Shown here: piece after piece, positions 1 to 64,000 of the stretch
Layout: the number at the start of each line of letters is the position of its first letter
Numbering within the stretch: the stretch's first letter is position 1
Origin: a virus
Length of the DNA stretch: 64,000 nt
Virus record (IMG/VR): IMGVR_UViG_3300042261_000588
Coordinates: 64,001 to 128,000 of that record
Strand: one strand, 5' to 3'
The notes under the pieces: generated by a model
Seen by the model: the letters and a program-made list of their open reading frames with translations, nothing else
Database searches by the model: none
Told to the model about the DNA's origin: nothing
Program-made: the position numbers and the translations under genes

Positions 1-5
1 TGTTA

Positions 6-401
6 TTGCTTTATCCAGAGGATACAAATACCATTCGTATAGATGCGACAAATTCTATGGTGATGGCAACAAATATTTGGTTTAGTCCTATGGTCGGTTT
101 TGGATATACCAATAGTTCTTGCACGATTAATAGTCTTTTCACGAATGATTTCTGTTTAGTCCCAATGACCAATCTATGGGCGAGGGATATAGACAATACA
201 ATCAAAGACATCCGGAGAGAAGGATCGATGCCAGACCTAGTTGAAAAATTAGTGAAGGCTGGAGATGTCTGTGAAGTCATTGGTCATAAGTGGGAGGACG
301 GATGTGGAATGGAAGGATGTTTTAATTTTCACACGGTTCCTGAGCGCTATTGTGTGATCTGTGGAAAAATTCAGACAAAGGAGGTTTCAGAGTGGAAATG
401 A
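6..401 (+). CDS. hypothetical protein with C-terminal Cys/His cluster (may start upstream of the window)
   Basis: ORF with CEVIGHKW..C..C..H..CVICG; stop overlaps the next start. Confidence 0.55.
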   Translation: MLYPEDTNTIRIDATNSMVMATNIWFSPMVGFGYTNSSCTINSLFTNDFCLVPMTNLWARDIDNTIKDIRREGSMPDLVEKLVKAGDVCEVIGHKWEDGCGMEGCFNFHTVPERYCVICGKIQTKEVSEWK

Positions 402-1285
402 ATCCGTTAGTGACTATTGCGGTTTGCTTTAAGGCTGGAACTAAAGACATTCTCAAGATATTTCTTTCGTCCATATTCTTGTATACTCGAAAGAATTTTA
501 AAATTGTCGTCATTACGGCGGACAATCAGTCTACTCATGAGGCAAAGGAAGCTATCTCGCCGTCTATCTATGTGGAATGCGTAGAGGTTAAAATCGGAGA
601 TGTCCCAAAAGCACGGATTCATGGAGCTATGCTGGATTCTTATCTGGCATCAAATCAGGTTACTACGGAATATCTATTGACGATGGATTCAGATTGTTTT
701 CCGGTTGCAGACGGTTGGCTGGAAGGATTGTTAAAGATGATGGATGATGGGGCAAGAGTTTCAGGGATTCTACATCCTTGGGCACCGCCTCCAACTGACA
801 TGGATCATCGCAAGATAGAATGGAGGGTGATGTCGCAACATTGCTGGGATAGCACTCATGTTGCCTGTCAGATGATTCGTGTGGCAGACCTTAAAGAACT
901 GGGCGTCACATACGCAGGCGGCGATGATACGGGTCTGTTGATCCCATTGGAGGCCAAGAAGCGTGGCTGGAAGGTTGATGGGTATAAGGTGACTAGATGT
1001 GCGAAGCCTCTTGATAAATCTGATCCAGAGTCCAATCGTTATGTTTGTTTGATATTCGGCGATAAGGTGTATCATCATGGCGGATTTACCCGTATTGCAA
1101 CAATGGGAGATAAGCCCGTTATGGAAGCAGCATACGAGTGGGTATTGCAATCTTTGATGTTGTGGGGAGAGGCGGGATTTTTACTCAATGAAAATAATTC
1201 GTATAAATTCAAGTTTGATCGTGAAGAGGATGTCGCTCAGGAAAAAACAAGTCGGTTGTTTCATAACGGATTTGCAAAGAAGTGA
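398..1285 (+). CDS. GT-A fold glycosyltransferase-like protein
   Basis: N-terminal VTIAV strand, HG..LD, DxD motif MDSDCFP, GDDTG; paralog of 1457..2389. Confidence 0.65.
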   Translation: MNPLVTIAVCFKAGTKDILKIFLSSIFLYTRKNFKIVVITADNQSTHEAKEAISPSIYVECVEVKIGDVPKARIHGAMLDSYLASNQVTTEYLLTMDSDCFPVADGWLEGLLKMMDDGARVSGILHPWAPPPTDMDHRKIEWRVMSQHCWDSTHVACQMIRVADLKELGVTYAGGDDTGLLIPLEAKKRGWKVDGYKVTRCAKPLDKSDPESNRYVCLIFGDKVYHHGGFTRIATMGDKPVMEAAYEWVLQSLMLWGEAGFLLNENNSYKFKFDREEDVAQEKTSRLFHNGFAKK

Positions 1286-1470
1286 ATGCTAAATATTATG
1301 AAGACAAGACTTCTGATTGGCTTAGAAGCGTCTTAAAGGCTCTGAGAGAGGGAAGGTATCTTGGCAATTTTAGGACTGAGAAGGATATTCTCAGGGAGTT
1401 GAAGCGAAGGATTCCCGAAGGATGTGTTGATGTTTGGGATAACAGGAGGGTAAAAAATGGATTTAGATAA
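1282..1470 (+). CDS. small hypothetical protein
   Basis: ORF overlaps both neighbours in an operon-like way. Confidence 0.45.
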   Translation: MNAKYYEDKTSDWLRSVLKALREGRYLGNFRTEKDILRELKRRIPEGCVDVWDNRRVKNGFR

Positions 1471-2389
1471 GTCAGTTACAATCTTGATGGTCTATGCTTC
1501 TGGTATTCAGAAGATGCTTCGAGTTACGTTAGAGGCTTTACTGAGGCACGAAGCAGGAATGCCATATATTTTGCGTATTATCGTGGACAAGAAAGACGGT
1601 GACGCATTAAGAGAGATACGAGAACTTGCCCCCTGTGTCGACATCAGGTCTTATCAAGTGGGAGATTCGAAGAGTGCTAGTGGACAGCATGGACGATTGT
1701 TAGATCGTGCAGTTTTGAATGTAACGACTTCTCATTTTCTAGCTATGGATTCAGATTGTTTCCCAGTTGCGGACGGTTGGTTGAAGAAGTTAATGGATAT
1801 GCAAGGAGACGATGTTGCTGCTTCAGGGATATTATGGCCTTGGATTCCTCCGCCAGATACAGTGGGAAGGAATACTTTTGAATGGAGAATCCGTAAGTAT
1901 CATAATTGGAATAACATTCATCCAGCATGTGAACTTGTTCGCACAAAGTTGATGCTGGATCATGGGTGGATGTTCTCTGATATAGAAGGAGATGATACCA
2001 ATCATGGGTTTATGGAGAAGGCAAGAGCGGCAGGATTAAGGATGGTAGGACTTATGCCAACTAGGGGGCCTTTGTCCGATCACGGTGATTTTGACCCAGA
2101 GCACAATCGCATGGAATCTCTCATTTTTGGAGATATGATTTATCATCATGTTGGTGCGACAAGAGAATGCCGTGGGTATTCCGATGGAAAGGCAGAGCTT
2201 TTTACAAAATCTAGGGAGCGGGTGTATAATGAAGGAGGAGCGGAGTGGATGTTATTGCCTGGAAACTCACATGTTTTCAAACTTGATCGTGAAGAGGAAG
2301 TAGCTCAGGTCAAGATGAATATGGCTTATGAGACGATGAGGATATTTCTGCAAAAAAACGATTGCTTATTTTCGAGAGAATGGGCTTGA
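1457..2389 (+). CDS. GT-A fold glycosyltransferase-like protein
   Basis: MDSDCFPVADGWL identical to the upstream paralog; GDDT; SD GGAGG. Confidence 0.65.
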   Translation: MDLDKSVTILMVYASGIQKMLRVTLEALLRHEAGMPYILRIIVDKKDGDALREIRELAPCVDIRSYQVGDSKSASGQHGRLLDRAVLNVTTSHFLAMDSDCFPVADGWLKKLMDMQGDDVAASGILWPWIPPPDTVGRNTFEWRIRKYHNWNNIHPACELVRTKLMLDHGWMFSDIEGDDTNHGFMEKARAAGLRMVGLMPTRGPLSDHGDFDPEHNRMESLIFGDMIYHHVGATRECRGYSDGKAELFTKSRERVYNEGGAEWMLLPGNSHVFKLDREEEVAQVKMNMAYETMRIFLQKNDCLFSREWA

Positions 2390-2481
2390 ATATACCAAGC
2401 TGTGTCTTTGTATGGGATGAAAAGGTTTTGTGCTAAATGAGGCCAAGATGATATGCTTGTATTTGATAAGGGAGGTAGGAT

Positions 2482-3387
2482 ATGAATTTCGAGCTGCCAT
2501 TCAGTGATAAGACGATTCGGGACATGGCCGGGAAGACGATGGTTCTTTCAAACAACGAGCGTGGTCTCTCCACATTCAGTTCGTTTATGAATGTTGCCGT
2601 GAAGAGTGGCGGCGATATTGACAGGGGACATTTCGAGATCGTTGACGGAATCCTAAAGATGATGGACAAGCAGGGTGTTTTCTGCGAATTCAATGGGATT
2701 GAAACTCGTAATGGGGTTGTGTATGCTGTAGGAACAGCGATGCAGACCATATCACCATCTGAACGAGATCGTGTGGTAATGCACGAGAAGACGCTTCTTC
2801 CACAAGACGGGTTTGGAATTTGTGTTTCCTCTTGTACCAAATATTCCGGTAAGACACTGGTCCCTCTTCTTGAGTCTATTCGCAAGGCCAAGTTCGATAT
2901 GAAAAAGGTGGTCGTCGTCGTTGGAGGGTATAACGGAGAAAAAACGGAAGAGATCGAGGGAGCAAAGGTTGTCTATCAACAGGGAAATAGCTTAGGGTTT
3001 AGCGGACTTCTAGCCACAACAGGTGACTTCCGTTATTGGTTGATGCTGCCTGATACCTGTGAGGTAGAGAGGTCGTTCATCGAGTCTATTGGAGACATTG
3101 ATGTTGGCTTGTGTCCTGATCTGATTCGTCTTCATAGAGGAAATGAAAGCGGTATTGGGTTCTATCGAACAGGTTTCATAGATCGGATTCGGACTCAGAT
3201 GACTGAAAATCCAGAAACTATCGATCATATTATTAGATTGTCTGCCGGAATCATAATGAATTCTACTGGTCCCGTTATGGAGATGGGAGTCAAAGATGTT
3301 TACGGGACTGGCAATCGTCGTGTCGTTGAAAAACTATCCGTAGGTATTCGCAAGTTTAAATCAACTACAGGAAGGCGAATACCGTAA
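2482..3387 (+). CDS. hypothetical protein, C-terminal half glycosyltransferase-like
   Basis: SD GGAGG; LLESI..VVVVGG..WLMLPDTC resembles a degenerate GT-A domain. Confidence 0.45.
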   Translation: MNFELPFSDKTIRDMAGKTMVLSNNERGLSTFSSFMNVAVKSGGDIDRGHFEIVDGILKMMDKQGVFCEFNGIETRNGVVYAVGTAMQTISPSERDRVVMHEKTLLPQDGFGICVSSCTKYSGKTLVPLLESIRKAKFDMKKVVVVVGGYNGEKTEEIEGAKVVYQQGNSLGFSGLLATTGDFRYWLMLPDTCEVERSFIESIGDIDVGLCPDLIRLHRGNESGIGFYRTGFIDRIRTQMTENPETIDHIIRLSAGIIMNSTGPVMEMGVKDVYGTGNRRVVEKLSVGIRKFKSTTGRRIP

Positions 3388-3396
3388 GGAGCAATT

Positions 3397-4623
3397 ATGT
3401 CCGGTCTGCCTGTGGTTTGCCTATTCGGGAAACAGGGAATTAAGCTGGTATCGCCTCCTGCACCTCCATTTGAAACAAGAGAGATGGATGTCAGGTGCTA
3501 TCTCGATGATACCAATCTGAATGTCATTCTTGCCAAGGATCGTCCTTCGGCTATCGTGTCTTTTGGGGATGTTCAAAGATATAAACATCTTCTTGGGTCG
3601 CCAGAATTTGTTCTCAGAATGTGGTTTCACTTTGAAGACGATAAAAACTTGAATGATATTGGGAGCAAGGTCTTTAGCGGTTTCTTCTTTAATGCGACAA
3701 AGGCTGTGTGCGATAAACCTCTCGTTTCTGTTTTCACACCGGCTTTCAAGACAGGAGATAAGATAGAAAAACCTTTCCGGTCGTTGTTGGCTCAAACGCA
3801 CTTGGAGTGGGAATGGGTCATCGTTGATGATTCGGATGACAACGGGGAAACATTCAAGCGTCTATCTGATCTTGCCGAGCAGGACAATCGAATCAGAGTG
3901 TATCGTGAGAGCAGGCATTCAGGAAGGATCGGAACAGTCAAGAGGTCTGCCTGCGGACTTGCTAGAGGCAAGTATCTTGTCGAGTTGGACCATGACGATG
4001 AGTTGACTCCTAATGCTCTAAAATGGGTTGCGGAAGCTTTCGATGCTCATCCTGAAGCTGGATTTGTATATACGGATTTTGCAGAATGTTTTGAGGATGG
4101 TACGCCGTGGACGTATGGTCATGGGTGGGGATTGGGATATGGGTCGTATAGGGAGGAGACACATGGTGGTATTAAGTATATGGTCGTCAACTCTCCGAAT
4201 ATAAACGCCAAGACGATCAGACATATCGTGGCGGCTCCTAATCATATACGGGCTTGGAGAAAGACGGTTTATGATGCAATTGGTGGACATCGTGATCTCA
4301 TGCACGTCGCAGATGATTATGAATTGATGGTGAGGACGTTTTTAAATACGAGAATGATCCGAATACCCAAAATGGGATATGTTCAATATAGGAATATGGA
4401 TGGGAGCGGGAATACTCATCAGGCTAGGAATAAGGAGATTCAGCGATTGGTTCGGTATATCTCGGTGAGCAATGATCTGGAGATTCACAATAGACTGCTG
4501 GAGCTTGGAGTGGACGATCCGATTTTTAGCAAGGATGATTCTCCGTCTTTTTACAGATTGCGCAAAATTCCAAATCCTCTCGTAGAGTCTCACTGCACGA
4601 TCACTTACGAGCCAAAGACATGA
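3397..4623 (+). CDS. glycosyltransferase family 2
   Basis: PLVSVFTPAF, WEWVIVDDSDD, ARGKYLVELDHDD, ADDYEL. Confidence 0.9.
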   Translation: MSGLPVVCLFGKQGIKLVSPPAPPFETREMDVRCYLDDTNLNVILAKDRPSAIVSFGDVQRYKHLLGSPEFVLRMWFHFEDDKNLNDIGSKVFSGFFFNATKAVCDKPLVSVFTPAFKTGDKIEKPFRSLLAQTHLEWEWVIVDDSDDNGETFKRLSDLAEQDNRIRVYRESRHSGRIGTVKRSACGLARGKYLVELDHDDELTPNALKWVAEAFDAHPEAGFVYTDFAECFEDGTPWTYGHGWGLGYGSYREETHGGIKYMVVNSPNINAKTIRHIVAAPNHIRAWRKTVYDAIGGHRDLMHVADDYELMVRTFLNTRMIRIPKMGYVQYRNMDGSGNTHQARNKEIQRLVRYISVSNDLEIHNRLLELGVDDPIFSKDDSPSFYRLRKIPNPLVESHCTITYEPKT

Positions 4624-4925
4624 GTTTAGAAGCTAAAAGATGTGCTGCTAGGTCCGGCAAGATGATCTGTCCTCTTTGTGACAAACAGGGCCTTCTAGTG
4701 GAACATCATCTTCACGGTAGAGACATTCCAGGAAGTCAAATGGCATGGAATAGGTGCTACATTTGTGCATCATGTCATGACGAGGTTCATAAAGGAATGA
4801 TAGTAATAGAGAAATGGGCTCAGACCTCCGAAGGTAAAAAACTTATGTTTAGAAGGGCAGGAGAGGAAGCCATCGTGGATGAGGGTGCGAAACCTCACTT
4901 ATATGGTAAAACCGTGAAAAACTGA
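4620..4925 (+). CDS. HNH-like Zn-binding protein
   Basis: CPLC..EHHLHG..N..CASCHDEVH. Confidence 0.65.
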   Translation: MSLEAKRCAARSGKMICPLCDKQGLLVEHHLHGRDIPGSQMAWNRCYICASCHDEVHKGMIVIEKWAQTSEGKKLMFRRAGEEAIVDEGAKPHLYGKTVKN

Positions 4926-4930
4926 AAAAA

Positions 4931-4965
4931 TTTTTCCTTATTCTGACCGAATTTCGGTAATGTAT
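4931..4965 (+). promoter_or_regulatory. repeated promoter-like motif TATT-N12-CGGTAATGT, copy 1
   Basis: 35 bp identical to 5563..5597; intergenic, just upstream of a gene. Confidence 0.7.
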
Positions 4966-4987
4966 AGATATGAAAGGGGACATCAAC

Positions 4988-5503
4988 ATGTCTTACGAAG
5001 TCAGGAACGTGAAGACCTTCATGGGTATGGATTCCCACGGATACAATGCGACTCTGTACCGTGATGGGGTAAAAGTCGCCTTTGTCATCGAGGATGGCAA
5101 TGGTGGCGAGTCTGAAATCCAGTGGTTCGACCATCAGGCTCCCAAGGTGGAAGTCCAGTGGACGGACTATACGGGTAAGCCTTTGTCAATCCGCTGCACT
5201 CCCGAAGAGGCGAAACTCTACGAGTTCATTCGCGGGAAGACGTGGGATTCCGAGGTGTCCGGCAAGTTTCAGATGAACATCGGGATGTTTGTTTCGGAGC
5301 TGGTGGATGAGTTCGAGAACGCCAAGCGGTTCAAGCGTATCTGCAAGGACAAGACCCTGTTCCGTATCAAGGGCGACAAGGCTGACGTGTGGAGAACCAT
5401 CAAGGCGGCGTTCAGCAAGCGAGTCAAGGACTTCATCGTGGGCAAGTACGGCGACCAAGTGGATGAGATTCTGAACGAGAAACTTGGGCAAGTGGCGGCT
5501 TAA
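4988..5503 (+). CDS. hypothetical phage protein
   Basis: SD AAGGGG; C-ending codon bias; downstream of the repeated motif. Confidence 0.75.
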   Translation: MSYEVRNVKTFMGMDSHGYNATLYRDGVKVAFVIEDGNGGESEIQWFDHQAPKVEVQWTDYTGKPLSIRCTPEEAKLYEFIRGKTWDSEVSGKFQMNIGMFVSELVDEFENAKRFKRICKDKTLFRIKGDKADVWRTIKAAFSKRVKDFIVGKYGDQVDEILNEKLGQVAA

Positions 5504-5562
5504 GAGAGGAAACTGGCGAGTCTCTTGAAAAAAGAGGGCCATTTCTTTCAAAACGACCCTCT

Positions 5563-5597
5563 TTTTTCCTTATTCTGACCGAATTTCGGTAATGTAT
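5563..5597 (+). promoter_or_regulatory. repeated promoter-like motif, copy 2
   Basis: tttttccttattctgaccgaatttcggtaatgtat; overlaps the end of an inverted repeat at 5528..5567. Confidence 0.7.
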
Positions 5598-5610
5598 GGG
5601 TGGAGGACAG

Positions 5611-6426
5611 ATGAGAACACTTATTGAGAAGCAGGCTGACGGCTATACAGTCACAGAGGACGACGGGAGACTCGAGATTACCGTACCGTCTGGAAAAAAG
5701 TACATTTGTCATGGCTCGCATTTTCATACATGGGACAAGCTCGACGAGCCGACTCGCTCCATATGGGCTGGGAAACTCCCAGAGGAGAAGAGAACCGGGC
5801 TTTTTGCTAGTCCGTATCCACAAGTCCTTTACCGGATAAGACCGATCGGCGATGCCGTCGAGCAGGTCCTTGAAATCGTTGATAAAACCAATAAAGAACG
5901 CGAGAAAATGGCCGCCGAGCGGCTCGCGGCTCGTAATGCCGCAGAGGCTCCTTTGCTTGCGATTGTGAAAGAGCGTGAGAACGAACTTCTTCAAAAGATG
6001 CCTGCTGATGCCATCCGTTGTGATGTGCAAATGAAAAGCGATGGCGATGGAGGTAGTTACCCAATATTCTCGATCAAAAATATTGAAATTAAGTTTCCGA
6101 AAATCGTTGGGTGGGCTTCGGCTCCAAGAACGACTGTCGGAGTCAATTCGGTTTGTGTGGCATATATCACCAAGGCTGAATTCGATGCGATTCAGGAAGG
6201 ACTTGCTCTAAAAGCGAAGAAGGACATGGAAGCGAAACAGGCCGAGCAAGACCGGATAGCTGCGATTTTCGCAAAGGCACGGGAAACAGGACAGCGGCAG
6301 GTGATGGACAGTTGGGTAACGGATCGGTGTATGAACCGGAATGAAGACGACTGCAGTTTTGATACTGCGTATCAATGGGCGATGCCAGATGGAACGACTC
6401 GTGTCACTTACACCTGTTGTTATTAA
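5611..6426 (+). CDS. hypothetical phage protein
   Basis: SD GGAGG; long ORF ending TCCY. Confidence 0.7.
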   Translation: MRTLIEKQADGYTVTEDDGRLEITVPSGKKYICHGSHFHTWDKLDEPTRSIWAGKLPEEKRTGLFASPYPQVLYRIRPIGDAVEQVLEIVDKTNKEREKMAAERLAARNAAEAPLLAIVKERENELLQKMPADAIRCDVQMKSDGDGGSYPIFSIKNIEIKFPKIVGWASAPRTTVGVNSVCVAYITKAEFDAIQEGLALKAKKDMEAKQAEQDRIAAIFAKARETGQRQVMDSWVTDRCMNRNEDDCSFDTAYQWAMPDGTTRVTYTCCY

Positions 6427-6485
6427 ATCGGGCTGAGGGTCCGGCTCGAAAGTGCCTGCTGTGAATGCCATGCTAAGATTTTTAT

Positions 6486-6514
6486 CTTATTCCGGGCTGG
6501 TTTCGGTAATGTAT
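6486..6514 (+). promoter_or_regulatory. repeated promoter-like motif, copy 3
   Basis: cttattccgggctggtttcggtaatgtat; ATG follows 4 nt later. Confidence 0.65.
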
Positions 6515-6518
6515 AGGC

Positions 6519-7097
6519 ATGAATGGTTACGAAAACGCCCCTGCCACGAAGATGTTAGCGACCTCGTGTTTGATTTGTGGTCGTCCTTTGGTTGATGCGG
6601 TATCGGTGTCTCTGTCGGTTGGTCCCGAATGCCGAAAGGAATATGACGGCGGGATTTCAGAGGAAGTCCGTATCAAGGCCAACAAGATCGTCTATGATGC
6701 GGCTCTGGCGGCTGGCATCGGTCGGATAGCCGAAGTTCTGAATGCGGCGGACAAGATCGAAGCTCTAGGGTTGTCGGTTCTGGCAAACAAGATGCGTCGG
6801 CGGTTCAAGAATGCCGAGAGGCTGGCGGAGATCGAGATTGAGGAAGTCGGTGGGGCTTATCGGGTGGTGACTCCCTATCGCCGCAAGGACTCCAAGGCGT
6901 TTATCAAGGCATGGCGAACAGTCCCTGGTCGTCGGTGGGAGAATGGGGCTAACGTGGTGCCAGTGGCTTCCAAGAAGGCTCTGTGGTCGGTTCTTAAGCA
7001 GTTCTTCGGCGGCAAGTATGCGAAGGGACCGAAGGGCGTGTTTCGGATACCGGAGGAGGCTCCTGCTATGGTTCAGGAACAGTTGAGTTTGGCTTGA
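6519..7097 (+). CDS. DUF6011-like Zn-finger protein
   Basis: CLICGRPLVD..S....GPECRK. Confidence 0.65.
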   Translation: MNGYENAPATKMLATSCLICGRPLVDAVSVSLSVGPECRKEYDGGISEEVRIKANKIVYDAALAAGIGRIAEVLNAADKIEALGLSVLANKMRRRFKNAERLAEIEIEEVGGAYRVVTPYRRKDSKAFIKAWRTVPGRRWENGANVVPVASKKALWSVLKQFFGGKYAKGPKGVFRIPEEAPAMVQEQLSLA

Positions 7098-7108
7098 AGG
7101 AGATAGCA

Positions 7109-7426
7109 ATGAGTCAGAAAACCAGGTTTGAAGGACCTATCAAAATCGAAGGACCTTTTGAGGATTGCTCGATTCCTTTTGGATTCGGGACGACTACTCT
7201 ATATCGAGAGACTTGGTTCGTCACTCGACCACTGCCGCTGAAAGAGCGTAAAACTCCTTGTCAGAAGATCACTGGGTCCAAGGGGCTTGGCAGCATTGTT
7301 CGGTTTAAAAATAATCCTAAACGATTCGTTGTCAACGATCTTCATCCCTGCAAGGCGTTTGATTCTCTGATGAAGGCGGTAGATTTCCTCGTGAAGAACG
7401 ATGGTAAGATTGTGTTCTGTTCGTAA
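7109..7426 (+). CDS. hypothetical protein
   Basis: SD AAGGAG. Confidence 0.55.
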   Translation: MSQKTRFEGPIKIEGPFEDCSIPFGFGTTTLYRETWFVTRPLPLKERKTPCQKITGSKGLGSIVRFKNNPKRFVVNDLHPCKAFDSLMKAVDFLVKNDGKIVFCS

Positions 7427-7440
7427 AAAGGAATGAGAGT

Positions 7441-7806
7441 ATGAAGTTTCTAGTCACAAAGACCTGTAAGGGCGTATTTGACACCGAATTCGAGCGACAG
7501 AGGATCAAGAGGGCGTTCAAGGATAAGCCGGAAATTCAAAAGCGCCTCACGCTGCTCATGGATGCCATTGAGGCTGGCGAGTGGAAGAAAGCTTATCGGA
7601 TGCTCGAAGGCAAGTGGTGGGGAAGTTATGATAAAAAGTATGGATGTCCCCGTAAGGAATTTATCGGTAGCCCGGATTTGAAAAACCCCCAATGGCAAGG
7701 ACAACCGGCAAATGGATTTGACCCTTGGCATGGGTATGCCAGCTTGGTGTATAGGATGTCACATCAGGTAAAGGGCGGCGTCAAGTATGTGGTTGAGAAG
7801 ATTTAG
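7441..7806 (+). CDS. hypothetical protein
   Basis: ORF with SD-like AAGGA. Confidence 0.55.
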   Translation: MKFLVTKTCKGVFDTEFERQRIKRAFKDKPEIQKRLTLLMDAIEAGEWKKAYRMLEGKWWGSYDKKYGCPRKEFIGSPDLKNPQWQGQPANGFDPWHGYASLVYRMSHQVKGGVKYVVEKI

Positions 7807-7809
7807 TCA

Positions 7810-7834
7810 TATTCTGGCTGACTTTCGGTAATGT
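7810..7834 (+). promoter_or_regulatory. repeated promoter-like motif, copy 4
   Basis: tattctggctgactttcggtaatgt, identical to 9450..9474. Confidence 0.65.
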
Positions 7835-7864
7835 ATCAGCATAAGATGGTTGGAGGAGGTTTCA

Positions 7865-9340
7865 ATGGCAACACAAATTATTGTTCCAGTGTCGAAGATC
7901 GCAAATGTTCGGGTTCACCCCAATGCTTCGATGCTTGGACTTGCTCAGGTTTCGAATTACCAGGTCGTTGTTGGCCTTGTGGAAGACCCCAAAGGTAGCA
8001 TCGTTCGGCATTTCTTGAAGGGCAAGCTGGATGATAAGGGCAAGAGAATTCCGCTCTTTGCAAACCCTCTAAGCCTGACTGGAACTGAACTCGTTCTGAG
8101 CTATCAGTGCTATACCGAAGACAAGGAAGGTGTTAAGACATTTATTAACCCAGAAGATGTCGAGGTGGTGAATTTTTCTTTCCGCTATCACGAGGGCGAC
8201 CTGATCGTCTATGTTCCGGGTGACTCAATCGTAACGGATGAGTGGGCTGAAAAGCTTGGCATCAAGACTCTCCTCAAGGGCGGAAATCGGGTAGCCAAGA
8301 TCGCTTTGCGTGGAGAGCCGTCATTCGGTCTGGTCATTGAAATCCCCGAAGATAAGAAGGGCATCTGGCAGGAGGGGGATAATGTCGCTGACTACTTTGG
8401 GATCACCAAGTATGAACCGCCGGTTAGGGCAAATGCTGGTGATGCTGCTCCTCGTGATTCCGAGATCGATCCTTATTTTGACAAGTTCACGGACATCCAG
8501 AATTTGCGCTTCTTCACATCAGTCTTTCAACCGGGAGAAGAGGTCGTTATTAGTGAGAAGCTGCACGGGACCAATTGTCGTCTTGGCATTATCAATGGTC
8601 ACAAGATTGCTGGCTCTATGGAGATTCGGCGTGCAATGCCAGTTCGTGTTCCCAAGAATGAGCTAACCAACGAGCAGATGGTTGGGATGCGAGTCAAGAA
8701 TCCGTCTGGTAAACCGTTTAAGTCGGGCAACAAGATCAACACGGTCAAAGAGATTGTGGATCATCCCAATAGAGAAGGTGTAAAAGCATTTTCGTTTTAC
8801 GAGGATGATTCGGTTGTGGGCTGCAACACCTGTGTTCCTGAAAGCCTTATGAATGAGCCTGTTGGTTTCAACGACGAGGAAGTCAAGAAGAGCACCTATT
8901 GGTTCCCGTGGTCATTGCCGTCTGTGGAAGCCTTGCTGGTAGAGCTGTCGAAATCTCATCCAATTGTCGAGTTGTTCGGTGAGGTTTACGGGAATTCTAT
9001 TCAGAAGGGCTTCCATTACGATGCTGGAAACGGGTTAGGTTTTAGGGCGTTTGGTATTAAGGCTGGAGACAAGTTCCTTGACTGGCAGGATTTCGAAGAT
9101 ACTTGCAATAAGTTCGGCGTGCCAATGGTTCCGGTGCTTTATAAGGGGCCGTTTGACATCGCAAAGATTTTGGTCCTTGCAGAGGGGAATACAACCGTCG
9201 GGAATGCCCCCTTGATAGAGGGTGTTGTTGTGGTGCCAGCAAAAGAGCGGTGCGATCCGAAGATCGGACGTGTGGCACTCAAGTGTGTAGGGATAGGTTA
9301 TGATCTTCTCAAAAATAAACCAGACTCGAAGGATGTGTAA
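7865..9340 (+). CDS. ATP-dependent RNA ligase, DRB0094/Rnl5-like, with insertions
   Basis: N-terminal HPNA..L; motif I EKLHGTN; ELFGEVYG; FRAFGI; EGVVV; terminal ALK. Confidence 0.85.
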   Translation: MATQIIVPVSKIANVRVHPNASMLGLAQVSNYQVVVGLVEDPKGSIVRHFLKGKLDDKGKRIPLFANPLSLTGTELVLSYQCYTEDKEGVKTFINPEDVEVVNFSFRYHEGDLIVYVPGDSIVTDEWAEKLGIKTLLKGGNRVAKIALRGEPSFGLVIEIPEDKKGIWQEGDNVADYFGITKYEPPVRANAGDAAPRDSEIDPYFDKFTDIQNLRFFTSVFQPGEEVVISEKLHGTNCRLGIINGHKIAGSMEIRRAMPVRVPKNELTNEQMVGMRVKNPSGKPFKSGNKINTVKEIVDHPNREGVKAFSFYEDDSVVGCNTCVPESLMNEPVGFNDEEVKKSTYWFPWSLPSVEALLVELSKSHPIVELFGEVYGNSIQKGFHYDAGNGLGFRAFGIKAGDKFLDWQDFEDTCNKFGVPMVPVLYKGPFDIAKILVLAEGNTTVGNAPLIEGVVVVPAKERCDPKIGRVALKCVGIGYDLLKNKPDSKDV

Positions 9341-9449
9341 TTATGAGCCGTTATGATTTTGGGGATCGTATAAAGCTCTTGTAAAGACGGACTGACTCAT
9401 GTTCGGTTGCGATCTTATCAAAAAACAAGATAAAAGATGTTTAAAGCTA

Positions 9450-9474
9450 TATTCTGGCTGACTTTCGGTAATGT
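9450..9474 (+). promoter_or_regulatory. repeated promoter-like motif, copy 5
   Basis: identical to copy 4; ATG at 9481 with no SD. Confidence 0.65.
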
Positions 9475-9480
9475 TTGGTT

Positions 9481-10035
9481 ATGAATATCGTTCTGACAAG
9501 AAAATCGGATACCAACAAGTCTGAGTTTTATCTGGCTGCTGTGAAGCGGTCAGGTGATGTTTACGTGGCAATCAGCAAGCGAATCACGAATGATGGGCGC
9601 ATGATTGCGACGTGTTCTGACTTCAAATATAGCACGGAGAAAGAGGCGAAGAAGAAGGTTCGTGATCTCATCAAGATCAAGATGAAGAGGCAGGATTGGA
9701 ATCTGATTGATTTGTCGAATCTTCCTCAGCCAGTGATGAAGTTTCTGGAAGTGCCGCCGGAGATGCAGGTGACTCCCGAAGAGCTGGTTATGATTCTTCG
9801 TGATGCTCAGAAAGAACGGTATTGCGTATTCTCGGATGTGGCAGGGCTGGAAGAATATTTCGATGCAGGGATTGAATACATCGGATATGAAACCGGAGAT
9901 GCTCATACATTCAAGGCTTTTGACAAGTTCGGGACTTTGCGGGAGTGCTTCATTCGTCGTTTGTCCAAGATCGAGCCGACTGAACGGGCGATTGAGGCGG
10001 AATACTTGGCTAATAGGATGGAGACTAAGCTATGA
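9481..10035 (+). CDS. hypothetical protein (N-terminus weakly WGR-like)
   Basis: ORF; TNKSEFY...EKEAKKKVRDLIKIK pattern. Confidence 0.55.
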   Translation: MNIVLTRKSDTNKSEFYLAAVKRSGDVYVAISKRITNDGRMIATCSDFKYSTEKEAKKKVRDLIKIKMKRQDWNLIDLSNLPQPVMKFLEVPPEMQVTPEELVMILRDAQKERYCVFSDVAGLEEYFDAGIEYIGYETGDAHTFKAFDKFGTLRECFIRRLSKIEPTERAIEAEYLANRMETKL

Positions 10036-10622
10036 GATCAAAACCACAGGTTTCTGATCATTGGCGAGCAGACTTTCGTTGTGAGGCATCACAGTGTGGC
10101 TATCGGTGCGGAAATGAGATTGCCAAGCTGATCGACTTCATTCGTGACGAGTATAGGGTAAAATACGGTGTCGAATATCGATTGCGCAAGATCGGAAAGA
10201 ATCAATTTCTAGCCGTGCCGGGAGATCAGAGCGATTTGGGCGTCTCATATGCAGTTGAGGCAGCTCAGAAGTTTAATACGTCTGTGACTTGTGAATCTAG
10301 AAAAGTAGATCAAGGGAAATTGAAAAATCACACTCAAAGACCCGAATGGCAAGGAGTTCAAATGAAAGATGAGGAAAACAATCTGATGTTCCAGGAGAGA
10401 TTGCTGGCTGAGAACAAGAGACTGCAAAACGTGCTGGAAGAGGATCGGGATCGGTTCATCAGGGTTCAGGATGCAGAGGTGTGTCTCGCAGAGTCGCCCG
10501 ATCTAGAGTCGATGGTATGCTCGTTTGGTTCGTATCCGGCGTCGATGCGTAAAGAGGCTCTTCGAAAGATCGCAAGTTTCTGTGTTGGATTTGTAGAGGA
10601 GAAGCTGAAGGATGGCGTCTGA
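10032..10622 (+). CDS. hypothetical protein
   Basis: ATGA overlap with the previous gene. Confidence 0.55.
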   Translation: MRSKPQVSDHWRADFRCEASQCGYRCGNEIAKLIDFIRDEYRVKYGVEYRLRKIGKNQFLAVPGDQSDLGVSYAVEAAQKFNTSVTCESRKVDQGKLKNHTQRPEWQGVQMKDEENNLMFQERLLAENKRLQNVLEEDRDRFIRVQDAEVCLAESPDLESMVCSFGSYPASMRKEALRKIASFCVGFVEEKLKDGV

Positions 10623-11217
10623 TAGAGCCATAAAGGTCAGAGATGATCTAAATCGGCTAATCGATAAACTGACGGAAGATGAATCCGATCAGGATGGTTA
10701 CGTCATGTCGTGTTGCATCGCACTTGCCGTTGAAGAGATCGAAAAGTGGATGTATCATGGCGAGTTCACTCCATCAGTCACTCCGTATCGAGAAGGCAAA
10801 GACTTAAATCCCAAGAAAAAACAAAAACAGGCCTCCGAGGGTAATTTCTTTGCCTTTGTCCATCCTCTGCCAACACCCGCTTCGGTAGGGAATCCAACCT
10901 CTTCTCCGGTGCAACCACCTGCAAATCAAGGTCTTCCAGCGTCATCGCCAATTTTTGAAAGACTTCGTGTTAGGGCAGAAGCAGCACCAATTAAGATCAG
11001 GTCTTTCTCGTTTCTCGACACTTTAGCTCTAGAGGATTGGACGCCAGATATGATGAAGGCGTTTCGTGAGGGTAGTCGGGAGCGATTTTTCAATAGCATC
11101 AAGATGCTTCTAAGTAGTCCGTCTTGGTTAAGTTGTACAGAGGTGATGAACTATGTGAACAAGATGATAAAGGCGTATCCACACCTATGGATGGTAGATT
11201 GCAAAGAAAAGGCATAA
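10612..11217 (+). CDS. hypothetical protein
   Basis: ORF in tight operon. Confidence 0.55.
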   Translation: MASDRAIKVRDDLNRLIDKLTEDESDQDGYVMSCCIALAVEEIEKWMYHGEFTPSVTPYREGKDLNPKKKQKQASEGNFFAFVHPLPTPASVGNPTSSPVQPPANQGLPASSPIFERLRVRAEAAPIKIRSFSFLDTLALEDWTPDMMKAFREGSRERFFNSIKMLLSSPSWLSCTEVMNYVNKMIKAYPHLWMVDCKEKA

Positions 11218-11219
11218 AC

Positions 11220-12191
11220 ATGAGAACATTCACTGGAAAGTTGACGAAAGAACAGTTGGCCGGGGCAATCGCATATGCGTTTTCCACCATGGAAGGATTT
11301 AAGGGTGACATTCCTCCTTCGGAGTGCAAGGATGCTATTGATTTCCTCAAGAAGAATGAAATGCAGACGGGGCAATTCACCAAACAGATCGAAGCCGACC
11401 TGAAGAAGGTCAGTTTTGACGAGGAAAATCTCGAATGGGAGGAGGGAGAGGGTTATTCCGGGACAGGATCAATCACCGGGTTTCATACCCTGCCCAATGG
11501 ATTGACTTATCTTGGGATTTCGGCTGGCGGTGATTGGGAGGTTCCCCTGTTTTACATCCTCTACTATGATGGTTTGAATTTGCGTGGGTATATCCCGACG
11601 GATGGCAATCACTGGAACACTGACACCAAGACGGCTTATGGCAGCGAGGACGATGCAGGGATTGAAGATGCTGAGGCTGTTTCAGATGTTAATGCCAGGA
11701 AGCGGTTCAGGGTGAACAGCAGGGCCGATTTGGGAAACATGGACCCGGATAAGATTCTGGAGGACATTACTCGTAATATCGTGTTTACTCAGGGTCGGTT
11801 TGTGGCTCCCAAGGGCTTAGCAGATATCGATGAGGCGAAGTTCAAGTCCGACACGGCTGCTCGGTTTAGTCAGTCTGTTGATAATATGAAGGATTGGGAC
11901 GCCCATTGGAATCAGAGATGTTCTAGGAATGATGAGACATTCTCTATTGGCAGTCCTGTAACTCGGGCTCCCGAATCTCAGAAACCCATTGACAAGATCA
12001 TTGAAGACATCAAGCAGGAGACTCGGTTGTTTGTTGGTGATATTGAGAGGCTAGAGAAAATGCAACATATTGGTTGGGATGAACAAAGATTTGCAAACGA
12101 GATTGAGGTGCAGACTCGGTTGTATTGTTCCCGTATTTTGGCACAGTTCCCGAAGGGATACAAGCCGGCGTCTGATTCTGCAAGGAATTGA
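11220..12191 (+). CDS. hypothetical phage protein
   Basis: conserved-looking core FDEEN..GGDWEVP...LRGYIPTDGN. Confidence 0.65.
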   Translation: MRTFTGKLTKEQLAGAIAYAFSTMEGFKGDIPPSECKDAIDFLKKNEMQTGQFTKQIEADLKKVSFDEENLEWEEGEGYSGTGSITGFHTLPNGLTYLGISAGGDWEVPLFYILYYDGLNLRGYIPTDGNHWNTDTKTAYGSEDDAGIEDAEAVSDVNARKRFRVNSRADLGNMDPDKILEDITRNIVFTQGRFVAPKGLADIDEAKFKSDTAARFSQSVDNMKDWDAHWNQRCSRNDETFSIGSPVTRAPESQKPIDKIIEDIKQETRLFVGDIERLEKMQHIGWDEQRFANEIEVQTRLYCSRILAQFPKGYKPASDSARN

Positions 12192-12372
12192 GATTTCGGA
12201 GTATAATAGGATGCGATGTGGATAAGGAGGCTGATTAGTGTGAGAAAGGCAAGACGAATGAACGGAGAGCACTCGCACAAGACTTTTCTTTTGCGATGTC
12301 GGAGAATGCCAAAAGGATGTTGGCAGAGATATTAGCGGCTGATTATGTGCGTCTTTCGAGCGTCGAAAAACC

Positions 12373-13674
12373 ATGATACAGAGAATTGAAGTTTGGAATT
12401 TTGAGTCACATGAGCATTCAGTCCTTGAGGATTTGTCTCCGGGACTGAATTTACTTCTTGGAGACTCAAACAGTGGCAAGACCAGCATTAGTGCAAGGGC
12501 GCTTAAGCTGGTTGCCTATAACGACTTCAATCCTCGTTCTGTTCGCACGGGAGCTACTCATTGTGTCGTTCAAGTGGATACCGACAAGGGTAGGGTAAAG
12601 GTAACAAGGGGTCCGAAACACAATGCTTGGGAAGTCACAAAGACTGGACAGCAGACACAGTATTTTGACAAGGTTGGTGTCAACATCATTCCAGAAGTGT
12701 CAGAGATCATTGGTTTGAATATCGTGACCTTGGGAGATGTTAAGGTTCCAGTCAATATCATGGATCAGCTTGAATCCCACTTCATGCTTGCAGGAGTCGG
12801 AGACAAGGATGCCACTGGTTCGATGCGGGCACAGATCGTGGATGAGATTTCTGGGTTGTCGGGGATTGAGAGCATCATCAAGGATGTCAGTCTTGACAAT
12901 ACTCGATTTGGGCGTGAGATAAAGGAGATTGAGAAGCAGATGGCCGTCGTCAGGGGACAACTTCATCCAGAGCCTCCTTTAAAGGAAGAGGAAGAAGTCT
13001 TAACCAAGGCAGAACAGGAATTGAAGGACAGTGCGATGATGCTTTCATTGATGGATGAAGGCAATGATTTGATGAATAAGGTGAATTCAGCTTCAAGACA
13101 AATAAGTGATCTGAATCGTCGGGAGTCGGAGATTCCGAATACAGCTCTTGCCATTCAAGAGATTTCAAGAGCAGAAGAATTGACAGTTCGTGCGGTGTCG
13201 GCGGGAAACCTTCATCGTGACGGTGTCATATCTGCGGGTCGTCTGGCTGGGATAAACAAGATATTGGCTGGGATGCCGGATGTTCAGCAGGCGGCTTGTT
13301 TTCTCAATGAGTCAGATACTGCCAGCAGGGTTCTGGTGAATGCCACGGACATCTATGGGCGGTGGAAGTCGGCAAGTCGGGACGTGGTAGTGAAACAGGA
13401 CATGGATCGTAAGATCGTTGAAGCTTTAAAGTCTAGTGTGGAGATGGGAAAGGCTCAGGATGCTGTGACTAAGCGTGGTGAGGCCGAGACATTACTTTGG
13501 GAGGCTCAGCAGAAGATGGCTAGTCTGGCAGGATTGCAGGATAGAATCAAGGATTATGAAAGGTTGCTCAAAGATGCGGAGAAGGAACGGGACGATCTTC
13601 TCGCTTTGATCAAGACTTGTCCGTTGACTTTAAAACCTGTTTTTAAGCAATGTATGGAAGGGGTGATAGTATGA
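12373..13674 (+). CDS. SbcC/Rad50-like ATPase, N-terminal half
   Basis: IEVWNFESH, Walker A GDSNSGKTS, Q-loop, coiled coil ending at hook-like TCPL. Confidence 0.85.
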   Translation: MIQRIEVWNFESHEHSVLEDLSPGLNLLLGDSNSGKTSISARALKLVAYNDFNPRSVRTGATHCVVQVDTDKGRVKVTRGPKHNAWEVTKTGQQTQYFDKVGVNIIPEVSEIIGLNIVTLGDVKVPVNIMDQLESHFMLAGVGDKDATGSMRAQIVDEISGLSGIESIIKDVSLDNTRFGREIKEIEKQMAVVRGQLHPEPPLKEEEEVLTKAEQELKDSAMMLSLMDEGNDLMNKVNSASRQISDLNRRESEIPNTALAIQEISRAEELTVRAVSAGNLHRDGVISAGRLAGINKILAGMPDVQQAACFLNESDTASRVLVNATDIYGRWKSASRDVVVKQDMDRKIVEALKSSVEMGKAQDAVTKRGEAETLLWEAQQKMASLAGLQDRIKDYERLLKDAEKERDDLLALIKTCPLTLKPVFKQCMEGVIV

Positions 13675-13994
13675 AGCCAAATGTAGATGAGGAAAACTTG
13701 GAAAGCATATTCGTTTGTGTCGACGTAATCTAAGGTCGGATCGGGTGAAGTGTTGTGCGACGTGTCCTTTCGAGGAGTTCATCGTGACTCATACCCCCTG
13801 ATTTAAAGAGTCTTTTCGAGACCAAGAGGAGTATGGTTTAAACGGGAGGTCTGAATGAATGAGCCATTGGAGACGGAATCCAAAGTTGATTTGGTTCTCT
13901 ACGAGTTGAAGCGAAGAAGTCTTAGGATCGCAAGAGACTTCTTCGCTGAGAGGGGAATAGCTGAACAGGAGAAGAGACATGCCGAATGGGAGCA

Positions 13995-14054
13995 GCAGAA
14001 CGCTACCGCTCACTCGCGAGCGGTAGCGAGTCGCGGTGAAGCTGGTTGTTCGGC
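13995..14054 (+). repeat. attC-like 60-bp palindromic site 1
   Basis: GCAGAAC...GTTCGGC; near-identical to 14293..14352. Confidence 0.6.
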
Positions 14055-14072
14055 TTTGAATGGATGTGCAAA

Positions 14073-14291
14073 ATGACAGTCGGAGAACTCAAGAAGGCGC
14101 TGGAACTATGGCCGGACGAACTTCCGGTCGTCCTTTCACGTGACGCGGCAGGGAACGAACACCGCCCGCTGTTAAAGGTAGGCCAGGGCTACTACGAGGC
14201 GGAGGCGAAGTGGTACGGACACGCGACCGAGACGGTAGATGATGCCGGGTCGGACGCCAAATTGGTGGTGATACTGTGGCCGGTGAACTGA
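14073..14291 (+). CDS. small GC-rich cassette-like ORF
   Basis: MTVGELKKAL..P.ELPVV; lies exactly between the two attC-like sites. Confidence 0.7.
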   Translation: MTVGELKKALELWPDELPVVLSRDAAGNEHRPLLKVGQGYYEAEAKWYGHATETVDDAGSDAKLVVILWPVN

Positions 14292-14292
14292 A

Positions 14293-14352
14293 GCCGAACG
14301 TTCCCGCTCACCAGCGAGCGGTAACGAGTCGCGGTGAAGCTGGTTGTTCGCC
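14293..14352 (+). repeat. attC-like 60-bp palindromic site 2
   Basis: GCCGAAC...GTTCGCC, 1 nt after the stop codon. Confidence 0.6.
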
Positions 14353-14367
14353 AATTGGAGGTACGTT

Positions 14368-14532
14368 ATGATCTGTTCTATCTGCGGCGGCCGCGTCGAG
14401 TGGCAAGGGCTGCTCCACAATCTGACGCATACGAAGTGCCGCGCGTGCGGAGCAATCAACGCGCAAGAGGTTGACCCGCAAGACGATGACCCGCAAGACG
14501 ATGAGGAATCCGATACGGAGAACATGTTGTAA
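14368..14532 (+). CDS. small Zn-ribbon cassette-like ORF
   Basis: SD GGAGGT; CSICGG...CRACG; acidic tail. Confidence 0.6.
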   Translation: MICSICGGRVEWQGLLHNLTHTKCRACGAINAQEVDPQDDDPQDDEESDTENML

Positions 14533-14624
14533 TGCGGCTGAGAGAGGAGGGAAAAGAGAGAAATGGATGAAAGACAATTATATTACACCAGCCGATATGG
14601 CAGGGTTTATGAACTAGGAGGCTT

Positions 14625-15158
14625 ATGAGAGAGTTTATCGGGCACAAGATCAAGGTAGCCACACGGGCGATTGGAATTGTTGAGGGGTTGTTGGTCGATG
14701 ACCGTTCATCTATGATTCTCGTGAAAGGTTCTGACAGAAAGATCACTCGTATTATGAAGTCAGACATTGGCAGTTTTATGCCGATGGACTTCGAGCCTTT
14801 CGAGTATGTCCCCTTCCACGTTTTATTCTGCGAGAACAAAAGAATGCCGTGTCCGGGAGTACAATACATCAAGGAAGGAGATGGATTCTCAAAATCAGAC
14901 GTTGAAGACTTTGTCGGTCCCTGTCCGTGCAGGAGCGAAGAATGCGTGATGGGAACAAAGGGAGAGCTTAGAAGTGTGTCAGGAAAGTTTCTAAAAGGAA
15001 TGTTGGCTGGAACAATGTTCGGGGAATACCCGAAGAAAGAAGGTAGAGATGGCAGATCAGAAACAGGATCAGGATTTGCAGCAGCAGATGCAGCGGCTCC
15101 AAAAGGCAAGGGCAAAGGCAGAGGAGCTGTCAAGGGAGAAAAGCCGGATAACGGGTGA
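14625..15158 (+). CDS. hypothetical protein
   Basis: SD GGAGG; Sm-like N-terminus and Cys cluster; 3' end overlaps the next ORF by 110 nt. Confidence 0.55.
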   Translation: MREFIGHKIKVATRAIGIVEGLLVDDRSSMILVKGSDRKITRIMKSDIGSFMPMDFEPFEYVPFHVLFCENKRMPCPGVQYIKEGDGFSKSDVEDFVGPCPCRSEECVMGTKGELRSVSGKFLKGMLAGTMFGEYPKKEGRDGRSETGSGFAAADAAAPKGKGKGRGAVKGEKPDNG

Positions 15159-15453
15159 GCTTGGGGCACTTCAGAATCAGATGAAGGACCTTGAGGCGAA
15201 GTGCAAGACCGATTTCGATTGTAATATTAACGATCTTCCTGCTTTCATCGCGAAACTGAAGGAAGAGTCTGCAATCTCATTGCAGAATGCGGAGATCATC
15301 CTTGGTATGCGGGAAGGCACAGTTATCGTTCCGAAGCCCCAAGAGGTGTCAATACCCATCCCGGAACCAGAGAGGCCAAGAATGGGTGCTAGAGTGGCTC
15401 CAGTGGCACGCCCTGTCTTAGATTCCGGGCATGATGAAGACGGTCTGCCCTGA
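15049..15453 (+). CDS. coiled-coil hypothetical protein
   Basis: heptad-rich N-terminus. Confidence 0.55.
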   Translation: MADQKQDQDLQQQMQRLQKARAKAEELSREKSRITGELGALQNQMKDLEAKCKTDFDCNINDLPAFIAKLKEESAISLQNAEIILGMREGTVIVPKPQEVSIPIPEPERPRMGARVAPVARPVLDSGHDEDGLP

Positions 15454-15472
15454 TTTTCTGGACAAATGACTT

Positions 15473-16243
15473 ATGGAAGTAGACCACATATCGGCATCGG
15501 CGGTCAAGACATACAAACAATGTCCCTTGAAATTTTGGGCGGTTTATGTCGAAAAGCTCCCCGAGCCACCTCCTCATCCCAATACCGTCATGGGGTCATG
15601 TCTCCACGACATGATGGAGTCGGCGACAAATCAGAGGATGATCCCGGATAGTGATCCAGATAAGCATGATCCGATGTTCTGGAAAGAAGCTGCTGTCACT
15701 CAGCATAAGGTCGAGAGGCAACTTCTTCCGGTGATTGATGAATTGGTTGCCAATGCGGTTCGGTGGGGATATTTCAGGAACATTCATAGAACAGTCGGTT
15801 GTGAAATCAAGATCGAGTTTCCACTTCCTAATGGTATCAATGTGACGGGGTATATTGACCGTCTGGATGTGATGACCCCAGACATGGACATCATTGATCT
15901 CAAGACGCAGAAGAACGCCTTTGAACCGGACGAGCTAAGTGATAATTGGCAGGCTCGAATTTACAATATCGGCGCAAGGCGTCTTAGGCCGGACATAACA
16001 GGGATTGCTACCGTTTCATTTTGGGTATTGCGCCATCAGGTTCAGAGGGTTATACTAAATTCCCAAGATGCGGATAACGACATTATTCGTCTTGCGAGTA
16101 TAGTAGATGAGATTCGTGCATGCAAGGACCCTGAAGGCAAGCCTTCTGGATTGTGTCCTTGGTGTCCGTATGAGAAGCAGTGTCCTACGAAGAATGGCAA
16201 TGCAAGGTATCGGTTGAAAAATGCAAAAAACAAAAAAGCGTAG
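15473..16243 (+). CDS. PD-(D/E)xK RecB/Cas4-like exonuclease
   Basis: SAS...QCP, GS.LH, GYIDRLD, IIDLKT, Q...Y, CPWCPYEKQCP. Confidence 0.88.
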   Translation: MEVDHISASAVKTYKQCPLKFWAVYVEKLPEPPPHPNTVMGSCLHDMMESATNQRMIPDSDPDKHDPMFWKEAAVTQHKVERQLLPVIDELVANAVRWGYFRNIHRTVGCEIKIEFPLPNGINVTGYIDRLDVMTPDMDIIDLKTQKNAFEPDELSDNWQARIYNIGARRLRPDITGIATVSFWVLRHQVQRVILNSQDADNDIIRLASIVDEIRACKDPEGKPSGLCPWCPYEKQCPTKNGNARYRLKNAKNKKA

Positions 16244-16528
16244 TCCGGCGCATCATTTATCTAAGGGGTTCCACCCGAGTTAAAAGAGAATTGCCAAAAG
16301 TTGAAGACTGGGGTTTGCACAGAATGTGGTATGTTCCCTTACAGTGGAAGGCTTACCAGAAAGCACAAGTGTTTGAAAAAGACTCCACAATTGTTTGTGT
16401 AGATGGTGATAATTTCCTGTTCGATTTACAATGTAAAATCAGTAGAAACAAAGGAGACAGTATGGATCAGCTATGGATATGTGGAAAACTCATCGCCAAA
16501 GTTGAGTTTTCTGAAAGGAGCGAAGCGA

Positions 16529-16690
16529 GTGAAAGATAAACTCAAACGCCTTGTTCGGCGTTTTCTATGGGGGTGGATTGGCTTGCTGGGCGACAATCTC
16601 ATAGTGTGGCACGCCCGCAAGACAGGACGCCCCGGTGTGGAAAACTCGCCGGGACCAATTCAACAGTGGTGCAGGGAGCAGTGGCGATGA
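16529..16690 (+). CDS. small cassette-like ORF
   Basis: contains GTTCGGCG (16553) near its start and is followed by CGCCGAAC (16691). Confidence 0.4.
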   Translation: MKDKLKRLVRRFLWGWIGLLGDNLIVWHARKTGRPGVENSPGPIQQWCREQWR

Positions 16691-16908
16691 CGCCGAACAG
16701 TGAATGGGAAGATACTGGAATTGTGTGGGCATTTCAGGGAGTCTTCGATGATGAAAAGAAGGCCGACGCTGCATGTAAGGATGCGAGCTATTTCATCTTC
16801 CCGGCAGTCTTGAATCAGGAATTGCCTCGTGAAGACAAGGATGCTGAAAACGTAAGGTTTCCTCGAATTGAAGAAGACATCCCTTCTGTCGAGCAAGAAG
16901 GAAAGTAG
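16687..16908 (+). CDS. small hypothetical protein
   Basis: W.FQGVFDDEKKA..AC motif common in small phage ORFs. Confidence 0.55.
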   Translation: MTPNSEWEDTGIVWAFQGVFDDEKKADAACKDASYFIFPAVLNQELPREDKDAENVRFPRIEEDIPSVEQEGK

Positions 16909-16917
16909 GACTTGAAT

Positions 16918-17508
16918 ATGTCAGAAGAACAAGAGAAGTATGTTGCCGGTCAGTCTTTTTGCGGGCTCGATCTTTCGTTGACCAACACAGGATTCTGTCT
17001 TAAAAATGGGAGCACTATAACCATTGACACAATCAAGACGGAGCCGAAGAACTTCAAGAACGACTTGGATCGTCTGATTCACATTAGGAATACCATTATC
17101 TCCAAGCTTCCAGTAGGTGTGAAAATGGTTTGCATCGAGGACTTTTTCGTACCATCCAACAGACTTCAGATCGGGTCCGGCATAAAGTTGGCTATGTTAG
17201 GAACGGCTATTAGGTTGTCTCTGTATGAGAGAGGTATTCCTTTCGTGATCGTATCACCCCTTCAGCTTAAGAAATTCGTCACCGGAAAGGGCGTTGGCGA
17301 CAAGAGCATGATTCTACGGGAAGTTTTCAAACGATGGGGGATCGATGCCAAGGATGACAATCAGGCAGACGCATCTGTTCTTTCGTATTTGGCAGAGGCA
17401 TTACTATCTGAAATAACCGATGATACTCCAAAGTTTCAAGCGGAGGTCATTCGGACTGTTAGGCAGGATAGACCCAGATACAATGTCAATGCAGAGTGGG
17501 CCGTATAG
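16918..17508 (+). CDS. ruvC: RuvC-like Holliday junction resolvase
   Basis: GLDLSLTNTG, VCIED, LKKFVTGKG..DK, DNQADA. Confidence 0.85.
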   Translation: MSEEQEKYVAGQSFCGLDLSLTNTGFCLKNGSTITIDTIKTEPKNFKNDLDRLIHIRNTIISKLPVGVKMVCIEDFFVPSNRLQIGSGIKLAMLGTAIRLSLYERGIPFVIVSPLQLKKFVTGKGVGDKSMILREVFKRWGIDAKDDNQADASVLSYLAEALLSEITDDTPKFQAEVIRTVRQDRPRYNVNAEWAV

Positions 17509-17666
17509 GGAAACAAATTGGGGGAAATAACATGGACAAAGAAACACTGAACGCGTACACTATCTGGATTGCTCGTGAGGCTATAGTGGGGGACAATACA
17601 TTCGGCAGTCCGAGTTGCAAGTGCGGCGCTTGAGCAAGCAGAAGAGGACGAATAGGAGGATTGTTC

Positions 17667-18647
17667 ATGCTAAGATTCGATGCTCATTGTCATGTTTTTA
17701 ATGGCCGAATTCTGGCCGATGCAACTAGGATGATGGCTAAGCCAGAAGTGGCCAAGGCTTCGTGGTTTAGTTGGATTACAGAGACTATCCTCAGTCTTAT
17801 TCGATCTGAGTCTGGGAATAATCAATTCATCTGCAGGTCTATCAAGAGACGTTTTCCAGATGATACTCCTGCTACGATCCCTCTTGCAATGGACATACAA
17901 TATCTCTTTACTCCTCCTTTGAAACAGTGTGAGATGTCTGGAGTCGAGGGCAAGCCACTTTCCATAAATTCTGGGCTGATGGATCAGATCAATGCTCTTA
18001 AGAAGCTATCGGCTCGTGGAAATTGCTTTCCATTCTTTCCAGTTGATCCTAGACGGCCTGGAATCGTCAAGGCGGTGCTTGATGGCAATATTGTGACGAA
18101 GAAGAAGGGTGGGTTCTATGGAGTTAAGTTATACCCTCGCTTGGGGTATCATCCTCAATCAAGCAATCTATGTGACCTCTATCGCTACTGTGAGGCCAAG
18201 AAGATTCCCATAACATCACATGCTGGTGCGGGTGGATTTCCACCATTCGGAACGAATTCTGGCTGGTTCTCAAACCCCGAGGAATTCAGGCCAATCTTAA
18301 ATCAGTTCCCTGATCTGAGAATCGACTTCGCACACTGGGGAATTGGGAATGATGCGTGGTCTGAATCAATTCTGTCGTTGATGCATGACTTTCCGAATGT
18401 CTACTCCGACTTGGCGTGTTTCAACTCGCCGGGAGACTTACCCAAATTCATTCGTAAGTATCTGGGGAATTCTCTTGTTCTCAAAAGGACCTTGTATGGA
18501 AGCGATTTCGATGTGTTCTACCTTACAGAAACAAAATTCGATATGGATTCATATTTGGATTCATTTATCAATCTAGTAGGGATGGATGATTTGGATAGTA
18601 TGATGTGTTTGAATCCGGTAAAATTTTTAGGTATCGAGCCGAGATAG
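17667..18647 (+). CDS. amidohydrolase 2 family metal-dependent hydrolase
   Basis: DAHCH, GVKLYP, FAHWG, VYSDLA, YGSDF. Confidence 0.85.
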   Translation: MLRFDAHCHVFNGRILADATRMMAKPEVAKASWFSWITETILSLIRSESGNNQFICRSIKRRFPDDTPATIPLAMDIQYLFTPPLKQCEMSGVEGKPLSINSGLMDQINALKKLSARGNCFPFFPVDPRRPGIVKAVLDGNIVTKKKGGFYGVKLYPRLGYHPQSSNLCDLYRYCEAKKIPITSHAGAGGFPPFGTNSGWFSNPEEFRPILNQFPDLRIDFAHWGIGNDAWSESILSLMHDFPNVYSDLACFNSPGDLPKFIRKYLGNSLVLKRTLYGSDFDVFYLTETKFDMDSYLDSFINLVGMDDLDSMMCLNPVKFLGIEPR

Positions 18648-18659
18648 AAGGAGTGGGAT

Positions 18660-18881
18660 ATGCCTCGTAAGATCGTCGACAGTTCATGTAATCAGAGAAC
18701 TCTTTGGGAGATCAAGGTGCCTAATCGGGAGCCTAATCGGGAGCCAGCTTCAGGCGTTACTTGTCCGTCATGTGGCGGAGAAATGACCAGAGGTTCGGTT
18801 CCTTGTCCAGATGGTAAGCCTTGGTGCATTGTCAATCATCAAGGACTTCAGTGTTCTAAATGCAGTAAGTTTTGGAATTGA
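18660..18881 (+). CDS. small Zn-finger protein
   Basis: CPSCGG...CPDG..C..H..CSKC. Confidence 0.55.
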   Translation: MPRKIVDSSCNQRTLWEIKVPNREPNREPASGVTCPSCGGEMTRGSVPCPDGKPWCIVNHQGLQCSKCSKFWN

Positions 18882-18893
18882 TTGGAATATAAA

Positions 18894-19217
18894 ATGAGTG
18901 TTTATCTTGCACACCTGATCGGCGACTACCTATTGCAAACGGACCGGATGGCTATCGGGAAGAAGAAGTCGTCTTGGATTTGTCTCGTTCATGTTCTGAC
19001 ATATTTGATTCCATTTATATTCACGCCATTGGTTTGGTGGAAGCTGGCTCTGATAGGGCTACAGCACTTCTTACAGGACAGATGGAACTTCGTTCCTTGG
19101 TTTATGTGTGTTAAGGGTAGTGGTCAGTTTACCCTCCCTCCTTGTGGTCCATGGTCGGTGATTGTGACCGATAACATCCTACATATCTTGTTTATCGCTT
19201 GGATCGCTTCGATCTGA
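18894..19217 (+). CDS. DUF3307-like membrane protein
   Basis: AHLIGDYLLQTDRMA, H...D, DNILH. Confidence 0.75.
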   Translation: MSVYLAHLIGDYLLQTDRMAIGKKKSSWICLVHVLTYLIPFIFTPLVWWKLALIGLQHFLQDRWNFVPWFMCVKGSGQFTLPPCGPWSVIVTDNILHILFIAWIASI

Positions 19218-19219
19218 AA

Positions 19220-20188
19220 TCAGATCGCCTGCTCAAGCGAGTCAGTCAAGACAGTCCGTAGTGTCCTAATCGGAGAGGGCGGACGACCACTGAACGTGAA
19301 GTGTAGAGAATCACCAACCTTCATTTTAGCCCATCGAATCTCTTTCATTGCTTTTCGGATCGCTTTCATTGTCAAGCAGTGTTGTTCGACAGTTATCCCA
19401 ATATGTTTCTTGAGCTTATCTAGACCGATAAAGTAATGATTTCTACCCGCTTGCATTCCCAACCAAAGTCTTAGACAAAGCACACACATGGAGTTTGTTT
19501 CTACTTCGTTTAATGGGACGAACCATGGATTTTCATTCAGCATGTTCAAGTATTCTTTCGATATATGAATTTCAATACTATGATCTTGTCGATGATGACC
19601 ACAGATAACGCCGACGACTTGGAGTTGATTGAGAGCATCATCTAATGACGCGAAGAATGATTTTCCAGGTTTCTTACCAATCAATTCTGCAAAACGTCTA
19701 CGATGTACGTTCAAAATCCTACTTTCGACATGACCGTTCATCAAGTGCCAGCCAATACCTAGTAGAGTTTGATAAGCAATCAATCCAACCGTCCCTGCTC
19801 GCCGAATCTTCGTCGAATGATTGGGAATGAGATTAAGCATTCGAGGGATGACACACCAAGTGTCTTTGTTGACCGGCTGATAGGAGGTTGATAGGACTCT
19901 TCCAGGATGTCTGGACTCATGGCATTTAAGACAAAGGGAGTAACCTTCCAACATGTCGTTCTCGTGATAGGAGATAGCATGGTTGAATGTTTCCTCCTCA
20001 TCTCCGTAAAACTTCCATAGCCCTAAAAGAACATGATAGAGATCGATCATGTGATGCGTTTCAAGCTTCTCAGTGGAATGACATTTAACACAAGCGATGC
20101 CACGATTACGTTTCTCCCATCCAGAATATGCCAGAGATGAACGAACTCGATGGTCTAATGTTTTGAGGATAACTGATTGATTTTGCAT
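19220..20188 (-). CDS. HNH-like Zn domain fused to a Rep/winged-helix-like region
   Basis: CVKC..LETHH..LCLKCHE; C-terminal IGLDKLKKHIGI resembles plasmid Rep wHTH; only substantial reverse-strand gene. Confidence 0.55.
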   Translation of the reverse strand: MQNQSVILKTLDHRVRSSLAYSGWEKRNRGIACVKCHSTEKLETHHMIDLYHVLLGLWKFYGDEEETFNHAISYHENDMLEGYSLCLKCHESRHPGRVLSTSYQPVNKDTWCVIPRMLNLIPNHSTKIRRAGTVGLIAYQTLLGIGWHLMNGHVESRILNVHRRRFAELIGKKPGKSFFASLDDALNQLQVVGVICGHHRQDHSIEIHISKEYLNMLNENPWFVPLNEVETNSMCVLCLRLWLGMQAGRNHYFIGLDKLKKHIGITVEQHCLTMKAIRKAMKEIRWAKMKVGDSLHFTFSGRPPSPIRTLRTVLTDSLEQAI

Positions 20189-20209
20189 GTTCGATTATAC
20201 TCTTGATAC

Positions 20210-20353
20210 TTACACTCACGAAATGCGGTATTTACACTCACTTTGGGTTTTTTACAGCAAATTTTATAATCTGTTGTCGTGTGGGTGGTTATGGTCTGTT
20301 TTTCGAACAAACGATTTATAGCTTTTCAGGTGGTTATTATATTATTACACTCA
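20210..20353. repeat. three TTACACTCA direct repeats in an AT-rich intergenic region
   Basis: copies at 20210, 20232 and 20345. Confidence 0.5.
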
Positions 20354-20440
20354 TACTTTGCTGTATTCGGCAGTAGTTTCCTGCAAATAACTGTGATAAT
20401 TTTTCGATATTTTACTAAGTGTTAGTGGGGAGTATAATTT

Positions 20441-20827
20441 ATGAGATCAGAGAGAATAGCAAATAGCTTAGTTAAGCGGATTACTGGTAATTACTCTGTT
20501 TTTGGGTGGAATCATGTAGTTGATGGGATGGTAGATCGATTGGAAGACCTATCTTCTGAAATAAGTATTTCCAAGTTTGATAATCTGGATGCTGTAGCTG
20601 GATGGTCCAAGCTGGTCGAGAGGGAACAGATCGACTTATACGACGAGGTATTATCTCGTGAGGTTGACGAACTTAGGGGTGAGTTGGCAAATATCTTAAA
20701 TGAGGCAGAGTCAATCAATCGTTGGTGGAGCGACGAATTGAGAAAAATGAAGCAGAAATGTCAGAAGGTATCGAAAGACATGCTTAGTTTAGCCGCTAAG
20801 TTCAAGAAAATGGAGAAAAGATCATGA
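20441..20827 (+). CDS. hypothetical protein with shared N-terminal tag
   Basis: MRSERIANSLVKRITG. Confidence 0.65.
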   Translation: MRSERIANSLVKRITGNYSVFGWNHVVDGMVDRLEDLSSEISISKFDNLDAVAGWSKLVEREQIDLYDEVLSREVDELRGELANILNEAESINRWWSDELRKMKQKCQKVSKDMLSLAAKFKKMEKRS

Positions 20828-21318
20828 ATAGAGAAGAGCGGATTATTGGTCGTGTAGCTAGTAAGTCTCTAGAGAGTTGGCAGATGATGGACATCAGTAA
20901 GGTATTGCGTAGAGAGCAAAATTTAAGGGGGAAGATAGCTGATGCGATTAGAGACATCAAGACATGGATGGCAGACATACGACATGATAACACGATGAAG
21001 ATGGCGGCAGAGGAAGCGATGAGTGCGCTCGTAGGTGCATTGAAGGCGACGGACATACTAATTGGCATTAGTTTGGGTGAGATGCATGGGGAGATGACTT
21101 ATCTAGCCGGAGAGAAGACGGCTGCGAACAATTGGATGAATATAATTCACATGAGGAGGGATTTAGATGATATGGTGGCACAAGCTAAGATGTGGGTAAG
21201 AAGCGAAAAGGATGCAACATCTGATGGTGGTTTTTCAAATGTTAAACATTATGAGTCTGTAGTGAGTGCTCTCGCCGAGTGCTCTGACAAACTTCGTAAA
21301 GTCGAACATATCACCTAA
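20824..21318 (+). CDS. hypothetical protein with shared tag and internal duplication
   Basis: MNREERIIGRVAS; two similar helical halves joined by GEKTAA. Confidence 0.65.
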   Translation: MNREERIIGRVASKSLESWQMMDISKVLRREQNLRGKIADAIRDIKTWMADIRHDNTMKMAAEEAMSALVGALKATDILIGISLGEMHGEMTYLAGEKTAANNWMNIIHMRRDLDDMVAQAKMWVRSEKDATSDGGFSNVKHYESVVSALAECSDKLRKVEHIT

Positions 21319-21338
21319 TAAAAACTGGAGAAATTTCT

Positions 21339-21725
21339 ATGAAAGATGTTGATAAGATTATTGAGCGTGTAGCCAAGGGGGTTACTGGGGCTGGCAAGTG
21401 GGGTTGGGAAATATTTGAAGTCAATAAGACAGGGGCCTTGCTTCAAATCAGACATGATACATTGGCGAGATTCATCAAATTGGGAGAGTTGACTAGAATC
21501 ACGAATGAGATGGCTGGAAAGGTTAGGTCTGATTTGGCTCAGTTGGTAGCTTATGGGTTATCGATCAACATGGCGAAAATAGAGATTGGTGAGAAAGAAG
21601 TTGCTATCGAGGATGGCAAGATCACTATTTTTGTTAATGTGACTGTGAAGTGGTTGCCGGGAGAACAAAATATAGTCTGGGAAGATATTTATGAGGGGAT
21701 GCGAGATAATGGGCTATTGCGTTAA
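21339..21725 (+). CDS. hypothetical protein with shared tag
   Basis: MKDVDKIIERVAKGVTG. Confidence 0.65.
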   Translation: MKDVDKIIERVAKGVTGAGKWGWEIFEVNKTGALLQIRHDTLARFIKLGELTRITNEMAGKVRSDLAQLVAYGLSINMAKIEIGEKEVAIEDGKITIFVNVTVKWLPGEQNIVWEDIYEGMRDNGLLR

Positions 21726-21800
21726 GAAATATTGGGAGTCGGTAATTATCAAGCCATTGGTCGACGAGTGGGTGTACGGTGATAATTAGGAGTTAAGAAT

Positions 21801-22427
21801 ATGAATAGAGAAGTGAAGATAGCTAATCGGGTGATGATGGCGGCGACGTTTTCTCAGTTTGAGCAAGCTCTTAAGCAGCATGACTGGACGTATAATTACA
21901 GTGATGATGGTAGGGTATGGCGTCGTGGCGAGGCACAAGCCAAGGATATTGAGTCTATGGCTAAGGAGTTGGTATTGGTTGATGCTGATCGGACGGTTGA
22001 TTTATACAACAAGTATGGTCGAGAAGGATGGAGCGGGGACTGGACTGATGTTACGGCTGATAAGTGGATGAATATTCATAGGCATGAGGCTGAGTTGGCG
22101 GCGTATCGCAAGACATTGGAAAAGGAGATACGGGAAGGTGGGCGTTTATTTGGTACGCCTATAGCGGGGAAGTGGTCAGATAATGGATGGATTGGGTATC
22201 CGCCGAATTTCACGTTATTAGTTCGAGGAAAGGATCATTCTGAGTTCACCATTGTATTATCTGGTACGGGTCGTGGGAGTCATTTAGCGATTCGGAAGGG
22301 GACATTGGTAGCACAGGAGAAGGTGGAAGGGTATTACAGCATCGTGGGTGGGGTAAAGCCAGAGGAAGTTGCTCGAACGATTCAGAAGATGTATAAGGAT
22401 TTGGTAGAGAGAGGGGTTATTGAGTGA
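21801..22427 (+). CDS. hypothetical protein with shared tag
   Basis: MNREVKIANRVMMAA, then an HDWTYNYSDD.RVWRRG domain. Confidence 0.7.
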   Translation: MNREVKIANRVMMAATFSQFEQALKQHDWTYNYSDDGRVWRRGEAQAKDIESMAKELVLVDADRTVDLYNKYGREGWSGDWTDVTADKWMNIHRHEAELAAYRKTLEKEIREGGRLFGTPIAGKWSDNGWIGYPPNFTLLVRGKDHSEFTIVLSGTGRGSHLAIRKGTLVAQEKVEGYYSIVGGVKPEEVARTIQKMYKDLVERGVIE

Positions 22428-23128
22428 TACCTCGTGGGATACAGGCATGGAGCAAGAACAAGAAGGTGGAGCGGACAGCACCTGGTTCCAAGAATCATTA
22501 CAAGGTCACTTACTGGGATGGGCAGGAGAAGTGGACGGATCAATACCCCGGAGCCGGGAAGCCGGGTAAAAGAGAACAAAAACTGGAAAATAAGAAGCAG
22601 GGAAGACCATCGGTTCAGGATGCAAAGGGGACATTGGCAGCAGCAGTGAAGAAGTATGTTAGTGGAGGGGAGAAGGGAATATTAGAGAATGCTGTAGATA
22701 ATGTGATTGTTCACTTAGGTCGTGAGATGGCTAAAGAGACAATCAGAAAATATCTGAAAGAGAACAAGACAGATGAAGATGGGAAGGTGAAAGAGGCGCA
22801 GGGTGTGATACGGGATCGGATGACGGACAAACTAAGGGGCAAGAAGGTTATGAATGGCAGGATAGACAAGATAGCGAGTCGAGTGGCGGGTTCTACTTAT
22901 CCGACTATGCAGCAGGTAGAACATGCCGAGTTGTATCAGTTGGTGCATTGGAATCGGTATTTGCCTAGTCCGGGAGAATGGGCGATAGGCGGTAGGAATA
23001 GGGCAGAATTTGAGAGGGCGTTAAATCACGAGGCACCGATCATCACTCGGATCGTCGAAAGAATTAAGGAATTGGGTGGTATCACGCCATCAGTGAGTAA
23101 GGCGGTTGGTTGGGATAGGTATCGGTAG
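22424..23128 (+). CDS. two-part hypothetical protein with internal tag
   Basis: internal MNGRIDKIASRVAG; C-terminal GGITPSVSKAVGW. Confidence 0.6.
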   Translation: MIPRGIQAWSKNKKVERTAPGSKNHYKVTYWDGQEKWTDQYPGAGKPGKREQKLENKKQGRPSVQDAKGTLAAAVKKYVSGGEKGILENAVDNVIVHLGREMAKETIRKYLKENKTDEDGKVKEAQGVIRDRMTDKLRGKKVMNGRIDKIASRVAGSTYPTMQQVEHAELYQLVHWNRYLPSPGEWAIGGRNRAEFERALNHEAPIITRIVERIKELGGITPSVSKAVGWDRYR

Positions 23129-23423
23129 GGGGCTAGGACCGTCAAGGCGTGGCTTTATAGGTAGGGGCTATGGCCATGGTAGTGGGGCAGGGCATCAAAA
23201 CTCGATTTTAAGGGCTCTGGGTGTGTTGTGGCTTGAATAAAGAAAGAGTAGAGTTTAGAAATGATTATTTTAAGATATTGGCTTTGTTTTTGTGAGTGGT
23301 TATTACGATTAGGGAGGACGCTAGAAGTTATAGCAGATGAGGAGAAGACAATCTAGAGGTTTAAAATGAATTGGGTATCAAGCAATTCATATGGGTATTT
23401 TATTAGGAATTGGGGATAGAGTA

Positions 23424-25235
23424 ATGGGATTGGAGAGGACAAACAGGATTCGAAGGATGGTCTCAAGTCTCATGGTGACAGCCTCAGAGATTTTAGGTAG
23501 CTCTGCGTGGATGAAGGGGTGGATTGATCCACACGGGAATTTTCATGCGATTCCTGGTGGATTAACGCATGAACATCTTGCTCGTAAAATATGGGATGGG
23601 AAGACTGAGACAGAGGATATGGCATCTCCGCTTTGGGGATCAAAACAGATGTATAAAAATGGGTGGGCTAGGGTAGTCCCATATGGGAGAGACACGCTTT
23701 CAGCGGAGGTTTCTAGAGGAGTTCGATCACTAACATACTCTCAGCTTGAAAAGTTAAAGGACTTGGCGATAGAAGAAGGGATGACTAGCATAAGATTGGA
23801 TAATGGAAACTCATTGACGGCAATCTGGGAGGACGAAGATTTGTTGGTTGCTCGATCCAAAGTTGGTTTTGAGTTCCCTTCACAGGATGCCATGAGCAAA
23901 TACCTTAAGGATCATCCCAAGGCGAAGAAAGAAAATCATTGGGTTCAAGATCAAAAACCGAAGAAAAATCTTCAGGAAAATGCTCCTAAAACTGAAGAAA
24001 AAGCTGATGATTCTGGCAAGGCTGGGAAATTCAGAGTGCCGGAACACAAGTTGTTGAAGTTCGAAATGGACGGGGATTTGGGGAACATGGACAATTGGAG
24101 GGCAAGGATAGTTCTCGGCAACTCGATGGGCGAAGACAAGAAGGTCGGGGATATGGATAAGATCGGTTATGTGGCGTTCAGCACGGTGAATGATGAGATT
24201 GTGCCGATAGCGAGAGCCGACGAGCATCAGGCAGGATATGAGTTGTTATATCATCTGGATAAGAATGGTGCGATCAGGAGCAGACCACAGGATTTTATCA
24301 CATTGTTTAATGGAAGCAATTATCCGCATTGCACGACGAAAGATACGAAGGCGTATGCAAGTGCGGTGAAGAAGTGGTTGGCTTGTGGTGGTCCAAATGT
24401 GTGCGTTCACTCCCAGAAAAATGGAAAGAATTATGTGACTGACATGGAAGAATATGCGGCATTAGGGGGAGATGTGCCGTATGAACAAAAGGGACCGTCA
24501 AAGGCTGGGCGTGAGATTTTAGATCACTTGGAAGGTGCGATTGGTAGTTTAAGAGAAGGTAAGGATAAAGAAGCCCTTGAACATGCTAAAAAGTTAGCAA
24601 ATAGGTTAGAAGTTTTTAGAAGTTATGTAGGTTATCCAGACGTATTTATTGATGAGTTGGATAAGATGGAGAAGGACAGGGATATATCGGGTCTTGGCAG
24701 GGCAATTAAGGCAGTAGCGAAAGATATTTGGGATCATCTCAAAGAGGAACGTGATCGTAAATATTCGTATGTGTCGGGGCTTTACGGAACAGGAGATGAT
24801 GCAGATAAGAGGTTGGAGAAAGCGGCTGGTGCAGACACAGAGCCTCCTAAGAAGGAAGGCGAGACCGAGAGACCTCGTTTATCTGATGTTGGGCATAATA
24901 TCGTTAGTCATTTAGAGAAGGCGGCGAAGGCAGGAATTCAGGAATTTGGCCGTGGAATTGATCGAATGAAAGATTCGGCAATGGATTTAATTTTTTATTT
25001 ACAGCCTATGATGGAGGATGTAGATGATTTAGGACCTGCCTTAGAGAGATTGCATCGTGCGATGGCAGGGGAGGATAGTGACGAGATACAACAAGCGTTG
25101 TTCTCGTATAACGGGGTTAAGAATTTATTGCATCAGCGGTTGAGGAAGTTGATGGCGGATGGTGTGGTGAAGGACAAGCATTTTGGAGATGTGAAGTCGG
25201 CTTTTGAGGAGTTTGAGAGGTTGGGACAGATTTGA
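23424..25235 (+). CDS. multidomain hypothetical protein with shared tag
   Basis: RTNRIRRMVSSLMVTAS; GWIDPHG..H domain; EFPSQDAMSKYLKDHP module; repeated ILDHLE/IVSHLE helices. Confidence 0.7.
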   Translation: MGLERTNRIRRMVSSLMVTASEILGSSAWMKGWIDPHGNFHAIPGGLTHEHLARKIWDGKTETEDMASPLWGSKQMYKNGWARVVPYGRDTLSAEVSRGVRSLTYSQLEKLKDLAIEEGMTSIRLDNGNSLTAIWEDEDLLVARSKVGFEFPSQDAMSKYLKDHPKAKKENHWVQDQKPKKNLQENAPKTEEKADDSGKAGKFRVPEHKLLKFEMDGDLGNMDNWRARIVLGNSMGEDKKVGDMDKIGYVAFSTVNDEIVPIARADEHQAGYELLYHLDKNGAIRSRPQDFITLFNGSNYPHCTTKDTKAYASAVKKWLACGGPNVCVHSQKNGKNYVTDMEEYAALGGDVPYEQKGPSKAGREILDHLEGAIGSLREGKDKEALEHAKKLANRLEVFRSYVGYPDVFIDELDKMEKDRDISGLGRAIKAVAKDIWDHLKEERDRKYSYVSGLYGTGDDADKRLEKAAGADTEPPKKEGETERPRLSDVGHNIVSHLEKAAKAGIQEFGRGIDRMKDSAMDLIFYLQPMMEDVDDLGPALERLHRAMAGEDSDEIQQALFSYNGVKNLLHQRLRKLMADGVVKDKHFGDVKSAFEEFERLGQI

Positions 25236-25339
25236 TTTCATCTGGGATATTTGCGAGCTAACAAATAACCTTGCCAAAAATGCAATCTGGTATGTTATGC
25301 GGACGGTATCCTGGATGGATTTTCAAGAGGAGGATGAGG

Positions 25340-25846
25340 ATGAGTATTGCAAGCGACATTGTTTCAGTAGCCAAGGACTTAATAGCTGGTGAAGGTTTGT
25401 TCGACATAATGTCAGAAATGATGAAGGGCATGAAGATAATGATCTACACGCCAGATGTAGGTGATGTTCAACTTATTGGAGGTAGTTATGCTCCTTCTCC
25501 AACTACTTTCATACCACGGAGAAAGAGTTGTGTGGCTATGCTTGTTTCGAGTATCACAGTAATGCCAGAGAGGCCGTATATCAATGCGGAGGTTGTGCCG
25601 GGTCGGCGATACATGATGGTTATTACTATAACGACCGCTGGTGGTCACATGTCAGATAAGATTGAGGCCCCGCTGATTTTGAGGGCTAACGCCGAGGATG
25701 ATCTTAATCGGTTTTTACAAACATATGTTCCTCATTTGGTTTCTAGATATTTGCGGGAACATGGAGCGAAGATGATGGAAGTGAGTGAAGGGATTCACAA
25801 GAGCATTTCAGAGATGTATGACGGTGGTCGTGACATGGGTGACTGA
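25340..25846 (+). CDS. hypothetical protein with shared tag
   Basis: MSIASDIVSVAKDLIAG; SD GAGGAGG. Confidence 0.65.
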   Translation: MSIASDIVSVAKDLIAGEGLFDIMSEMMKGMKIMIYTPDVGDVQLIGGSYAPSPTTFIPRRKSCVAMLVSSITVMPERPYINAEVVPGRRYMMVITITTAGGHMSDKIEAPLILRANAEDDLNRFLQTYVPHLVSRYLREHGAKMMEVSEGIHKSISEMYDGGRDMGD

Positions 25847-25995
25847 TAAAGGAGACGACCATGAAGACGAGAAGAGGATCAGATACAGAGGTTTTTAGGA
25901 GGATGTTGTAGACTTAGAATATCTGAATGATGGATTGGATCACTTACTTCTTTATCATTAAAGAATCACTATAAGACTCTTAGTGAAAGGTTTTT

Positions 25996-26217
25996 ATGAT
26001 TATTGATCCATGGCTTAGTGTAGATCAAGTTGGGTTGGTATGCCAGTCTTGTGCCGAGTCTATGAAGAACAAGGGGATTAAGGCGATCAGGGCGTCTGTG
26101 TTGAGGAATGCTCAGATAACGTGGCAGGAGTGTGTGGACAAAGCGATTAAGAAGAATATGGCGAAGGATGCTGGCGCGTTGTGTGGATGGTTGAAGAGTA
26201 GGGATCAGAGTGTCTAA
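25996..26217 (+). CDS. small Cys-containing protein
   Basis: CQSCAE..IRAS..CVDKA..ALCGWLK. Confidence 0.55.
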   Translation: MIIDPWLSVDQVGLVCQSCAESMKNKGIKAIRASVLRNAQITWQECVDKAIKKNMAKDAGALCGWLKSRDQSV

Positions 26218-26229
26218 ACAGGGGGAATC

Positions 26230-26305
26230 ATGAATAGGGAAATCTAGGATTGCCGAGCGGATTGTTGCGAGGTATCCTGATACAGCCAACAGAGCAGGAG
26301 CGTAA
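26230..26305 (+). pseudogene. frameshifted remnant of a tagged gene
   Basis: SD GGGGGA; removing one A gives MNRESRIAERIVARYPDTANRAGA*. Confidence 0.45.
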
Positions 26306-26551
26306 CTCTGGCGTGAGCAGGCAGAGGAGCCTCGACGGAAAGAGGGAATTCGTCCTCGCAAGGAAGATTAGGTCATCTATAGATGCCAGCGACGTGAATT
26401 TAGAGAGGATAAGCTATGAAAAAAAGTAAAAACGGGAAGGGTAAGATTTTTATCGACTTGCTTTTAATTCTTCTCGTTGCTTGTTTTTTTATGGGTTTGA
26501 TTCTGTTTTCTTTTCAGGGTTTGTCTAACATTCTTAATTCGGGAGTAGCGA

Positions 26552-27643
26552 ATGAGATCAGTTCTAAATAATCGAGTTTCGAGAATTGCCGATATTGTGG
26601 CCGAACACCGCTCTTCGCAGTCAAGAATCTCCGCTATTGTAGATAGAATTATTGCTCTTGAGTTTGATAATCGCAAGCAGATGGAAGACTATCGGCGCGA
26701 ACATGATGTTAGGCCGGGAACAAAACTGGTTGTAAAAACTCCGGCGAAGCATCAAACCGGTCCTTTGGAAAGTCCGTCTTCACCTCGACCACGTCATCTG
26801 ACGAGCAAGGCGGTTTATACTAAGAAGGATGGGTGGAGAGCAGTAGATGGGAAAGAGTTGCCAGAGCATGTAAGGAAGCAAGCTATTCCTCCGGCGTGGA
26901 AAGACGTTCATTACGATCCTAATCCAAAAGCAGACTTAGTTGTTCAAGGCAGGGATTCTAAAGGTCGGATTCAGAGTCGGTATTCTGATTCTCACAAGGC
27001 AATGGTTGCAGCAGAGAAGTTTGCCAGAATATCAGAGTTGATCAAGAAGATAGGCGAGATCAAAGGTGAGAATGAGAAGAATGGTAAAGGGGGCAAGAAA
27101 GATGATGCGGAATGTTTGAGACTGATTATGGAGACAGGGATTCGTCCGGGAAGCGATCGGGATACGAAGGCTGAGAAGCAGGCTTATGGTGCGACGACAT
27201 TACGGGGGCGTCATGTGGTCGTCAAAAAAGATGGTGTTCATCTAGATTTTATTGGAAAGAAGGGGGTTCATCTTGACATCCCGGTAATGGATAAAAAGAC
27301 GGCTGAAAATTTGTTGGGTCGTGCAAAAGAGGCTGGTAAATCAGGGCGTCTTTTCAACACGAATGAGGGCAAGTTATTGGAGTATACACACACACTTGAT
27401 GGTGGTGGTTTCAAGGTTAAGGATATGAGAACGATGGTTGGAACAACGACGGCAATCAGTTTGGTAAAGAAAATGCCCGTGCCGCAATCTGAATCTGAAT
27501 ACAGAAAGCAAGTAAAAGAAGTTGCTGTTTCTGTTTCAAAAAAACTAGGCAATACACCAGTCGTTTGTCTTCAAGCTTATATCAGCCCGGTCGTTTTTAC
27601 AACATGGAGACAAATTGGGTGGGAATTAAAGGGGGCGGCATGA
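26552..27643 (+). CDS. DNA topoisomerase IB (bacterial/poxvirus type) with N-terminal tag
   Basis: IPPAWKDV, GRDSKGRIQSRY, TGIRPG, YGATTL, FIGKKG, KDMRT, LGNTPVVCLQAYISP. Confidence 0.92.
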   Translation: MRSVLNNRVSRIADIVAEHRSSQSRISAIVDRIIALEFDNRKQMEDYRREHDVRPGTKLVVKTPAKHQTGPLESPSSPRPRHLTSKAVYTKKDGWRAVDGKELPEHVRKQAIPPAWKDVHYDPNPKADLVVQGRDSKGRIQSRYSDSHKAMVAAEKFARISELIKKIGEIKGENEKNGKGGKKDDAECLRLIMETGIRPGSDRDTKAEKQAYGATTLRGRHVVVKKDGVHLDFIGKKGVHLDIPVMDKKTAENLLGRAKEAGKSGRLFNTNEGKLLEYTHTLDGGGFKVKDMRTMVGTTTAISLVKKMPVPQSESEYRKQVKEVAVSVSKKLGNTPVVCLQAYISPVVFTTWRQIGWELKGAA

Positions 27644-27804
27644 AAAAGGTTTTTGACTTGGATGCTGATGTTGAGTTTGGCACGGATGTTTTGCCGGACT
27701 GGAGAAAGGCAGATGATGTCGCCGATACAGACGATGAAGAAATGAAAGAAACCCCGATAGACGTGTTGATGATTCTAGGGTTCGATCCAAAAGAATTATT
27801 TTGA
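27640..27804 (+). CDS. small acidic protein
   Basis: DDEEMKETPIDVLMILGFDP; ATGA overlap with topoisomerase. Confidence 0.6.
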   Translation: MKKVFDLDADVEFGTDVLPDWRKADDVADTDDEEMKETPIDVLMILGFDPKELF

Positions 27805-29579
27805 TGAATACTAAGGTCATAGAGTTGACAAAGCCATTTGATAGTGCAGCACTTGAATGTGACGGCATGACTAGGGTATTGAGAACAGTTCTTTCAGATA
27901 ATCATATTTCACATACTCCAAAGGTTGGACGGGTGGAGTGGAATGGAAAATACTTCAGTCCACATTTTTGGATCGAGCTGCCTAATGGTGATGTAGTGGA
28001 CTATAGACTTCGGATGTGGTTTGGTGGACAGGCACCGCATGGAGTTTTCAATCCAGAGAAATCAGGGGTGATCTACGAAGGACGGACGGCGAACATGCCG
28101 GTGTTGACAGATTTTCTGTTTGGTGTGCTGGCAGGTAAACCGAGAGTTGCTGGCGTCAAAGAGGTGGTAGATAAAATAACCAAGAGAATCAGGGACAGCG
28201 AATTGGTTCAACGATTGACGGATAAAGTGCTTCGATTCATTAAAACCAAGCATCCTTCTGATGATCTAACACCAGAGGAAGTGGCTGCGATTTATAGACA
28301 GGAAGATTATGGTGATGATTTTGACATGCCGGGAGGTCAAGAGTTGGATGTGGGTTGGACGAATCATGCAGAGTATCGATGTGATTTAAGGGATGTTGAT
28401 CCATCAAGAGTGAATGAGACCATTAGAGATTTTGCCGAGACACATCCTCATCAACATAAGATGGTAAATTTGACGAATCGGAGTTTAGGGAAGGCGGTAG
28501 TGGACGTGAATACAATGACAACCCCGGAAGAGGCTCGTGTTGTTACAGTAATGGCAAACGACGATATTGAATCCAGTCTTCTCATCTCAACTCTTTCTGA
28601 GTTGGGTGTAGTTGGGTTGTCAAAGGTTGCTGGACCCAATGATATTAGATGGCAGGCCGTCTTTATGATGGGTTCATCGGGTTCTGGGAAGTCACACTAT
28701 CGAGAGAAGACTTACTTGAAATACATGAAGTTCAAGGTGGTTGATCCAGATGCGTTGGTTATGGCACATCCTGATTACGATCCAGAGAGACCCTATCTCC
28801 TACATGAGTGGTCGAAAGATGTGAGTGATGTGGAGTTCAACTCAATCATAAGTAATGGGACTGGCGATCCTGTTGTCGTAGACGGAACGGGTAGAAATCC
28901 CGAAGGAATCTTGAGGAAGATGGCTGCGGCGAAGAAGAATGGCTATAGGATTTTTCTCGTTTATATTTGGGTTCCAGTAGAGGTATCGATATGGAGAAAT
29001 AGGAATCGTTCCAGATTTGTGCCGGAAGAGAAGATCGTGAATGTGTATAAGGGATATGATGAATCTTTTGCAAGGCTTCGGGGTTATGCGGATAGTTTTA
29101 AGGTGATTCCGAATTACACAAGCGAAGATTTGAGAGCTGCTAAAAAAGACATTGAGGTTTATCCTGCACCGCAAAAAGTGAGACCGCCAAGGCCAGGAGA
29201 CAGTGATTATGGGAAAGACGAGATGAGTAAGGCAGCTTCAGATGTCATCTTGTTTCCGGGACAAGGAAACGGTAACGATGACGGGGATCAGACTCATAAC
29301 TACAGGCTCGGGAGTGTGAAGACGTTCTACCAGATTGATAGTGAGGGTGGTAAGAAACACGAACATCACTGGCGCAAGACTTGTGTGGAGTGCGGAGGCG
29401 TCGATACTTGTCGCTGTTCCGCTCCGAAGGTGGATGTTTCAGGGATTTGCTATGATTGTTGTGAAAAAGAAGGTATCGACTTTAAAACAGGGAAGAAGAT
29501 TGTGATCTCTGCCGTAAAGGACAGGCAGGCGAGAATTGTTGATCGTCTTATTCAGAAGGTGCTTGAAAGGAAATTATGA
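27801..29579 (+). CDS. polyvalent protein with zeta-toxin-like P-loop kinase
   Basis: N-terminal PHFWIEL..VVDY; WTNHAEYR; MGSSGSGKS..DPD..VVDGTG..RNRSRFVP; C-terminal Cys cluster. Confidence 0.7.
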   Translation: MMNTKVIELTKPFDSAALECDGMTRVLRTVLSDNHISHTPKVGRVEWNGKYFSPHFWIELPNGDVVDYRLRMWFGGQAPHGVFNPEKSGVIYEGRTANMPVLTDFLFGVLAGKPRVAGVKEVVDKITKRIRDSELVQRLTDKVLRFIKTKHPSDDLTPEEVAAIYRQEDYGDDFDMPGGQELDVGWTNHAEYRCDLRDVDPSRVNETIRDFAETHPHQHKMVNLTNRSLGKAVVDVNTMTTPEEARVVTVMANDDIESSLLISTLSELGVVGLSKVAGPNDIRWQAVFMMGSSGSGKSHYREKTYLKYMKFKVVDPDALVMAHPDYDPERPYLLHEWSKDVSDVEFNSIISNGTGDPVVVDGTGRNPEGILRKMAAAKKNGYRIFLVYIWVPVEVSIWRNRNRSRFVPEEKIVNVYKGYDESFARLRGYADSFKVIPNYTSEDLRAAKKDIEVYPAPQKVRPPRPGDSDYGKDEMSKAASDVILFPGQGNGNDDGDQTHNYRLGSVKTFYQIDSEGGKKHEHHWRKTCVECGGVDTCRCSAPKVDVSGICYDCCEKEGIDFKTGKKIVISAVKDRQARIVDRLIQKVLERKL

Positions 29580-32257
29580 CCAAGATTTTGTGGCACATCT
29601 CGAATAGTCTGTTCAAGAGGTTTGACCCGAGGATGACGGCTCAGGGGATCATTTGGTTTGCAGAAGACGGGAATCATCTAGTCAAGGACTTGCATGGGGC
29701 ATCTGTCAACAATAGATTGCCAGTATACTTATACAAGTGCGAAGTAAGGATGGGTAAAGTTGCGGGCTGGGATGAGTATGATAAGAAGGGGCTCGGACAA
29801 TTAAGAGATGATGGATTTGACACAATCGAGCTTGATGGCGACGTGGCAGTTTTAAACAAGAACTTCATTAGAATTCTGGGAGTGCAGCAGATTGGAAAGA
29901 AGGAGCATGTAATGACAGCATCAGAAAACAAGTGTAAGGTAATTAGGCCACCGGAAGTGTTTGACTTCAAGCAGCCTCCTGAGCCGCCAGTAGTCTTTTT
30001 GGGTGGTGCTATTGATATGGGGCAGGCAGAAGATTGGCAGTCAAAACTTGCCGAGACTCTCGATGATGTTTCATGTGTGTTGCTCAATCCCAGACGCAAT
30101 GATTGGGATTCTTCATGGGAGCAGAGCATTCATAATCCCCAGTTCAAGGAGCAAGTTGAGTGGGAATTGAAGGGTTTGGAGCAGGCGACTTTTGTTGTGA
30201 TTGTCTTGCCGAAGGATTCCAAGGCTCCGATTTCGCTTTTGGAACTTGGGTTGCATGTGATTGGCAGGCGGATGATTGTCTTCTGTCAGGAAGGGTACTG
30301 GCGCAAGGGGAATGTGGATGTGGTTTGCAATCGGTATGGGGTGCCTGTTTACGAGGATTTCGACTCTTTTGCGACTTTTGTGAAGGCGAGGATTTTGGAA
30401 ACGACGGCGGGAGCGCATGAGCCGGAAGTATTGCCCGAAGGGACGGTACAGCAGCAGAAACAGCATTTCGTCGTGGCGTCGGATCGGATGGCATGGCGAA
30501 TCATGGCAAGAGAGTTCGTAATTGGAACGAAGGAGGTGCGTGTGGCTTCAAATATGAGTGCGTCTAAAAATAAAAAGGTGGTTTGTCCTGACTGCGGTCA
30601 GATGGTTGGTGTTAGGTTGGTTCCAGGAGGAGGATCGTGGAATCATTTCATTACACATATGGATCGCAAGGGAGATCACTGCAAGGGATCGGGATGGTCA
30701 GTTCCTAAATATCCAGATAAGGAAGAGTGGGGAAAGCAGGAGCGTGTATCAAGTAGATCGAGATATTGTTCCGTGCCGAGATATTGTGATTTTTACAAGG
30801 CGGTGAATGGCAAGTGGTATATGAACTTGGCGAATGATGAGGATGGGGGGTATCGCGACTCAGAAACATACGGTCCATTTGAATCACTTGATAGTGCTAA
30901 GAAGTACTTGCATAATTTCTCGAATCCGGGCTCCTATCGGACGGATGATAGTGGAAAGAAGTCTGTTCCAACTCATAGTCCAAATGGACGGCCTGTGCAA
31001 AAACCGGAAAGTCGTACGTGGAGCAGCAAAATGATGGCAACAATGACAGTTAAAGAAGGCGATATTTGCAATGTTAGTGGTCATACGGAGGCAGAAGCTG
31101 ATCCGATGGCCGGAGAGAATCTGACGAGTCTTTTCTTGACATTACAGTCTTGGGCTACTAGGAAGGCCAATAGCCTGCATTTCGGGGCACCAGTGGCCTT
31201 GCAGATACTGGACAGGCTGGATGATGTGGAGACAGCATTGAAGGGCAAGATGGGTCTCCGTGGGCGGGAAGCGGTCATTGCGCTATTGAAAGCTATGAAA
31301 GGCTGCTTTACTATGGATGCTCAGCCGATTCCGGCTCTGATTCACAGATACGGCGTGGATGCGATTCGGGAGTGTGCAGGTCGTCGTTCTGCATCGGTTG
31401 AGTCCGGCATGGGAGATACTCACCCATTTGGTTCTCCTTTGCGTGGCAGACCGGATTACGGCGAAAGAGATGGGGAAGTTGGAGAAAAATACGGATTGAA
31501 ATTACCAAGTGAGGGTATAATGACATCGGAGGATAAGAATATGAGTGTTACAGCAGAGACTTTACGAGTCCGTGTAATTGCAGACAGGATCGCCTCTATG
31601 GCGAAAGAGTTTTTAGGATCGGAGAGATGGGATGGCGAGATACAGGGACAACATATACGGTTTCAATGGGTAGATCGTAGTGAGCGTCAATATCGGCTAA
31701 CAGAGATGCCCATGCCAGGAAAGAAGCGTCTGAGGGTAAGGTCTGGTGGATTCCCAGCATGGTTGGGAGGATCACAGAAGAGGGAATATGGATTCTTGCT
31801 GATGGCAAATGTTGCACCTCGCATCAAGGCGTCGATGACATACGAGCAAGCAGCGTCCGAGATTGATAAGAGAATGAAGGAGTTGGTGGCCGAGTCGAAT
31901 GACAAGTCTTCAGAACCAAAACAAGAGCAGGATTTGATTTCGGGGCCATGGGAGACGTTGGTGTTCTATCTTGAAGTTGAGCCTGCGGATATGAAGCCAT
32001 TTGTTGTTGATGCTAAGGATTTTAAGGTTTCTGTTGGTTGGGATAAGTTTGAGGCATACGATCCGTCTTCGATTTTTGAACAGTCTGATCCGTTCTACAC
32101 GAAGTATCAATCAAAGAGTCCTACGGCTGCACGTAAGATGTATAAGGTCTTAAACGCCGATCCAGACGCATTGAAGAACGTCTCTTGGAGCGACTTTGGT
32201 GGTTGGATGAGGAGGAGTGGAATTAGCTATGACAGTCATTCGAGTCAGTGGCATTAA
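29576..32257 (+). CDS. polyvalent protein: ART-like, nucleoside 2-deoxyribosyltransferase-like, Zn ribbon and unknown domains
   Basis: LWHIS..FKRFD..GIIWF; VFLGGAIDMG..DWQ..LNPRR..WE..PISLLELG; CPDCG..H....C. Confidence 0.7.
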   Translation: MTKILWHISNSLFKRFDPRMTAQGIIWFAEDGNHLVKDLHGASVNNRLPVYLYKCEVRMGKVAGWDEYDKKGLGQLRDDGFDTIELDGDVAVLNKNFIRILGVQQIGKKEHVMTASENKCKVIRPPEVFDFKQPPEPPVVFLGGAIDMGQAEDWQSKLAETLDDVSCVLLNPRRNDWDSSWEQSIHNPQFKEQVEWELKGLEQATFVVIVLPKDSKAPISLLELGLHVIGRRMIVFCQEGYWRKGNVDVVCNRYGVPVYEDFDSFATFVKARILETTAGAHEPEVLPEGTVQQQKQHFVVASDRMAWRIMAREFVIGTKEVRVASNMSASKNKKVVCPDCGQMVGVRLVPGGGSWNHFITHMDRKGDHCKGSGWSVPKYPDKEEWGKQERVSSRSRYCSVPRYCDFYKAVNGKWYMNLANDEDGGYRDSETYGPFESLDSAKKYLHNFSNPGSYRTDDSGKKSVPTHSPNGRPVQKPESRTWSSKMMATMTVKEGDICNVSGHTEAEADPMAGENLTSLFLTLQSWATRKANSLHFGAPVALQILDRLDDVETALKGKMGLRGREAVIALLKAMKGCFTMDAQPIPALIHRYGVDAIRECAGRRSASVESGMGDTHPFGSPLRGRPDYGERDGEVGEKYGLKLPSEGIMTSEDKNMSVTAETLRVRVIADRIASMAKEFLGSERWDGEIQGQHIRFQWVDRSERQYRLTEMPMPGKKRLRVRSGGFPAWLGGSQKREYGFLLMANVAPRIKASMTYEQAASEIDKRMKELVAESNDKSSEPKQEQDLISGPWETLVFYLEVEPADMKPFVVDAKDFKVSVGWDKFEAYDPSSIFEQSDPFYTKYQSKSPTAARKMYKVLNADPDALKNVSWSDFGGWMRRSGISYDSHSSQWH

Positions 32258-32321
32258 ATCCATTTTTTCTTTATATTTGGCCCTTTCGTAGAGGGTTTGA
32301 CAAAAATGAGGTTGGAGGTTT

Positions 32322-33128
32322 ATGAATCGAACAGTATTGGCTAGTCGTCTGTTAGAGATTGCGAGTGATGTTTCTGTATTAGCGCAGTCACGGGATAGTG
32401 TTATTGCAGGCATGGCAAAGACGATCAATTCGTTTCAATTGGGTCCAGAGGTAGTCGCATCTGCAAAAGCTGTTGCGAAGTTGGCTCAGGACTTTAAGGA
32501 TCATCATGCTGATTTGATTGCACAGATAGCAGCTATGGAGAGAGCAGTAGACGCAAAGCGTGATGTTCTCAAGGCGTATTACAAGGATTGGAAGACAGAG
32601 ACTGGATATGAGAGGTCTCGCCGTGAGTTGCTTGCGCAGGCATCCACTTGTATGCAAGTTGGTGACGCCATGACAGAACTTGCTGATGACCTATCCATTG
32701 TCAAAAGGGAGTCGGAGCAAGAGTCGTATAAAGAGAAATACAATATTTTGGTTTCGACTTTGAATGAGGCGGAATTGAATAAATATCGTAGAATCTTAGA
32801 TTCTTTCTTTTCCAAACAGATCACCGAGTTGAAGACTGGTGTTAAGGAACTGGATGGTGCGGTGAAGGAGTGGCATGATAGTGCTCAGGCGATTGCCGAT
32901 GAGAGAGGCGTTAGATTGCCGAAGGCAAGTGATAATATTCGTCAGGCAGGCGTTGTGGATGAATTCATGGATGTTCTTAAGGGAATTATCCCCAAGTTGA
33001 AGGTGAGCCTCCAGAGGTGGGGGCAGAATCTTTGGAGGAACATCACGCAAAACAGCAGTCAATTAAGCGACATCAGTCAGAAGCTGCTTGATATGACAAG
33101 TAAGGCGCATGAAGTGTTGGCTTCGTAG
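32322..33128 (+). CDS. helical protein with shared tag
   Basis: MNRTVLASRLLEIASDV; SD GGAGGT. Confidence 0.65.
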   Translation: MNRTVLASRLLEIASDVSVLAQSRDSVIAGMAKTINSFQLGPEVVASAKAVAKLAQDFKDHHADLIAQIAAMERAVDAKRDVLKAYYKDWKTETGYERSRRELLAQASTCMQVGDAMTELADDLSIVKRESEQESYKEKYNILVSTLNEAELNKYRRILDSFFSKQITELKTGVKELDGAVKEWHDSAQAIADERGVRLPKASDNIRQAGVVDEFMDVLKGIIPKLKVSLQRWGQNLWRNITQNSSQLSDISQKLLDMTSKAHEVLAS

Positions 33129-33150
33129 TCTTGTGTGGGAAGGGCATGTT

Positions 33151-33768
33151 TTGAAACGGCGAATTGCGTTTTCATATGGCTGTGTGATGGTGAGACTCCC
33201 AGAACCTCTCTCTGAAGAAGTTAGAAGTTATGGAGCTTCCATACCTTCGGCTTATCTGGTAAAGGGCAACGAGGATGCTCCGTCGGGTTTATCAAATGAT
33301 GTTCATATTACCGTCAAATATGGACTCTTGGAAGATGACCTAGAGAAGGTTGCAGGAGTCATAGCAGGGACAGAGCCGATTGTGGTGAGACTTGGTCGTG
33401 CGAGCATCTTTCATAATGAGAGTCAGGCAGTTCTTAAATTGGGTGTCGAGAGTCCGGGTCTGAAGGCGTTACATCATAAGTTGGCTGGTTCTCTTCGTAA
33501 TGTCAACACATACCGGGATTATCGTCCACATGTTACAGTAGCATACATGGTGAAAAAGGAAGATGACCCTTATTACTATCGCACGTTTTTTAATGACAGT
33601 TTTGAGGGTAGGGAGTTCACGGTTGGACAGATATTACTTTCTAGGTCGAATGGACAGAAGTTTGAAATTTCATTTGGAGGGGATGTCAAATCAATAGAAT
33701 CCGAAAGAATAGATCGGATAGCCAGCGTCGTGTCTGATTCGGCATTAAGAATCTCACAGAGAAGGTAA
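33151..33768 (+). CDS. 2H phosphoesterase (Acb1/T4 gp57B-like)
   Basis: YGCVMV, HITVKYGL, YRPHVTVAY. Confidence 0.85.
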   Translation: MKRRIAFSYGCVMVRLPEPLSEEVRSYGASIPSAYLVKGNEDAPSGLSNDVHITVKYGLLEDDLEKVAGVIAGTEPIVVRLGRASIFHNESQAVLKLGVESPGLKALHHKLAGSLRNVNTYRDYRPHVTVAYMVKKEDDPYYYRTFFNDSFEGREFTVGQILLSRSNGQKFEISFGGDVKSIESERIDRIASVVSDSALRISQRR

Positions 33769-33801
33769 ACGTAAAACGTATAATATGAAAAGGAGACAAG
33801 G

Positions 33802-34227
33802 ATGAATGTTGAAGAGGTTAAGGGTGCAATTATCAAGTATGGCAGCCAACGAGCGGCGGCTAGGAAGTTAGGTCTCACAAGAGGCCAACTGAGGCATATC
33901 TTAGGGATAGGAAGAGGAACTTTTAAGGTAATTAATTCGGTTCCTAGAAATACGATGAGTCGATCAACAAGCGCCAAATCGCTCAAGGATTTCAGGATGT
34001 TGTATGATAAAAACGTGATCGTTCCAAGGAAGATTAAGGAGGCTTTAAAGCGACTAGGTGTTAATGGTTGGACATACGAGGCCGAGCTTATTCACGATGC
34101 TGGCATATCGCAGACGGATATGGGAAATTTCAGACATCTGTTTTCAGACTTCTATGTGGAGATGAAGTTGAAGAGGGTGTGGGCGGGTTCTGCGAAATTT
34201 GCACAAACACTGAGAGGCATGATATGA
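33802..34227 (+). CDS. HTH-containing protein
   Basis: GSQRAAARKLGLTRGQLR. Confidence 0.65.
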   Translation: MNVEEVKGAIIKYGSQRAAARKLGLTRGQLRHILGIGRGTFKVINSVPRNTMSRSTSAKSLKDFRMLYDKNVIVPRKIKEALKRLGVNGWTYEAELIHDAGISQTDMGNFRHLFSDFYVEMKLKRVWAGSAKFAQTLRGMI

Positions 34228-35081
34228 AAAAGAGAACACTGGGAGATTTTGAAGTGGCTCATGGACAGCCGAAGATCGCTCGTATGGAACGCCAGCTTGA
34301 AGTGGAGCGGGCAAAGGTTTCTGCATTGTCTGATGTTCAAGGGAAAGTTCGCAAGGTTGTTTCAAAGGGCAATACATTCGTTTTCGGTTTGTTCGGAGAC
34401 ACTCAGACTGGAAGTATATATTCAGCTCCAGAGTGTTGGAAGGCGTGGGCAGAACATGCCAAGGCTCGTGGCGCAACAGCTCTCTATCATACCGGCGATG
34501 TTTTGGATGGGCATCGTATTTATAAGGGGCAGGAATTTGAACTGCGTGATGTGGGCATGGAGAGACAGTTGGAGCGTCTTGTAAAGGATGCGCCAGATGT
34601 GGGTATCCCGGTGGAGTTTATCGTAGGAAATCACGATTTGTCCCTCAAACATCTCGCCGGTGTAAACATTGGGAAGGCTATCGAAGAGAGGATGTTGAAA
34701 GCCGGGCAGAAGTGGAAATTCCTCGGAGAGGAAACAGGCTATGTGGAAGTGATGACTCCCATAGGTAAGATATTCAGGCTGAGATTGTTACATCCTGGCG
34801 GTGGTAGCAGTTACGCAATTTCCTATAGACTTCAGAAGATCATTGAGTCGTTAGAAGGCGGAACAAAACCCGATATGCTGGCAGTCGGTCACTATCACAA
34901 GGCTGAGATGTTGCCGAATTATCGGAACGTATGTGGAATTCAGACTGGGGCATTCCAGTGGCAATCTCCATTCATGGCAAGAATGGGCTTGGCGGCTCAT
35001 GTCGGTGGATGGATCGTTGAGGTAACAACGGGTGCGGACTTAATCTCCATTCGTGGAGAGTTTGTCGCATTCTTTAGATAA
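34224..35081 (+). CDS. calcineurin-like metallophosphoesterase
   Basis: GDTQTGS, HTGDVLDG, GNHD, HPGGG, GHYH. Confidence 0.85.
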   Translation: MKKRTLGDFEVAHGQPKIARMERQLEVERAKVSALSDVQGKVRKVVSKGNTFVFGLFGDTQTGSIYSAPECWKAWAEHAKARGATALYHTGDVLDGHRIYKGQEFELRDVGMERQLERLVKDAPDVGIPVEFIVGNHDLSLKHLAGVNIGKAIEERMLKAGQKWKFLGEETGYVEVMTPIGKIFRLRLLHPGGGSSYAISYRLQKIIESLEGGTKPDMLAVGHYHKAEMLPNYRNVCGIQTGAFQWQSPFMARMGLAAHVGGWIVEVTTGADLISIRGEFVAFFR

Positions 35082-35101
35082 AGGAAGAAAGGAAGAAAAG
35101 A

Positions 35102-35485
35102 ATGAAAAAGAGAGAAGTTGCATCAGAGTTGGTTAAGATCGCTAAGAGTTTGTTGGCTCTTCCGATGACGTTTAATTCACCATCGACGGAAACAACTCGG
35201 TGGGCTAAGAAGACGTTGATGCTTGCACTGAATGTGGATGCAAGTTGGAAACAGATATACGAATCGTTTATGACAGTCCAAGAAGGTGGTAGTAATAAGT
35301 TCCACTACTTTGGAGTCTTCAAGTCTCGCACGGGGGGGTGTGTTGGCGGTAACGCCTATGGGCGAATCGGATATAATCCTAGAGCCATCGAGGTAGCTCG
35401 TGGTAGCGAGAGCTCGGTTATGTCGAGTGTTCGTGAGAAGGCCAGCGACAAACAGAGAAAGGGTTATCGAGTAACCGAAGTGTAA
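35102..35485 (+). CDS. WGR-domain-like protein with shared tag
   Basis: MKKREVASELVKIAKSLLA; SNKFHY..YGRIG..K.RKGY. Confidence 0.7.
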   Translation: MKKREVASELVKIAKSLLALPMTFNSPSTETTRWAKKTLMLALNVDASWKQIYESFMTVQEGGSNKFHYFGVFKSRTGGCVGGNAYGRIGYNPRAIEVARGSESSVMSSVREKASDKQRKGYRVTEV

Positions 35486-35710
35486 TAGACTTCATGTCGG
35501 CGGAAGAAGGGTAAAGCCTATGGCTGATGCAAAACATGGCTTATGACGCCAAGAAAAAGGAAGTCAGCCGCCGCATGAGGTTACTGGAAGATTAGCTTGA
35601 AAAGCATGATCGTCGGCAGAAGAATCGTCCGAATGAAACAGAGTTTGTCAAAGACTTGGATGATGTTGTGAAAAGTCTGGACGAACTTATGAGAGAGTTG
35701 GGGGTGATTT

Positions 35711-36028
35711 ATGCCTTATAATCCTGATAATCCTCCAGATGTGATACGTCGTAAGTTGCCGAAGGAAAAACAGAGGAAGTGGTGTGAGGTTTTCAACTCG
35801 GTATTTGATAAGACTAAAAGCGAGGAAAAAGCATTTCAAACAGCTTGGAGTGTAGTTAAGAAATCCTCTTGTAACTGCGACGTAGATAAGGGTTGTGGCG
35901 GCAACTGTGGCTGTTTTGGACAGCTTATTGGGCCGTCTGAGAGTGAAGGTTCTATAGCAGATGCTACTAGGACTCAAGACATCCTTAATGCAAAAGAGTT
36001 GTTGGTTCTAGCTAGAAGTCTGATTTAG
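35711..36028 (+). CDS. ChaB-like protein with C-terminal tag
   Basis: MPY..PPDV..LP..QRKWCEVFNS..AFQTAWSVVKK; ends AKELLVLARSLI. Confidence 0.7.
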   Translation: MPYNPDNPPDVIRRKLPKEKQRKWCEVFNSVFDKTKSEEKAFQTAWSVVKKSSCNCDVDKGCGGNCGCFGQLIGPSESEGSIADATRTQDILNAKELLVLARSLI

Positions 36029-36036
36029 GGAGAAAA

Positions 36037-36234
36037 ATGAGAGATGAGAATGGAATTTATATTGGCAACCAACATTGTGGTCATTGGAGGGGTGCTGAAA
36101 AGATCGAGGAGAGGACATGTTGCGGAGGAAGGAAGTCAAAGTTCGCCTTTGTTCGATGTGTTGCAAACGGGATCGTTCTTGCTGATGTGAAGTGTATGAG
36201 TCAGTGTGAGGATGCAATACCTAAAGGGGAATAA
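36037..36234 (+). CDS. small Cys-rich protein
   Basis: six Cys in 65 aa; SD GGGAG. Confidence 0.5.
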   Translation: MRDENGIYIGNQHCGHWRGAEKIEERTCCGGRKSKFAFVRCVANGIVLADVKCMSQCEDAIPKGE

Positions 36235-36235
36235 T

Positions 36236-37090
36236 ATGAAGAAAAGGATCGTAACTGCTTTTGCTTTAGTTTTGGCAGGATGTGTGACAATACCAAATGG
36301 AGGTAATATTCCCATGAATGAGACAGACAACATGATTGGAGCATCAAACAGAGTTGCAGTTTGTATTGGGTTGACTTCTGTTAATCCTGGTGCCTATCAG
36401 GGATGGGCAGGCGATTGTCCTGGATGTGATATTGATGCAAAGGGTCTTTATAGACTCTTTTTGAATGAAGGATTTTCTGCTCATCTCATACTTAATTCGG
36501 CTGCCACATGGGAGTATGTTCGTAATACAATTTTGGATTCATCCAAATTTCTCAAGGCGGGCGATTTATTGGTCGTTTCGATTTCTGGTCATGGAGGTCA
36601 AATACCGGACGACGATGGTGATGAACCAAGTGGTCAGGATTCCACCCTCTGCTTACGTGATGGACAGGTGCGTGATGATGACTTCCTAAAGATGATTCAA
36701 AAGCTTCCCAATGGCATACGGCTCGTGCTTATAAATGATCAATGTCATAGTGAGGGAAATTTCAAGGCGTTGTGGCGTCAGGTGAAGCGTGGTGTCACTC
36801 TGGGATCATCGGGTAAGAAGGTAGCTATTCCTTTGATTCGTGGAGTGGGTACAAATCAAGTTCAACTCATTCAGTTTGCAGGATGTCGTGAAGCTAATTA
36901 TTCATACGGATCGTCAAAAGGTGGGACGTGGACTCAGAATCTTCTATCAGCATACAAGCCAGAACTAACATGGAGACAGTGGTTTGACAATGCTAATAAG
37001 TTGATGCCTAGACAACAGGTTCCAGTCTGGACTCTCTATCCTGAAGGGGGCGTATCAGAAGAATTTATCAACGGATCGGTGCTTCGGTAG
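36236..37090 (+). CDS. metacaspase (peptidase C14) with lipoprotein-like signal
   Basis: LAGC lipobox; SGHGGQ; DQCHS. Confidence 0.85.
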   Translation: MKKRIVTAFALVLAGCVTIPNGGNIPMNETDNMIGASNRVAVCIGLTSVNPGAYQGWAGDCPGCDIDAKGLYRLFLNEGFSAHLILNSAATWEYVRNTILDSSKFLKAGDLLVVSISGHGGQIPDDDGDEPSGQDSTLCLRDGQVRDDDFLKMIQKLPNGIRLVLINDQCHSEGNFKALWRQVKRGVTLGSSGKKVAIPLIRGVGTNQVQLIQFAGCREANYSYGSSKGGTWTQNLLSAYKPELTWRQWFDNANKLMPRQQVPVWTLYPEGGVSEEFINGSVLR

Positions 37091-37137
37091 TATAATGAGG
37101 CGAGGTAATGTGCCTCGGCAATATGAGGAGGGTGTTT

Positions 37138-37428
37138 ATGGAGAAGGTAGATCGTTTATTTCTTGAGAAGGACTGTCCGCATTGTGGAGTGATTCGTGCG
37201 GAAGTTGATATGGTTGCTGTCACTCAGGATTCTTTCCGGGGGCAAGCAGATCAAAAGTTTTTCGTTTTCTCTGCGCTCTCAAATGAGGCGTCTATAGACC
37301 TCCTAGAGAAATATGGACTGGCTGGCAAAAATATGCCGGTTCTTGTCACATATGAAGGAGAGGTTCGGACTGATACGAACCAAATTCTCGGCTGGCTGCG
37401 TGTGAACAAGATGTCTACTCAGGGTTGA
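37138..37428 (+). CDS. thioredoxin/glutaredoxin-fold protein
   Basis: CPHC and MPVLV. Confidence 0.6.
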   Translation: MEKVDRLFLEKDCPHCGVIRAEVDMVAVTQDSFRGQADQKFFVFSALSNEASIDLLEKYGLAGKNMPVLVTYEGEVRTDTNQILGWLRVNKMSTQG

Positions 37429-37446
37429 CAACAGGTTAATTCCTGA

Positions 37447-38055
37447 ATGATCGGCACTCTTCACATCGTTTTGGCAATGAAGCCACTTGAAGGCAATTTC
37501 GTGCAAAATGCCTTCAAGCACGGTGTTGCTGGTTTGAACATCGACGGTTCTAGAATTTCTGGTCCAAAGGGTGATGGCGTATGGGGTACTAGTAACAAGA
37601 CGATCAATCGGGACAGGAAGTTCAATGCGTCGCCTACTATGGGGGAATACCGGAGTGAGGCGCATGCAGGGGGCAGATGGCCCTCCAATGTTATTCTTGG
37701 TCATCTAGAGGGTTGTCGATGCGTTGGTAACAAGAAAGTAGCCGGAGAGAAGTTCAGAGGATTGAAGGGAACGAAGGCTCGGTCTTGGAAGAATCAAAGC
37801 GTTGACGGCATCAATCGAGTTGGTCATGCTGATGCAGATGGCAAGGAGACTGTAGAAGCATGGGACTGTCAAGAAGGATGTCCTGCGAAGGCTATGGACG
37901 AACAAAGTGGAGTGCGAAAGACAACTTGGGTGTCAAAGTCGCACAAGAACAATCGTAAGGATGGTTTTCTTGGAGCGGTGGGGCATCCAGGAGAACAGGG
38001 ATTTAATGATTCTGGTGGTGCTTCACGATTTTTTAAGCAGGTGAAGGAAAGATGA
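37447..38055 (+). CDS. stand-alone DNA methyltransferase middle segment, copy 1
   Basis: IVLAMKP, GLNIDGSRI, GRWPSNV, GGASRFF; no DPPY or SAM motif. Confidence 0.7.
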   Translation: MIGTLHIVLAMKPLEGNFVQNAFKHGVAGLNIDGSRISGPKGDGVWGTSNKTINRDRKFNASPTMGEYRSEAHAGGRWPSNVILGHLEGCRCVGNKKVAGEKFRGLKGTKARSWKNQSVDGINRVGHADADGKETVEAWDCQEGCPAKAMDEQSGVRKTTWVSKSHKNNRKDGFLGAVGHPGEQGFNDSGGASRFFKQVKER

Positions 38056-40568
38056 ATAAAAACACAAGAGATCAGATCAGGCAGTGGATTGCACAAAAGC
38101 AAGTTTCGGTAGTTGAGTTACCAACTTCTGTTGAAGTTCAAACTCAACCAACTCAACCAACTCAACCAACTCAACCAACGGAATTGGTGGAGCCTCGATC
38201 AGTCATTCGTGATGAAATCATTCTTGGAAACTGCATCAAAGAGTTGAAAAGGATTCCTAGCAATACTTTCACTGCAGTCATTTGCGATCCGCCGTATGGA
38301 TTGGAGTTCATGGGCAAGGAGTTCGATTCACCGTGGAAGCAGTTGTCAGGATGGCAAAACGGTGGTGGATTCTCGAAGCCGGGAATTGGGGATCGCAAGA
38401 CGGAATGGCCTTCGTTTAGTTCGACATCACTCTATGGAGGAGCTAATCCAACCTGTGGGACTTGTGGAGGCAGGGCAAGGGGAGAGAAAAAGTGTTCTTG
38501 CGAGACTCCGAATTGGAAGCCCATTGGGAAGCGAAAGAATCCTGAGAATGAGGGATTGCAGGATGATGTAACCAGCATGGGCCTTGCTAAACAGATGAAG
38601 ATGTTTCAGGAGTGGAACGAGGCTTGGGCAAAGGAAGTTTTGCGGGTGCTTAAGCCGGGTGGACATCTCCTGTCATTCGGTGGGTGCTATGATGAACACA
38701 CGGAAGTTTTAACCAAGAGAGGCTGGGTGCGATTTCCAGATGTAAGGGAGGATGATTTATTCGCATCTCTGATTCCCGAAACGCATATCGTGGAATGGCT
38801 CCCGGCCATCGAACGAGTGTGTTTGAGGCATACTGGCCCGATGTATCACTACAAGACCAATCTGATCGATCTCGTAGTGACGCCGAACCATAAGATGTTT
38901 GTGTCCACGGTTGGGGATAAGGAGCATTTCAGACTTGTAAGGGCAGACGAACATGGCAAGGCGATCCGAATGACGAAGACGAGTAGTGGGCAACTGGGAA
39001 GTGTGGCGGGTGGAGATTTCATATTGCCAGCAACGACGATTTCGGTTGGACATGGACACATTCGAGAAGTCCCCGAAAAACGTATTCCGATGAGTGCTTG
39101 GTTGCCGTTCTTTGGAATGTGGATTGCTGAAGGAAGTGCGTCTGTTGTCAAAGTCAAAACGGGTTATGGGTACAACGTGTCTATTGCTCATTTTGATCTT
39201 GATAATCTTCGAGAAATCAAGAGGTTGCTCGCTCCGTATTTCAATGCGATCATCGACGAGAAGCGTGGGAAGATGCGGATCAACGACAAGCAACTGACTG
39301 AGTATCTTCGTCAATTCGGAAAGGCGTGGGAGAAGTACATTCCAGAGTGGTTGAAGGGGTTGGATCAGGACGGGATACGGACATTTCTTGACTGGTATGC
39401 GAGGGTGGATGGAGACGACGATGGTCGAATCTATACTTGTTCTCATCATCTGAGGGATGGGGTGCAAGAGATTGCGATGTATGCCGGATGGGCGGCAGAT
39501 TGGACTGTTGCTTGTCCGAAAAAGATGCCGCCAAAGATTCGTGATGGAGAGATTCACTCTCGTCGTCCGCATTACATAATTCGATTACTAAAGGCACAGA
39601 TAAGGCCATCTTTGTATACTGGCGGGAAAGGCGGCAGGACCGAGATTTCAGAAGAGGAATGGGACGGCGGAAATGTGTACTGTGTGGAACTTATCAGAAA
39701 TCATACACTCTATGTAAGAAGGAATGGGAAGGCGGTGTGGTGTGGTAACACTCGAACCTATCATCGGATGGTTTGTGGGATCGAGGATGCTGGTTTTCAG
39801 ATTCGGGATAAGATAGATGAGTATTGCGAGCTTGACGGCTATCTGGCTTGGGTTCATGGACAAGGCTTTCCAAAAAGTTTGAATATCGGAAAGCAGATGG
39901 AGAAAATGGAGCGTGGGTGTTCACAGGGAAGACCCGATCCAGAGAGTCCTATGCATGGGAAGTGGAAAGGTGGAAAGTCTTTCGGTGGTGGGCAAGCGAT
40001 GTGGGCAGAAGGAGATGTTGTCAAATCAGAGGATAAGGAATTGACAGGTGATGCAAAATTGTGGGAAGGATACGGGACCAGTTTAAAGCCGGCGCATGAG
40101 CCTATTGCCGTTTTTGGTAAGGATTCAGAGCCTTTGAATCCAGACGTTTCTTTCAAGTATGAAGCCAAAGCTTCTGGAAAGGAACGCAATGCGGGTTGTG
40201 AGAATCTATTCTGGCTGAAAGGGGATGACGGCAAGGATGTCTTAATCTCGAAAGAAGACTATGACAGGATGGCAGTCGAGAATGAGTCTCGGAAGGATGA
40301 AGAAGGATTTCAGAAACATAACATTTCACAGGGCAACAATCATCCGACTGTAAAGCCATTGGACTTGATGAGATATTTAGTCCGTATGGCCAAAATGCCT
40401 GGCGACAATCTGATTCTCGATCCTTTTATGGGCAGTGGGACTCTCGGAGTTGCCTGTGTTCTGGAAGGATGTAACTTCGTGGGTATTGATATGGACGAGA
40501 ACTATGTCAAGATAGCGCAGGCACGAGTGGACTATGCCAAGAAACATGGGGAAGACGGATATAAGTGA
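38052..40568 (+). CDS. N4/N6 DNA methyltransferase (beta class) with intein
   Basis: DPPYG, GFPKS, LKPAHEP, HPTVKP, LDPFMGSGT. Confidence 0.9.
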   Translation: MNKNTRDQIRQWIAQKQVSVVELPTSVEVQTQPTQPTQPTQPTELVEPRSVIRDEIILGNCIKELKRIPSNTFTAVICDPPYGLEFMGKEFDSPWKQLSGWQNGGGFSKPGIGDRKTEWPSFSSTSLYGGANPTCGTCGGRARGEKKCSCETPNWKPIGKRKNPENEGLQDDVTSMGLAKQMKMFQEWNEAWAKEVLRVLKPGGHLLSFGGCYDEHTEVLTKRGWVRFPDVREDDLFASLIPETHIVEWLPAIERVCLRHTGPMYHYKTNLIDLVVTPNHKMFVSTVGDKEHFRLVRADEHGKAIRMTKTSSGQLGSVAGGDFILPATTISVGHGHIREVPEKRIPMSAWLPFFGMWIAEGSASVVKVKTGYGYNVSIAHFDLDNLREIKRLLAPYFNAIIDEKRGKMRINDKQLTEYLRQFGKAWEKYIPEWLKGLDQDGIRTFLDWYARVDGDDDGRIYTCSHHLRDGVQEIAMYAGWAADWTVACPKKMPPKIRDGEIHSRRPHYIIRLLKAQIRPSLYTGGKGGRTEISEEEWDGGNVYCVELIRNHTLYVRRNGKAVWCGNTRTYHRMVCGIEDAGFQIRDKIDEYCELDGYLAWVHGQGFPKSLNIGKQMEKMERGCSQGRPDPESPMHGKWKGGKSFGGGQAMWAEGDVVKSEDKELTGDAKLWEGYGTSLKPAHEPIAVFGKDSEPLNPDVSFKYEAKASGKERNAGCENLFWLKGDDGKDVLISKEDYDRMAVENESRKDEEGFQKHNISQGNNHPTVKPLDLMRYLVRMAKMPGDNLILDPFMGSGTLGVACVLEGCNFVGIDMDENYVKIAQARVDYAKKHGEDGYK
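38141..38179 (+). repeat. 9-bp tandem repeat (AACTCAACC x4) encoding (TQP)n
   Basis: seen directly. Confidence 0.85.
38685..39749 (+). mobile_element. intein (355 aa) with LAGLIDADG-type endonuclease
   Basis: starts CYDEHTEVLT, VTPNH, FFGMWIAEGS and WYARVDG blocks, ends VWCGN followed by Thr. Confidence 0.9.
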
Positions 40569-41206
40569 CCGGAACTCTTCATATTGTTCTTGCAATGAAA
40601 CCGATAGAAGGCAATTTTGTACAAAATGCCTTCAAGCATGGTGTTGCAGGTTTGAATATCGACGGGGCTAGGATCGGGTTTGCCAGTGAAAAGGATTTCA
40701 AGTCAGCGAAGTTCGGGACGCAGACAGACATAAGAGGCGGAGGGTTTGGCTCCAAGAGACCTTCTGATGGAAACGTATTGGCTAAAGGAGTCGAGGCTGA
40801 CGCCAAGGGTAGATGGCCGTCAAATGTCTTGCTCGGTCATCTTTCCGGCTGCAAGAAGATTGGAGTAAAGAAGGTCAGTGGGACGGCCACTTCTAATGGC
40901 GACGCAGAAATTGGCAAAGAGAGTAATGGCGTGGTAAAGTCATTGCGACGTGGTAAGTTCATAAATAGGACTATTGATGGTAAAGAAACGGTAGATGCGT
41001 GGGAGTGTCAAGAAGGCTGTCCTATTAAGGCCATGGATAAACAGAGTGGGAACAAGTGTGGGGCTGCCGCACCAGTTAAAGGGACAGAAGAGAGTGAGAC
41101 TGGACAGAATGGGATTTATGGCAGATATAAGAGAGTCGCCAGTTCTTTCCATGATGATGGTGTCGGTGGTGCTTCACGATTTTTCAAACAGGTAAAGGGA
41201 GATTGA
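40565..41206 (+). CDS. stand-alone DNA methyltransferase middle segment, copy 2
   Basis: paralog of 37447..38055 with the same conserved blocks. Confidence 0.7.
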   Translation: MTGTLHIVLAMKPIEGNFVQNAFKHGVAGLNIDGARIGFASEKDFKSAKFGTQTDIRGGGFGSKRPSDGNVLAKGVEADAKGRWPSNVLLGHLSGCKKIGVKKVSGTATSNGDAEIGKESNGVVKSLRRGKFINRTIDGKETVDAWECQEGCPIKAMDKQSGNKCGAAAPVKGTEESETGQNGIYGRYKRVASSFHDDGVGGASRFFKQVKGD

Positions 41207-41208
41207 CT

Positions 41209-41613
41209 ATGAATGAATGTAAGAAGATCGCTGTTGACTTTGATGGGGTTCTGGTAAAGTGTTTGCCATCGGATGTTGGTTACGTTCCTGATCGGTTCGG
41301 AGAGCCTATCCTCGTGATGATTGAACGAGTCAGGGGCTGGCTGTCAGAGGGTAAGGATGTTGTGATCTTTACAGCTCGTGTTCATCCAGCGAATCCAGAA
41401 GAAGCTGAGATTGCTAGGTTGGCTATTCAGAGGTTTTGCCTCAACAACTTCGGGATTGTCATGGAAGTCACTTGCATGAAGTCTCCAAAGATGGCTCGGT
41501 TTTATGATGATCTGGCTGTGACGGTGGAGCAAGATACTGGCAGAATCCTGACTCCGGGATTCGATGAAGAAAGAGAAGCTCCTGACGCACTTGGATCGTT
41601 GCTTTCGGAGTAG
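41209..41613 (+). CDS. HAD-superfamily phosphatase-like protein
   Basis: IAVDFDGVL, IFTAR, TCMK..YDD. Confidence 0.75.
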   Translation: MNECKKIAVDFDGVLVKCLPSDVGYVPDRFGEPILVMIERVRGWLSEGKDVVIFTARVHPANPEEAEIARLAIQRFCLNNFGIVMEVTCMKSPKMARFYDDLAVTVEQDTGRILTPGFDEEREAPDALGSLLSE

Positions 41614-41621
41614 AATGATCC

Positions 41622-42452
41622 ATGAATAATGAATTAAAATCTCCGGTTACGTTTCAGGGTGCCAAAGTCCGGTTGGCAAGTCAAATCGTTGATGTTCTAT
41701 GGGCGGGTAAAGATACGAAGTATTTCGATCTCTGTTGTGGCGGAGGTTCGATCTCGTTAGAGTTGTTTCGTCGAGGAGTCACTCCTGAGAATATCACCAT
41801 GATTGATGCCGGACCTTGGGGCAACTTTTGGCAGGCTATAGCCAATGGAAGTTTTGATCTGAGCGTCTTGAAGATGTTGTTGGATATGGTTCCGAATGAT
41901 AAGGGCAAGATTAGGGATCATATCGAGCGGTTGTCGAATACCAATGCCAGTGTAATGACTCCTTATGTCTATCTTGTGCTTCAAGCCAGCAGTTTTGGAG
42001 GCAAGGCGATATGGCGTGAAGGGGACAAGTGGAAGAATACGACGTTTAGGGGCTACTGGGAGCCCAAGGATGGCTGTAACAGGCAGTCCCATGTAAACCC
42101 TATGATGCCTATGCCGGACGAGCTGTATCGCCGTGTAGAGGCTATTGTGAGAAGCGAGCTTTATGGCAGGGTCAAAGGACGGCAGGATGTATTACCCGGA
42201 TGCATAGAAGGTTTGGGACATGGTGTGGCATACATTGATCCTCCTTACAAGGGTGCTACTGGTTATGGACGGTTTTTCGATGTGATTTCGGCGGCGAAGA
42301 AGTTTGGTGGTGTCTGCTACGTTACAGAAGGAGTTCCACTGACGGAAGAAGCTTACAAGCTTTCGGAACACAGACAAAAGGGTGGAGTTAGTGGGAATCG
42401 AGAAAGGAAACAGGAAGAATGGATAAGCATATTCAGAAACAAGGCACTGTAA
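41622..42452 (+). CDS. D12-class DNA adenine methyltransferase-like protein
   Basis: FQGAK, DLCCGGGS, YIDPPY. Confidence 0.75.
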   Translation: MNNELKSPVTFQGAKVRLASQIVDVLWAGKDTKYFDLCCGGGSISLELFRRGVTPENITMIDAGPWGNFWQAIANGSFDLSVLKMLLDMVPNDKGKIRDHIERLSNTNASVMTPYVYLVLQASSFGGKAIWREGDKWKNTTFRGYWEPKDGCNRQSHVNPMMPMPDELYRRVEAIVRSELYGRVKGRQDVLPGCIEGLGHGVAYIDPPYKGATGYGRFFDVISAAKKFGGVCYVTEGVPLTEEAYKLSEHRQKGGVSGNRERKQEEWISIFRNKAL

Positions 42453-43786
42453 CAGATAATGAAATCGTTTCGGTGTTTCCCGTCGAGGCTCGTAAACGGT
42501 TATTGCCGACGTTAATTTCCAGATTGGTCATGGGAGCTAATGTAATTAGTCCTTGGCATGGGAGGCAAGACGTTGTTGTTATCGAGGATGTGTATGGATT
42601 GACGAAATTAAGCGTTCAGGACTTCGCCATAGCCAAGGAAGTTGCGGAGAGGATTACCAAGGAACTTGGATTACAAATGATTGTGCCGTCACATCAAGTA
42701 TTGGTTATTCGAGACAGGGCGCAGGAGATTGTCGCTTCGATGACGGATTGTCGTGCGGGCAAGAAGGGCATTATCATGCTCAAGGATCAAGGTGGTTGTG
42801 GATATTGGAGGATGTCGCTTCCTGCAAAATACATTAATCGGGATGGGATATACATTGATGTTACCGGAGGGACATTGGGATTAGATGGTTTGTTGGAGTA
42901 TGATACGATCTTTGTTCAGCGTGTATGCAATTGGGATTACTTACTTGTTTTGGAGAGATTGAAGAAAGCTGGGAAAAGGATCGTTTACGATGTTGATGAT
43001 GATATTTTTGCAATTCCGAGTGACAATCCTGCCTCAAAGGGAATGGGACGATCAGAGCAGATGGCGGCGGTTGAGTGCATGAAGATTGCTGATGTTGTTA
43101 CAACTACGACAAGTATATTGCAGGAACGATTTACTTCATTGCTTGGTCGTGCTCCGGTTGTAGTGCCTAATGCTATTGACCCAGATGACGGTTGGAATCC
43201 AACTCCGATGACGGGAAGTCCGGATGGCAAGAAGAGAATTTTCTGGCAGGGAAGCAACACACATGACGAAGACTGGAATGAGTGTTTTGATGCAGTAGAT
43301 CGAGTCATGAAAAAGAGGTCGGATGTTAGAGTCGTCATCATGGGGTTCTTGCCCACTCTAGTGAAGGAGAGTCTCGGAGAGCCACATTGGAAGGATCGGG
43401 TTGAATACATTGGGTCGATGGCTCCAGAGGCATATTTCAGACTTATTAAACATGTTCGAGGGGATGTGGGACTGGCACCACTTCGGCATGAACACTTTAA
43501 TCTTGGCAAATCGTCCATAAAGTGGATCGAGAACAGTGTCATCGGTATGCCAACAGTTGCATCGGATGTTGCGCCTTATTCAGATGTGATAGAACATGGA
43601 GTCGATGGATTCATTTGTTCGGATACGGATGAGTGGGAAGACGCCATTGATGTGTGTCTTGATAATGATAGTGTGAGACGGCAGGTGGTTGAAAATGCTC
43701 GGGTAAAGGTGCGTCGGGAGTTCAACATCAAGACAGTTTCTGAGACATGGCGGAGAGTGTTGGTTGGAGATGATCGAAATGGGTGA
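42419..43786 (+). CDS. GT-B (family 4-like) glycosyltransferase; start uncertain
   Basis: GCGYWRM..P, YDVDDD, VVPNAID, WQGSNTH, KS.IKWIE..G.P.VAS. Confidence 0.82.
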   Translation: MDKHIQKQGTVTDNEIVSVFPVEARKRLLPTLISRLVMGANVISPWHGRQDVVVIEDVYGLTKLSVQDFAIAKEVAERITKELGLQMIVPSHQVLVIRDRAQEIVASMTDCRAGKKGIIMLKDQGGCGYWRMSLPAKYINRDGIYIDVTGGTLGLDGLLEYDTIFVQRVCNWDYLLVLERLKKAGKRIVYDVDDDIFAIPSDNPASKGMGRSEQMAAVECMKIADVVTTTTSILQERFTSLLGRAPVVVPNAIDPDDGWNPTPMTGSPDGKKRIFWQGSNTHDEDWNECFDAVDRVMKKRSDVRVVIMGFLPTLVKESLGEPHWKDRVEYIGSMAPEAYFRLIKHVRGDVGLAPLRHEHFNLGKSSIKWIENSVIGMPTVASDVAPYSDVIEHGVDGFICSDTDEWEDAIDVCLDNDSVRRQVVENARVKVRREFNIKTVSETWRRVLVGDDRNG

Positions 43787-44055
43787 TTAAATAGTGGATA
43801 GGAACATTTCAGTCTGTATTGAGAACAAATGTCTGGAGTGAAATTCAAGTGATCTGGTTGTTCCGAGTGATTGCCCGTATGAGATATTCCACCCTTTGGA
43901 ATTAGATACGAGCAGAATGCAGATTAAGAAATGGATTGATATGCAAATACTGAAGTGGAGGGATAAGAACTTGGGAAAGATTGATGGCTCCTAGTTGGGT
44001 GGTTCATAGTAACATTTCCTTTATATTTATCCTATCTATGAAAGGGAGAATAATC

Positions 44056-45009
44056 ATGAGAGACTTTTTTGCTGGCTTGAGACTGGTGTTGGCTTATACT
44101 AATCTAGAGAAGATGAATATTGGGGCTATTGCTCATCAGTTCATCCGTGATACGATTATCCCCAGTCTTCAGAAAAGGAGGGGAAAAGCGAAGACGGATA
44201 CTGATATAGATAGGTATGACCGGCTGATCGAGCAATATGAGTTGTATTCAGATATGAGGAATCCCGAAGCGAAGGTTTTTGATTCTGTGGCGGCAAATAT
44301 TATTCGTCGTCGTGCCCAGCAGTCTGGTTTGAATGATGAGGATACGGAAGACTTGATGCAGACATTGGCTCTTGGATTTTTCCAGCCATTACGTGTGGAT
44401 GGAAACGATCTCAGGCAAACGATGGAGAAGTATATGAAGGATCAGGAAAAGGGTCCTCTATTTCTGAAAAACTATTGGGCTCATATTGTAGACCTTCGGA
44501 CGAAGTATTTCATTCGTGAATGGCAGAGAAAGCATCAGGAAACGACTTTTCCTCGTGAGGAGAACGATGAAGGTGAAGAACTTGACCCAATGGTCAATAT
44601 ACGCGCTCCGTCTCAAACAGATGAAGGTTATGTTCGCCAAGTAATGAAGGATTTGGAGAGTTATGTCCATAAGAATGCTCGTAACTCCAAATATTCAGAA
44701 TTGTTTGATGTTTGGTTCGACCTTGCTCAGAAGAAGGGCGCTGATAAAGTGAATATGCATCGGGATGTTTATCCGGTGCTTAGAGATCGTGGATTTGAAG
44801 GAACTGAGCCAACTTTCAATTATCACTGGATGGCACTCAAGCAGATCATTGCGAGATTCTTCCAAAATGAGCTTGATGGCGAGGGATATAGTGGAATCAA
44901 AAAGATTCTTCGGATGAGTTCTGTGGAGTTTGTCGCATATGCTGAGTATCGCAAGCGTCTGGCTGCTTGGATGCTTAGTGGAGCTGTTCGCAATCTGTTA
45001 GAATCTTAA
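44056..45009 (+). CDS. hypothetical protein, possibly a divergent sigma-like factor
   Basis: DTEDLMQ..YWAHIV..TKYFIR resembles sigma region 2; weak. Confidence 0.45.
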   Translation: MRDFFAGLRLVLAYTNLEKMNIGAIAHQFIRDTIIPSLQKRRGKAKTDTDIDRYDRLIEQYELYSDMRNPEAKVFDSVAANIIRRRAQQSGLNDEDTEDLMQTLALGFFQPLRVDGNDLRQTMEKYMKDQEKGPLFLKNYWAHIVDLRTKYFIREWQRKHQETTFPREENDEGEELDPMVNIRAPSQTDEGYVRQVMKDLESYVHKNARNSKYSELFDVWFDLAQKKGADKVNMHRDVYPVLRDRGFEGTEPTFNYHWMALKQIIARFFQNELDGEGYSGIKKILRMSSVEFVAYAEYRKRLAAWMLSGAVRNLLES

Positions 45010-45076
45010 GCGATAGTTGGTTCAAGACTGACGAGTGCGGCAATGCCGTGCTACGATTTATGAATGGAGATGAAGT

Positions 45077-45553
45077 ATGGTTCCGGCCTATGATTACGGT
45101 TGTAGTAACTGTGATAAAACATTTGAGGTTCGGCATCCTATGAAGGAATCGCCGATTGTCGTCTGTCCCAAATGTTCGTCTCGTTCTACATATAAGGTTC
45201 CTACCTTAATTGGGATTGTAACTCGTTCCAGTCGATCTATCGGGATGGATCGTGCCGTGGACCAGGTAAAACGGAATGTCGAGATGCAGGATGAGATGAG
45301 GAGAGATATGGGTATCGAGAATATTTCCCCTCTTCGTGGTTCCACAATGAAGCAGATCTATGATGATGCCAAGGCTCAGAAATCAGAGATCAAGGAAAGC
45401 ATGGCGGCACAAGCAGAGAAGAGGTCAAAGGAGACGGCTTTAAAGCAAAGGGAGTGGTCAAGAAAGGCTTTGCAGAGGATGCCACAGAGACGGAAAGAGA
45501 TGTCTGAGAGAAAGGCTGCTGAAGCGTCAGCTAAAAGGGCTATCAGGATTTGA
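45077..45553 (+). CDS. FmdB-family Zn-ribbon protein
   Basis: PAYDYGCSNC..FEV..CPKCSS. Confidence 0.75.
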   Translation: MVPAYDYGCSNCDKTFEVRHPMKESPIVVCPKCSSRSTYKVPTLIGIVTRSSRSIGMDRAVDQVKRNVEMQDEMRRDMGIENISPLRGSTMKQIYDDAKAQKSEIKESMAAQAEKRSKETALKQREWSRKALQRMPQRRKEMSERKAAEASAKRAIRI

Positions 45554-45834
45554 AAAAGAAACCAGAAACAGATGTTAATATCACATGCGAAGTGTTTCGC
45601 GTGCTTCGGAGTGACCCGGTAGGTGATACATCAACCAATCGGGCCGAACTCAGAATTGTAAAATGGTCAGGAGGTAAAACACGAGTATTGGAAAAACGAA
45701 GGGTTTGGAATCTAAAGAACGGGACTTTGCGTTGCAGACAATTAGTAGGACTTTCTGCCGATGATGTAGAGTGCATCGTGGCAAACAAAAACGAAATCAT
45801 AACGATCTTACAAGGAGTTTCAAATGAAGCATGA
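45550..45834 (+). CDS. PC4/YdbC-like ssDNA-binding protein
   Basis: ELRIVKW...LEKRRVW...GLS. Confidence 0.5.
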   Translation: MKKKPETDVNITCEVFRVLRSDPVGDTSTNRAELRIVKWSGGKTRVLEKRRVWNLKNGTLRCRQLVGLSADDVECIVANKNEIITILQGVSNEA

Positions 45835-47728
45835 TCTTCCGACTGCCTACCAAGAATTCATTCATTTATCGAGATACGCCAGATGGATAGATGGCGAGGG
45901 AAGACGGGAAACATGGCATGAGACTGTAGATCGGTATATTACATTCTTCGATAAGACTTGTGGTGGAAAGATTCCCAAAGAGACGTTGGAGGAGATTAGG
46001 GAGGCTATTCTAAATCTTGAGGTGATGCCTTCTATGCGTTGTTTGATGACGGCGGGAAAGGCTTTGGAGCTAGACCATGCCGCAGCTTTTAACTGCTCTA
46101 CAATGGCTATCAATCACCCATTCGCATTTGATGAGTTGTTGTATTTATTGATGCTTGGAACAGGATGCGGGATTTCGGTTGAGCGTCAATTTTTAGTGAG
46201 TCTGCCCGTTATCGCCGAAAGTTTTCGAACATCGAAAAGTGTTATTAAAGTCGAGGACTCCAGAATTGGATGGGCAAATGCTCTTCGAGAGATGATTGGG
46301 ATGTTGTATCAAGGTCGTATTCCTGAATGGGATGTATCTGGTGTGCGTCCAGCAGGAGCTAAGTTAAAGACTTTTGGTGGAAGGTCTAGCGGACCAGAAC
46401 CTTTGGTTGATTTGTTTAAATTTGTGATTGAGATATTCAAGGGAGCATCTGGAAGAAGGTTGAATTCGATAGAATGTCACGATATTTGCTGTAAGATCGC
46501 CGAAGTTGTTGTCTCTGGTGGAGTCAGGCGTAGCGCTATTCTATCTTTGACAAATCCGTCGGATGATAGAATGAGACATGCTAAAGATGGCAATTGGTTC
46601 GAGACAACTCCGTGGAGATCAATGGCGAACATCAGTGCTGCATACACCGAGAAGCCAAGTATGGATGTATTCTTCAGGGAGTGGTTAGCACTATATGAAT
46701 CAAAAAGTGGAGAGCGTGGAATCTTCAATCGTGAGGCAGCAAAAGCGCAAGCATTGAAGTATGGTCGTCGTGATCCCAATCACGAGTTTCTATGCAATCC
46801 TTGTTCGGAAATTTTGGCACGAGATCAAGGGTTGTGCAATCTATCCGAGGTTGTTATACGACCGAAAGATGATTTGAAGTCGCTGCTTAGAAAAGCGAGG
46901 ATCGCCGCTATCATGGGGACAATGCAGGCAACTTTGACAAACTTTCGATATCTTCGTTCTACATGGAAGAAAAATGCCGACGAAGAAGCCTTGTTGGGAG
47001 TTAGCTTGACAGGAATCATGGACAACGAAGTTATGTCAGGTAGAAAAGGGAAAAGAGAACTGGCAGAAATTCTTGAAAAATTGAGGCTTCATGTAGTGTC
47101 AGTGAACAAGGAATGGTCTAAGATTCTCGGAATCAATCAAGCAGCAGCGACGACTTGTATAAAGCCGAGCGGAACTGTCGGTCAGTTGAATGACTGTGCC
47201 AGCGGAATTCATCCTCGTTACTCAGGAATGTATATCAGGAGAGTCCGTTGTGATAAGCATGATCCTCTGGCAAAAATGATGATAGATGCCGGATTCCCAG
47301 CAGAAGATGATGTGATGAGGCCAGAGCGTCAGGTGGTATTCTCCTTTCCAATGAGATCGCCGGAGGGAGCAATTACTACTGATGATGTGACGGCAATTGA
47401 GCAGCTTGAATTGTGGAAAGTCTATCAGACACATTGGGCTGAACATAAGATCAGCATGACAGTTTATGTTGGAGAGTCGGAGTGGATGGAGGTTGGTGCA
47501 TGGGTTTATAAAAACTTCGACTTGATGAGTGGCATAGCTTTTCTGCCTCGCATCCATCATAGTTATAAGCAAACTCCTTATGAGACTATAACTGAAAATA
47601 AGTGTGTTGAACTTGAGGCAGGAATGCCAAAGGATGTGGATTGGTCGAAGATTAGGGAATATGAGAAGGATGACGCAACTACCAATGCCAGAGAGATTGC
47701 CTGTTCAGCAGGTCAATGCGAGCTTTAA
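45824..47728 (+). CDS. nrdJ: class II (B12-dependent) ribonucleotide reductase
   Basis: RRETW.ETV.RY, PSMR, FNC, GGVRRSA, NPCSE, TCIKPSGT, C-terminal CSAGQCEL. Confidence 0.92.
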   Translation: MKHDLPTAYQEFIHLSRYARWIDGEGRRETWHETVDRYITFFDKTCGGKIPKETLEEIREAILNLEVMPSMRCLMTAGKALELDHAAAFNCSTMAINHPFAFDELLYLLMLGTGCGISVERQFLVSLPVIAESFRTSKSVIKVEDSRIGWANALREMIGMLYQGRIPEWDVSGVRPAGAKLKTFGGRSSGPEPLVDLFKFVIEIFKGASGRRLNSIECHDICCKIAEVVVSGGVRRSAILSLTNPSDDRMRHAKDGNWFETTPWRSMANISAAYTEKPSMDVFFREWLALYESKSGERGIFNREAAKAQALKYGRRDPNHEFLCNPCSEILARDQGLCNLSEVVIRPKDDLKSLLRKARIAAIMGTMQATLTNFRYLRSTWKKNADEEALLGVSLTGIMDNEVMSGRKGKRELAEILEKLRLHVVSVNKEWSKILGINQAAATTCIKPSGTVGQLNDCASGIHPRYSGMYIRRVRCDKHDPLAKMMIDAGFPAEDDVMRPERQVVFSFPMRSPEGAITTDDVTAIEQLELWKVYQTHWAEHKISMTVYVGESEWMEVGAWVYKNFDLMSGIAFLPRIHHSYKQTPYETITENKCVELEAGMPKDVDWSKIREYEKDDATTNAREIACSAGQCEL

Positions 47729-47988
47729 GCGTGAAAGGATTATGAGCGACCCTTTTCAAAGTGCTTGACTTGGCTCGACAAGTGAATGGAGGAACAGGTC
47801 GGGAATTTACTGGTGAGTTCCATCCAGACCATGAAGCTGTCGAGGCATGGAGAACGCCGTTATCACAAAAAGATGATGGGGAGTTCAGGTATGGAAATAA
47901 GAGTCCGACAGAATTACGTCGGATGATCGAGGGTCCCGGAGGAGTATGGGAAGAATTATGAGTGAAAGATTTTTAAGGGAGTGTGATT

Positions 47989-48624
47989 ATGCTGTCTGAT
48001 CCGATTGTGAAAAAGATGAAGTTGGCAGAATTGAAGCCAGCAGACTATAACCCGAGAAAGATTACCGACGAGGCGTTTGATGGACTTGGAGAGTCAATCT
48101 CTCAGTTCGGCATGCTTTCTCATATTGTTTGGAACAAGAGAAGTGGGAATATCGTAGGAGGACATCAGCGATATAAACATCTCATAAAGATGGGCGAAGT
48201 CGAAACAGATGTCGTTGTTGTCGACTTGGATGACAACGAAGAAGTCGCTCTTAACATCACCCTGAATAGTAAAATGGTGAGAGGTGATTTTACGAGCGAC
48301 GTAATGGATATTCTCAGAGAGACTGAGGCACGACTAGGAAGCGCCTTTCAAAAAATCGGATTGCTCGATCTTTTTGGACATCTAAAAAGTCGTGGATTAG
48401 AAAAAGAGCCCAAGAAAAAGAAGACTACTAAAACTAGTGAGCCGAAGAAGTCGAAAACATCTAGTAGTTCTTTAAATGATGGCGACGTTGAGCCTCCGAA
48501 GAGTGATGGAAAGCCGCAGGCTATGATAACTTGTCCAAAGTGCCGGAGTCAGTGGAAGTTGACTGATAACGAGGTTGTTTACAACGGGGTGTTGAATCAG
48601 GGCAATAAGATTGGAGCCAATTAA
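47989..48624 (+). CDS. ParB/Srx N-terminal-domain protein 1
   Basis: YNPRKI, IVWNKRSGNIVGGHQR, LNITLN, C-terminal CPKC. Confidence 0.85.
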   Translation: MLSDPIVKKMKLAELKPADYNPRKITDEAFDGLGESISQFGMLSHIVWNKRSGNIVGGHQRYKHLIKMGEVETDVVVVDLDDNEEVALNITLNSKMVRGDFTSDVMDILRETEARLGSAFQKIGLLDLFGHLKSRGLEKEPKKKKTTKTSEPKKSKTSSSSLNDGDVEPPKSDGKPQAMITCPKCRSQWKLTDNEVVYNGVLNQGNKIGAN

Positions 48625-49166
48625 TGTTGATCAAGAAGTGGGAAACCAGAGTCGTAAAATTGAGTGATGTTGTTCCACAGAGCAACAATCCTAGAGTCAT
48701 TGATCTTGCATCTCTTAATGGCCTACGGGCATCGCTGGGTCGTTTTGGGTATGTGGAGCTTGTCGTCTGGAATGAGCGAACGAGGCATATCATCAGCGGG
48801 CATCAGAGGTTCGCCGTATTGCAACAGGAGGGCGTCATAGAGGCCCCTATGATCGTGGTGGACATGTCCGTGGAAGAAGAGATGGGCGCAAGTCTCACTA
48901 TGAACAATCCCATGATTGAGGGCGAGTTTGATGAGCCGGTCATGGAGCTTCTCGGACAAATAGAGAAATCGGTTCCCGAATTGTTCAAAGCAGTTCGGAT
49001 GGAGGAACTTAGGTCATCTCTTGACAAGAGCATGGATAGGAATTTAGGAGATAGCGACACACCTGACAGAGGAGATGATGTGGACTGGGACACGGAATGC
49101 CCTTGTTGTGGAAACAAATGGAAAGTGGAAAGTTCGGATATAATAGTCGTAAAGGGTAATGTATGA
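48624..49166 (+). CDS. ParB/Srx N-terminal-domain protein 2
   Basis: NNPRVI, ISGHQR, CPCC. Confidence 0.85.
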   Translation: MLIKKWETRVVKLSDVVPQSNNPRVIDLASLNGLRASLGRFGYVELVVWNERTRHIISGHQRFAVLQQEGVIEAPMIVVDMSVEEEMGASLTMNNPMIEGEFDEPVMELLGQIEKSVPELFKAVRMEELRSSLDKSMDRNLGDSDTPDRGDDVDWDTECPCCGNKWKVESSDIIVVKGNV

Positions 49167-49723
49167 ACTGTTTGATGGAACGAAAAAAGTTGGCTGATCT
49201 CAATCCTGCGGAATACAATCCTCGTGAGATCAGGCAAGAATCTCTTGATGGACTGCAAGGGTCTATTGATCGTTTCGGAGTGTTAGTTCCTATTATCTGG
49301 AATAGGCGTTCTGGGCGTATTGTTGGAGGACATCAACGATACAAGGTATTGACATCTAAGGGTGTTGAGGAAACAGATGTCGTTGTTGTCGACTTGGATA
49401 ACAACGAAGAAGTTGCTCTCAATATCACCTTGAACAATCCTGCCACTAGAGGGAAATTCACCAAGAGCGTGGTCGGATTATTAGAGCAGTCTGAAAAAAC
49501 AATGAAGGAAGAATTTAAGAAGGTTGGACTTTCGGATATGTTGAATTATCTGAGCCGCTTCAAGTTTGATGGTCCGGCGGGGTCTGGAGAGACTGGGAGT
49601 GGCAAGGGCAAGGGCAAAGGTGAGGGAAAGATCAAAGAGGGGATGAAGTGTCCGAGGTGTCAGAGTATTTGGAGAAAATCTGATGGTGAAGTGCTTTATA
49701 GAAGTGGGGTGGCCAATGGGTGA
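49163..49723 (+). CDS. ParB/Srx N-terminal-domain protein 3
   Basis: YNPREI, IVGGHQR, CPRC. Confidence 0.85.
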   Translation: MNCLMERKKLADLNPAEYNPREIRQESLDGLQGSIDRFGVLVPIIWNRRSGRIVGGHQRYKVLTSKGVEETDVVVVDLDNNEEVALNITLNNPATRGKFTKSVVGLLEQSEKTMKEEFKKVGLSDMLNYLSRFKFDGPAGSGETGSGKGKGKGEGKIKEGMKCPRCQSIWRKSDGEVLYRSGVANG

Positions 49724-50279
49724 TCTGGGCAAAGTTGAAGTTCGGGTCATCAAGTTTGCCGAAGTAATACCGATGCCGAATAATCCGCGGGTCATTGATG
49801 ATGTGGCACTGAATGGCCTGAAGGCGTCGCTAGATCGTTTCGGTTATGTTGAGCCTATCGTCTGGAACAAGAGGACTGGACATATCGTGGGAGGGCATCA
49901 GCGATTTAAGGTGCTCAACATGCAGGGATTGATTGAAGCTCAGATGGTTGTCGTGGATATGAATCCTGACGACGAGATGTCAGCGAATCTGACTTTGAAT
50001 AATCCAGAGATCGAAGGTGAGTTTTCCGAGAAGGCATTGGAACTCCTAAAGGCTCTCAAAGGAGAAGAGTCTGATTTGTTTGGAAAACTTAGGATGGACG
50101 ATTTGATGGGTAATCTTGAAAAGCGTTTCGTTCAAGTAAATGATAAGTCTTACGAGAATAAGGAGATCGATATACAGGAGTTGGTTTCCGGCTGTAATGA
50201 CAAGTGTCCTTGTTGTGGGTTTGTATGGACGGCGGATGATAAAGACCAAGTTGACTTGGAGACACTAAAAGATGGTTGA
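49716..50279 (+). CDS. ParB/Srx N-terminal-domain protein 4
   Basis: NNPRVI, IVGGHQR, CPCC. Confidence 0.85.
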   Translation: MGDLGKVEVRVIKFAEVIPMPNNPRVIDDVALNGLKASLDRFGYVEPIVWNKRTGHIVGGHQRFKVLNMQGLIEAQMVVVDMNPDDEMSANLTLNNPEIEGEFSEKALELLKALKGEESDLFGKLRMDDLMGNLEKRFVQVNDKSYENKEIDIQELVSGCNDKCPCCGFVWTADDKDQVDLETLKDG

Positions 50280-51342
50280 CGGTCACAGATTCCCTTATTG
50301 TTGGAAGAGGACTGATTTAGACCGTGTTCGGAAGCATGGTCACACGGTCTTGTCTACATTTGCTTGCGGCGGTGGATCGTCATTCGGTTATAAGATGGCA
50401 GGATTTGATGTGATCGGATTCAACGAGATTGATAAGGAAATGGTCTCGCTTTATCTGGCGAATCATCATCCCAAGTTTACTTTTCATGAGCCGATTCAGA
50501 CTTTCAAGAATCGGACAGACTTGCCTGATGAATTATTCAATCTGGATATATTGGATTCTAGTCCTCCATGCAGTTTGTTTTCCATAGCGGGCGATAGGGA
50601 AGAAAACTGGGGAAAGAGTAAGAAGTTTAGAGAAGGACAGGCCGATCAGATATTGTCGGACTTGTTTTTCGACTATCTCGATCTCGTAGGGAAGCTGAGA
50701 CCGAAGGTAACTGTCGCAGAGAATGTCAAGGGAATGCTCCTTGGTAAAGCAAAGGGATATTGTGATCTGATTTTCAAGCGGTATGATAGTCTTGGCTATG
50801 ACGTTCAGTTGTTCTTAATCAATGCCGCAACACTAGGTGTTCCACAGAGGCGAGAGAGGGTATTCTTCGTCGCTCGAAGAAGGGACTTGAATCTTCCTAA
50901 GTTGGTTTTGAATATTAAGGAAAAGCCGATCACATTCAGGGATTTATCTGGCAAGCTACCATTTCAGGATTTGAAGGATACGGATGCAAATGATGTGTCG
51001 AGGGCATTCTGGCACAAGACAATACCAGGGAAAGGTTTCGAGGATGCATCAGGTGGAAACTATTTCAATCATAAACGACTTGCATTAGATGAGCCAACTC
51101 TGACTTTGACTGCCGGTTGTTGTCTCCAACATCCAACGGAGATGAGGAATATCAGTTGGATCGAGGCGTGTTTGATTGGATCATATCCTTATGACTATGA
51201 TTTTCTCGATAAGGGTTGGAAGATGAAGGTGTATTGCATTGGGATGAGTGTCCCACCAGTGATGACCGCTCAGATAGCAGCACAGATTGCCGAGCAATGG
51301 TTTGGGGTAAAGGCAGAACAGATTGATGAGGCATGGAAGTGA
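50272..51342 (+). CDS. C5 cytosine DNA methyltransferase
   Basis: FACGGG, SPPC, ENV, QRRERVF, GMSVPP. Confidence 0.92.
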   Translation: MVDGHRFPYCWKRTDLDRVRKHGHTVLSTFACGGGSSFGYKMAGFDVIGFNEIDKEMVSLYLANHHPKFTFHEPIQTFKNRTDLPDELFNLDILDSSPPCSLFSIAGDREENWGKSKKFREGQADQILSDLFFDYLDLVGKLRPKVTVAENVKGMLLGKAKGYCDLIFKRYDSLGYDVQLFLINAATLGVPQRRERVFFVARRRDLNLPKLVLNIKEKPITFRDLSGKLPFQDLKDTDANDVSRAFWHKTIPGKGFEDASGGNYFNHKRLALDEPTLTLTAGCCLQHPTEMRNISWIEACLIGSYPYDYDFLDKGWKMKVYCIGMSVPPVMTAQIAAQIAEQWFGVKAEQIDEAWK

Positions 51343-52820
51343 CAGGGAAACATAGATTTCCTTATTGTTGGAAGAGGACTGATTTGAGTCGTGTGAAGAA
51401 ACACGGTCACACGGTCTTTTCCACTTTTGCTTGTGGAGGAGGGTCTTCTTTCGGATACAAGATGGCTGGTTTTGACTTGATAGGATGCAATGAGATTGAT
51501 AAGGAGATGATGAATTTCTATCAAGCCAATCATCATCCAAGGTATCCATTCCTGGAGCCGATACAAACCTTTAAGAGTCGGACTGATCTTCCCGATGAGT
51601 TGTTCAATCTGGACGTTTTAGATGGTAGTCCGCCTTGTTTTGTTGCGGGCACTCTCATATTTACAATTAAGGGAGTCGTTCCGATAGAGATGATTAAGGA
51701 AGGGGACATCGTTTTGACCCACCTCGGAAGATGGAGGAAGGTGGTAGCAACGATGAGCAGGATGAGTCCTACAGTTTTGGTGGACAATCGTATTGAGGCT
51801 ACTCCAGATCACAGATTTTATGCGAGAAAGTCTGGGGACGATATTCCAGAATGGGTTAAGGCAAAGGATTTAGAGGGATTTTATCTTGCATCATATCACG
51901 AAAATTATAAAGATATGGGCGGGTGGATATGGAAGAAGCTAACGAGGCCGGTGGTGCCAGCTTCCGAACTAACAGAAGTATTCGATTTTGAGGTTGAGGA
52001 GGACCATAGTTTTGTGGCCGACGGATATGTGGTTCATAATTGCTCAACTTTTTCAATGGCTGGTGATAGAGAGAAGGGCTGGGGTAAGAATAAAAAGTTT
52101 CGAGAAGGACAGGCAGAACAGGTTCTTTCAGACCTGTTTTTCGAGTATCTTGATCTCGTAGGGAAGCTGAGACCCAAGATCGCCGTAGCCGAGAATGTTC
52201 AGGGGATGTTGACGGGCAAAGCAAAGGGATATTGCAAGCTCATCGTGGATCGTTTCAACTCAATGGGGTATGACGCCCAATTGTTTCTGCTGAATGCGGC
52301 AACGATGGGAGTGCCACAATTCAGGGAAAGGGTGTTCTTTATTGCCAGAAGGAGAGACTTGAATCTTCCGGCATTGAATATGGCATTCAATGAGCCAATC
52401 ATACCATTTAAAGAGGTTGTGGAGGCATTGCCGTTTCAGGACTTGTCTGGGATAGCCCCAAATCAGGTTGATAGGGCTTATTGGCACAGGACTAGACCCG
52501 GCGATACATATTCCACCGTGTCAGGAGGAAGCTATTTTAGTTGGTGCCGATTGAGTATGGATAGAGTTAGTCCAACCGTGCTTGCCACGGAGAACATGAA
52601 GTATCCAACAGAGATGAGGAATTTAAGTTGGGTAGAGATATGTTTGATTGGGTCATATCCGTATGATTATGATTTTCTTGGTGTTACGAGGAATAAGAGA
52701 GTATACTGTGTGGGTATGAGTGTTCCACCAGTAATGATGGCACAGATCGCTGCGAAGATTGCAGAGCAGTGTTTTGGAGTGGATGCAGATAAAATTGATG
52801 AGGCTTGGAGAAAAAAATGA
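51333..52820 (+). CDS. C5 cytosine DNA methyltransferase with mini-intein
   Basis: paralog of the upstream gene; intein splits the PP/C motif. Confidence 0.92.
   Translation: MEVTGKHRFPYCWKRTDLSRVKKHGHTVFSTFACGGGSSFGYKMAGFDLIGCNEIDKEMMNFYQANHHPRYPFLEPIQTFKSRTDLPDELFNLDVLDGSPPCFVAGTLIFTIKGVVPIEMIKEGDIVLTHLGRWRKVVATMSRMSPTVLVDNRIEATPDHRFYARKSGDDIPEWVKAKDLEGFYLASYHENYKDMGGWIWKKLTRPVVPASELTEVFDFEVEEDHSFVADGYVVHNCSTFSMAGDREKGWGKNKKFREGQAEQVLSDLFFEYLDLVGKLRPKIAVAENVQGMLTGKAKGYCKLIVDRFNSMGYDAQLFLLNAATMGVPQFRERVFFIARRRDLNLPALNMAFNEPIIPFKEVVEALPFQDLSGIAPNQVDRAYWHRTRPGDTYSTVSGGSYFSWCRLSMDRVSPTVLATENMKYPTEMRNLSWVEICLIGSYPYDYDFLGVTRNKRVYCVGMSVPPVMMAQIAAKIAEQCFGVDADKIDEAWRKK
51636..52040 (+). mobile_element. 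mini-intein (135 aa)
   Basis: CFVAGT...ATPDH...VFDFEV..HSF..VVHN followed by Cys. Confidence 0.9.
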
Positions 52821-53641
52821 AAATCCTGACATTGGATGGTGGTGGGGTTTTTGGGCGAGTACAGTCACGCATATTGGCAGAGGCGAACTGTTATGACAAG
52901 TTCGACGTACTCGCAGGGACATCTATTGGTGCTCCACAAATATTGGCAATAGCTCTTGGTAAGCAAGATATGGTGAAGCCACCATTCTTTGACAAATGGA
53001 TGTATCCTGTATTCAAAACGAATTGGTTTAGAAGGATCAATATCTTTCAGCCGGAGTATCCCGATACAGGACTAAATGCTGCATTACAGGATGTGTTCGA
53101 TTCATCGGTGTTAGGCGATGTAAAGAAACCCGTGTTTATTACTGCGGCGAATATCGGTCAAAAGACATTGAAGGTGTTTTCATCTCTTAATTTTGATGAT
53201 CAATCATGGCCGTGTTGGGAAGTTTGCCGGGCAGCAACAGCAGCAGAAACCTATTTCGCTCCTTGGAAGGGATTTGCAGATGGAGGTATCTATGCTAATA
53301 ATCCTAGCATGGTTGCTCTTGCTGGTGTGGTGAGAGTACTCAAGGCAAAGATGGAAGATATTGAGATTCTCTCCATAGGTACAGGCAGGAAAGTAGATGG
53401 AGGAAAACCTCCCAGTGGCAGAATGACCACGGCATTGTGGGTATTGAGAGCTATGTTAAATGGTTCCGCCAGCGAAATGCACGAATACTTTGTTAAGTCT
53501 CTCCCTATTAAGAAGTTTGTTCGTATACAATTTGGTATGGATTCAGATTGGGAGATGGATAACCCAAAGGATATGCATAGGGCAGAACGCAAGTGGGCAG
53601 TTGACATCATGGAGGCCGTTAAAACTGTCAAGGAATTCTAA
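52817..53641 (+). CDS. patatin-like phospholipase
   Basis: LDGGG, GTSIG, DGG.YANNP, LSIGTG. Confidence 0.9.
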   Translation: MKILTLDGGGVFGRVQSRILAEANCYDKFDVLAGTSIGAPQILAIALGKQDMVKPPFFDKWMYPVFKTNWFRRINIFQPEYPDTGLNAALQDVFDSSVLGDVKKPVFITAANIGQKTLKVFSSLNFDDQSWPCWEVCRAATAAETYFAPWKGFADGGIYANNPSMVALAGVVRVLKAKMEDIEILSIGTGRKVDGGKPPSGRMTTALWVLRAMLNGSASEMHEYFVKSLPIKKFVRIQFGMDSDWEMDNPKDMHRAERKWAVDIMEAVKTVKEF

Positions 53642-53651
53642 GGAGGTTCTT

Positions 53652-54068
53652 ATGGCATCATTTGGGGAAATTTTAGCATCCTTTAAAAAGGATGAGGAAG
53701 CCGAAAATATCGTGGCTGTCATTAATGATGATGAGCTTCAAAATGGACTAATTGCTTGGAAGTCTGTCAGAATCAAGTATAAGACTGCCACAGACTGTAA
53801 TGAGAGTGACCCTACAGCAAAGTGGAATTGGCTATGGGATCAGATCGATTATGATTCTCAGGCATTTGGTGTTGTTGCCGGTGCAAAAGCACAGGATGTG
53901 GGTAGGTTGATCGCTCGATTGATTGGATTGAGGCTGATATACCCAGATGGAACGATCAATACTTTATCAAAACAATACCTTCAGACGATAATTATGAGCA
54001 AGATTCGTCAATCTGCACCTAGAGGACAAAGATCCGCTGCACAATCCGGCTCGGTTCAACAGAAATAA
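53652..54068 (+). CDS. hypothetical protein
   Basis: SD AAGGAGG. Confidence 0.6.
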   Translation: MASFGEILASFKKDEEAENIVAVINDDELQNGLIAWKSVRIKYKTATDCNESDPTAKWNWLWDQIDYDSQAFGVVAGAKAQDVGRLIARLIGLRLIYPDGTINTLSKQYLQTIIMSKIRQSAPRGQRSAAQSGSVQQK

Positions 54069-54103
54069 TTAAAAACAAGTTTGTGTTTTGTGTATAATGG
54101 GGC

Positions 54104-54550
54104 ATGAGTGGGCTTGTTGGCAAATATGTTTGTTGGGGTGATGAGGATGGGATGTTCTGTTGGGGTCGCATCAAAGCAGAAGTCGTTATTAATACGGCTG
54201 AAGGTCCCAAGGATGCATTTGTTTTGGATCAGAGGATGACTGGTCCGCATAACATTCCTGAAAGAATCCAGAGGTATTCTCGGGATACGCTTCTTCGGAA
54301 GGATATGATTGATGTTGATATGGACATCTTTGACCGAGATGTTCAGGAATTTGAATCGGTATCAAATGACGATTTGTTCTTGTTGATGATGGATGCAGAG
54401 GCAGAACTTGAAAGCATGAAAGAGCAGAAGAATTTAGGGCCGTTGAATATGTTGAAATCGCTTCTAGGACAAACTGGGGGAGAGAATGTGGCGGCAGAAT
54501 TGTTGAAGAAGAGGATGGCAATAACACAGGACGATGTCCTGAAAGTATAG
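54104..54550 (+). CDS. hypothetical protein
   Basis: ATG a few nt after TATAAT (leaderless-like). Confidence 0.55.
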   Translation: MSGLVGKYVCWGDEDGMFCWGRIKAEVVINTAEGPKDAFVLDQRMTGPHNIPERIQRYSRDTLLRKDMIDVDMDIFDRDVQEFESVSNDDLFLLMMDAEAELESMKEQKNLGPLNMLKSLLGQTGGENVAAELLKKRMAITQDDVLKV

Positions 54551-54552
54551 AA

Positions 54553-54819
54553 GTGGAGAAGGCAATGGCAACAGAACCAGTAAGCATGACAATGGCGAAT
54601 CACGAAGCGTTGATCGGTTTGTATGCTGTGTTTTATCGGAATTCTCAAAAGGTTCCGGCTAAGATCCTTCGGATTGAGAAAGGTAATCCGAATAAAATCG
54701 AGTACGAGTTGATTGCAGGTCCTGAGACGGGTCAGGTGTGGAGGAGCAAATTTGATGACTCTCAGAAAGCGAAGTTTTATGACGAAGAAAGTCTCGTATT
54801 AGCTTTGTTGGAACCATAA
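54553..54819 (+). CDS. hypothetical protein
   Basis: ORF in operon. Confidence 0.5.
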   Translation: MEKAMATEPVSMTMANHEALIGLYAVFYRNSQKVPAKILRIEKGNPNKIEYELIAGPETGQVWRSKFDDSQKAKFYDEESLVLALLEP

Positions 54820-54820
54820 A

Positions 54821-55060
54821 ATGGCAAATTTAAAAATATGTAGGAAGTGCAGTAATGGACTGGAGTTCTATCCTGCACTTCTTGATCATACTGATAAAAA
54901 AGTGTGCGGGACGCAGGTCTGGTGCATATTATCGGCTATATATATCGAATGGGATTCCGAGGTGCCAGAAAAATGCCCGTATCGGATGGAACATATTGTG
55001 TCTCAGGATGCCATTTCCGATCTTGCAGATGAATCAATAGAGATGAAGGAGTCAAAATGA
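54821..55060 (+). CDS. small Cys-rich protein
   Basis: CRKC..C..CPY..EH. Confidence 0.5.
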   Translation: MANLKICRKCSNGLEFYPALLDHTDKKVCGTQVWCILSAIYIEWDSEVPEKCPYRMEHIVSQDAISDLADESIEMKESK

Positions 55061-56235
55061 AGCCGAATTTTCAATTACAAGATATTGAAGTCTATATGGA
55101 TAATGCGGCGACAACAGCCATAGATGAAGAGGTTGTTTCAGCTATGAGACCATACTTAGAGGAGCGGTATGGCAATCCTGAGACTGTATATCGTCTTGGA
55201 AGGGAGTCGAGGAAAGCCGTCGAGGACTCTCGTGCGACTATCGCAGATATTCTGAAATGCACCCCAGAGGAGATATTCTTCACTTCTGGCGGCACCGAGG
55301 CGAATAACTGGGCTATCAAGGGCATTCGTCTTCAGGGATATGGAGGAATTATAGTCGGAGCCATCGAACATGCGTCTGTCTTAGAGCCTGCCAGCAGTGT
55401 TTTTGGAAAAGCAGATAAGAGAGCACTTTTTGAGATTCCGGTCGACTCATTCGGTCTTGTCGACTTGAATGCGCTTGAAACACACCTTCAAATGCCACAA
55501 GGGAAGCAGTGGCTCGTCTCCATTCAGTATGCCAATAACGAGATTGGGACAGTGCAGCCGGTTGAAAAGATCGCCGAGCTGTGCAAGAAGTATGGGGCAG
55601 TCTTCCATTGTGACGCAGTTCAGGCATTCGGGAAGATCGATTTCGACGTGGACGATGTGGGTGCGGACATGATTTCATTATCGGCACACAAGATTCACGG
55701 TCCGATGGGTATGGGCGCTCTCTACGTCAAGAAGGGCACCCTTCTTGAGCCTCTGTTACATGGGGGTGGACAGGAGAGGGGGATGAGGTCTGGAACGCTG
55801 GCAGTGCCAGAGATAGTGGGGTTTGCGAAGGCTGCGGAGCTGGCTATGGAAGTACTTCCAAAACAGATGCCGAGATTGATGCGTATTTCAGAGTGGTTGG
55901 CTGAGCAGTTGAGGCTTTCTAGTGACGGGAGACGTAACGGTCATACGACACAACGGCTTCCCAATATCGTGAGCATAACCTTTCCGGGAATAGAATCCGA
56001 GGTCGTCTGCGGGATCATGTGCTCGAAATACAAGTCATGTCTGTCGGCTGGATCGGCTTGCTCGACGACGAAGAGGCGTTCTCATGTCCTGGAAGCCATA
56101 GGGCGGGACCATCGTGATGTTCTGTCGACGCTGAGGATCAGTTTGAGTCGGTATAACTCGGATAGTGATGTGATGGTTGCCATGGGTCATATCCAAACAG
56201 CAATTAAACAATCGAAGGCAAGAGAGCTGATTTGA
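55057..56235 (+). CDS. iscS: cysteine desulfurase (NifS/IscS family)
   Basis: YMDNAATT, FTSGGTE, NNEIGT, HCDAVQ, SAHKIHGP, SAGSAC. Confidence 0.93.
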   Translation: MKPNFQLQDIEVYMDNAATTAIDEEVVSAMRPYLEERYGNPETVYRLGRESRKAVEDSRATIADILKCTPEEIFFTSGGTEANNWAIKGIRLQGYGGIIVGAIEHASVLEPASSVFGKADKRALFEIPVDSFGLVDLNALETHLQMPQGKQWLVSIQYANNEIGTVQPVEKIAELCKKYGAVFHCDAVQAFGKIDFDVDDVGADMISLSAHKIHGPMGMGALYVKKGTLLEPLLHGGGQERGMRSGTLAVPEIVGFAKAAELAMEVLPKQMPRLMRISEWLAEQLRLSSDGRRNGHTTQRLPNIVSITFPGIESEVVCGIMCSKYKSCLSAGSACSTTKRRSHVLEAIGRDHRDVLSTLRISLSRYNSDSDVMVAMGHIQTAIKQSKARELI

Positions 56236-56441
56236 AAAAGGTATCTAAGAAAGAAAAGCCTGTCGATATCAAGGAAGTGAATGTCGATGTTGGCGAACGT
56301 GATGATGTAGTGGTGGTGTCTTTCAATAAGGTGGTGTCATGGATAGGATTGGAACCAGTGCAGGCGATAAAGCTGGCGGAGAGCCTCAAAGCGTCAGCGG
56401 TGGGGATACTGAGAAGCACTCCGAAGTCTCAGAAAGACTGA
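56232..56441 (+). CDS. small hypothetical protein
   Basis: overlapping ORF. Confidence 0.5.
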   Translation: MKKVSKKEKPVDIKEVNVDVGERDDVVVVSFNKVVSWIGLEPVQAIKLAESLKASAVGILRSTPKSQKD

Positions 56442-56914
56442 TCTATCAGCGTGTGATCTGTGGAATATTCCTATTCTTGATCTGCATATCCTCAGTCATC
56501 GGTTTTGCAGCATCGAAGTTGTCTTGGTATTTTGCGATACCGTTTGGGATATTCGGTGGGTTGATCGGCATGTTCTTGGGGATAGGAATAGAATGGATAC
56601 GCTTAAGTATTGAAATCACGGATGTCAAAAAGGAACTCATCTTAGAAAGGATGATGAATGATGCCAAGTGTCGTAAGCAGACACGTAAAGCCGTTGATGA
56701 TGCAAGGCATGAGTATGTTAGTTTGGCTATCGAGTCAGCTAGGGTATTGGCAAACCGAGTGGCGAACAGGATCATCGCAAGACATGCCAGCCGGCTCCTC
56801 GAAGCTGAATATAGAGAGGCAACGATACAGGATACTGACGAGATTGTTGAGGATGAATTGAAGTCGTTGAAGCAGTCAATTCGGGACGAGTTTGATGCTG
56901 AAAAAAATATTTGA
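56339..56914 (+). CDS. membrane protein (two TM helices); true start probably near 56438
   Basis: two hydrophobic segments then a charged helix. Confidence 0.5.
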   Translation: MDRIGTSAGDKAGGEPQSVSGGDTEKHSEVSERLIYQRVICGIFLFLICISSVIGFAASKLSWYFAIPFGIFGGLIGMFLGIGIEWIRLSIEITDVKKELILERMMNDAKCRKQTRKAVDDARHEYVSLAIESARVLANRVANRIIARHASRLLEAEYREATIQDTDEIVEDELKSLKQSIRDEFDAEKNI

Positions 56915-56923
56915 AGATTTTTG

Positions 56924-56953
56924 TTGCAATGTTTCAGGCAGATGGAGTATAGT
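56924..56953 (+). promoter_or_regulatory. sigma70-like promoter
   Basis: TTGCAA-N18-TATAGT. Confidence 0.55.
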
Positions 56954-56995
56954 ATCTCTGTGCGGTAGAAAAGGCCGTAAGGAGTGGATGAGAAA

Positions 56996-57103
56996 ATGAG
57001 ACTGATACATACAGGTAAAGAGCAGAAGCCGATGGCAGGAGCGATTGAAGATCGCCCAGCCACGTGGTTTTCACTCTTTTCTGTCTTGTTCAATCAGGAT
57101 TAA
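56996..57103 (+). CDS. putative 35-aa leader peptide
   Basis: MRLIHTGKEQKPMAGAIEDRPATWFSLFSVLFNQD*; overlaps the 5' arm of a long hairpin. Confidence 0.5.
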   Translation: MRLIHTGKEQKPMAGAIEDRPATWFSLFSVLFNQD

Positions 57104-57141
57104 AGCAAGAAGAAGACAAGACAGAAAAGAGTGAAGACCGC
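57064..57141 (+). promoter_or_regulatory. 26-bp hairpin (candidate antiterminator)
   Basis: 57064..57089 pairs with 57116..57141 (24 Watson-Crick + 2 GU). Confidence 0.65.
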
Positions 57142-57165
57142 AGCCGAAAGGCAGGCGGTTTTTTT
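57136..57165 (+). terminator. intrinsic terminator
   Basis: GACCGC-A-GCC-GAAA-GGC-AG-GCGGTT plus T run. Confidence 0.75.
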
Positions 57166-57170
57166 ATTTT

Positions 57171-57198
57171 CCTTATTTTACTGATGAGTCGGTAATGT
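57171..57198 (+). promoter_or_regulatory. repeated promoter-like motif, copy 6
   Basis: CCTTATT-N12-CGGTAATGT with the same spacing as copies 1-5. Confidence 0.6.
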
Positions 57199-57487
57199 GG
57201 GGTATGTCGGGACGAGAACGACGAGCGATCATTGACAACTGAATATCGAAATGCGAAACAGCCACCCGGCTGTAGGCAGGTTGGAGCCATTTTGCGGACG
57301 AAGCCCTTCGGGGTTCGACGTTCGATGTGAGTGGATGACTGTAGCCGAAATGCGGGTGGTTGTCTTCGCTCCATACTGCCTTGGTTCTCGACTAGGGGCC
57401 GAATTTGATGTTCGGCGAACCCGCAGAGGGGGCGTAGTGTAGACTCAGCACTCGGTTGGGATTGCGAGGGTAGTACAGAGCGGAGAT

Positions 57488-57563
57488 GTCCCTATCTGCT
57501 AACTGGTGAGGCAATCAGATTCTCAATCTGATAATCCGGGTTCGAGTCCCGGTGGGGATGCCA
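57488..57563 (+). tRNA. tRNA-Glu(CUC)
   Basis: TCAGA-TTCTCAA-TCTGA anticodon arm, TTCGAGT T-loop, CCA. Confidence 0.85.
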
Positions 57564-57566
57564 ATA

Positions 57567-57863
57567 TAAGTATGGAGATGTGGGGCGAAGTCGGCAGCAG
57601 CGAAGCGGGTTTGGGCGTCTCATAAGAGTGATTGGAGACGATCCACCAAGAAGAAGTAGGATTTATGATCATGGGAATACGACTCGAAAAGTCGCCGGAC
57701 GGATAGGTGAATGTACAGCACCACAGTAAGTCTGGACTACCCATGATCGGATGGAGACACCTGCCAGATCAATGAAGTGTGAAAGCCGAGGGGCGGCCCG
57801 AACGGATAGTTCATGCAGAGATCAAGTGGTGTGGCTACCGGGGAGAAGCACCCGGCCTATTTA
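57567..57863 (+). ncRNA. long tRNA-mimic RNA X0 (tentative)
   Basis: end-pairing, CCGGG-8nt-CCCGG 3' arm, nested helices such as GATCATGGG/CCCATGATC. Confidence 0.4.
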
Positions 57864-57878
57864 TGAAATGACGGTGAT

Positions 57879-57954
57879 GCGAGTGTAGCTCAGTTGGTAG
57901 AGTAACTGACTCTTAATCAGTGGGTCGTCGGTTCAAATCCGTCCACTCGTACCA
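57879..57954 (+). tRNA. tRNA-Lys(CUU)
   Basis: cloverleaf, CTCTTAA loop, CCA. Confidence 0.9.
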
Positions 57955-58037
57955 GTTTACGGGCCTGAGTCTAGTGACAGTCCAGATGAATCATCCAGAT
58001 GACCGGAGAACTTACCTCCGGCGGGTCCATCAGTTTT

Positions 58038-58210
58038 TGAACAGCGGCGTGGAAAGCATAGCCCCTCGAAAGGTTATTAGAGACACGCTAGGTCAAGCAG
58101 GTCATGTGGCCGAAAGCTCCACACTGCCATAGTAGAGATGATGGCGAACGGTAGTAAGATGCTCGTACTCAGAGAGGTGGAGATAGCCGGGGTAGCGTCC
58201 GGCCTGTTCG
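58038..58210 (+). ncRNA. long tRNA-mimic RNA X1
   Basis: TGAACAG/CTGTTCG stem, GCGTG..AGACACGC arm, GCCGG-GGTAGCGT-CCGGC arm. Confidence 0.55.
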
Positions 58211-58532
58211 ATTCAGCTTGCAAGAGGTGAGCCGAGACCGTAGGCATACGGTAATCATTTACAAAAACCCTGATGAGTTGATGGCCTTCGGCCTGATGAG
58301 TTGATGGGTGTAAATGTTTGGCTGAGACCTACCGAGGATAGACGATACGTGGTGTATAGAGCACGCCCGAAGGGAGGATCAGGTTCGAGTCCTGAACGTT
58401 GGAACAATTTCTTGCTGCAAGGCAACAGTGAAATCCCTCATAACTTTTCAATTTCGTACTTGCGAGTCAGGCCACGATTCAATGCAGTGATGTACGACTG
58501 CGATAGTGGATAAACCAGACCGCCCAATTTTT

Positions 58533-58714
58533 AGGAGCAAGCAGCACGGGAGGCAGACGTGCCGACGAATGCCGCAGTAGAGCAAAGTCGGGTGGACGAA
58601 CATTGTCGAACCGGGAGCAGTAATGCAACCCGTGGATGTCCAAGGTAAAGCCCTTAGCGGGGTTGGAAGTAGGATGAACAGTCCGCTGATCGGGGTGGCG
58701 TCCGATCTGCTCCT
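58533..58714 (+). ncRNA. long tRNA-mimic RNA X2
   Basis: AGGAGCA/TGCTCCT stem, GCAC-GGGAGGCAGAC-GTGC arm, ATCGG-GGTGGCGT-CCGAT arm. Confidence 0.55.
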
Positions 58715-58722
58715 TTTTTTAT

Positions 58723-58800
58723 GTTGGCCGTAGCTCAATTTGGCAGAGCGTCTGATTGTGGGTCAGAATGTTGCGAGTTCAAACCTCGTCGGTCAACCCA
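58723..58800 (+). tRNA. tRNA-His(GUG)
   Basis: cloverleaf, TTGTGGG loop, C discriminator, CCA. Confidence 0.9.
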
Positions 58801-58809
58801 TAAGGAAAG

Positions 58810-58881
58810 CATGGCACACTTCAGCGTGATGGCTACTTCTACTTCTATGAAAAAAGCCTTTGTGCAATCATCGGTGCCATG
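58810..58881 (+). ncRNA. Y-RNA-like element 1 (no tRNA domain)
   Basis: CATGGCAC/GTGCCATG closing stem, ACTTCAG and TACTTC motifs. Confidence 0.55.
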
Positions 58882-58897
58882 TGATCCTTGCCATTCT

Positions 58898-59006
58898 GAA
58901 GGCACACCTCAGTTGAGGGATACTTCGTTTGTTCGATTCAAACCCTCGGCAGATGCCGGGGATGCCCTGTTGGTGGGCGTTTCTCTCAGCGATTATTGGT
59001 GCCTTT
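58898..59006 (+). ncRNA. YrlA-like Y RNA 2 (permuted tRNA domain)
   Basis: closing stem, TACTTC, T arm GTTTG-TTCGATT-CAAAC, looped acceptor, D arm GCCC..GGGC. Confidence 0.7.
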
Positions 59007-59018
59007 GATTTCACTTTT

Positions 59019-59161
59019 TCAGGTCACACTTCAGGGTAGGGATACTTCATTCCAACCGCTAATCGAGGTTCGATTCCTCGTCTCTCGACCATAACATCGG
59101 GAGATCGTCTAATGGCTAGGACAGCGGCACAAGACACCTTGCTCGCTTATTGGTGATCTGA
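59019..59161 (+). ncRNA. YrlA-like Y RNA 3 (permuted tRNA domain)
   Basis: TCAGGTCAC/GTGATCTGA stem, TACTTC, T arm CGAGG-TTCGATT-CCTCG, acceptor looped via CCATAACA, D arm. Confidence 0.75.
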
Positions 59162-59166
59162 TTTTC

Positions 59167-59243
59167 GGGCTCATAGCTCAGTTGGTTAGAGCACGGGACT
59201 CATAATCCCTTGGTCGCAGGTTCGAGTCTTGCTGAGCCCACCA
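59167..59243 (+). tRNA. tRNA with CAU anticodon (Ile2-like or Met)
   Basis: GGGCTCA acceptor, CTCATAA loop, CCA. Confidence 0.85.
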
Positions 59244-59249
59244 TCTTAT

Positions 59250-59325
59250 AGGCATGTAACTCAGTTGGTAGAGTGCAACTCTGATACGGTTGATGTACCT
59301 GGTTCAATTCCAGGCATGCCTACCA
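59250..59325 (+). tRNA. tRNA-Ile(GAU)
   Basis: cloverleaf, CTGATAC loop, CCA. Confidence 0.88.
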
Positions 59326-59385
59326 TGAATTCAAAAAGAAAGGACGGTGATTGCAATGAAATGCGATGGTAAACGAGTGTAAAGA

Positions 59386-59460
59386 GGATGCGTAGCTCAG
59401 AGGTAGAGCAGTTGGCTTTTAACCAACGGGTCGAGATTTCAAAATTCTCCGCATCCACCA
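59386..59460 (+). tRNA. tRNA-Lys(UUU)
   Basis: cloverleaf, CTTTTAA loop, CCA. Confidence 0.88.
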
Positions 59461-59473
59461 AAATAGATTTTCT

Positions 59474-59615
59474 GTGAGGCACACTTCAGCGAAGAGTTAC
59501 TTCAATGTTAATGACGTGGTTGTTGGTTCAACTCCAACCTCCGGAGTCGCAAGATTCCGGAGTAGCTCAATGGTAGAGCACGAAAATCTCTCTTCGCGTT
59601 TTTTTGGTGCCTCAC
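59474..59615 (+). ncRNA. YrlA-like Y RNA 4 (permuted tRNA domain)
   Basis: GTGAGGCAC/GTGCCTCAC stem, GCGAAGAG/CTCTTCGC stem, TACTTC, T arm, acceptor closed by GCAA, D arm GCTC-AATGGTA-GAGC. Confidence 0.78.
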
Positions 59616-59751
59616 GGACCTATTTCATTCTATTCTACGACAGGTTTACCGGAATTGCCTGTCGTAGTCTGCATACCCGGTTCAGCACCGGCTACCCGGA
59701 GGATGTGCCGCCAAGAAGCCAGTTTCCCGGAGTTCTGACAAACCGGGATTT

Positions 59752-59826
59752 GCCCCCGTCGTCTAGTGGCTAGGACGCTGGTTTTTCAAGCCGGAGAAGG
59801 CGGATCGATACCGCTCGGGGGTGCCA
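59752..59826 (+). tRNA. tRNA-Glu(UUC)
   Basis: cloverleaf, TTTTCAA loop, CCA. Confidence 0.88.
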
Positions 59827-59850
59827 ACTTCCAATGGAATGGTGTATAAT

Positions 59851-59927
59851 GTGCCTATAGCTCAATTGGACAGAGCACTTGACTACGGACGAGAAGGCGG
59901 CTGGTTCAAATCCAGTCAGGAGCACCA
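59851..59927 (+). tRNA. tRNA-Arg(ACG), degenerate
   Basis: good D and T arms, CTACGGA loop; acceptor and anticodon stems mispaired. Confidence 0.6.
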
Positions 59928-60066
59928 AGAAAGATTTTTTAATTTGGGGGGGTAAAGGGTTGGATGGATGCACGCCGCCCGAGCGGTCTGTCCAGTCTGC
60001 GTAAAGCAATCTGTCCGGTGCAGCGCCTCGTGGGCGTAGGATGGAAAAGTTGCTCCCTCCTTTTTT

Positions 60067-60141
60067 GGAGATGTGGCAGACCGGTAATGCGCCTGATTGT
60101 CTATCAGGTTTATGCGAGTTCAATTCTCGTCATCTTCGCCA
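60067..60141 (+). tRNA. tRNA-Asp(GUC)
   Basis: cloverleaf, TTGTCTA loop, CCA. Confidence 0.88.
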
Positions 60142-60248
60142 ACGCTTGTTCGGGATCAGGAGAAGCAGAAACCGCCTCTGTTCGTTAGGAGGGTAATCCC
60201 CCGATGCCAACTTGGATGTGTTCCATGGCAAGCATCTATTTCAGTTAT

Positions 60249-60334
60249 GCCGAGTTGGCTCAGCGGCGACAGCAACGGCTTCGTAAGTCGTCATGGTAAC
60301 TACATCGGGGGTTCGAGTCCCTCACTCGGCTCCA
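60249..60334 (+). tRNA. tRNA-Thr(CGU) with long variable arm
   Basis: GCCGAGT acceptor, TTCGTAA loop, U discriminator, CCA. Confidence 0.82.
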
Positions 60335-60466
60335 TGAAATATTTTTTCACATTTTACTGTGGGTCGAGTATAATATCTTGATCGGTATAGCAGCGAGCCA
60401 AAGTGGCTCCGATTAAGACGGTCATAGTTGGCCGTTGAATCGCTGAGGTAATTAGGAGAAGTTCAA

Positions 60467-60973
60467 ATGATTAGACGTGCAGTTGTGACGGTGTTGGCTG
60501 TTATGGGGCTGTGTCTTGCCGGATGCAAGATGTCGCCGAGTGAGATCAATGCGATGTCAGAAGCCTCTGGCGTAGCGGCAACGGTGATCTGGATGTCCTA
60601 TGACAATCCATCAGTCGAGCAGAAAACTGAAGTCGCCAATGTTCTTGGCGTCGTAACGGAGAACATCGGAATTGTCGGGACAAATTCGTATACTTCCGTG
60701 TTCATGCCGAAGGTTATGGCGTATGTTGTTGCCAGTCAGGATATTCCGGCCAATGACAAGCCCATTGTCATCGCTGGGTCGCTGGCAGTTTTCGGAGGTA
60801 TTGACCTGTTGTTTGCAAGTCATCCTGAATGGAAGGAAGACACGCAGAATGTCGGGTCGTATGTCAAGTCATTCATTACTGGCGTACAGCTCTCTCTGGC
60901 TTTGCCGGCAACGGACTCGAAGGTTATGAAGGCAACCGAGAATTACAAGGCACGCTCAGCACTCAAGAAGTAA
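60467..60973 (+). CDS. putative lipoprotein
   Basis: SD AGGAG; signal peptide with LAGC. Confidence 0.75.
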   Translation: MIRRAVVTVLAVMGLCLAGCKMSPSEINAMSEASGVAATVIWMSYDNPSVEQKTEVANVLGVVTENIGIVGTNSYTSVFMPKVMAYVVASQDIPANDKPIVIAGSLAVFGGIDLLFASHPEWKEDTQNVGSYVKSFITGVQLSLALPATDSKVMKATENYKARSALKK

Positions 60974-60996
60974 GATAAGTATCAGCGTGGTTCTTG

Positions 60997-61030
60997 AAGG
61001 GGCGTTTCGATGAAGAGTCGGACGCCTCTT
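60997..61030 (+). terminator. hairpin after the lipoprotein gene
   Basis: AAGGGGCGTT..GACGCCTCTT. Confidence 0.45.
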
Positions 61031-61038
61031 GTATTTAT

Positions 61039-61125
61039 GCCAACGTGACCTGAATTGGTAAAGGCCCTGATTTGTAATCAGGTAGTTCCGAAAGGATCGT
61101 GCAGGTTCGATGCCTGTCGTTGGCT
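61039..61125 (+). tRNA. tRNA-Thr(UGU) with long variable arm
   Basis: GCCAACG acceptor, TTTGTAA loop, TCC-GAAA-GGA variable stem; no encoded CCA. Confidence 0.82.
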
Positions 61126-61363
61126 CGGGAAGCAAAGTTGGGGCACCTCTACGTGGTGCTGACTAGAAACAGCAGGAGTGCTGGCTAAGACCCCAATCGA
61201 AGGTTGATGATGGTAAGGAACCTCATAGCCTTTTATTCTTTGAAATAGGTGAATGTCGAGACATCAATGAGGCAGAGTTCGATGCTTTGTTCAAGACAGG
61301 CTTGTGCTTTGCGGTTGTCATTATTCTGAATGGATGCTAATTTTGCAGGGAGGAACAAGAAGT

Positions 61364-61439
61364 AGGCGTGTGGTCCAATTGGTCGGGCACCGGTCTCCAA
61401 AACCGGACTATGTGGGTTCGAGTCCCGCCACACCTGCCA
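61364..61439 (+). tRNA. tRNA-Trp(CCA)
   Basis: cloverleaf, CTCCAAA loop, CCA. Confidence 0.88.
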
Positions 61440-61522
61440 AAACCAGAGAGGTGGATTCGACTTCCGCTCACCATGCCAATCTGATCCGCAAAAAAATCTG
61501 AAGAAAAATCTACAATTTTTGT

Positions 61523-61552
61523 TTGACTTATCCCGTTGATTTGGTGTAATAT
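61523..61552 (+). promoter_or_regulatory. sigma70-like promoter
   Basis: TTGACT-N18-TAATAT. Confidence 0.45.
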
Positions 61553-61887
61553 GGACTGGAATGATGAGTCATGGAAGAGTTGTAAAATGATCAGAACTTC
61601 AAATCACTGGAAGTTGGTTGTCGGCTAGAGCGCTTTCAGCTTGCGGAAAACAAGTCAGGAGTCTATAGTTCCTGATGTTCAAAAGTCTCATAGAATAAAA
61701 ATCTATGAAAAGGCAACTGAGTAGAAATTTTTGGATTTATAGGTCAGTGGCAGAGGGAAAATGCACGGGTATGCCCGGTCTCAGGGTTCGGTTAGTGGGC
61801 GAGCTGATCTCTGAGTGAAAGATACCAATCTTTCCTGACCTATTAATCTTGTTGTGAAAACATTGTCTTGCCGGAGTATAATGAGAC

Positions 61888-62226
61888 ATGAATACTAAAA
61901 AAGGCAACGGGATTGAAGAACTCTGGAAACAAACGAAGAAGAAAATTCGTATGGATCAGGTTCACACAGAAATTGATCACAAGGTTCTTGCCGCTGGTGA
62001 TCTCTGTCAGGTCGTCCTTTACAATGACGATCATCATACAAGCTCTCATGTGGTAAAGTCTTTGATTGCGATTTTTCAACATTCACAGGCAATAGCTGAG
62101 AAGATCATGCTCGATGCTCATAATTCTGGACGGTCGGTTGCCGAGGTTGAGGATTATGAGAAGGCAGTTGAACATGCCAAGCAATTAGCTGAGGCTGGTT
62201 TGAAAGCAGAAGTAGAGTCGTTTTAA
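61888..62226 (+). CDS. clpS: ClpS-like N-degron adaptor
   Basis: VVLYNDDHHT..VV..L..F..AEKIMLDAH..GRSV. Confidence 0.85.
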   Translation: MNTKKGNGIEELWKQTKKKIRMDQVHTEIDHKVLAAGDLCQVVLYNDDHHTSSHVVKSLIAIFQHSQAIAEKIMLDAHNSGRSVAEVEDYEKAVEHAKQLAEAGLKAEVESF

Positions 62227-62367
62227 GCAAAACTGTAACAAGCCAAAGATAAAGTGCGACAACGCTGATAACTGCGCAGGCAAACAAGAAAAGTAGGAGA
62301 AGTAATGGAAGCACACTAGTTGGCGAAGTTGTTATTGGACAATTAATCTCGAATGAAGAGTAATTTT

Positions 62368-62443
62368 GGGGCTATAGCACAATTGGTAATGCGGCAGCTT
62401 TGCAAGCTGTTCGGTACGAGTTCAAGTCTCGTTAGCTCCACCA
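62368..62443 (+). tRNA. tRNA-Ala(UGC)
   Basis: G3:U70, TTTGCAA loop, CCA. Confidence 0.9.
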
Positions 62444-62483
62444 AAAATTCGGGAGTGTTGGACCTTGTTGCGTCCGACTACCC

Positions 62484-62765
62484 ATGAACACAACAACCGC
62501 CAGCGGGCGGAAAGGAGCGCCTATGCGCATGTCCTCACGAAAAGGCCAGACGATGGTCGAGTACATCATCATTGTCGTCGTGATTGCCATCACCCTGATC
62601 TTGCTCTTCTCCAATTTGGGCAAGGCCATTGGCAAGAAGGTCACCGGCGCGACAGCCGCCATAGACCAAGAGGTCGGTGAGGCGGCGGCGGCGACGTATG
62701 ACACCCTGAGCGCCAATCCGGTTCGGGATTTAAATGCAGACGGGACGATGGTTGGCACGCCCTAA
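62484..62765 (+). CDS. flp: Flp/Tad-type pilin
   Basis: RKG/QTMVEY followed by a hydrophobic helix; GC-rich. Confidence 0.82.
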   Translation: MNTTTASGRKGAPMRMSSRKGQTMVEYIIIVVVIAITLILLFSNLGKAIGKKVTGATAAIDQEVGEAAAATYDTLSANPVRDLNADGTMVGTP

Positions 62766-62931
62766 GCGGGAACGGGCACCATGGCAAGGGTGGCGATCAG
62801 GGCTCGTGATGCGCGTCGCCTCCGGTGCAGTAGTGGGCATTACACAAATTTGTTAGGCTTACAGAGAAGATATGGCGCGTAGCCGCGCCGATGTTCACCG
62901 CCGACGATAATCATCAAAAAGGAGAAGAAGT

Positions 62932-63345
62932 ATGAAGATTGGGTTTATGTCTTTGTTTTTCGTGTTTGTTGCAGGATGTGCCACTGGACCCTACACGCCG
63001 ATTCGGACATCGAGTTTGAAGGGAGAAAAAGTCATTTATTTCGAGCAGGTAGATCGGGTCCCGAAAGACGTATTGATGCTCTTGTGTGAGAAAAAGGATG
63101 ACGGCACTATGAGTGCGAGAGTCATGCCTTGGATTGAACTTATCCCGATGATCGAGAAGCTGTCGGATGTCGCCCCAGAGATCGTCACTTCGTATAGCCA
63201 AGAGAGAATGGAAAACGCCATGATCACAAGGAGAATGCTGTTTCGTGGATATGATGGCACGAATGACTTGGTGGAGATCGAGAGGATCATAAAGACGATG
63301 GGTGGAAACATCGAGAATTGGTCTGCGAAGAAGGACAAGCCGTGA
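62932..63345 (+). CDS. putative lipoprotein
   Basis: SD AAGGAG; VAGC lipobox. Confidence 0.65.
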   Translation: MKIGFMSLFFVFVAGCATGPYTPIRTSSLKGEKVIYFEQVDRVPKDVLMLLCEKKDDGTMSARVMPWIELIPMIEKLSDVAPEIVTSYSQERMENAMITRRMLFRGYDGTNDLVEIERIIKTMGGNIENWSAKKDKP

Positions 63346-63500
63346 GAAAGCCTAGACTGACAGAGGACATCGCTCGTGGCATTATGGGTTGGATGAGCTT
63401 CGGCAGATATTGCTGCTGACTCTGATCGTCTTGCGGTAGATATGGAAGTTATCACAGAAGTTTGAACGCAACCCAGTGTCGTGGAGTGAAAAGTAATTTT

Positions 63501-63576
63501 GGCGGGTTAGCTCAGTTGGTAGAGCAATGGAATCATAATCCGTGCGTCGGGGGTTCGAACCCCTCATCCGCCACCA
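63501..63576 (+). tRNA. tRNA-Met(CAU), elongator
   Basis: GGCGGGT acceptor, ATCATAA loop, CCA. Confidence 0.88.
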
Positions 63577-63589
63577 TGTTTAATTATGA

Positions 63590-63667
63590 CGGTAAGTAGT
63601 TCAGTCTGCTTAGAACGCTCGGTTTGGGTCCGAGAGGCCGTGGGTTGAAATCCCACCTTACCGACCA
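63590..63667 (+). tRNA. tRNA-Pro(UGG)
   Basis: CGGTAAG acceptor, TTTGGGT loop, CCA. Confidence 0.85.
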
Positions 63668-63836
63668 CCGGCTCCAGAGGAGGTTCGGCAGGGAAGGACA
63701 AACAAGAAACGGAAGGAGATTGGGACAACATGGAAGCAATGATCGTCGTTGGGCCGGAGAAGAGACAAATGAAAAGGGACGGAGCCATGGACCTTGCGCG
63801 CGGAACCTTACAAACACCAACACCAAGGAGAAGAAG

Positions 63837-64000
63837 ATGAGTGATCTGAAGTTCAACTGTCCGCACTGCCAACAGTCCCTCGAAGCGCCCGAAGAACTCC
63901 TTGGCCAGACGATCAACTGCCCGTCATGTAATGGCCGCATTCAATTGCCAAGTCCACAGCCCCGGCAACCGGCCAAGCCATTGCCACCACCACAGAAGAA
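63837..64000 (+). CDS. Zn-ribbon protein of PVC-bacterial type (runs off the window)
   Basis: SD AAGGAG; MSDLKFNCPHCQQSLEAPEELLGQTINCPSCNGRIQLP. Confidence 0.7.
   Translation, partial: MSDLKFNCPHCQQSLEAPEELLGQTINCPSCNGRIQLPSPQPRQPAKPLPPPQK

What the first reader, a model, noticed from the sequence alone, without database searches (positions are those of the whole stretch)
20441..36028. A shared amphipathic tag on about 15 unrelated proteins: candidate virion cargo-loading system
Seen: otherwise unrelated ORFs carry a similar 12-18 aa helix at the N-terminus, internally or at the C-terminus: ERIANSLV, EERIIGRVA, DKIIERVA, EVKIANRV, IDKIASRVA, TNRIRRMV, ASDIVSVAKDLIA, VSRIADIV and ISAIVDRIIA (topoisomerase IB), QARIVDRLI, DRMAWRIMA, RVIADRIA, ASRLLEIA, IDRIASVV (2H protein), ASELVKIAKSLLA (WGR), AKELLVLARSLI (ChaB). 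A frameshifted remnant at 26230 keeps only the tag. Established: T4 internal proteins use a short capsid-targeting sequence, and jumbo-phage ejection proteins have cleaved propeptides. Inference: the tag is a portable packaging signal that loads a variable toolkit of enzymes into the head for injection with the DNA.
Basis: partly seen in the sequence, partly recalled or inferred. Interest (0 to 1): 0.85.

Follow-up and report, generated by a model that had tools for sequence, protein, structure and literature searches.

The report
Shared head-targeting tag on phage proteins
A large group of uncultured giant lake phages puts the same short helix on many otherwise unrelated proteins, and the same helix ends the proteins that build the inside of the phage head, so it most likely acts as an address label that loads enzymes into the head.

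Summary
Between 20441 and 36028, about a dozen proteins with no other similarity carry one of two related 11-13-residue amphipathic helices. Type 1 is (D/E)-(R/K)-I-(A/I)-x-R-V-A. Type 2 is A-(S/K)-E-L-V-x-(V/I)-A-K-x-L-L. Most sit just after the start codon, three are C-terminal and a few are internal. Three or four of the 16 listed members are not supported.

Selection acts on the peptide, not on the DNA. Profiles built only from this genome find 120 more copies in 24 related phage loci. Of these, 96 lie within 12 residues of a Met, against 11 in reversed controls.

In relatives whose contigs include the head genes, tagged genes crowd between portal and major capsid protein. The head maturation protease ends in a type-1-like helix. 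The two proteins in the scaffold position end in type-1 and type-2 helices. Cargo tags therefore look like copies of head-interior docking helices.

This makes capsid loading the best reading, at about 0.55, but nothing shows packaging or injection. This contig lacks its own head genes and no tagged phage is cultured.

The scan has noted analogous shared helix tags in other giant phages, each with an unknown reader. This case suggests a candidate reader.

The parts
20441..20827 (+). 128-aa coiled-coil-like protein with a weak type-1 tag at 20444-20476
   Evidence: The tag scores 7.4-11.1 bits. It is conserved in L001/L002.
20824..21318 (+). 164-aa protein of unknown function with a strong type-1 tag at 20830-20862
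   Evidence: Six orthologues keep the I-x-x-R-V-A-S-K-S part. P0007 is a fusion with the next gene.
21339..21725 (+). 128-aa protein of unknown function with a type-1 tag at 21345-21377
   Evidence: The orthologue in L001/L002 keeps the tag.
21801..22427 (+). 208-aa protein with a type-1 tag at 21807-21839 and an internal type-2 tag at 21939-21974
   Evidence: In L001/L002 this slot holds a non-homologous gene with an N-terminal type-2 tag of 22.6 bits.
22424..23128 (+). 234-aa two-module protein with an internal type-1 tag at 22859-22891, just after an in-frame Met
   Evidence: The architecture is kept in L001. It is the top hit in this genome to the scaffold-position helix-2 profile, at 12.6 bits.
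23391..25235 (+). 614-aa protein of unknown function; the listed tag at 23436-23468 is weak
   Evidence: 7.9 bits. It scores 3.4 bits when left out of its own profile.
25271..25846 (+). Protein whose likely start is 25340 (ribosome site just upstream), with a strong type-2 tag at 25349-25384
   Evidence: It scores 27.3 bits with the profile built from other genomes.
26230..26305 (+). Broken remnant: a tag-type start codon context, a stop, then a type-1 helix in the next frame followed by a short tail
26552..27643 (+). Topoisomerase IB with an 88-residue N-terminal extension carrying two type-1 helices (26573-26605 and 26624-26662) and a Pro/Ser-rich linker
   Evidence: Pfam domains start at residue 89. 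Tags. The G006 homologue lies between terminase and portal and has a tag.
27801..29579 (+). 592-aa multi-domain protein with a Zeta-toxin/AAA_33 kinase domain; a moderate C-terminal helix lies at 29523-29564
   Evidence: Pfam. The tag scores 6.2 bits when left out of its own profile.
29576..32257 (+). 893-aa multi-module protein with a nucleoside 2-deoxyribosyltransferase-like domain; internal tags at 31565-31615 and 31853-31888
   Evidence: Pfam. Tags. Residues 664-893 start at the tag and match a free-standing N-tagged protein of G006 at 37% identity.
32322..33128 (+). 268-aa helical protein with a moderate type-2 tag at 32340-32375
   Evidence: 10.8-11.7 bits.
33109..33768 (+). 2H phosphoesterase (2'-5' RNA ligase superfamily; Acb1 family just below cut-off) with a C-terminal type-1 tag at 33706-33738
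   Evidence: Pfam. The tag scores 14.3 bits with the four-core profile. It aligns to both C-terminal helices of the G006 scaffold-position protein, E 0.003 and 0.009.
33802..35081 (+). Untagged members of the block: a small HTH protein and a metallophosphoesterase
   Evidence: Pfam. Homologues sit inside a tag cluster of G006 at 61215-62467.
35102..35485 (+). WGR-domain protein with a strong N-terminal type-2 tag at 35120-35155
   Evidence: Pfam. It scores 33.7 bits with the clade profile and 18.0 bits with the profile of the acidic head-module protein.
35711..36028 (+). ChaB-domain protein with a C-terminal type-2 tag at 35990-36025
   Evidence: Pfam. It scores 12.9 bits with the acidic head-module protein profile.

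Best explanation
The tags are portable docking helices that carry proteins into the assembling phage head.

In this phage clade, the proteins that must be inside the procapsid end in short amphipathic helices. These are the maturation protease, an acidic protein encoded just after it, and a second scaffold-position protein ending in a helix-turn-helix. Accessory proteins carry copies of the same helices at their N-terminus (the usual case), at their C-terminus, or between fused modules.

Inferred steps:
- The helices bind a common site in the procapsid, either the inner face of the capsid shell or the scaffold core. Tagged proteins are therefore co-assembled inside.
- Some or all of them stay in the head and enter the host with the DNA. 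The enzymes concerned are topoisomerase IB, a 2H phosphoesterase, kinases, a deoxyribosyltransferase-like protein and, in relatives, an RNA ligase and a SAM-lyase-like protein. They could then act before any phage gene is expressed.

Shown: the shared peptide, its selection at the protein level, its portability, its spread over the clade, and its presence on head-module proteins.

Inferred: binding, packaging, cleavage and injection.
For: Statistics and lack of relation between bodies.

Peptide-level selection.

Portability:
- A non-homologous replacement gene carries a tag.
- Fusion and split forms exist.
- One orthologous family carries type 1 in one phage and type 2 in another.

Clade-wide occurrence:
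- 120 hits in 24 loci, 96 of them N-terminal, against 11 reversed and 4 on the opposite strand.
- About 30 tags in the 253-kb relative G006, including C-terminal ones.

Head link:
- The order in G006 is terminase, tagged TopIB-like gene, portal, tagged genes, protease, scaffold-position proteins, capsid protein, then four tagged genes.
- The protease ends in a type-1-like helix in G006, G009, G004 and G007.
- The tag-free cultured relative Tunturi_5 has a homologous protease (37% identity) that stops just before that helix.
- The acidic post-protease protein ends in a type-2 tag, at 14-23 bits in three genomes. The next protein ends in two type-1-like helices, at up to 17.5 bits.
- Profiles made only from these head proteins rank the window's tags first in this genome.
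- The complete 304-kb relative G007 has only two tags, and both flank the protease.

Precedents: the T4 capsid-targeting sequence and the SPN3US protease tail (PMC7411985), the first 30 residues of P1 DarB (PMC9024508), and the P22 scaffold C-terminal helix-turn-helix used to load cargo (PMC9962691).
Against: - No tagged phage is cultured, so there is no virion proteome.
- This contig (67% complete) lacks its head module, so the link rests on relatives.
- The block itself lies among nucleotide-metabolism and methylase genes, not head genes.
- The scaffold role of the two head-module proteins rests on position and composition only. PHROGs and the PDB gave no hit.
- The type-1 resemblance to the scaffold-position helix is short. 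It is significant by rank but not by hit counts. BLASTP of the TopIB leader against it finds nothing.
- No conserved cleavage motif follows the tags.
- Many tagged genes in relatives flank neck and tail genes. That fits late expression but not specifically the head interior.
Confidence: 0.55

Rival explanations
1. The helix docks the tagged proteins onto a common partner outside the virion. This could be a phage or host hub in the infected cell, such as a replication or repair factory, a chaperone or a clamp-like platform. It would gather nucleic-acid enzymes in one place.
For: Many cargo bodies are DNA or RNA repair-type enzymes: TopIB, 2H, a kinase and, in G005, an RNA ligase. The window's block lies among metabolism genes. 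Analogous tags in other giant phages of this scan have no known reader.
Against: This does not explain why the prohead protease and the scaffold-position proteins carry the helices. It also does not explain why tagged genes crowd between portal and capsid genes, or why the only tags of G007 flank the protease.
Confidence: 0.2
2. The tagged proteins do enter the procapsid but act as assembly-core or scaffold accessories. They are degraded or expelled at maturation and are not delivered to the host. The enzyme bodies would then be incidental or act during assembly.
For: Most tagged proteins in relatives are small (70-300 aa) and of unknown function. They lie in head and neck modules. One protein of this genome carries three tags and a charged, Gly-rich middle.
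Against: Enzymes with complete catalytic domains have no obvious role in assembly. The cargo set changes fast between close relatives. That is typical of host-interaction genes, not of assembly parts.
Confidence: 0.15
3. The helix is a recognition signal for proteolysis, a degron read by the prohead protease or a host protease. It would time the removal of these proteins.
For: It is a terminal, short, conserved peptide. A protease gene lies next to tagged genes.
Against: The protease itself and the scaffold-position proteins carry the helix. Internal copies between fused modules and tandem copies fit docking better than a degron. No cleavage motif is conserved.
Confidence: 0.06
4. The similarity is chance, or generic amphipathic helices, or a DNA-level element such as a recombination or translation signal that happens to be translated.
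For: The motif is short and built from common residues. My own de novo motif search did not rank it above shuffled controls. A-rich second codons are common at starts.
Against: Cross-validated and cross-genome profiles give large excesses over shuffled, reversed and opposite-strand controls. The codons differ synonymously. C-terminal and internal copies exist.
Confidence: 0.03

Closest known systems
Capsid-targeting sequence (CTS) of phage T4 internal proteins IPI-III and Alt
   Same: Both are short N-terminal peptides on otherwise unrelated proteins that direct them into the prohead core. In both cases the cargo is variable and acts on the host after injection (PMC7411985, PMC9024508).
   Different: - There is no sequence relation.
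- Here there are two helix flavours, also found at C-termini and between modules.
- There are up to about 30 carriers per genome.
- The helices are shared with scaffold-position proteins and the protease.
- No T4-type cleavage motif is seen.
- Function is untested here.
P22 scaffolding protein C-terminal helix-turn-helix (coat-binding domain) and its engineered cargo fusions
   Same: A C-terminal helix-turn-helix lies on a protein encoded next to the capsid gene. In P22, fusing that part to foreign proteins loads them into capsids (PMC9962691). That is the arrangement these phages appear to use naturally.
   Different: The P22 fusions are man-made. There is no sequence similarity. Coat binding of the helices here is only inferred.
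C-terminal targeting tails of prohead proteases (HK97 gp4, from my own knowledge; SPN3US gp245, PMC7411985)
   Same: The protease reaches the prohead interior through a terminal extension. Here the protease ends in a type-1-like helix that a tag-free relative lacks.
   Different: In those phages the tail is specific to the protease and is not shared with a library of accessory proteins.
N-terminal packaging signal of phage P1 DarB
   Same: An N-terminal stretch of fewer than 30 residues is sufficient to send an anti-restriction protein, or a reporter, into the head (PMC9024508).
   Different: It is a single protein in a stepwise Dar assembly, not a shared motif on many proteins.
Encapsulation peptides of bacterial microcompartments, and cargo-loading peptides of encapsulins
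   Same: Both are amphipathic helices of 15-20 residues at either terminus, joined by a poorly conserved linker. They mark diverse enzymes for enclosure in a protein shell (PMC4594438). Encapsulin shells share the HK97 fold (my own knowledge).
   Different: No microcompartment shell gene is in the contig. The shell here would be a phage capsid and the cargo would leave with the DNA.

Membership tests
T4-type capsid-targeting sequence | Short terminal peptide shared by otherwise unrelated phage proteins | tested here: met
T4-type capsid-targeting sequence | Peptide removed by the prohead protease at a defined motif (L/I-x-E in T4) | tested here: inconclusive
   No conserved residue pattern follows the tags apart from a small residue (Ala, Gly or Ser) ending the helix. 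The protease is of another family. Cleavage cannot be read from sequence.
T4-type capsid-targeting sequence | Sequence relation to the T4 peptide | not tested
   No T4 sequence was fetched, so no comparison was run. The consensus read is an Ala/Lys/Glu/Leu helix of different make-up (my own recollection of the T4 peptide). Any relation would be functional only.
T4-type capsid-targeting sequence | Tag is sufficient and necessary for incorporation into proheads; carriers are found in virions | not testable with these tools
   No cultured tag-bearing phage was found. Tunturi_5 and phage G carry no tags.
Scaffolding-protein coat-binding helix-turn-helix (P22 gp8 type) | Gene lies between the prohead protease and the major capsid protein gene | tested here: met
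   Seen in six genomes, with landmarks from PHROGs and tblastn.
Scaffolding-protein coat-binding helix-turn-helix (P22 gp8 type) | C-terminal pair of short helices joined by a turn | tested here: inconclusive
   A conserved pattern of two type-1-like segments separated by a Gly-containing turn is seen in six sequences.
Scaffolding-protein coat-binding helix-turn-helix (P22 gp8 type) | Binds the inner surface of the capsid protein | not testable with these tools
   No complex prediction tool was available.
Microcompartment encapsulation peptide | Amphipathic helix of 15-20 residues at either terminus, joined by a variable linker | tested here: met
   Hydrophobic positions recur at i, i+1, i+4, i+5, i+7, i+8. 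Pfam domains start well after the tags. An AlphaFold model of a tagged family gives a helix at residues 3-20 followed by a break, at low confidence.
Microcompartment encapsulation peptide | Shell proteins of the BMC family encoded alongside | tested here: not met
   PF00936 finds nothing in the contig.

The most novel reading that the evidence does not exclude
A natural cargo-loading code based on scaffold mimicry. Phages of this clade would fill their heads with a fast-changing set of up to about 30 enzymes and small proteins by giving each a copy of the docking helix that their own scaffold proteins and protease use. New payloads could then be recruited by a 12-residue fusion and delivered with the DNA as a pre-made counter-defence and repair kit.
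Probability: 0.4. Interest if true: 0.85.

Novelty: new variant of a known kind. Interest (0 to 1): 0.72.

Why it matters
What giant phages carry into the cell besides DNA is largely unknown, because most of them are uncultured. A sequence label that marks head cargo would let the injected protein set be read directly from genomes and metagenomes across a large clade.

It would point to proteins that act in the first seconds of infection. Candidates here are topoisomerase IB, an Acb1-like 2H phosphoesterase, kinases, an RNA ligase and a SAM-lyase-like protein.

It would also give a 12-residue natural tag for loading foreign proteins into an HK97-fold shell.

Finally, it offers a first candidate reader for the family of shared helix tags that this scan keeps finding in other giant phages.

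Tried and rejected
- **BLOSUM neighbour counts.** Counts over all 10-mers were dominated by Cys/Trp/Gly motifs and were useless.
- **My own EM motif finder.** It timed out, then locked onto a ParB-like paralogue family, then overfitted. The tag motif appeared among the top eight seeds but did not beat shuffled controls. I replaced it with cross-validated and cross-genome profiles.
- **Locus searches.** Single-protein searches with the 614-aa protein and TopIB, and an alignment search with the 20824 family, found nothing in IMG/VR. A nucleotide search of the block against cultured phages found nothing.
- **Replication-region relatives.** G001-G003 carry no tags, as expected for that module, so they were uninformative.
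- **Back-translated type-2 DNA pattern over IMG/VR.** It gave 15 chance-like internal matches.
- **Folding and structure searches.** The AlphaFold model of the adaptor-like protein failed at pLDDT 30, so no fold search was run. A PDB sequence search of the protease and the scaffold-position protein gave nothing useful.
- **Ideas rejected.** A DNA-level element; microcompartment targeting; the neighbouring caspase-like gene as tag protease, because it starts with a lipoprotein-type signal; a sigma-70-type promoter as a shared feature.


Full report
**Setting.** The window is bases 64001-128000 of a single 143,854-base linear IMG/VR phage record that CheckV rates 67% complete. Terminase, T4-type capsid and prohead protease models find nothing in it. 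The head module therefore lies in the missing third. The contig holds neck and tail genes at genome 5-36 kb, replication genes at 36-62 kb, and nucleotide-metabolism and methylase genes after the block.

Pfam on the block gives these domains:
- 26552: topoisomerase IB
- 27801: a Zeta-toxin/AAA_33 kinase domain
- 29576: a nucleoside 2-deoxyribosyltransferase-like domain
- 33109: a 2H phosphoesterase, with the Acb1 family just under cut-off
- 34068: a metallophosphoesterase
- 35102: WGR
- 35711: ChaB

**The observation.** The helices fall into two related flavours.
- Type 1 is (D/E)-(R/K)-I-(A/I)-x-R-V-A. It is strongest in four consecutive genes, 20824, 21339, 21801 and, internally, 22424.
- Type 2 is A-(S/K)-(E/D)-(L/I)-(V/L)-x-(V/I)-A-(K/R)-x-L-(L/I). 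It is seen at 25349, 35120 and 35990.

The main checks:
- A profile from the four core type-1 sites finds 10 further sites of at least 10 bits in the genome. Reversed proteins give 2 and shuffles 2.9 +/- 1.6. Six of the 10 are in the block.
- A profile from three type-2 sites finds 12 further sites, against 4 reversed and 2.9 shuffled.
- Outside the tags the carriers share nothing detectable.
- The codons of the tags differ synonymously and the upstream DNA is not conserved. The constraint is therefore on the peptide.
- Several listed members are weak.

More tags lie outside the block, at genome 4115, at 7954 (one type 1 and two type 2 in one protein) and at 14968. The body of the 14968 protein is a ferredoxin-like domain that begins after the tag.

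**Portability.**
- Metagenome contigs L001 and L002 are close relatives. Orthologues there keep their tags. The slot of gene 21801 holds an unrelated gene that begins with a type-2 tag of 22.6 bits, and this gene was not used for training.
- Database protein P0007 fuses homologues of 20824 and 21339, which leaves the second tag internal.
- Residues 664-893 of the 893-aa protein begin exactly at an internal tag. They match a free-standing, N-tagged protein of the relative G006.
- One orthologous family (genome 6990) carries a type-1-like tag in G005 and a type-2 tag in G004. In this genome its tag is cut off by a frame change in a run of T. The two flavours are therefore interchangeable.

**Spread.** The adaptor-like protein at genome 8726 belongs to a large family of at least 172 clusters, on contigs of up to 342 kb.
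- In 24 IMG/VR loci around it, the profiles trained only on this genome give 120 hits of at least 12 bits on the gene strand. Of these, 96 lie within 12 residues after a Met. Reversed proteins give 11 and the opposite strand gives 4.
- The clade consensus is (K/R)-(I/V)-A-(K/R)-E-L-(V/L)-x-(V/I/L)-A-(K/R)-(E/D)-L-x-(A/S), usually a few residues after Met-(Asn/Asp)-(Arg/Lys).
- A profile of 67 such sites from other genomes scores five proteins of this genome at 21-34 bits, where 0.03 are expected.
- G004 has about a dozen tagged small genes with good ribosome sites just upstream of its neck genes.
- G006 (253 kb) has about 30 tags in four clusters, including C-terminal ones.
- Tagged bodies in relatives include an RNA ligase and a borderline SAM-lyase-like domain.

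**The head link.** G006 contains the head module (PHROGs). The gene order is:
1. Terminase large subunit.
2. A TopIB-like gene with a tag, homologous to the window's topoisomerase.
3. Portal.
4. A 656-aa protein.
5. A small type-1-tagged protein.
6. Two type-2-tagged proteins.
7. The head maturation protease. It is 37% identical to the annotated protease of the cultured phage Tunturi_5.
8. An acidic protein with two type-2 helices.
9. A second acidic protein.
10. The major capsid protein. It matches phage G gp27, PDB 6wkk, at E 1.7e-60.
11. Four more tagged genes.

Seven head modules were compared:
- The protease ends in a type-1-like helix.
- The small acidic protein after it ends in a type-2 tag, at 14.3, 15.5 and 23.2 bits with the profile from this genome.
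- The next protein ends in two type-1-like helices joined by a Gly-containing turn, at up to 17.5 bits.

Profiles built only from these head proteins and run over this genome rank the window's tags first.
- The acidic-protein profile gives the WGR protein 18.0 bits, then the proteins at genome 4115, window 35711 and window 25271.
- The helix-2 profile ranks the internal tag of 22424 first and the topoisomerase leader second.

The tail of the 2H protein aligns with both helices, at E 0.003 and 0.009. The type-1 resemblance is short and is not significant by hit counts, and BLASTP of the topoisomerase leader finds nothing.

The complete 304-kb relative G007 has only two tags, and both lie next to the protease. 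Tunturi_5 and phage G have no tags. The Tunturi_5 protease ends just before the point where the helix starts in the tagged clade.

**Reading.** Proteins that must sit inside the procapsid carry the same helices as the accessory proteins, and tagged genes are embedded in head and neck modules. The simplest account is that the helices dock on a procapsid component and that accessory proteins use them to get inside.

This matches known principles:
- the T4 capsid-targeting sequence and the SPN3US protease tail (PMC7411985);
- the P1 DarB signal (PMC9024508);
- the P22 scaffold helix-turn-helix, which loads any protein fused to it (PMC9962691).

Microcompartment encapsulation peptides look alike (PMC4594438), but no shell gene is present.

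Binding, cleavage, retention in mature heads and injection are all inferred. I put capsid loading at about 0.55 and delivery into the host at about 0.4.

**Limits.**
- The head link rests on relatives, because this contig lacks its own head genes.
- The scaffold role of the two acidic proteins rests on position and composition.
- No proteome exists for any tagged phage.

**Earlier notes of this scan** describe analogous shared helix tags in other giant phages, each with an unknown reader. A full-text search for six type-2 core strings found no paper.

Noticed in passing
L004:6900-7274 (genome 6.9-7.3 kb, outside the window): The gene at genome 6990 has its tag-coding start in another frame than its body. 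The change lies in a run of T. Orthologues in G005 and G004 are in one frame. This could be a sequencing error, decay or slippage.
   Followed up: partly
G004 46966-49464 and G012 head locus L104:8396-10519: The prohead protease gene is about twice its normal length in these two relatives. The insert resembles residues 139-421 of the portal protein of G006, a segment that also matches PHROG 36001 seen in this genome's methylases. It may be a mobile insert or an intein.
   Followed up: no
L090:501-1361 (G006) and relatives: The major capsid protein of this uncultured clade is related to gp27 of Bacillus phage G (PDB 6wkk, E 1.7e-60) and to that of Tunturiibacter phage Tunturi_5 (48% identity). 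The gene just upstream matches the position of the phage G decoration protein.
   Followed up: partly
window 36206-37090: A caspase-family (Peptidase_C14) protein with a lipoprotein-type signal peptide lies directly after the block.
   Followed up: no
window 19220-20188, minus strand: This is the only long minus-strand gene near the block. It encodes a Cys/His-rich 322-aa protein and is about 90% conserved in L001 and L002 at the same place, just before the first tagged gene.
   Followed up: no
L028:14662-15558 (G005): A tagged 298-aa protein has a borderline S-adenosylmethionine lyase family match (26.8 bits against a cut-off of 28). That would be an anti-restriction type enzyme.
   Followed up: no
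L004:7954-8724: One 256-aa protein carries a type-1 tag at its start and two type-2 tags in tandem, followed by a Gly-rich stretch and a C-terminal domain. It could be a cross-linker or adaptor between the two tag systems. The same slot in G005 and G004 holds other tagged genes.
   Followed up: partly
window 20411-20438: A sigma-70-like promoter match (10 of 12) ends 3 bases before the start codon of the first block gene. It overlaps the ribosome site and is probably coincidental.
   Followed up: no

Follow-up and report, generated by a model that had tools for sequence, protein, structure and literature searches.

A module-less class beta DNA methyltransferase gene flanked by genes for two candidate recognition subunits in viral DNA

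Genes and features of the locus

The window is a stretch of 64,000 nucleotides from a large uncultured lake phage (positions 64,001 to 128,000 of IMG/VR record IMGVR_UViG_3300042261_000588). Its list of open reading frames includes three consecutive genes on the same strand: gene A, a core gene and gene B (Table 1). All three frames are intact. Neighbouring genes overlap by 4 nt, as noted in a preliminary description of this DNA: the stop codon of A overlaps the ATG of the core, and the stop codon of the core overlaps the GTG of B. Judging from these overlaps, the three genes are translationally coupled. Contigs of two sequencing runs (two studies) are letter-identical and span both gene junctions; the two runs are not independent, because both may be a source of the window DNA. 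The A-core-B layout is not an assembly artefact. For the gene located 3′ of B, a start at ATG 41209 is more likely than one at TTG 41203.

Table 1. Features of the methyltransferase locus, sorted by position in the window
Feature	Position	Strand	Basis
Module A (gene A), free-standing middle (TRD-region) module	37447..38055	+	202-aa ORF; PHROG 3008 match; aligns to single-chain middle segment
Module A cassette 1 (aa 37-75)	37555..37671	+	Low column conservation; 7/45 identical to B; coordinates by hand from residue numbers
Module A subdomain with invariant His86, Cys90, Cys141 and Cys145, probable zinc site	37702..37881	+	Invariant residues
Module A cassette 2 (aa 101-128)	37747..37830	+	Column conservation; identity to B; assortment
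Module A cassette 3 (aa 156-187)	37912..38007	+	2/35 identical to B
4-nt overlap, A stop / core ATG start	38052..38055	+	Read from sequence
Core gene (838 aa), beta-class N6_N4 DNA methyltransferase without middle module, intein-interrupted	38052..40568	+	PF01555; alignment
Catalytic motif IV, aspartate form (core aa 79-82)	38286..38297	+	Alignment; coordinates computed by hand
Intein with LAGLIDADG homing-endonuclease domain (Cys212 to Asn566, Thr567 next)	38685..39749	+	Ends located; absent in relatives
Junction: first boundary motif (aa 678-685) and short stub (aa 686-708) where relatives carry the module	40083..40175	+	Alignment
SAM-binding motif I (core aa about 789-797)	40416..40442	+	Counted by hand from C-terminus
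4-nt overlap, core stop / B GTG start	40565..40568	+	Read from sequence
Module B (gene B), second free-standing module, variable cassettes unlike those of A	40565..41206	+	213-aa ORF
Module B cassette 1 (aa 37-81)	40673..40807	+	Unalignable to L163 third module
Module B cassette 2 (aa 107-133)	40883..40963	+	26/27 identical to L163 third module
Module B cassette 3 (aa 163-197)	41051..41155	+	Differs from L163 third module

The core gene

The core is a class beta DNA amino-methyltransferase according to its profile, its motif order and the fold of a relative. Core residues 674-823 match PF01555 (N6_N4_Mtase) with 96.9 bits (cut-off 26.7); matches to the CcrM-type models of NCBIfam are weaker. 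The fold comparison with class beta enzymes was made on the intein-less core of the related locus L166, not on the window's own core: the AF2 model of this protein (pLDDT 75.1) matches CcrM (6pbd, E 2.5e-10) and also M.BceJIV, TTHA0409 and the MboIIA, RsrI and PvuII methylases. Motif IV is invariant across 64 core homologues. As a rule of thumb, its aspartate form is associated with N6-adenine, which is probably the target base of the core. Motif IV lies N-terminal of motif I; PMC7544214 gives the class beta order as motif IV, TRD (recognition region), motif I.

The TRD-region module is not found in the core polypeptide and is encoded by A and B instead. The stub that stands at its place is kept in the related loci L163 and L166. 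From motif VIII to the first boundary motif, the core retains a beta-rich linker that differs among close relatives; the specificity could lie partly or wholly in it.

The intein in the core

The core owes its length of 838 aa to a 355-residue intein, which had been missed previously. It is in frame within a conserved protein and is missing at exactly the same point in L166, L163 and one contig of run X4. The splice-junction residues (first, last and following) are those expected. The penultimate residue (565) is Gly, not His; some active inteins lack the penultimate His. Matches to TIGR01445 (E 0.041, 14.9 bits, cut-off 24.5) and LAGLIDADG_3 (E 0.059) are below cut-off, and no PDB sequence was matched. 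In the Atlas model, residues 212-566 superpose (TM 0.82-0.91) on insertions in NrdD, ThyX, portal, dCTP deaminase, terminase and methylase clusters, of which 45-94% of members carry LAGLIDADG_3; both sides of this comparison are predicted models. The intein presumably splices out of the core. Its presence shows that selfish elements, too, target the core gene, and the 838-aa product should not be taken for an unusual enzyme without allowing for it.

The middle segment and the two modules

A, B and the core were aligned with the methylase of Salinibacter phage M1EM-1 and with a 515-aa ORF of LR745208 (a 485-kb uncultured phage), both of them single-chain relatives. A and B span exactly the segment located between the two boundary motifs quoted in the preliminary description (~190 residues in the relatives), and the core has ~15 residues in its place. 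The alignment agrees with the preliminary description, in which the central gene lacks its middle span and the flanking ORFs consist of it. So do the region-wise identities with the conserved blocks and differing variable regions described there. A and B are 48% identical overall (103/216, E 9e-50): identical residues number 33/36, 18/25, 21/29 and 12/16 across the conserved blocks, against 7/45, 4/29 and 2/35 for the variable regions.

A Pfam search of A and B (E<=0.01) matched no family, Methylase_S and intein families included, and the module profile matched no PDB sequence. Module A matches PHROG 3008 ('DNA methyltransferase') at profile positions 2-82. The four His/Cys residues listed in Table 1 are invariant in 41/41 and in 96/96 aligned modules and probably form a zinc site, metal binding being deduced from these residues; the subdomain that holds them is absent from short-form relatives. 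The modules also hold invariant Arg, Asn and Asp residues, which points to a constant function besides the variable one. Both A and B have the features of the module family (~200 aa, extent from the first to the second boundary strand, four His/Cys).

Family of stand-alone modules and recurrence of the layout

Of 786 candidates, 610 proteins (111-354 aa) match module A at E<=0.001 as stand-alone homologues, and 91 of the 96 aligned modules are complete stand-alone proteins. A large unnamed family is thereby identified, no Pfam family being found in A or B. The nearest Atlas clusters are unnamed proteins (30/30); three of them are of 172-216 aa and 91-100% viral. Module A and its L163 orthologue have a dN/dS of 0.056 (dS 0.51). 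Between the first 36 codons of A and B, dN is 0.05 and dS is 1.23.

The layout is kept, with synteny, down to 68% identity. L166, which shares its gene neighbourhood with the window, encodes a module, a 422-aa intein-less core and a module; L163 has three modules around a core in two pieces. A module-less single-ORF core was found in 7/79 metagenome loci, six of which have stand-alone modules (6/79 loci with a module-less core and 1 to 3 counted modules); fused single-chain forms were found in 55/79 viral loci. The module is missing from each of the 18 best homologues of the L166 core and from 23 of the best 120. Modules per core number two in the window and L166 and three in L163 and L173. 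Six to seven modules are in tandem in L034, and three to five tandem module matches occur in one chain in L009, L045 and L061.

Because of the large stand-alone family, the purifying selection and the recurring core-plus-modules layout, decay is not the source of the arrangement. On these comparisons of sequences, the split is natural and under selection and is not a broken gene. The earlier proposal of a naturally split methyltransferase is thus upheld.

Variable cassettes and mosaicism

The variable regions of the modules correspond to three cassettes with sharp DNA mosaic boundaries. Cassette 3 of A is identical at 1/34 positions to that of its 68%-identical L166 orthologue; cassettes 1 and 2 are kept. 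Compared with the third module of L163, B has a near-identical cassette 2 although cassettes 1 and 3 differ, and the flanks of its cassette 1 are ~88-96% identical in DNA. Across the 96 modules, cassettes 1, 2 and 3 occur in 45, 51 and 52 types, respectively, and in 90 combinations. Among 4560 module pairs, 131 have an alike cassette 3 and an unlike cassette 1; 192 show the reverse. The three cassettes of a module assort independently.

Predicted docking of modules on the core

A complex was predicted for the L166 core and its first module, not for the proteins of the window. Its score is 0.61 (best of three controls, 0.00), a mark reached by 116/157 solved complexes and 2/215 mismatched pairs, counts that hold only roughly because own alignments were used. 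A predicted complex had been proposed as a check in the preliminary description; the core and module of this relative passed the controls. Contacts agree between the runs to at least 78%, with a partner pLDDT of 55 or more. The module's confident interface consists of residues 1-35, 77-85, 144-149 and 192-199. Interface positions are more conserved than the others (0.68 vs 0.46, Mann-Whitney p 7e-8), and none lies in the variable cassettes.

The L166 core modelled alone has a pLDDT below 50 at residues 174-192 and 261-287, and the parts that contact the module in the complex are residues 165-203 and 251-266. The first low-confidence stretch lies inside the contact region; the second overlaps and adjoins it. 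Low confidence in the core-alone model covers the equivalent of the window's junction stub, and in the complex the first strand of the module sits where the core's own stub strand is expected. The module alone folds poorly (pLDDT 52.9; 55-57 within the complex). Single-chain relatives were included in the core alignment, so the pose may just reproduce the intramolecular packing of fused enzymes. Docking segments are more alike within loci than between loci (0.74 vs 0.48; 0/2000 label shuffles); shared ancestry could be another source of this likeness. Binding of the modules to the core is a prediction supported by this model.

Proposed function of A and B

A and B are probably alternative trans-acting recognition subunits of one multi-chain DNA amino-methyltransferase, a reading held with moderate confidence; the models bear on binding, and DNA reading and alternative use are deduced. 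The core, once its intein is spliced out, would make the catalytic and SAM-binding fold. Two small, translationally coupled proteins, A and B, would provide in trans the module that the core lacks. These share a docking scaffold (N-terminal strand and helix, two short invariant motifs, C-terminal strand) and would dock at one same site, beside the strands that are poorly modelled in the core alone. The three cassettes and the His/Cys-held subdomain would face away from the interface and are the candidate DNA readers. That the modules set sequence specificity is suggested by their TRD-region position (PMC7544214) and their cassette-like variability. A and B would then give a single core two different target sequences, and the phage DNA would be protected against more host restriction systems.

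The preliminary description also allowed for active switching of specificity by the modules. No sign of it was found: repeat tracts, invertible repeats and slippery sites were all absent from the locus, and positions 37401-41260 contain no homopolymer (>=7 A/T or >=6 G/C) and no dinucleotide repeat.

A more detailed version is put forward tentatively, as a possibility. The module, a small subunit stabilised by its His/Cys residues, would donate a missing edge strand to the catalytic sheet of a core that stays inactive until docking, and three independently recombining cassettes would jointly spell the target; each core would have 2 to 7 such subunits, with at least 45-52 cassette types for each position to draw on in the environment. 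If so, DNA sequences would be recognised through a natural combinatorial code, readable and reusable.

Alternative explanations

Instead, one holoenzyme could need A and B at once, e.g. a dimer of the core that binds one copy of each and reads a bipartite or asymmetric site, or both strands of one site, like the two domains of a Type I specificity subunit. Class beta methyltransferases are dimers with labour divided between subunits (PMC7544214), the translational coupling of the three genes fits a fixed stoichiometry, and nearly all relatives have at least two modules per core. However, a module number that goes from two to three in close relatives, and to six or seven in tandem in L034, fits alternatives better than a fixed pair, and single-chain relatives have one module per chain. 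Moreover, A and B have a common docking scaffold (33/36 identical) and should therefore compete for one site on a core monomer. Joint use is considered unlikely.

It is still less probable that the core is self-sufficient, either non-specific or specific through its own linker, with A and B regulating it, binding DNA alone or acting as decoys. In favour, no catalytic or cofactor motif is missing from the core, its hairpin-like stub is conserved, relatives vary in the linker that precedes the first boundary motif, and a non-specific class beta phage enzyme, M.EcoGII, exists (PMC7544214). Against this, the core-alone model is of low confidence within and beside the predicted module-contact region, and the conserved positions of the modules are those predicted to touch the core. 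Modules are also homologous to an internal part of single-chain enzymes and adjoin a module-less core in 6/7 loci.

Post-transcriptional joining of the pieces into a single chain (ribosomal frameshifting or protein trans-splicing) is very improbable: the 4-nt overlaps do set neighbouring genes one frame apart and an intein is present in the core, but a chain fused at either overlap would be permuted, with no module inserted at its proper place, no slippery homopolymer or dinucleotide repeat occurs in 37401-41260, the modules match no intein Pfam family, the intein query matched no module ORF, and the intein forms one uninterrupted insert at another point of the core. Equally improbable, and largely refuted, is that the arrangement is debris of rearranged or decaying methyltransferase genes without joint function; the family is highly rearranged in phages and the core carries an intein with a homing endonuclease, but frames are intact, starts are coupled, purifying selection is strong (dN/dS 0.056), 91/96 homologues are complete and stand alone, and the layout is conserved to 68% identity and syntenic.

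Relation to known systems

The reading of A and B as alternative recognition subunits was compared with known enzymes. The single-chain PF01555 enzymes of phages and prophages (M1EM-1 methylase, LR745208 ORF) are homologous to the window's proteins in motifs, motif order and module. In these enzymes the module is in the chain, whereas in the window it is excised and encoded twice separately, the gap in the core being closed by the short stub.

Type I restriction-modification systems are alike in that the specificity of the catalytic subunit comes from another polypeptide (putatively so in the window) and in that recognition parts are shuffled by recombination, as are the window's modules. They differ in fold and class (HsdM belongs to class gamma), and the window has no R subunit. 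HsdS has two TRDs parted by coiled coils, whereas the window's modules have three cassettes on a His/Cys scaffold. Modules were considered as HsdS-type subunits and this was rejected: neither Methylase_S nor another Pfam family (E<=0.01) nor any PDB sequence was matched. Like the genes of the window, Type I genes are translationally coupled (PMC3510504).

Multispecific C5-cytosine methyltransferases of Bacillus phages (Trautner laboratory; references 86 and 87 of PMC7544214) have several exchangeable recognition modules on one catalytic frame. The likeness lies in the use of several exchangeable modules against several host restriction systems; these are C5 enzymes with tandem modules within one chain, whereas the window encodes an amino-methyltransferase with free-standing modules.

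According to PMC3404938, M.AquI and M.EcoHK31I are two-polypeptide C5 methyltransferases, C5 enzymes have also been complemented from fragments, and some split points require a short overlap of the fragments. The window resembles the latter in that core and module each contain both boundary strands. M.AquI and M.EcoHK31I are simple two-piece splits with one specificity; in the window, a middle domain is excised and has several alternative versions.

A literature search found no description of such a split class beta methyltransferase with separate modules. If the proposed reading is true, this is the first case found of a class beta amino-methyltransferase with its recognition module as a separate protein. 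Phage methyltransferases are a main route of escape from host restriction; one core with exchangeable recognition subunits would be a cheap cover against many host systems and would explain the heavy rearrangement of these genes in large phages. Modules that share one or two of their three cassettes are natural chimeras for mapping which part reads which base.

The same family and module are found as coupled separate genes in L004, L010, L015 and L034 (uncultured large phages). There, either the split extends to the catalytic and cofactor halves or the cofactor half has several modules fused to it; by comparison, the window has one contiguous module-less core with an intein and flanking modules. 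The layout of the window, described in isolation at first, is one variant within a far wider range of enzymes of this family that consist of several pieces or have several modules.

Organisation of the locus

The virus record is 143,854 bp long (CheckV completeness, 67%) and its + strand carries nearly all genes. The core, a methyltransferase gene, and the two small module genes that flank it, A and B, are consecutive and head to tail. Both 4-nt overlaps reported in the preliminary description are present: the stop codon of A overlaps the ATG of the core, and the stop codon of the core overlaps the GTG start of B. The core matches PF01555 at 96.9 bits (cut-off 26.7); A and B matched no Pfam family. 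No match to positions 37000-42000 was found among phage records by megablast.

Two single-chain relatives served as references for aligning A, B and the core: an uncultured 485-kb phage contributed a 515-aa ORF, and Salinibacter phage M1EM-1 its methylase. This alignment confirms the earlier proposal that the core lacks its middle segment and that the flanking genes encode this segment twice. A and B are the exact counterpart of the middle segment of both relatives, and about 15 core residues span the gap, between the two boundary motifs quoted in the preliminary description. A and B are 48% identical, block-wise. The difference noted between their conserved and variable parts is borne out by counts: 33/36, 18/25, 21/29 and 12/16 residues are identical in the conserved blocks versus 7/45, 4/29 and 2/35 in the three variable regions.

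Features of the methylase locus and of related loci. Positions are those of the window unless a locus (L-number, fetched from viral, genome or metagenome collections) is named. Sub-feature coordinates were derived by hand from residue numbers; motif I coordinates are approximate.
Feature	Position	Strand	Remarks
Caspase-domain (Peptidase_C14) protein	36206-37090		upstream; lipoprotein-like N-terminus
Small thioredoxin-like protein	37108-37428		upstream
A	37447-38055	+	ORF, 202 aa
Palindrome in A	37486-37518		conserved 5' part; 14-nt arms, 13/14 paired
Hypervariable cassettes 1, 2, 3 of A	aa 37-75, 101-128, 156-187
Core	38052-40568	+	ORF, 838 aa; class beta N6_N4 methyltransferase
9-nt tandem repeat	38141-38185		core N-terminus; ~4 copies
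Cys-rich extra loop	38454-38501		Cys135, 138, 148, 150; follows motif IV, ahead of the next conserved block
Insertion (putative intein)	38685-39749		core residues 212-566
B	40565-41206	+	ORF, 213 aa
Weaker palindrome in B	40607-40636
HAD-like gene	41203-41613		after B; ORF call from TTG 41203; weak match to PHROG 1238
D12-class (Dam-like) methyltransferase	41622-42452		two genes downstream
Small self-contained class beta enzyme and 184-aa NPPY-type protein	L245 743-1989		near end of own record, about 141.7-142.9 kb
L163 short-form module	6603-7037		144 aa; His/Cys subdomain missing
L163 core	7307-8577		two overlapping ORFs (214 and 210 aa); linker replaced
L004 array	5977-11425		three modules, four catalytic pieces, one cofactor piece
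L034 array	5541-8406		six to seven stand-alone modules in tandem
L009 single chain	5326-8307		994 aa; four tandem modules

The synteny of the Peptidase_C14 and thioredoxin-like genes with the methylase locus is kept in two relatives, L163 and L166. The HAD-like gene probably starts at ATG 41209, as in L163, rather than at the TTG of the ORF call. The phage genome is rich in methylation genes. Besides the D12-class gene and the class beta enzyme listed in the table, the end region of the record (L245) encodes a 184-aa protein with an NPPY-type motif.

The 9-nt repeat encodes a three-residue repeat linker and, being in frame, is not a phase switch. Insertions occur at this site in related phages from two other lake samples (runs X4 and X5), and Logan contigs of runs X1 and X2 break there. 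The Cys-rich loop, which may be a small zinc ribbon, is missing from the cores of L166 and L163.

A putative intein in the core

The length of the core is accounted for by an insertion overlooked in the preliminary description. The insertion begins with Cys, ends with Asn and is followed by Thr; the penultimate His is missing (Gly565). Three sequences lack it at precisely this site: the L163 core, the syntenic 422-aa L166 core and an X4 contig, in which the sequence preceding 39750 is the final stretch of the core's N-terminal part. The related phages of X4 and X5 have a core without intein and with a different linker (38665 joined to 40143 by 283 other letters; one contig per run). Profile matches are weak (TIGR01445, E 0.041; LAGLIDADG_3, E 0.059). 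The Atlas model of the insertion matches, at TM 0.82-0.91, insertions in several kinds of LAGLIDADG_3-carrying cluster (NrdD, ThyX, portal, dCTP deaminase, terminase, other methylases); a PDB search gave chance matches only (E 0.8 or above). The insertion is read as a putative intein with a homing endonuclease, whose splicing would turn the 838-aa precursor into a 483-aa core.

Predicted association of the modules with the core

Modelling the core with each module had been proposed in the preliminary description; the complex was modelled for the natural intein-less pair of L166 (core and first module), with an alignment for each partner. The pair scored 0.61 and the best of three controls 0.00. 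Among 157 solved complexes, 116 score at least as high, as do two of 215 mismatched pairs; these figures are a rough guide only, as own alignments were used. Contacts agree between runs at 78% or more, and the partner has a pLDDT of 55 or higher. The model supports binding in the L166 pair, although its pose may copy the way fused relatives pack internally; the core alignment includes some of these relatives.

On the module, the confidently predicted interface (residues 1-35, 77-85, 144-149 and 192-199) belongs to the conserved scaffold and includes no cassette; conservation is higher at its positions than at the remaining ones (0.68 versus 0.46, p 7e-8). On the L166 core, the interface comprises residues 139-203, 251-266 and 353-369. 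The core modelled alone has a pLDDT of 75.1, with two stretches lacking resolved structure: 174-192, inside a module-touching part, and 261-287, which overlaps and adjoins another. The rest of this model matches solved class beta enzymes (CcrM, M.BceJIV, MboIIA, RsrI, PvuII). In the complex, the first strand of the module sits at a place in which one might expect the stub strand of the core itself.

Over their first 36 residues, A and B are almost identical (33/36) despite saturated synonymous sites (dN 0.05, dS 1.23), which reflects selection and not a recent gene conversion. Similarity of docking segments is greater within loci than between loci (0.74 versus 0.48; reached by none of 2000 label shuffles), a likeness that could come partly from common descent of tandem copies. 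Both observations fit a shared docking site.

Proposed function and alternatives

The reading somewhat favoured is that A and B are putative alternative recognition subunits of one core. The spliced core would be made complete by A or by B, each docking via the common scaffold, with the cassettes and the His/Cys subdomain on the DNA side. Two modules would thus give two target sequences, and the purpose would be to shield phage DNA from host restriction.

The switch of specificity suggested earlier finds no counterpart at the locus. No repeat-tract switch was found in 37401-41260 and no slippery site at the locus; the only invertible or recombinase-type repeats are the three conserved blocks common to A and B (80-83% identical) and short chance pairs. 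The scan of 35000-44000 gave nine promoter-like sites (11.7 expected) and four terminator-like sites (5.6 expected), hence no signal. With neither a switch nor a promoter or terminator signal above chance, the core and both modules are probably produced at the same time. A single holoenzyme that uses A and B jointly is an unlikely alternative with some remaining weight. Less likely still is a self-sufficient core whose modules serve another function, and post-transcriptional joining of the pieces is very improbable.

The system works like Type I methyltransferases, whose S subunit is separate and recombines, and also like Bacillus phage C5 enzymes that are multispecific. It nevertheless lies outside both groups, being of a different class and having no Methylase_S domain in its modules. 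Two-chain C5 enzymes (M.AquI, M.EcoHK31I) have been described, as has fragment complementation (PMC3404938); these are simple bisections with one specificity. A trans-acting recognition part is a small step for class beta enzymes. Searches of freely accessible literature turned up no account of a class beta methyltransferase whose recognition module is free-standing.

The module family and recurrence of the layout

Homologues of module A number 610 of 786 candidates (E<=0.001; 111-354 aa), and 91 of 96 aligned modules are complete proteins whose ends coincide with the two boundary strands. The closest relative of the locus is L163, the module A of which is about 95% identical (dN/dS 0.056, dS 0.51). 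These figures and the recurrence of the layout bear out the natural split proposed in the preliminary description: the arrangement is a selected design, and its origin as debris is scarcely credible. The 30 nearest Atlas clusters are all unnamed (three listed ones: 172-216 aa, 91-100% viral). A viral-contig scan with module A as sole query gave no relative; alignment-based scans did.

In 238 loci, stop-to-stop ORFs were classified with the module profile and three core pieces, a module being counted only where it covered 100 or more of the 213 profile positions.

Fused enzymes and stand-alone modules in the three collections. Counts include repeats of one phage or contig (L004/L005, L010/L013, L015/L016, L089/L091).
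Collection	Loci	Fused enzymes	Stand-alone modules	Two or more stand-alone modules
Viral	79	55	15	6
Genome	80	23	4	2
Metagenome	79	35	18	6

A module-less single-ORF core is found in seven of the 79 metagenome loci, six of which also have stand-alone modules. L166 has the order module, intein-less core, module, in a neighbourhood like that of the window (caspase-domain, thioredoxin-like, HAD-like and glycosyltransferase genes). L173 has an 815-aa core and three modules. L165, L172, L225 and L233 each have a module-less core and one counted stand-alone module, with additional shorter module ORFs beside the core in all but L172. In L163, three modules, one of them short-form, surround a core cut in two ORFs; P0202 is another example of the N-terminal half of such a core. 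The module is absent from all 18 best homologues of the L166 core and from 23 of the best 120, so module-less cores look like a coherent group.

Module anatomy and probable cassette exchange

Nine residues (A numbering) are invariant across 96 modules: Arg36, Arg77, Asn81, His86, Cys90, Cys141, Cys145, Gly190 and Arg194. The His86/Cys90/Cys141/Cys145 quartet suggests a putative zinc site; the His/Cys subdomain is missing from short-form relatives. A PDB sequence search with the module profile gave no match at E<=1, and the AF2 model of A alone (41 sequences; pLDDT 52.9) was too poor for a fold search.

The three cassettes assort independently. Among the 4560 pairs formed by the 96 modules, 131 are alike in cassette 3 and unlike in cassette 1, and 192 show the reverse; 45 have only cassette 2 in common, 14 have 1 and 3 but not 2, and four have all three. 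With a 60% identity threshold, the cassettes fall into 45, 51 and 52 types, which occur in 90 combinations among the 96 modules. Between B and the third module of L163, flanks and centre are ~88-96% identical at the DNA level, cassettes 1 and 3 are unalignable and the boundaries are sharp, which points to cassette exchange through recombination. Since the replacement affects entire segments, an adenine-directed diversity-generating mechanism is unlikely. The palindrome in A was dropped as peculiar to this phage and probably due to chance: across 106 modules, mean best pairing is 5.6, and 12 or more is reached only in this phage's A.

Other arrangements

In contigs of related phages from X4 and X5 (one per run), an A-like part is followed immediately by a B-like part within 37884-41171, with 3148 and 3151 nt skipped; the joints represent either mosaic modules of relatives or core deletions via conserved-block recombination. 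Three-way splits occur in L010 and L015, whereas L004, L019 and L089 combine a single cofactor half with arrays of modules and catalytic halves. In L009, L045 and L061, one chain contains three to five module matches in tandem. The extreme forms in L004, L009 and L034 lie on contigs of other large phages. PHROG 3008 is a module front joined to a cofactor half. In the cultured actinophage Glaske of Mycobacterium (L002), the adjacent genes 53 (catalytic part and module) and 54 (84-aa cofactor piece) are both annotated 'DNA methylase'. Split forms are therefore already in databases, unremarked.

Follow-up and report, generated by a model that had tools for sequence, protein, structure and literature searches.

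Background

Ribosome-mediated attenuation is textbook knowledge for amino-acid and pyrimidine operons, and leader-peptide attenuators are known for amino-acid operons both in the form of trpL, hisL, pheL and leuL and in the multivalent form of thrL and ilvGMEDA. Anticodon nucleases classically attack the host tRNAs for Lys, Glu and Gln. Where defence systems cut or deplete host tRNAs, phage-encoded tRNAs take their place, as described for PARIS (PMC11464382) and for retron effectors (PMC11555353), and Lys is among the known targets of such tRNA-cleaving defence (PMC11464382, PMC11555353); in these two papers we found no demand-sensing control of phage tRNA genes. In Anabaena sp. PCC 7120, according to the sections of the respective reports available to us, the trn operon is normally silent and is induced under translational stress (PMC8421152), and the tRNA array is under the control of the transcriptional repressor TrcR (PMC10272220); neither a leader peptide nor a terminator switch is described for this array in those sections of the two reports. 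A full-text search of the literature returned no account of the attenuation of tRNA genes, either in phages or elsewhere.

Here we describe a module placed before a phage tRNA/ncRNA array, which is conserved, is translated, and has an RNA architecture of the attenuator type. On balance, the module probably operates as a ribosome-mediated leader-peptide transcription attenuator resembling those of the trp, his and phe operons.

Results

Genomic setting and relatives

The window, by which we mean the whole 64-kb stretch of DNA that was analysed, comprises bases 64001-128000 of a 143.9-kb IMG/VR virus record, which is ~67% complete. The source is an uncultivated giant phage from freshwater, and almost all of its genes lie on the + strand. 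The features of the locus are collected in Table 1. The array behind the leader module begins with tRNA genes for Glu-CUC, Lys-CUU, His, Met, Ile, Lys-UUU and Glu-UUC, continues with an odd tRNA-like gene, and then with Asp; the whole contig carries 23 tRNA or tRNA-like genes and a tmRNA.

Table 1. Features of the leader module and of its surroundings (positions in the window)
Feature	Position	Strand	Remarks
Class-V aminotransferase (NifS/IscS-like cysteine desulfurase)	55057-56235		Pfam E = 5.5e-74; upstream of the leader module
191-aa protein, function unassigned	56339-56914		Between the aminotransferase gene and the leader module
Sigma-70-like promoter (TTGCAA, 18 nt, TATAGT)	56924-56953	+	Transcription start expected near 56960
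5' UTR stem-loop, then Shine-Dalgarno AAGGAG (56979-56984)	56958-56984	+	RNA folding
Leader ORF, 35 codons + TAA	56996-57103	+	ATG at 56996; TAA at 57101-57103
Region 1, codons 6-12 (T G K E Q K P)	57011-57031	+	5' strand of H1
P1, apical hairpin of H1, codons 13-23	57033-57062	+	Predicted in all four lineages
Region 2, shared strand (codons W F S L F S V)	57064-57084	+	Pairs with region 1 or region 3
P2, predicted antiterminator hairpin	57064-57141	+	Arms 57064-57092 / 57113-57141; 27-29 bp; stop codon in the loop
Intrinsic terminator	57135-57165	+	Stem 57135-57141 / 57155-57161; GCC-GAAA-GGC tip; U-run 57159-65
Phage-type promoter (CCTTATT, 13 nt, GGTAATGT)	57171-57198	+	Start of the tRNA/ncRNA array unit
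tRNA array	57488-63667	+	15 tRNAs in the window; runs on past the window end

The same gene order was found on the IMG/VR contig L003 and on five JGI metagenome contigs (L006-L010), and together they represent four DNA lineages: the window with L006 and L007; L008; L003, which is equivalent to L009; and L010. Between these lineages the 191-aa neighbour is only 36-49% identical, and despite its divergence the promoter, the ATG, the length of the ORF, the hairpins and the terminator have all been kept. Glu-CUC and Lys-CUU open the array in every lineage, with His and Ile coming next, and Lys-UUU, Glu-UUC and Asp are located further along wherever the loci extend that far. Eight further homologues of the 191-aa upstream protein exist.

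Searches of GenBank phages with the DNA, with the leader peptide and with the 191-aa protein yielded no match, and scans of IMG/VR with the upstream protein, the hairpin arm and back-translated peptide motifs returned only L003 besides the window record. The conserved block behind the terminator, used as a query, had at least 119 matches, which look like chance; the only one to pass a two-motif screen, L101, belongs to an unrelated high-GC phage. The three matches from a scan of genome contigs lay within unrelated coding regions, and were likewise set aside as chance. Rfam cis-regulatory families produced no hit at threshold between positions 56900 and 57260, and identity with a T-box, a riboswitch or a catalogued leader was rejected for this reason; the look-alikes below threshold in this interval were miRNA precursors, Phe_leader and DnaX.

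Promoter and 5' UTR of the leader

The sigma-70-like promoter of the original prediction (TTGCAA and TATAGT, separated by 18 nt) is present at 56924-56953 and conserved in all four lineages. The consensus match alone is unremarkable, as 12 such promoter sites were found and 9.2 were expected. Across the four lineages, TTG, GTATAGT and the 18-nt spacing are invariant, and the sequence of the spacer has been rewritten; such a combination of invariant elements with a changing spacer represents a phylogenetic footprint. This promoter type occurs only twice in the contig, and its second, near-identical copy at genome position 1511 is followed directly by a 21-bp perfect hairpin and then by tRNA-Met.

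The AAGGAG sequence is located 11 nt before the leader ATG, and purine-rich sequences resembling a Shine-Dalgarno site are found 8-14 nt before the ATG in all lineages. A transcript initiated at this promoter would measure ~205 nt up to the terminator, and the entire element is compact, at ~240 nt.

Leader ORF and peptide

The 35-codon ORF proposed earlier was confirmed, and proved to be conserved and to bear a coding signature. Its ATG is aligned in all four lineages, and all four of the indels within it are multiples of three, which is not true of those that fall in the 5' UTR, in the loop of the hairpin or in its 3' arm. The 4-fold degenerate sites are identical in none of five ORF codons, as compared with 8 of 103 in the flanking genes. 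Together, the in-frame indels and the free variation at 4-fold sites indicate that the leader ORF is translated.

Nineteen residues of the peptide are invariant, and its identity between lineages (71-75%) exceeds that of the neighbouring proteins. All lineages have kept a hydrophobic block just before the stop codon, encoded on region 2. When 1.8 billion proteins were searched with a profile, the L010-type peptide was recovered together with three new members of 34-35 aa (P0016, P0019 and P0020), which come from other metagenomes, one of them on a 318-kb contig, so that the length of the peptide is 34-35 aa in all seven sequences. The same search also matched TPR repeats of large kinases, which we regard as look-alikes and a curiosity. 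The peptide has no match among Pfam families, and no paralogue of the leader was found elsewhere in the contig.

Conserved codons of 2- or 3-fold degeneracy are identical across lineages in nine of nine cases in the leader; for the flanking genes the figure is 36 of 104 (P = 1.5e-4). The nine frozen codons specify His, Lys, Glu, Gln, Lys, Ile, Glu, Asp and Phe. Base pairing was rejected as the full cause of the frozen 2-fold codons (7:4 versus 3:4, P = 0.63), and so was codon preference, since Lys and Glu are each encoded by both of their codons, the minor AAA and GAA among them.

Alternative RNA structures

Region 1 is predicted to pair with region 2 in a long and imperfect hairpin, H1, with P1 as its tip. 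H1 is the minimum-energy fold of the segment from the ATG to the end of the P2 5' arm in all four lineages, with z-scores of -4.85, -2.86, -3.05 and -4.88. Region 1 includes a 14-nt block which is invariant in all lineages, and its Lys-Glu-Gln-Lys codons are invariant too. As region 1 never varies, none of the 21 pairs of H1 is compensatory, and the support for H1 is purely thermodynamic.

The second hairpin, P2, had been predicted as a 26-bp structure with its 5' arm inside the ORF. No inverted repeat in the window comes near the length of the underlying one (57066-57089 / 57116-57139), and P2 indeed folds as 27 bp in the 221-nt leader (z = -7.5) and reaches 29 bp in RNA that lacks the 3' strand of the terminator. 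For P2 together with the terminator, z ranges from -2.5 to -7.8 across lineages. The duplex is perfect in the window lineage, and contains internal loops and bulges in L008, L003 and L010. At the base of P2, the window has UCAC paired to GUGA, and the other lineages have a UCGC-type strand paired to CGAG or GCGA, differences which, judging from the aligned sequences, are compensatory changes. Thus, the covariation that was to be looked for in relatives is found at the base of P2, and is missing from H1.

Since region 2 is common to H1 and P2, the leader has the predicted layout of 1:2 (H1), 2:3 (P2) and 3:4 (terminator) pairings. Neither the upstream 1:2 hairpin nor the conservation of the peptide was part of the original prediction.

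The intrinsic terminator (-15.3 kcal/mol, with a run of seven U) was missed by a simple terminator scan because its stem is bulged. Terminators are located at the equivalent place in L008, L003 and L010, with stem sequences unrelated to each other, i.e. the stems co-vary as wholes, and their occurrence at the same place is good evidence that termination there has been selected. The sequence AGACCGC at 57135-57141 can pair either with 57064-57070 in P2 or with 57155-57161 in the terminator. The proposed mutual exclusion therefore holds at the base of the terminator, and in its 29-bp form P2 takes in the whole outer 5' strand. In all four lineages, RNA devoid of the terminator 3' strand is predicted to have its terminator 5' strand bound to region 2. 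Some of the occlusion in the window lineage is due to pairing of the terminator 3' strand with 57050-57056, which form the 3' strand of P1.

Across the four lineages, 24-33 nt separate the stop codon from the terminator stem. This is close to or past the limit of ~27 nt beyond which, in E. coli, a terminator is no longer repressed by a ribosome at the stop codon (PMC4824070), and, by comparison with this limit, a terminating ribosome would block P2 and not the terminator.

A phage-type promoter behind the terminator

There are 18 copies of the octamer GGTAATGT on the + strand, 15 of them between genes, and a single copy on the - strand. Most of its copies are embedded in a 30-nt consensus comprising a T-rich stretch and CCTTATT 13 nt upstream, and the consensus copies lie 4-60 nt before ORFs; by its distribution, the motif is evidently the main promoter type of the phage. 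The copy at 57171-57198 has been kept after the leader terminator in all lineages. The original prediction had also placed a second promoter-like motif, which could bypass the control, downstream of the terminator. The TTGACA near 57233, which the promoter scan did not call, was rejected as such a bypass promoter, as it lacks a -10 partner and the block of conservation around it is longer than the hexamer; a promoter downstream of the terminator is nevertheless present, in the form of the much better candidate at 57171-57198, which had not been named.

With a promoter of its own, the array does not depend on read-through, on which the genes behind a classical attenuator rely, and the leader can only add transcription, which would presumably come from the sigma-70-like promoter. 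A terminator followed by a promoter is also found at junctions between ordinary genes of this genome, and a plain small gene with its own terminator therefore stays a serious rival.

Modelling of the proposed switch

The equilibrium probability of the terminator core was computed for three states of the ribosome (Table 2). In the equilibrium model, a switch is predicted for just two of the three deep lineages: in L003 and L010, a terminator is predicted whatever the state of the ribosome. Accordingly, the polarity originally proposed, in which a ribosome covering the 5' arm of P2 allows termination and a failure of translation prevents it, is reproduced by the model in the window and L008, and is not reproduced in L003 and L010.

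Table 2. Predicted probability of the terminator core at equilibrium, by ribosome state
Sequence	No ribosome	A site on Lys-Glu-Gln-Lys	Ribosome at stop
Window	0.02	0.01-0.08	0.94
L007	0.00	0.00-0.01	0.99
L008	0.18	0.04-0.13	0.93
L003	0.53	0.79-0.91	0.89
L010	0.91	0.90-0.91	0.94

When the upstream 95-108 nt were shuffled, occlusion at the native level was reached in 0.7-1% of the trials for the window and in 8% for L008; the same control revealed no effect in L003 or L010. Stepwise folding of the window sequence, which corresponds to the co-transcriptional check suggested earlier, agreed with the proposal: H1 forms first, P2 displaces it with the polymerase at ~57137-57153, and no terminator is formed at the end. 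Barriers along the direct path from H1 to P2 are 3-13 kcal/mol in the window and ~20 kcal/mol in L010, where H1 would consequently persist unless opened by a ribosome. It should be kept in mind that four of the seven terminator-like sites compared within the genome, the leader terminator included, look occluded at equilibrium; the equilibrium measure is thus not specific, and the specific evidence is the shared strand.

Composition of the leader peptide

The readability of leader codons was judged from the tRNAs found in the contig, with codons in long ORFs as the baseline; because the contig is incomplete, further tRNAs may exist. Phage tRNAs can read 19 of the 23 codons before region 2, including one run of 14, as compared with 53% genome-wide, and two of the 11 codons from region 2 onward. 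In terms of residues, those with a phage tRNA number 22 of 23 before region 2, against 66.5% genome-wide (P = 0.001), and two of 11 from region 2 on (P = 0.0014), with both values to be read as post hoc: the split point was chosen after the structure had been seen, and the composition tests were designed after the data had been seen. L008 has a phage tRNA for 21 of 25 residues before region 2 (P = 0.04). The upstream enrichment is significant in the window and L008 only, and not in L003 or L010, and depletion from region 2 onward is found in all four lineages. All twelve of the invariant residues before region 2 are served by phage tRNAs.

This composition is suggestive of tRNA sensing. The original prediction held that the leader senses damage to translation and answers with spare tRNAs, and we infer that it may do so, with some support from codon composition. 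In a more specific and rather doubtful version, the leader, whose codons before the hairpin are frozen and start with Lys, Glu, Gln and Lys, would act as a multivalent gauge of the phage's own tRNAs, and read-through by host RNA polymerase into the replacement tRNAs in the first minutes after infection, before the phage promoters come into play, would amount to demand-driven counter-defence.

Discussion

In the attenuator model, a ribosome that reaches the stop codon in the P2 loop would keep region 2 from region 3, which is the 3' arm of P2 ending in the outer 5' strand of the terminator. With region 2 held, the terminator would form by pairing with region 4 (the terminator 3' strand and the U-run), and transcription would end at 57165. 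Without a ribosome, or with one that arrives late or stalls on region 1, regions 2 and 3 would pair, the 5' strand of the terminator would be sequestered, and RNA polymerase would continue into the array. The trigger may be slow decoding of the codons ahead of region 2, since that stretch consists almost wholly of amino acids for which the phage has tRNAs; it opens with codons that would be read by the first tRNAs of the array. Through the leader, the array would be transcribed early and according to demand, in addition to its transcription from the phage-type promoter.

The peptide is conserved more strongly than a passive leader requires, which counts against an attenuator. Being better conserved than its neighbours, and constant at 34-35 aa in seven sequences, it could also be the product of a stand-alone small-protein gene acting in trans, with the array transcribed solely from the promoter at 57171-57198. 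The hairpins would then stabilise the mRNA, or arise as by-products of a pyrimidine-rich coding stretch and its purine-rich neighbours. Such a gene would agree with the terminator being followed by a GGTAATGT-type promoter, as at an ordinary gene junction, and with the terminator of L003 and L010 being predicted regardless of the ribosome. It does not, however, explain why two long and mutually exclusive hairpins share one strand of the ORF in all lineages, or why P2 always extends into the 5' strand of the terminator though the terminator sequences differ, and it leaves the split in composition at region 2 unaccounted for. Moreover, no other hairpin of the size of P2 occurs in the window, and the searches of Pfam, of the genome for a paralogue and of GenBank phages have given a putative small protein no relatives there. 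On this evidence we hold a small gene to be rather unlikely.

Selection on the peptide itself, as seen in its 19 invariant residues combined with synonymous 4-fold variation, would likewise be expected of an arrest peptide, in which the nascent chain stalls the ribosome on a small molecule or factor, and the stall, not the supply of tRNAs, sets the fold. The conserved hydrophobic block before the stop codon, lying on the shared strand in all lineages, is in line with such a sensor. Against it, no known arrest motif was identified in the peptide and no Pfam family matches it, and the overlapping constraints of H1, P1 and P2 could explain part of the conservation; we find it improbable that the leader works in this manner.

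A processing or regulatory RNA, be it a site at which RNase III would trim read-through transcripts or degrade the leader mRNA, or a dual-function small RNA of ~205 nt, is very improbable, for even though the window lineage has a perfect duplex of more than 20 bp, the other copy of the sigma-70-like promoter also precedes a 21-bp perfect hairpin and then a tRNA, and the invariant purine block of region 1 reads as four A-R-N triplets, which we take to resemble the Hfq distal-face motif, the duplex of L008, L003 and L010 is interrupted by internal loops and bulges, and no Rfam family was matched at threshold.

If the attenuator model is correct, phages would be able to gauge decoding capacity directly and to supply tRNAs on demand, which would explain the economical expression of large tRNA arrays and would provide a mechanistic link between these arrays and the host defences that cut or deplete tRNAs.

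The leader shares with the leaders of amino-acid operons a promoter-proximal translated ORF, an arrangement of pairing regions predicted as 1:2, 2:3 and 3:4, and a terminator before the genes under control, and the position of the ribosome is predicted to choose between antiterminator and terminator, as it does in those leaders. It differs from them in several respects: the genes behind it are tRNAs and tRNA-like RNAs rather than biosynthetic enzymes; it has a stretch of mixed amino acids instead of a run of a single regulatory codon; its stop codon is located past region 2, in the loop of the antiterminator; its peptide sequence is conserved; and a promoter that serves the controlled genes themselves follows the terminator directly. 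The Rfam model Phe_leader (RF01859), which consists of a long hairpin and an adjacent terminator, aligns with the leader over its full length (model positions 1-125) at 31.3 bits, and since the gathering score is 55, this represents a likeness of design to Phe_leader and not membership.

The Anabaena array is the closest functional parallel that we found in print; as far as the available sections of its description go, it is likewise an accessory tRNA array, and its expression responds to impaired translation; it differs from the phage array in being carried on a cellular megaplasmid and placed under a repressor protein (PMC8421152, PMC10272220). In pyrBI-type attenuation, folding of the terminator depends on where the leading ribosome stands with respect to RNA polymerase, as would be the case here, but the polarity is the opposite: there, a closely following ribosome prevents termination (PMC4824070), whereas in the phage leader translation is predicted to promote it.

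Promoter motifs

A 30-nt motif, made up of a T-rich stretch, CCTTATT, 13 nt and GGTAATGT, is strand-specific in the genome, with 18 copies on the plus strand and a single one on the minus strand. The majority of the copies are found 4-60 nt upstream of ORFs, often with a terminator immediately before. It probably represents the main promoter class of this phage. The sigma-70-like promoter of the leader has a near-identical second copy elsewhere in the genome, and this copy is followed by a 21-bp perfect hairpin, tRNA-Met and a terminator, in that order; the spacers of the two copies are about 70% identical within the genome, and the spacer varies between lineages. Additional promoter-like sites lie inside the tRNA array, which is probably transcribed as several units.

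Coordinates of promoters, genes and RNA features (G000:C1, contig of the whole genome; L101, unrelated phage contig)
Feature	Coordinates	Remarks
Cysteine desulfurase gene	window 55057-56235	two genes 5′ of the tRNA array
Leader peptide, conserved core	window 57017-57055	codons 8-20
Leader 2- and 3-fold codons	window 57008-57079	
30-nt motif with GGTAATGT	window 4956, 5588, 6505, 7827, 9467, 37104, 49155, 57191	ten further sites in the genome
Conserved 24-nt block	window 57228-57251	
Block-like core	L101, about 1860 and 2098	minus strand
YrlA match	window 59489-59600	
Sigma-70-like sites in the array	window 60346-60374 and 61854-61882	
tRNA-Thr	window 61039-61126	
RF02682 match	window 61127-61197	
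Third promoter-like site	window 61641-61669	TTG / 17 nt / TATAGT type; between tRNA-Trp and tRNA-Ala
Phage-encoded tmRNA	G000:C1 1079-1486	outside the window, locus 1079-1870
Second copy of leader promoter	G000:C1 1511-1540	after the tmRNA
tRNA-Met	G000:C1 1746-1822	

Leader peptide and its codons

All nine of the conserved 2- and 3-fold codons in the leader are codon-identical in the four lineages; the 4-fold sites drift. Neither predicted pairing nor codon preference accounts for these frozen codons. The conserved core of the peptide is similar to the TPR repeat consensus QKDLAGAIEDY of large Ser/Thr-kinase-like proteins, matching seven to eight repeats in each of two such proteins (P0017 and P0018), a likeness which may be due to chance or may be a remnant of the origin of the ORF. 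The NifS/IscS-like cysteine desulfurase gene located 5′ of the array is conserved in synteny in all lineages. Enzymes of this type serve as sulfur donors for tRNA thiolation, including that at position 34 of Lys, Glu and Gln tRNAs, and there may be a link between the desulfurase neighbour and the leader's Lys-Glu-Gln-Lys block.

RNA elements of the array

About 30 nt 3′ of the phage-type promoter at the head of the array lies a 24-nt block that is near-invariant in all four lineages and has no second copy in the genome. This block may mark where a non-coding RNA starts, or may act as a signal for RNA processing. A similar core adjoins tRNA-like genes in the unrelated high-GC phage L101, recovered in a scan whose hits look like chance. 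Two matches to known RNA families, both sub-threshold, fall within the array: one to the Y RNA-like YrlA (33.6 bits vs 69), and the other, at 29.4 bits vs 44, to RF02682, the F. prausnitzii HDV-like ribozyme. The latter begins at the nucleotide adjoining the 3′ end of tRNA-Thr and could be a 3′-processing ribozyme.
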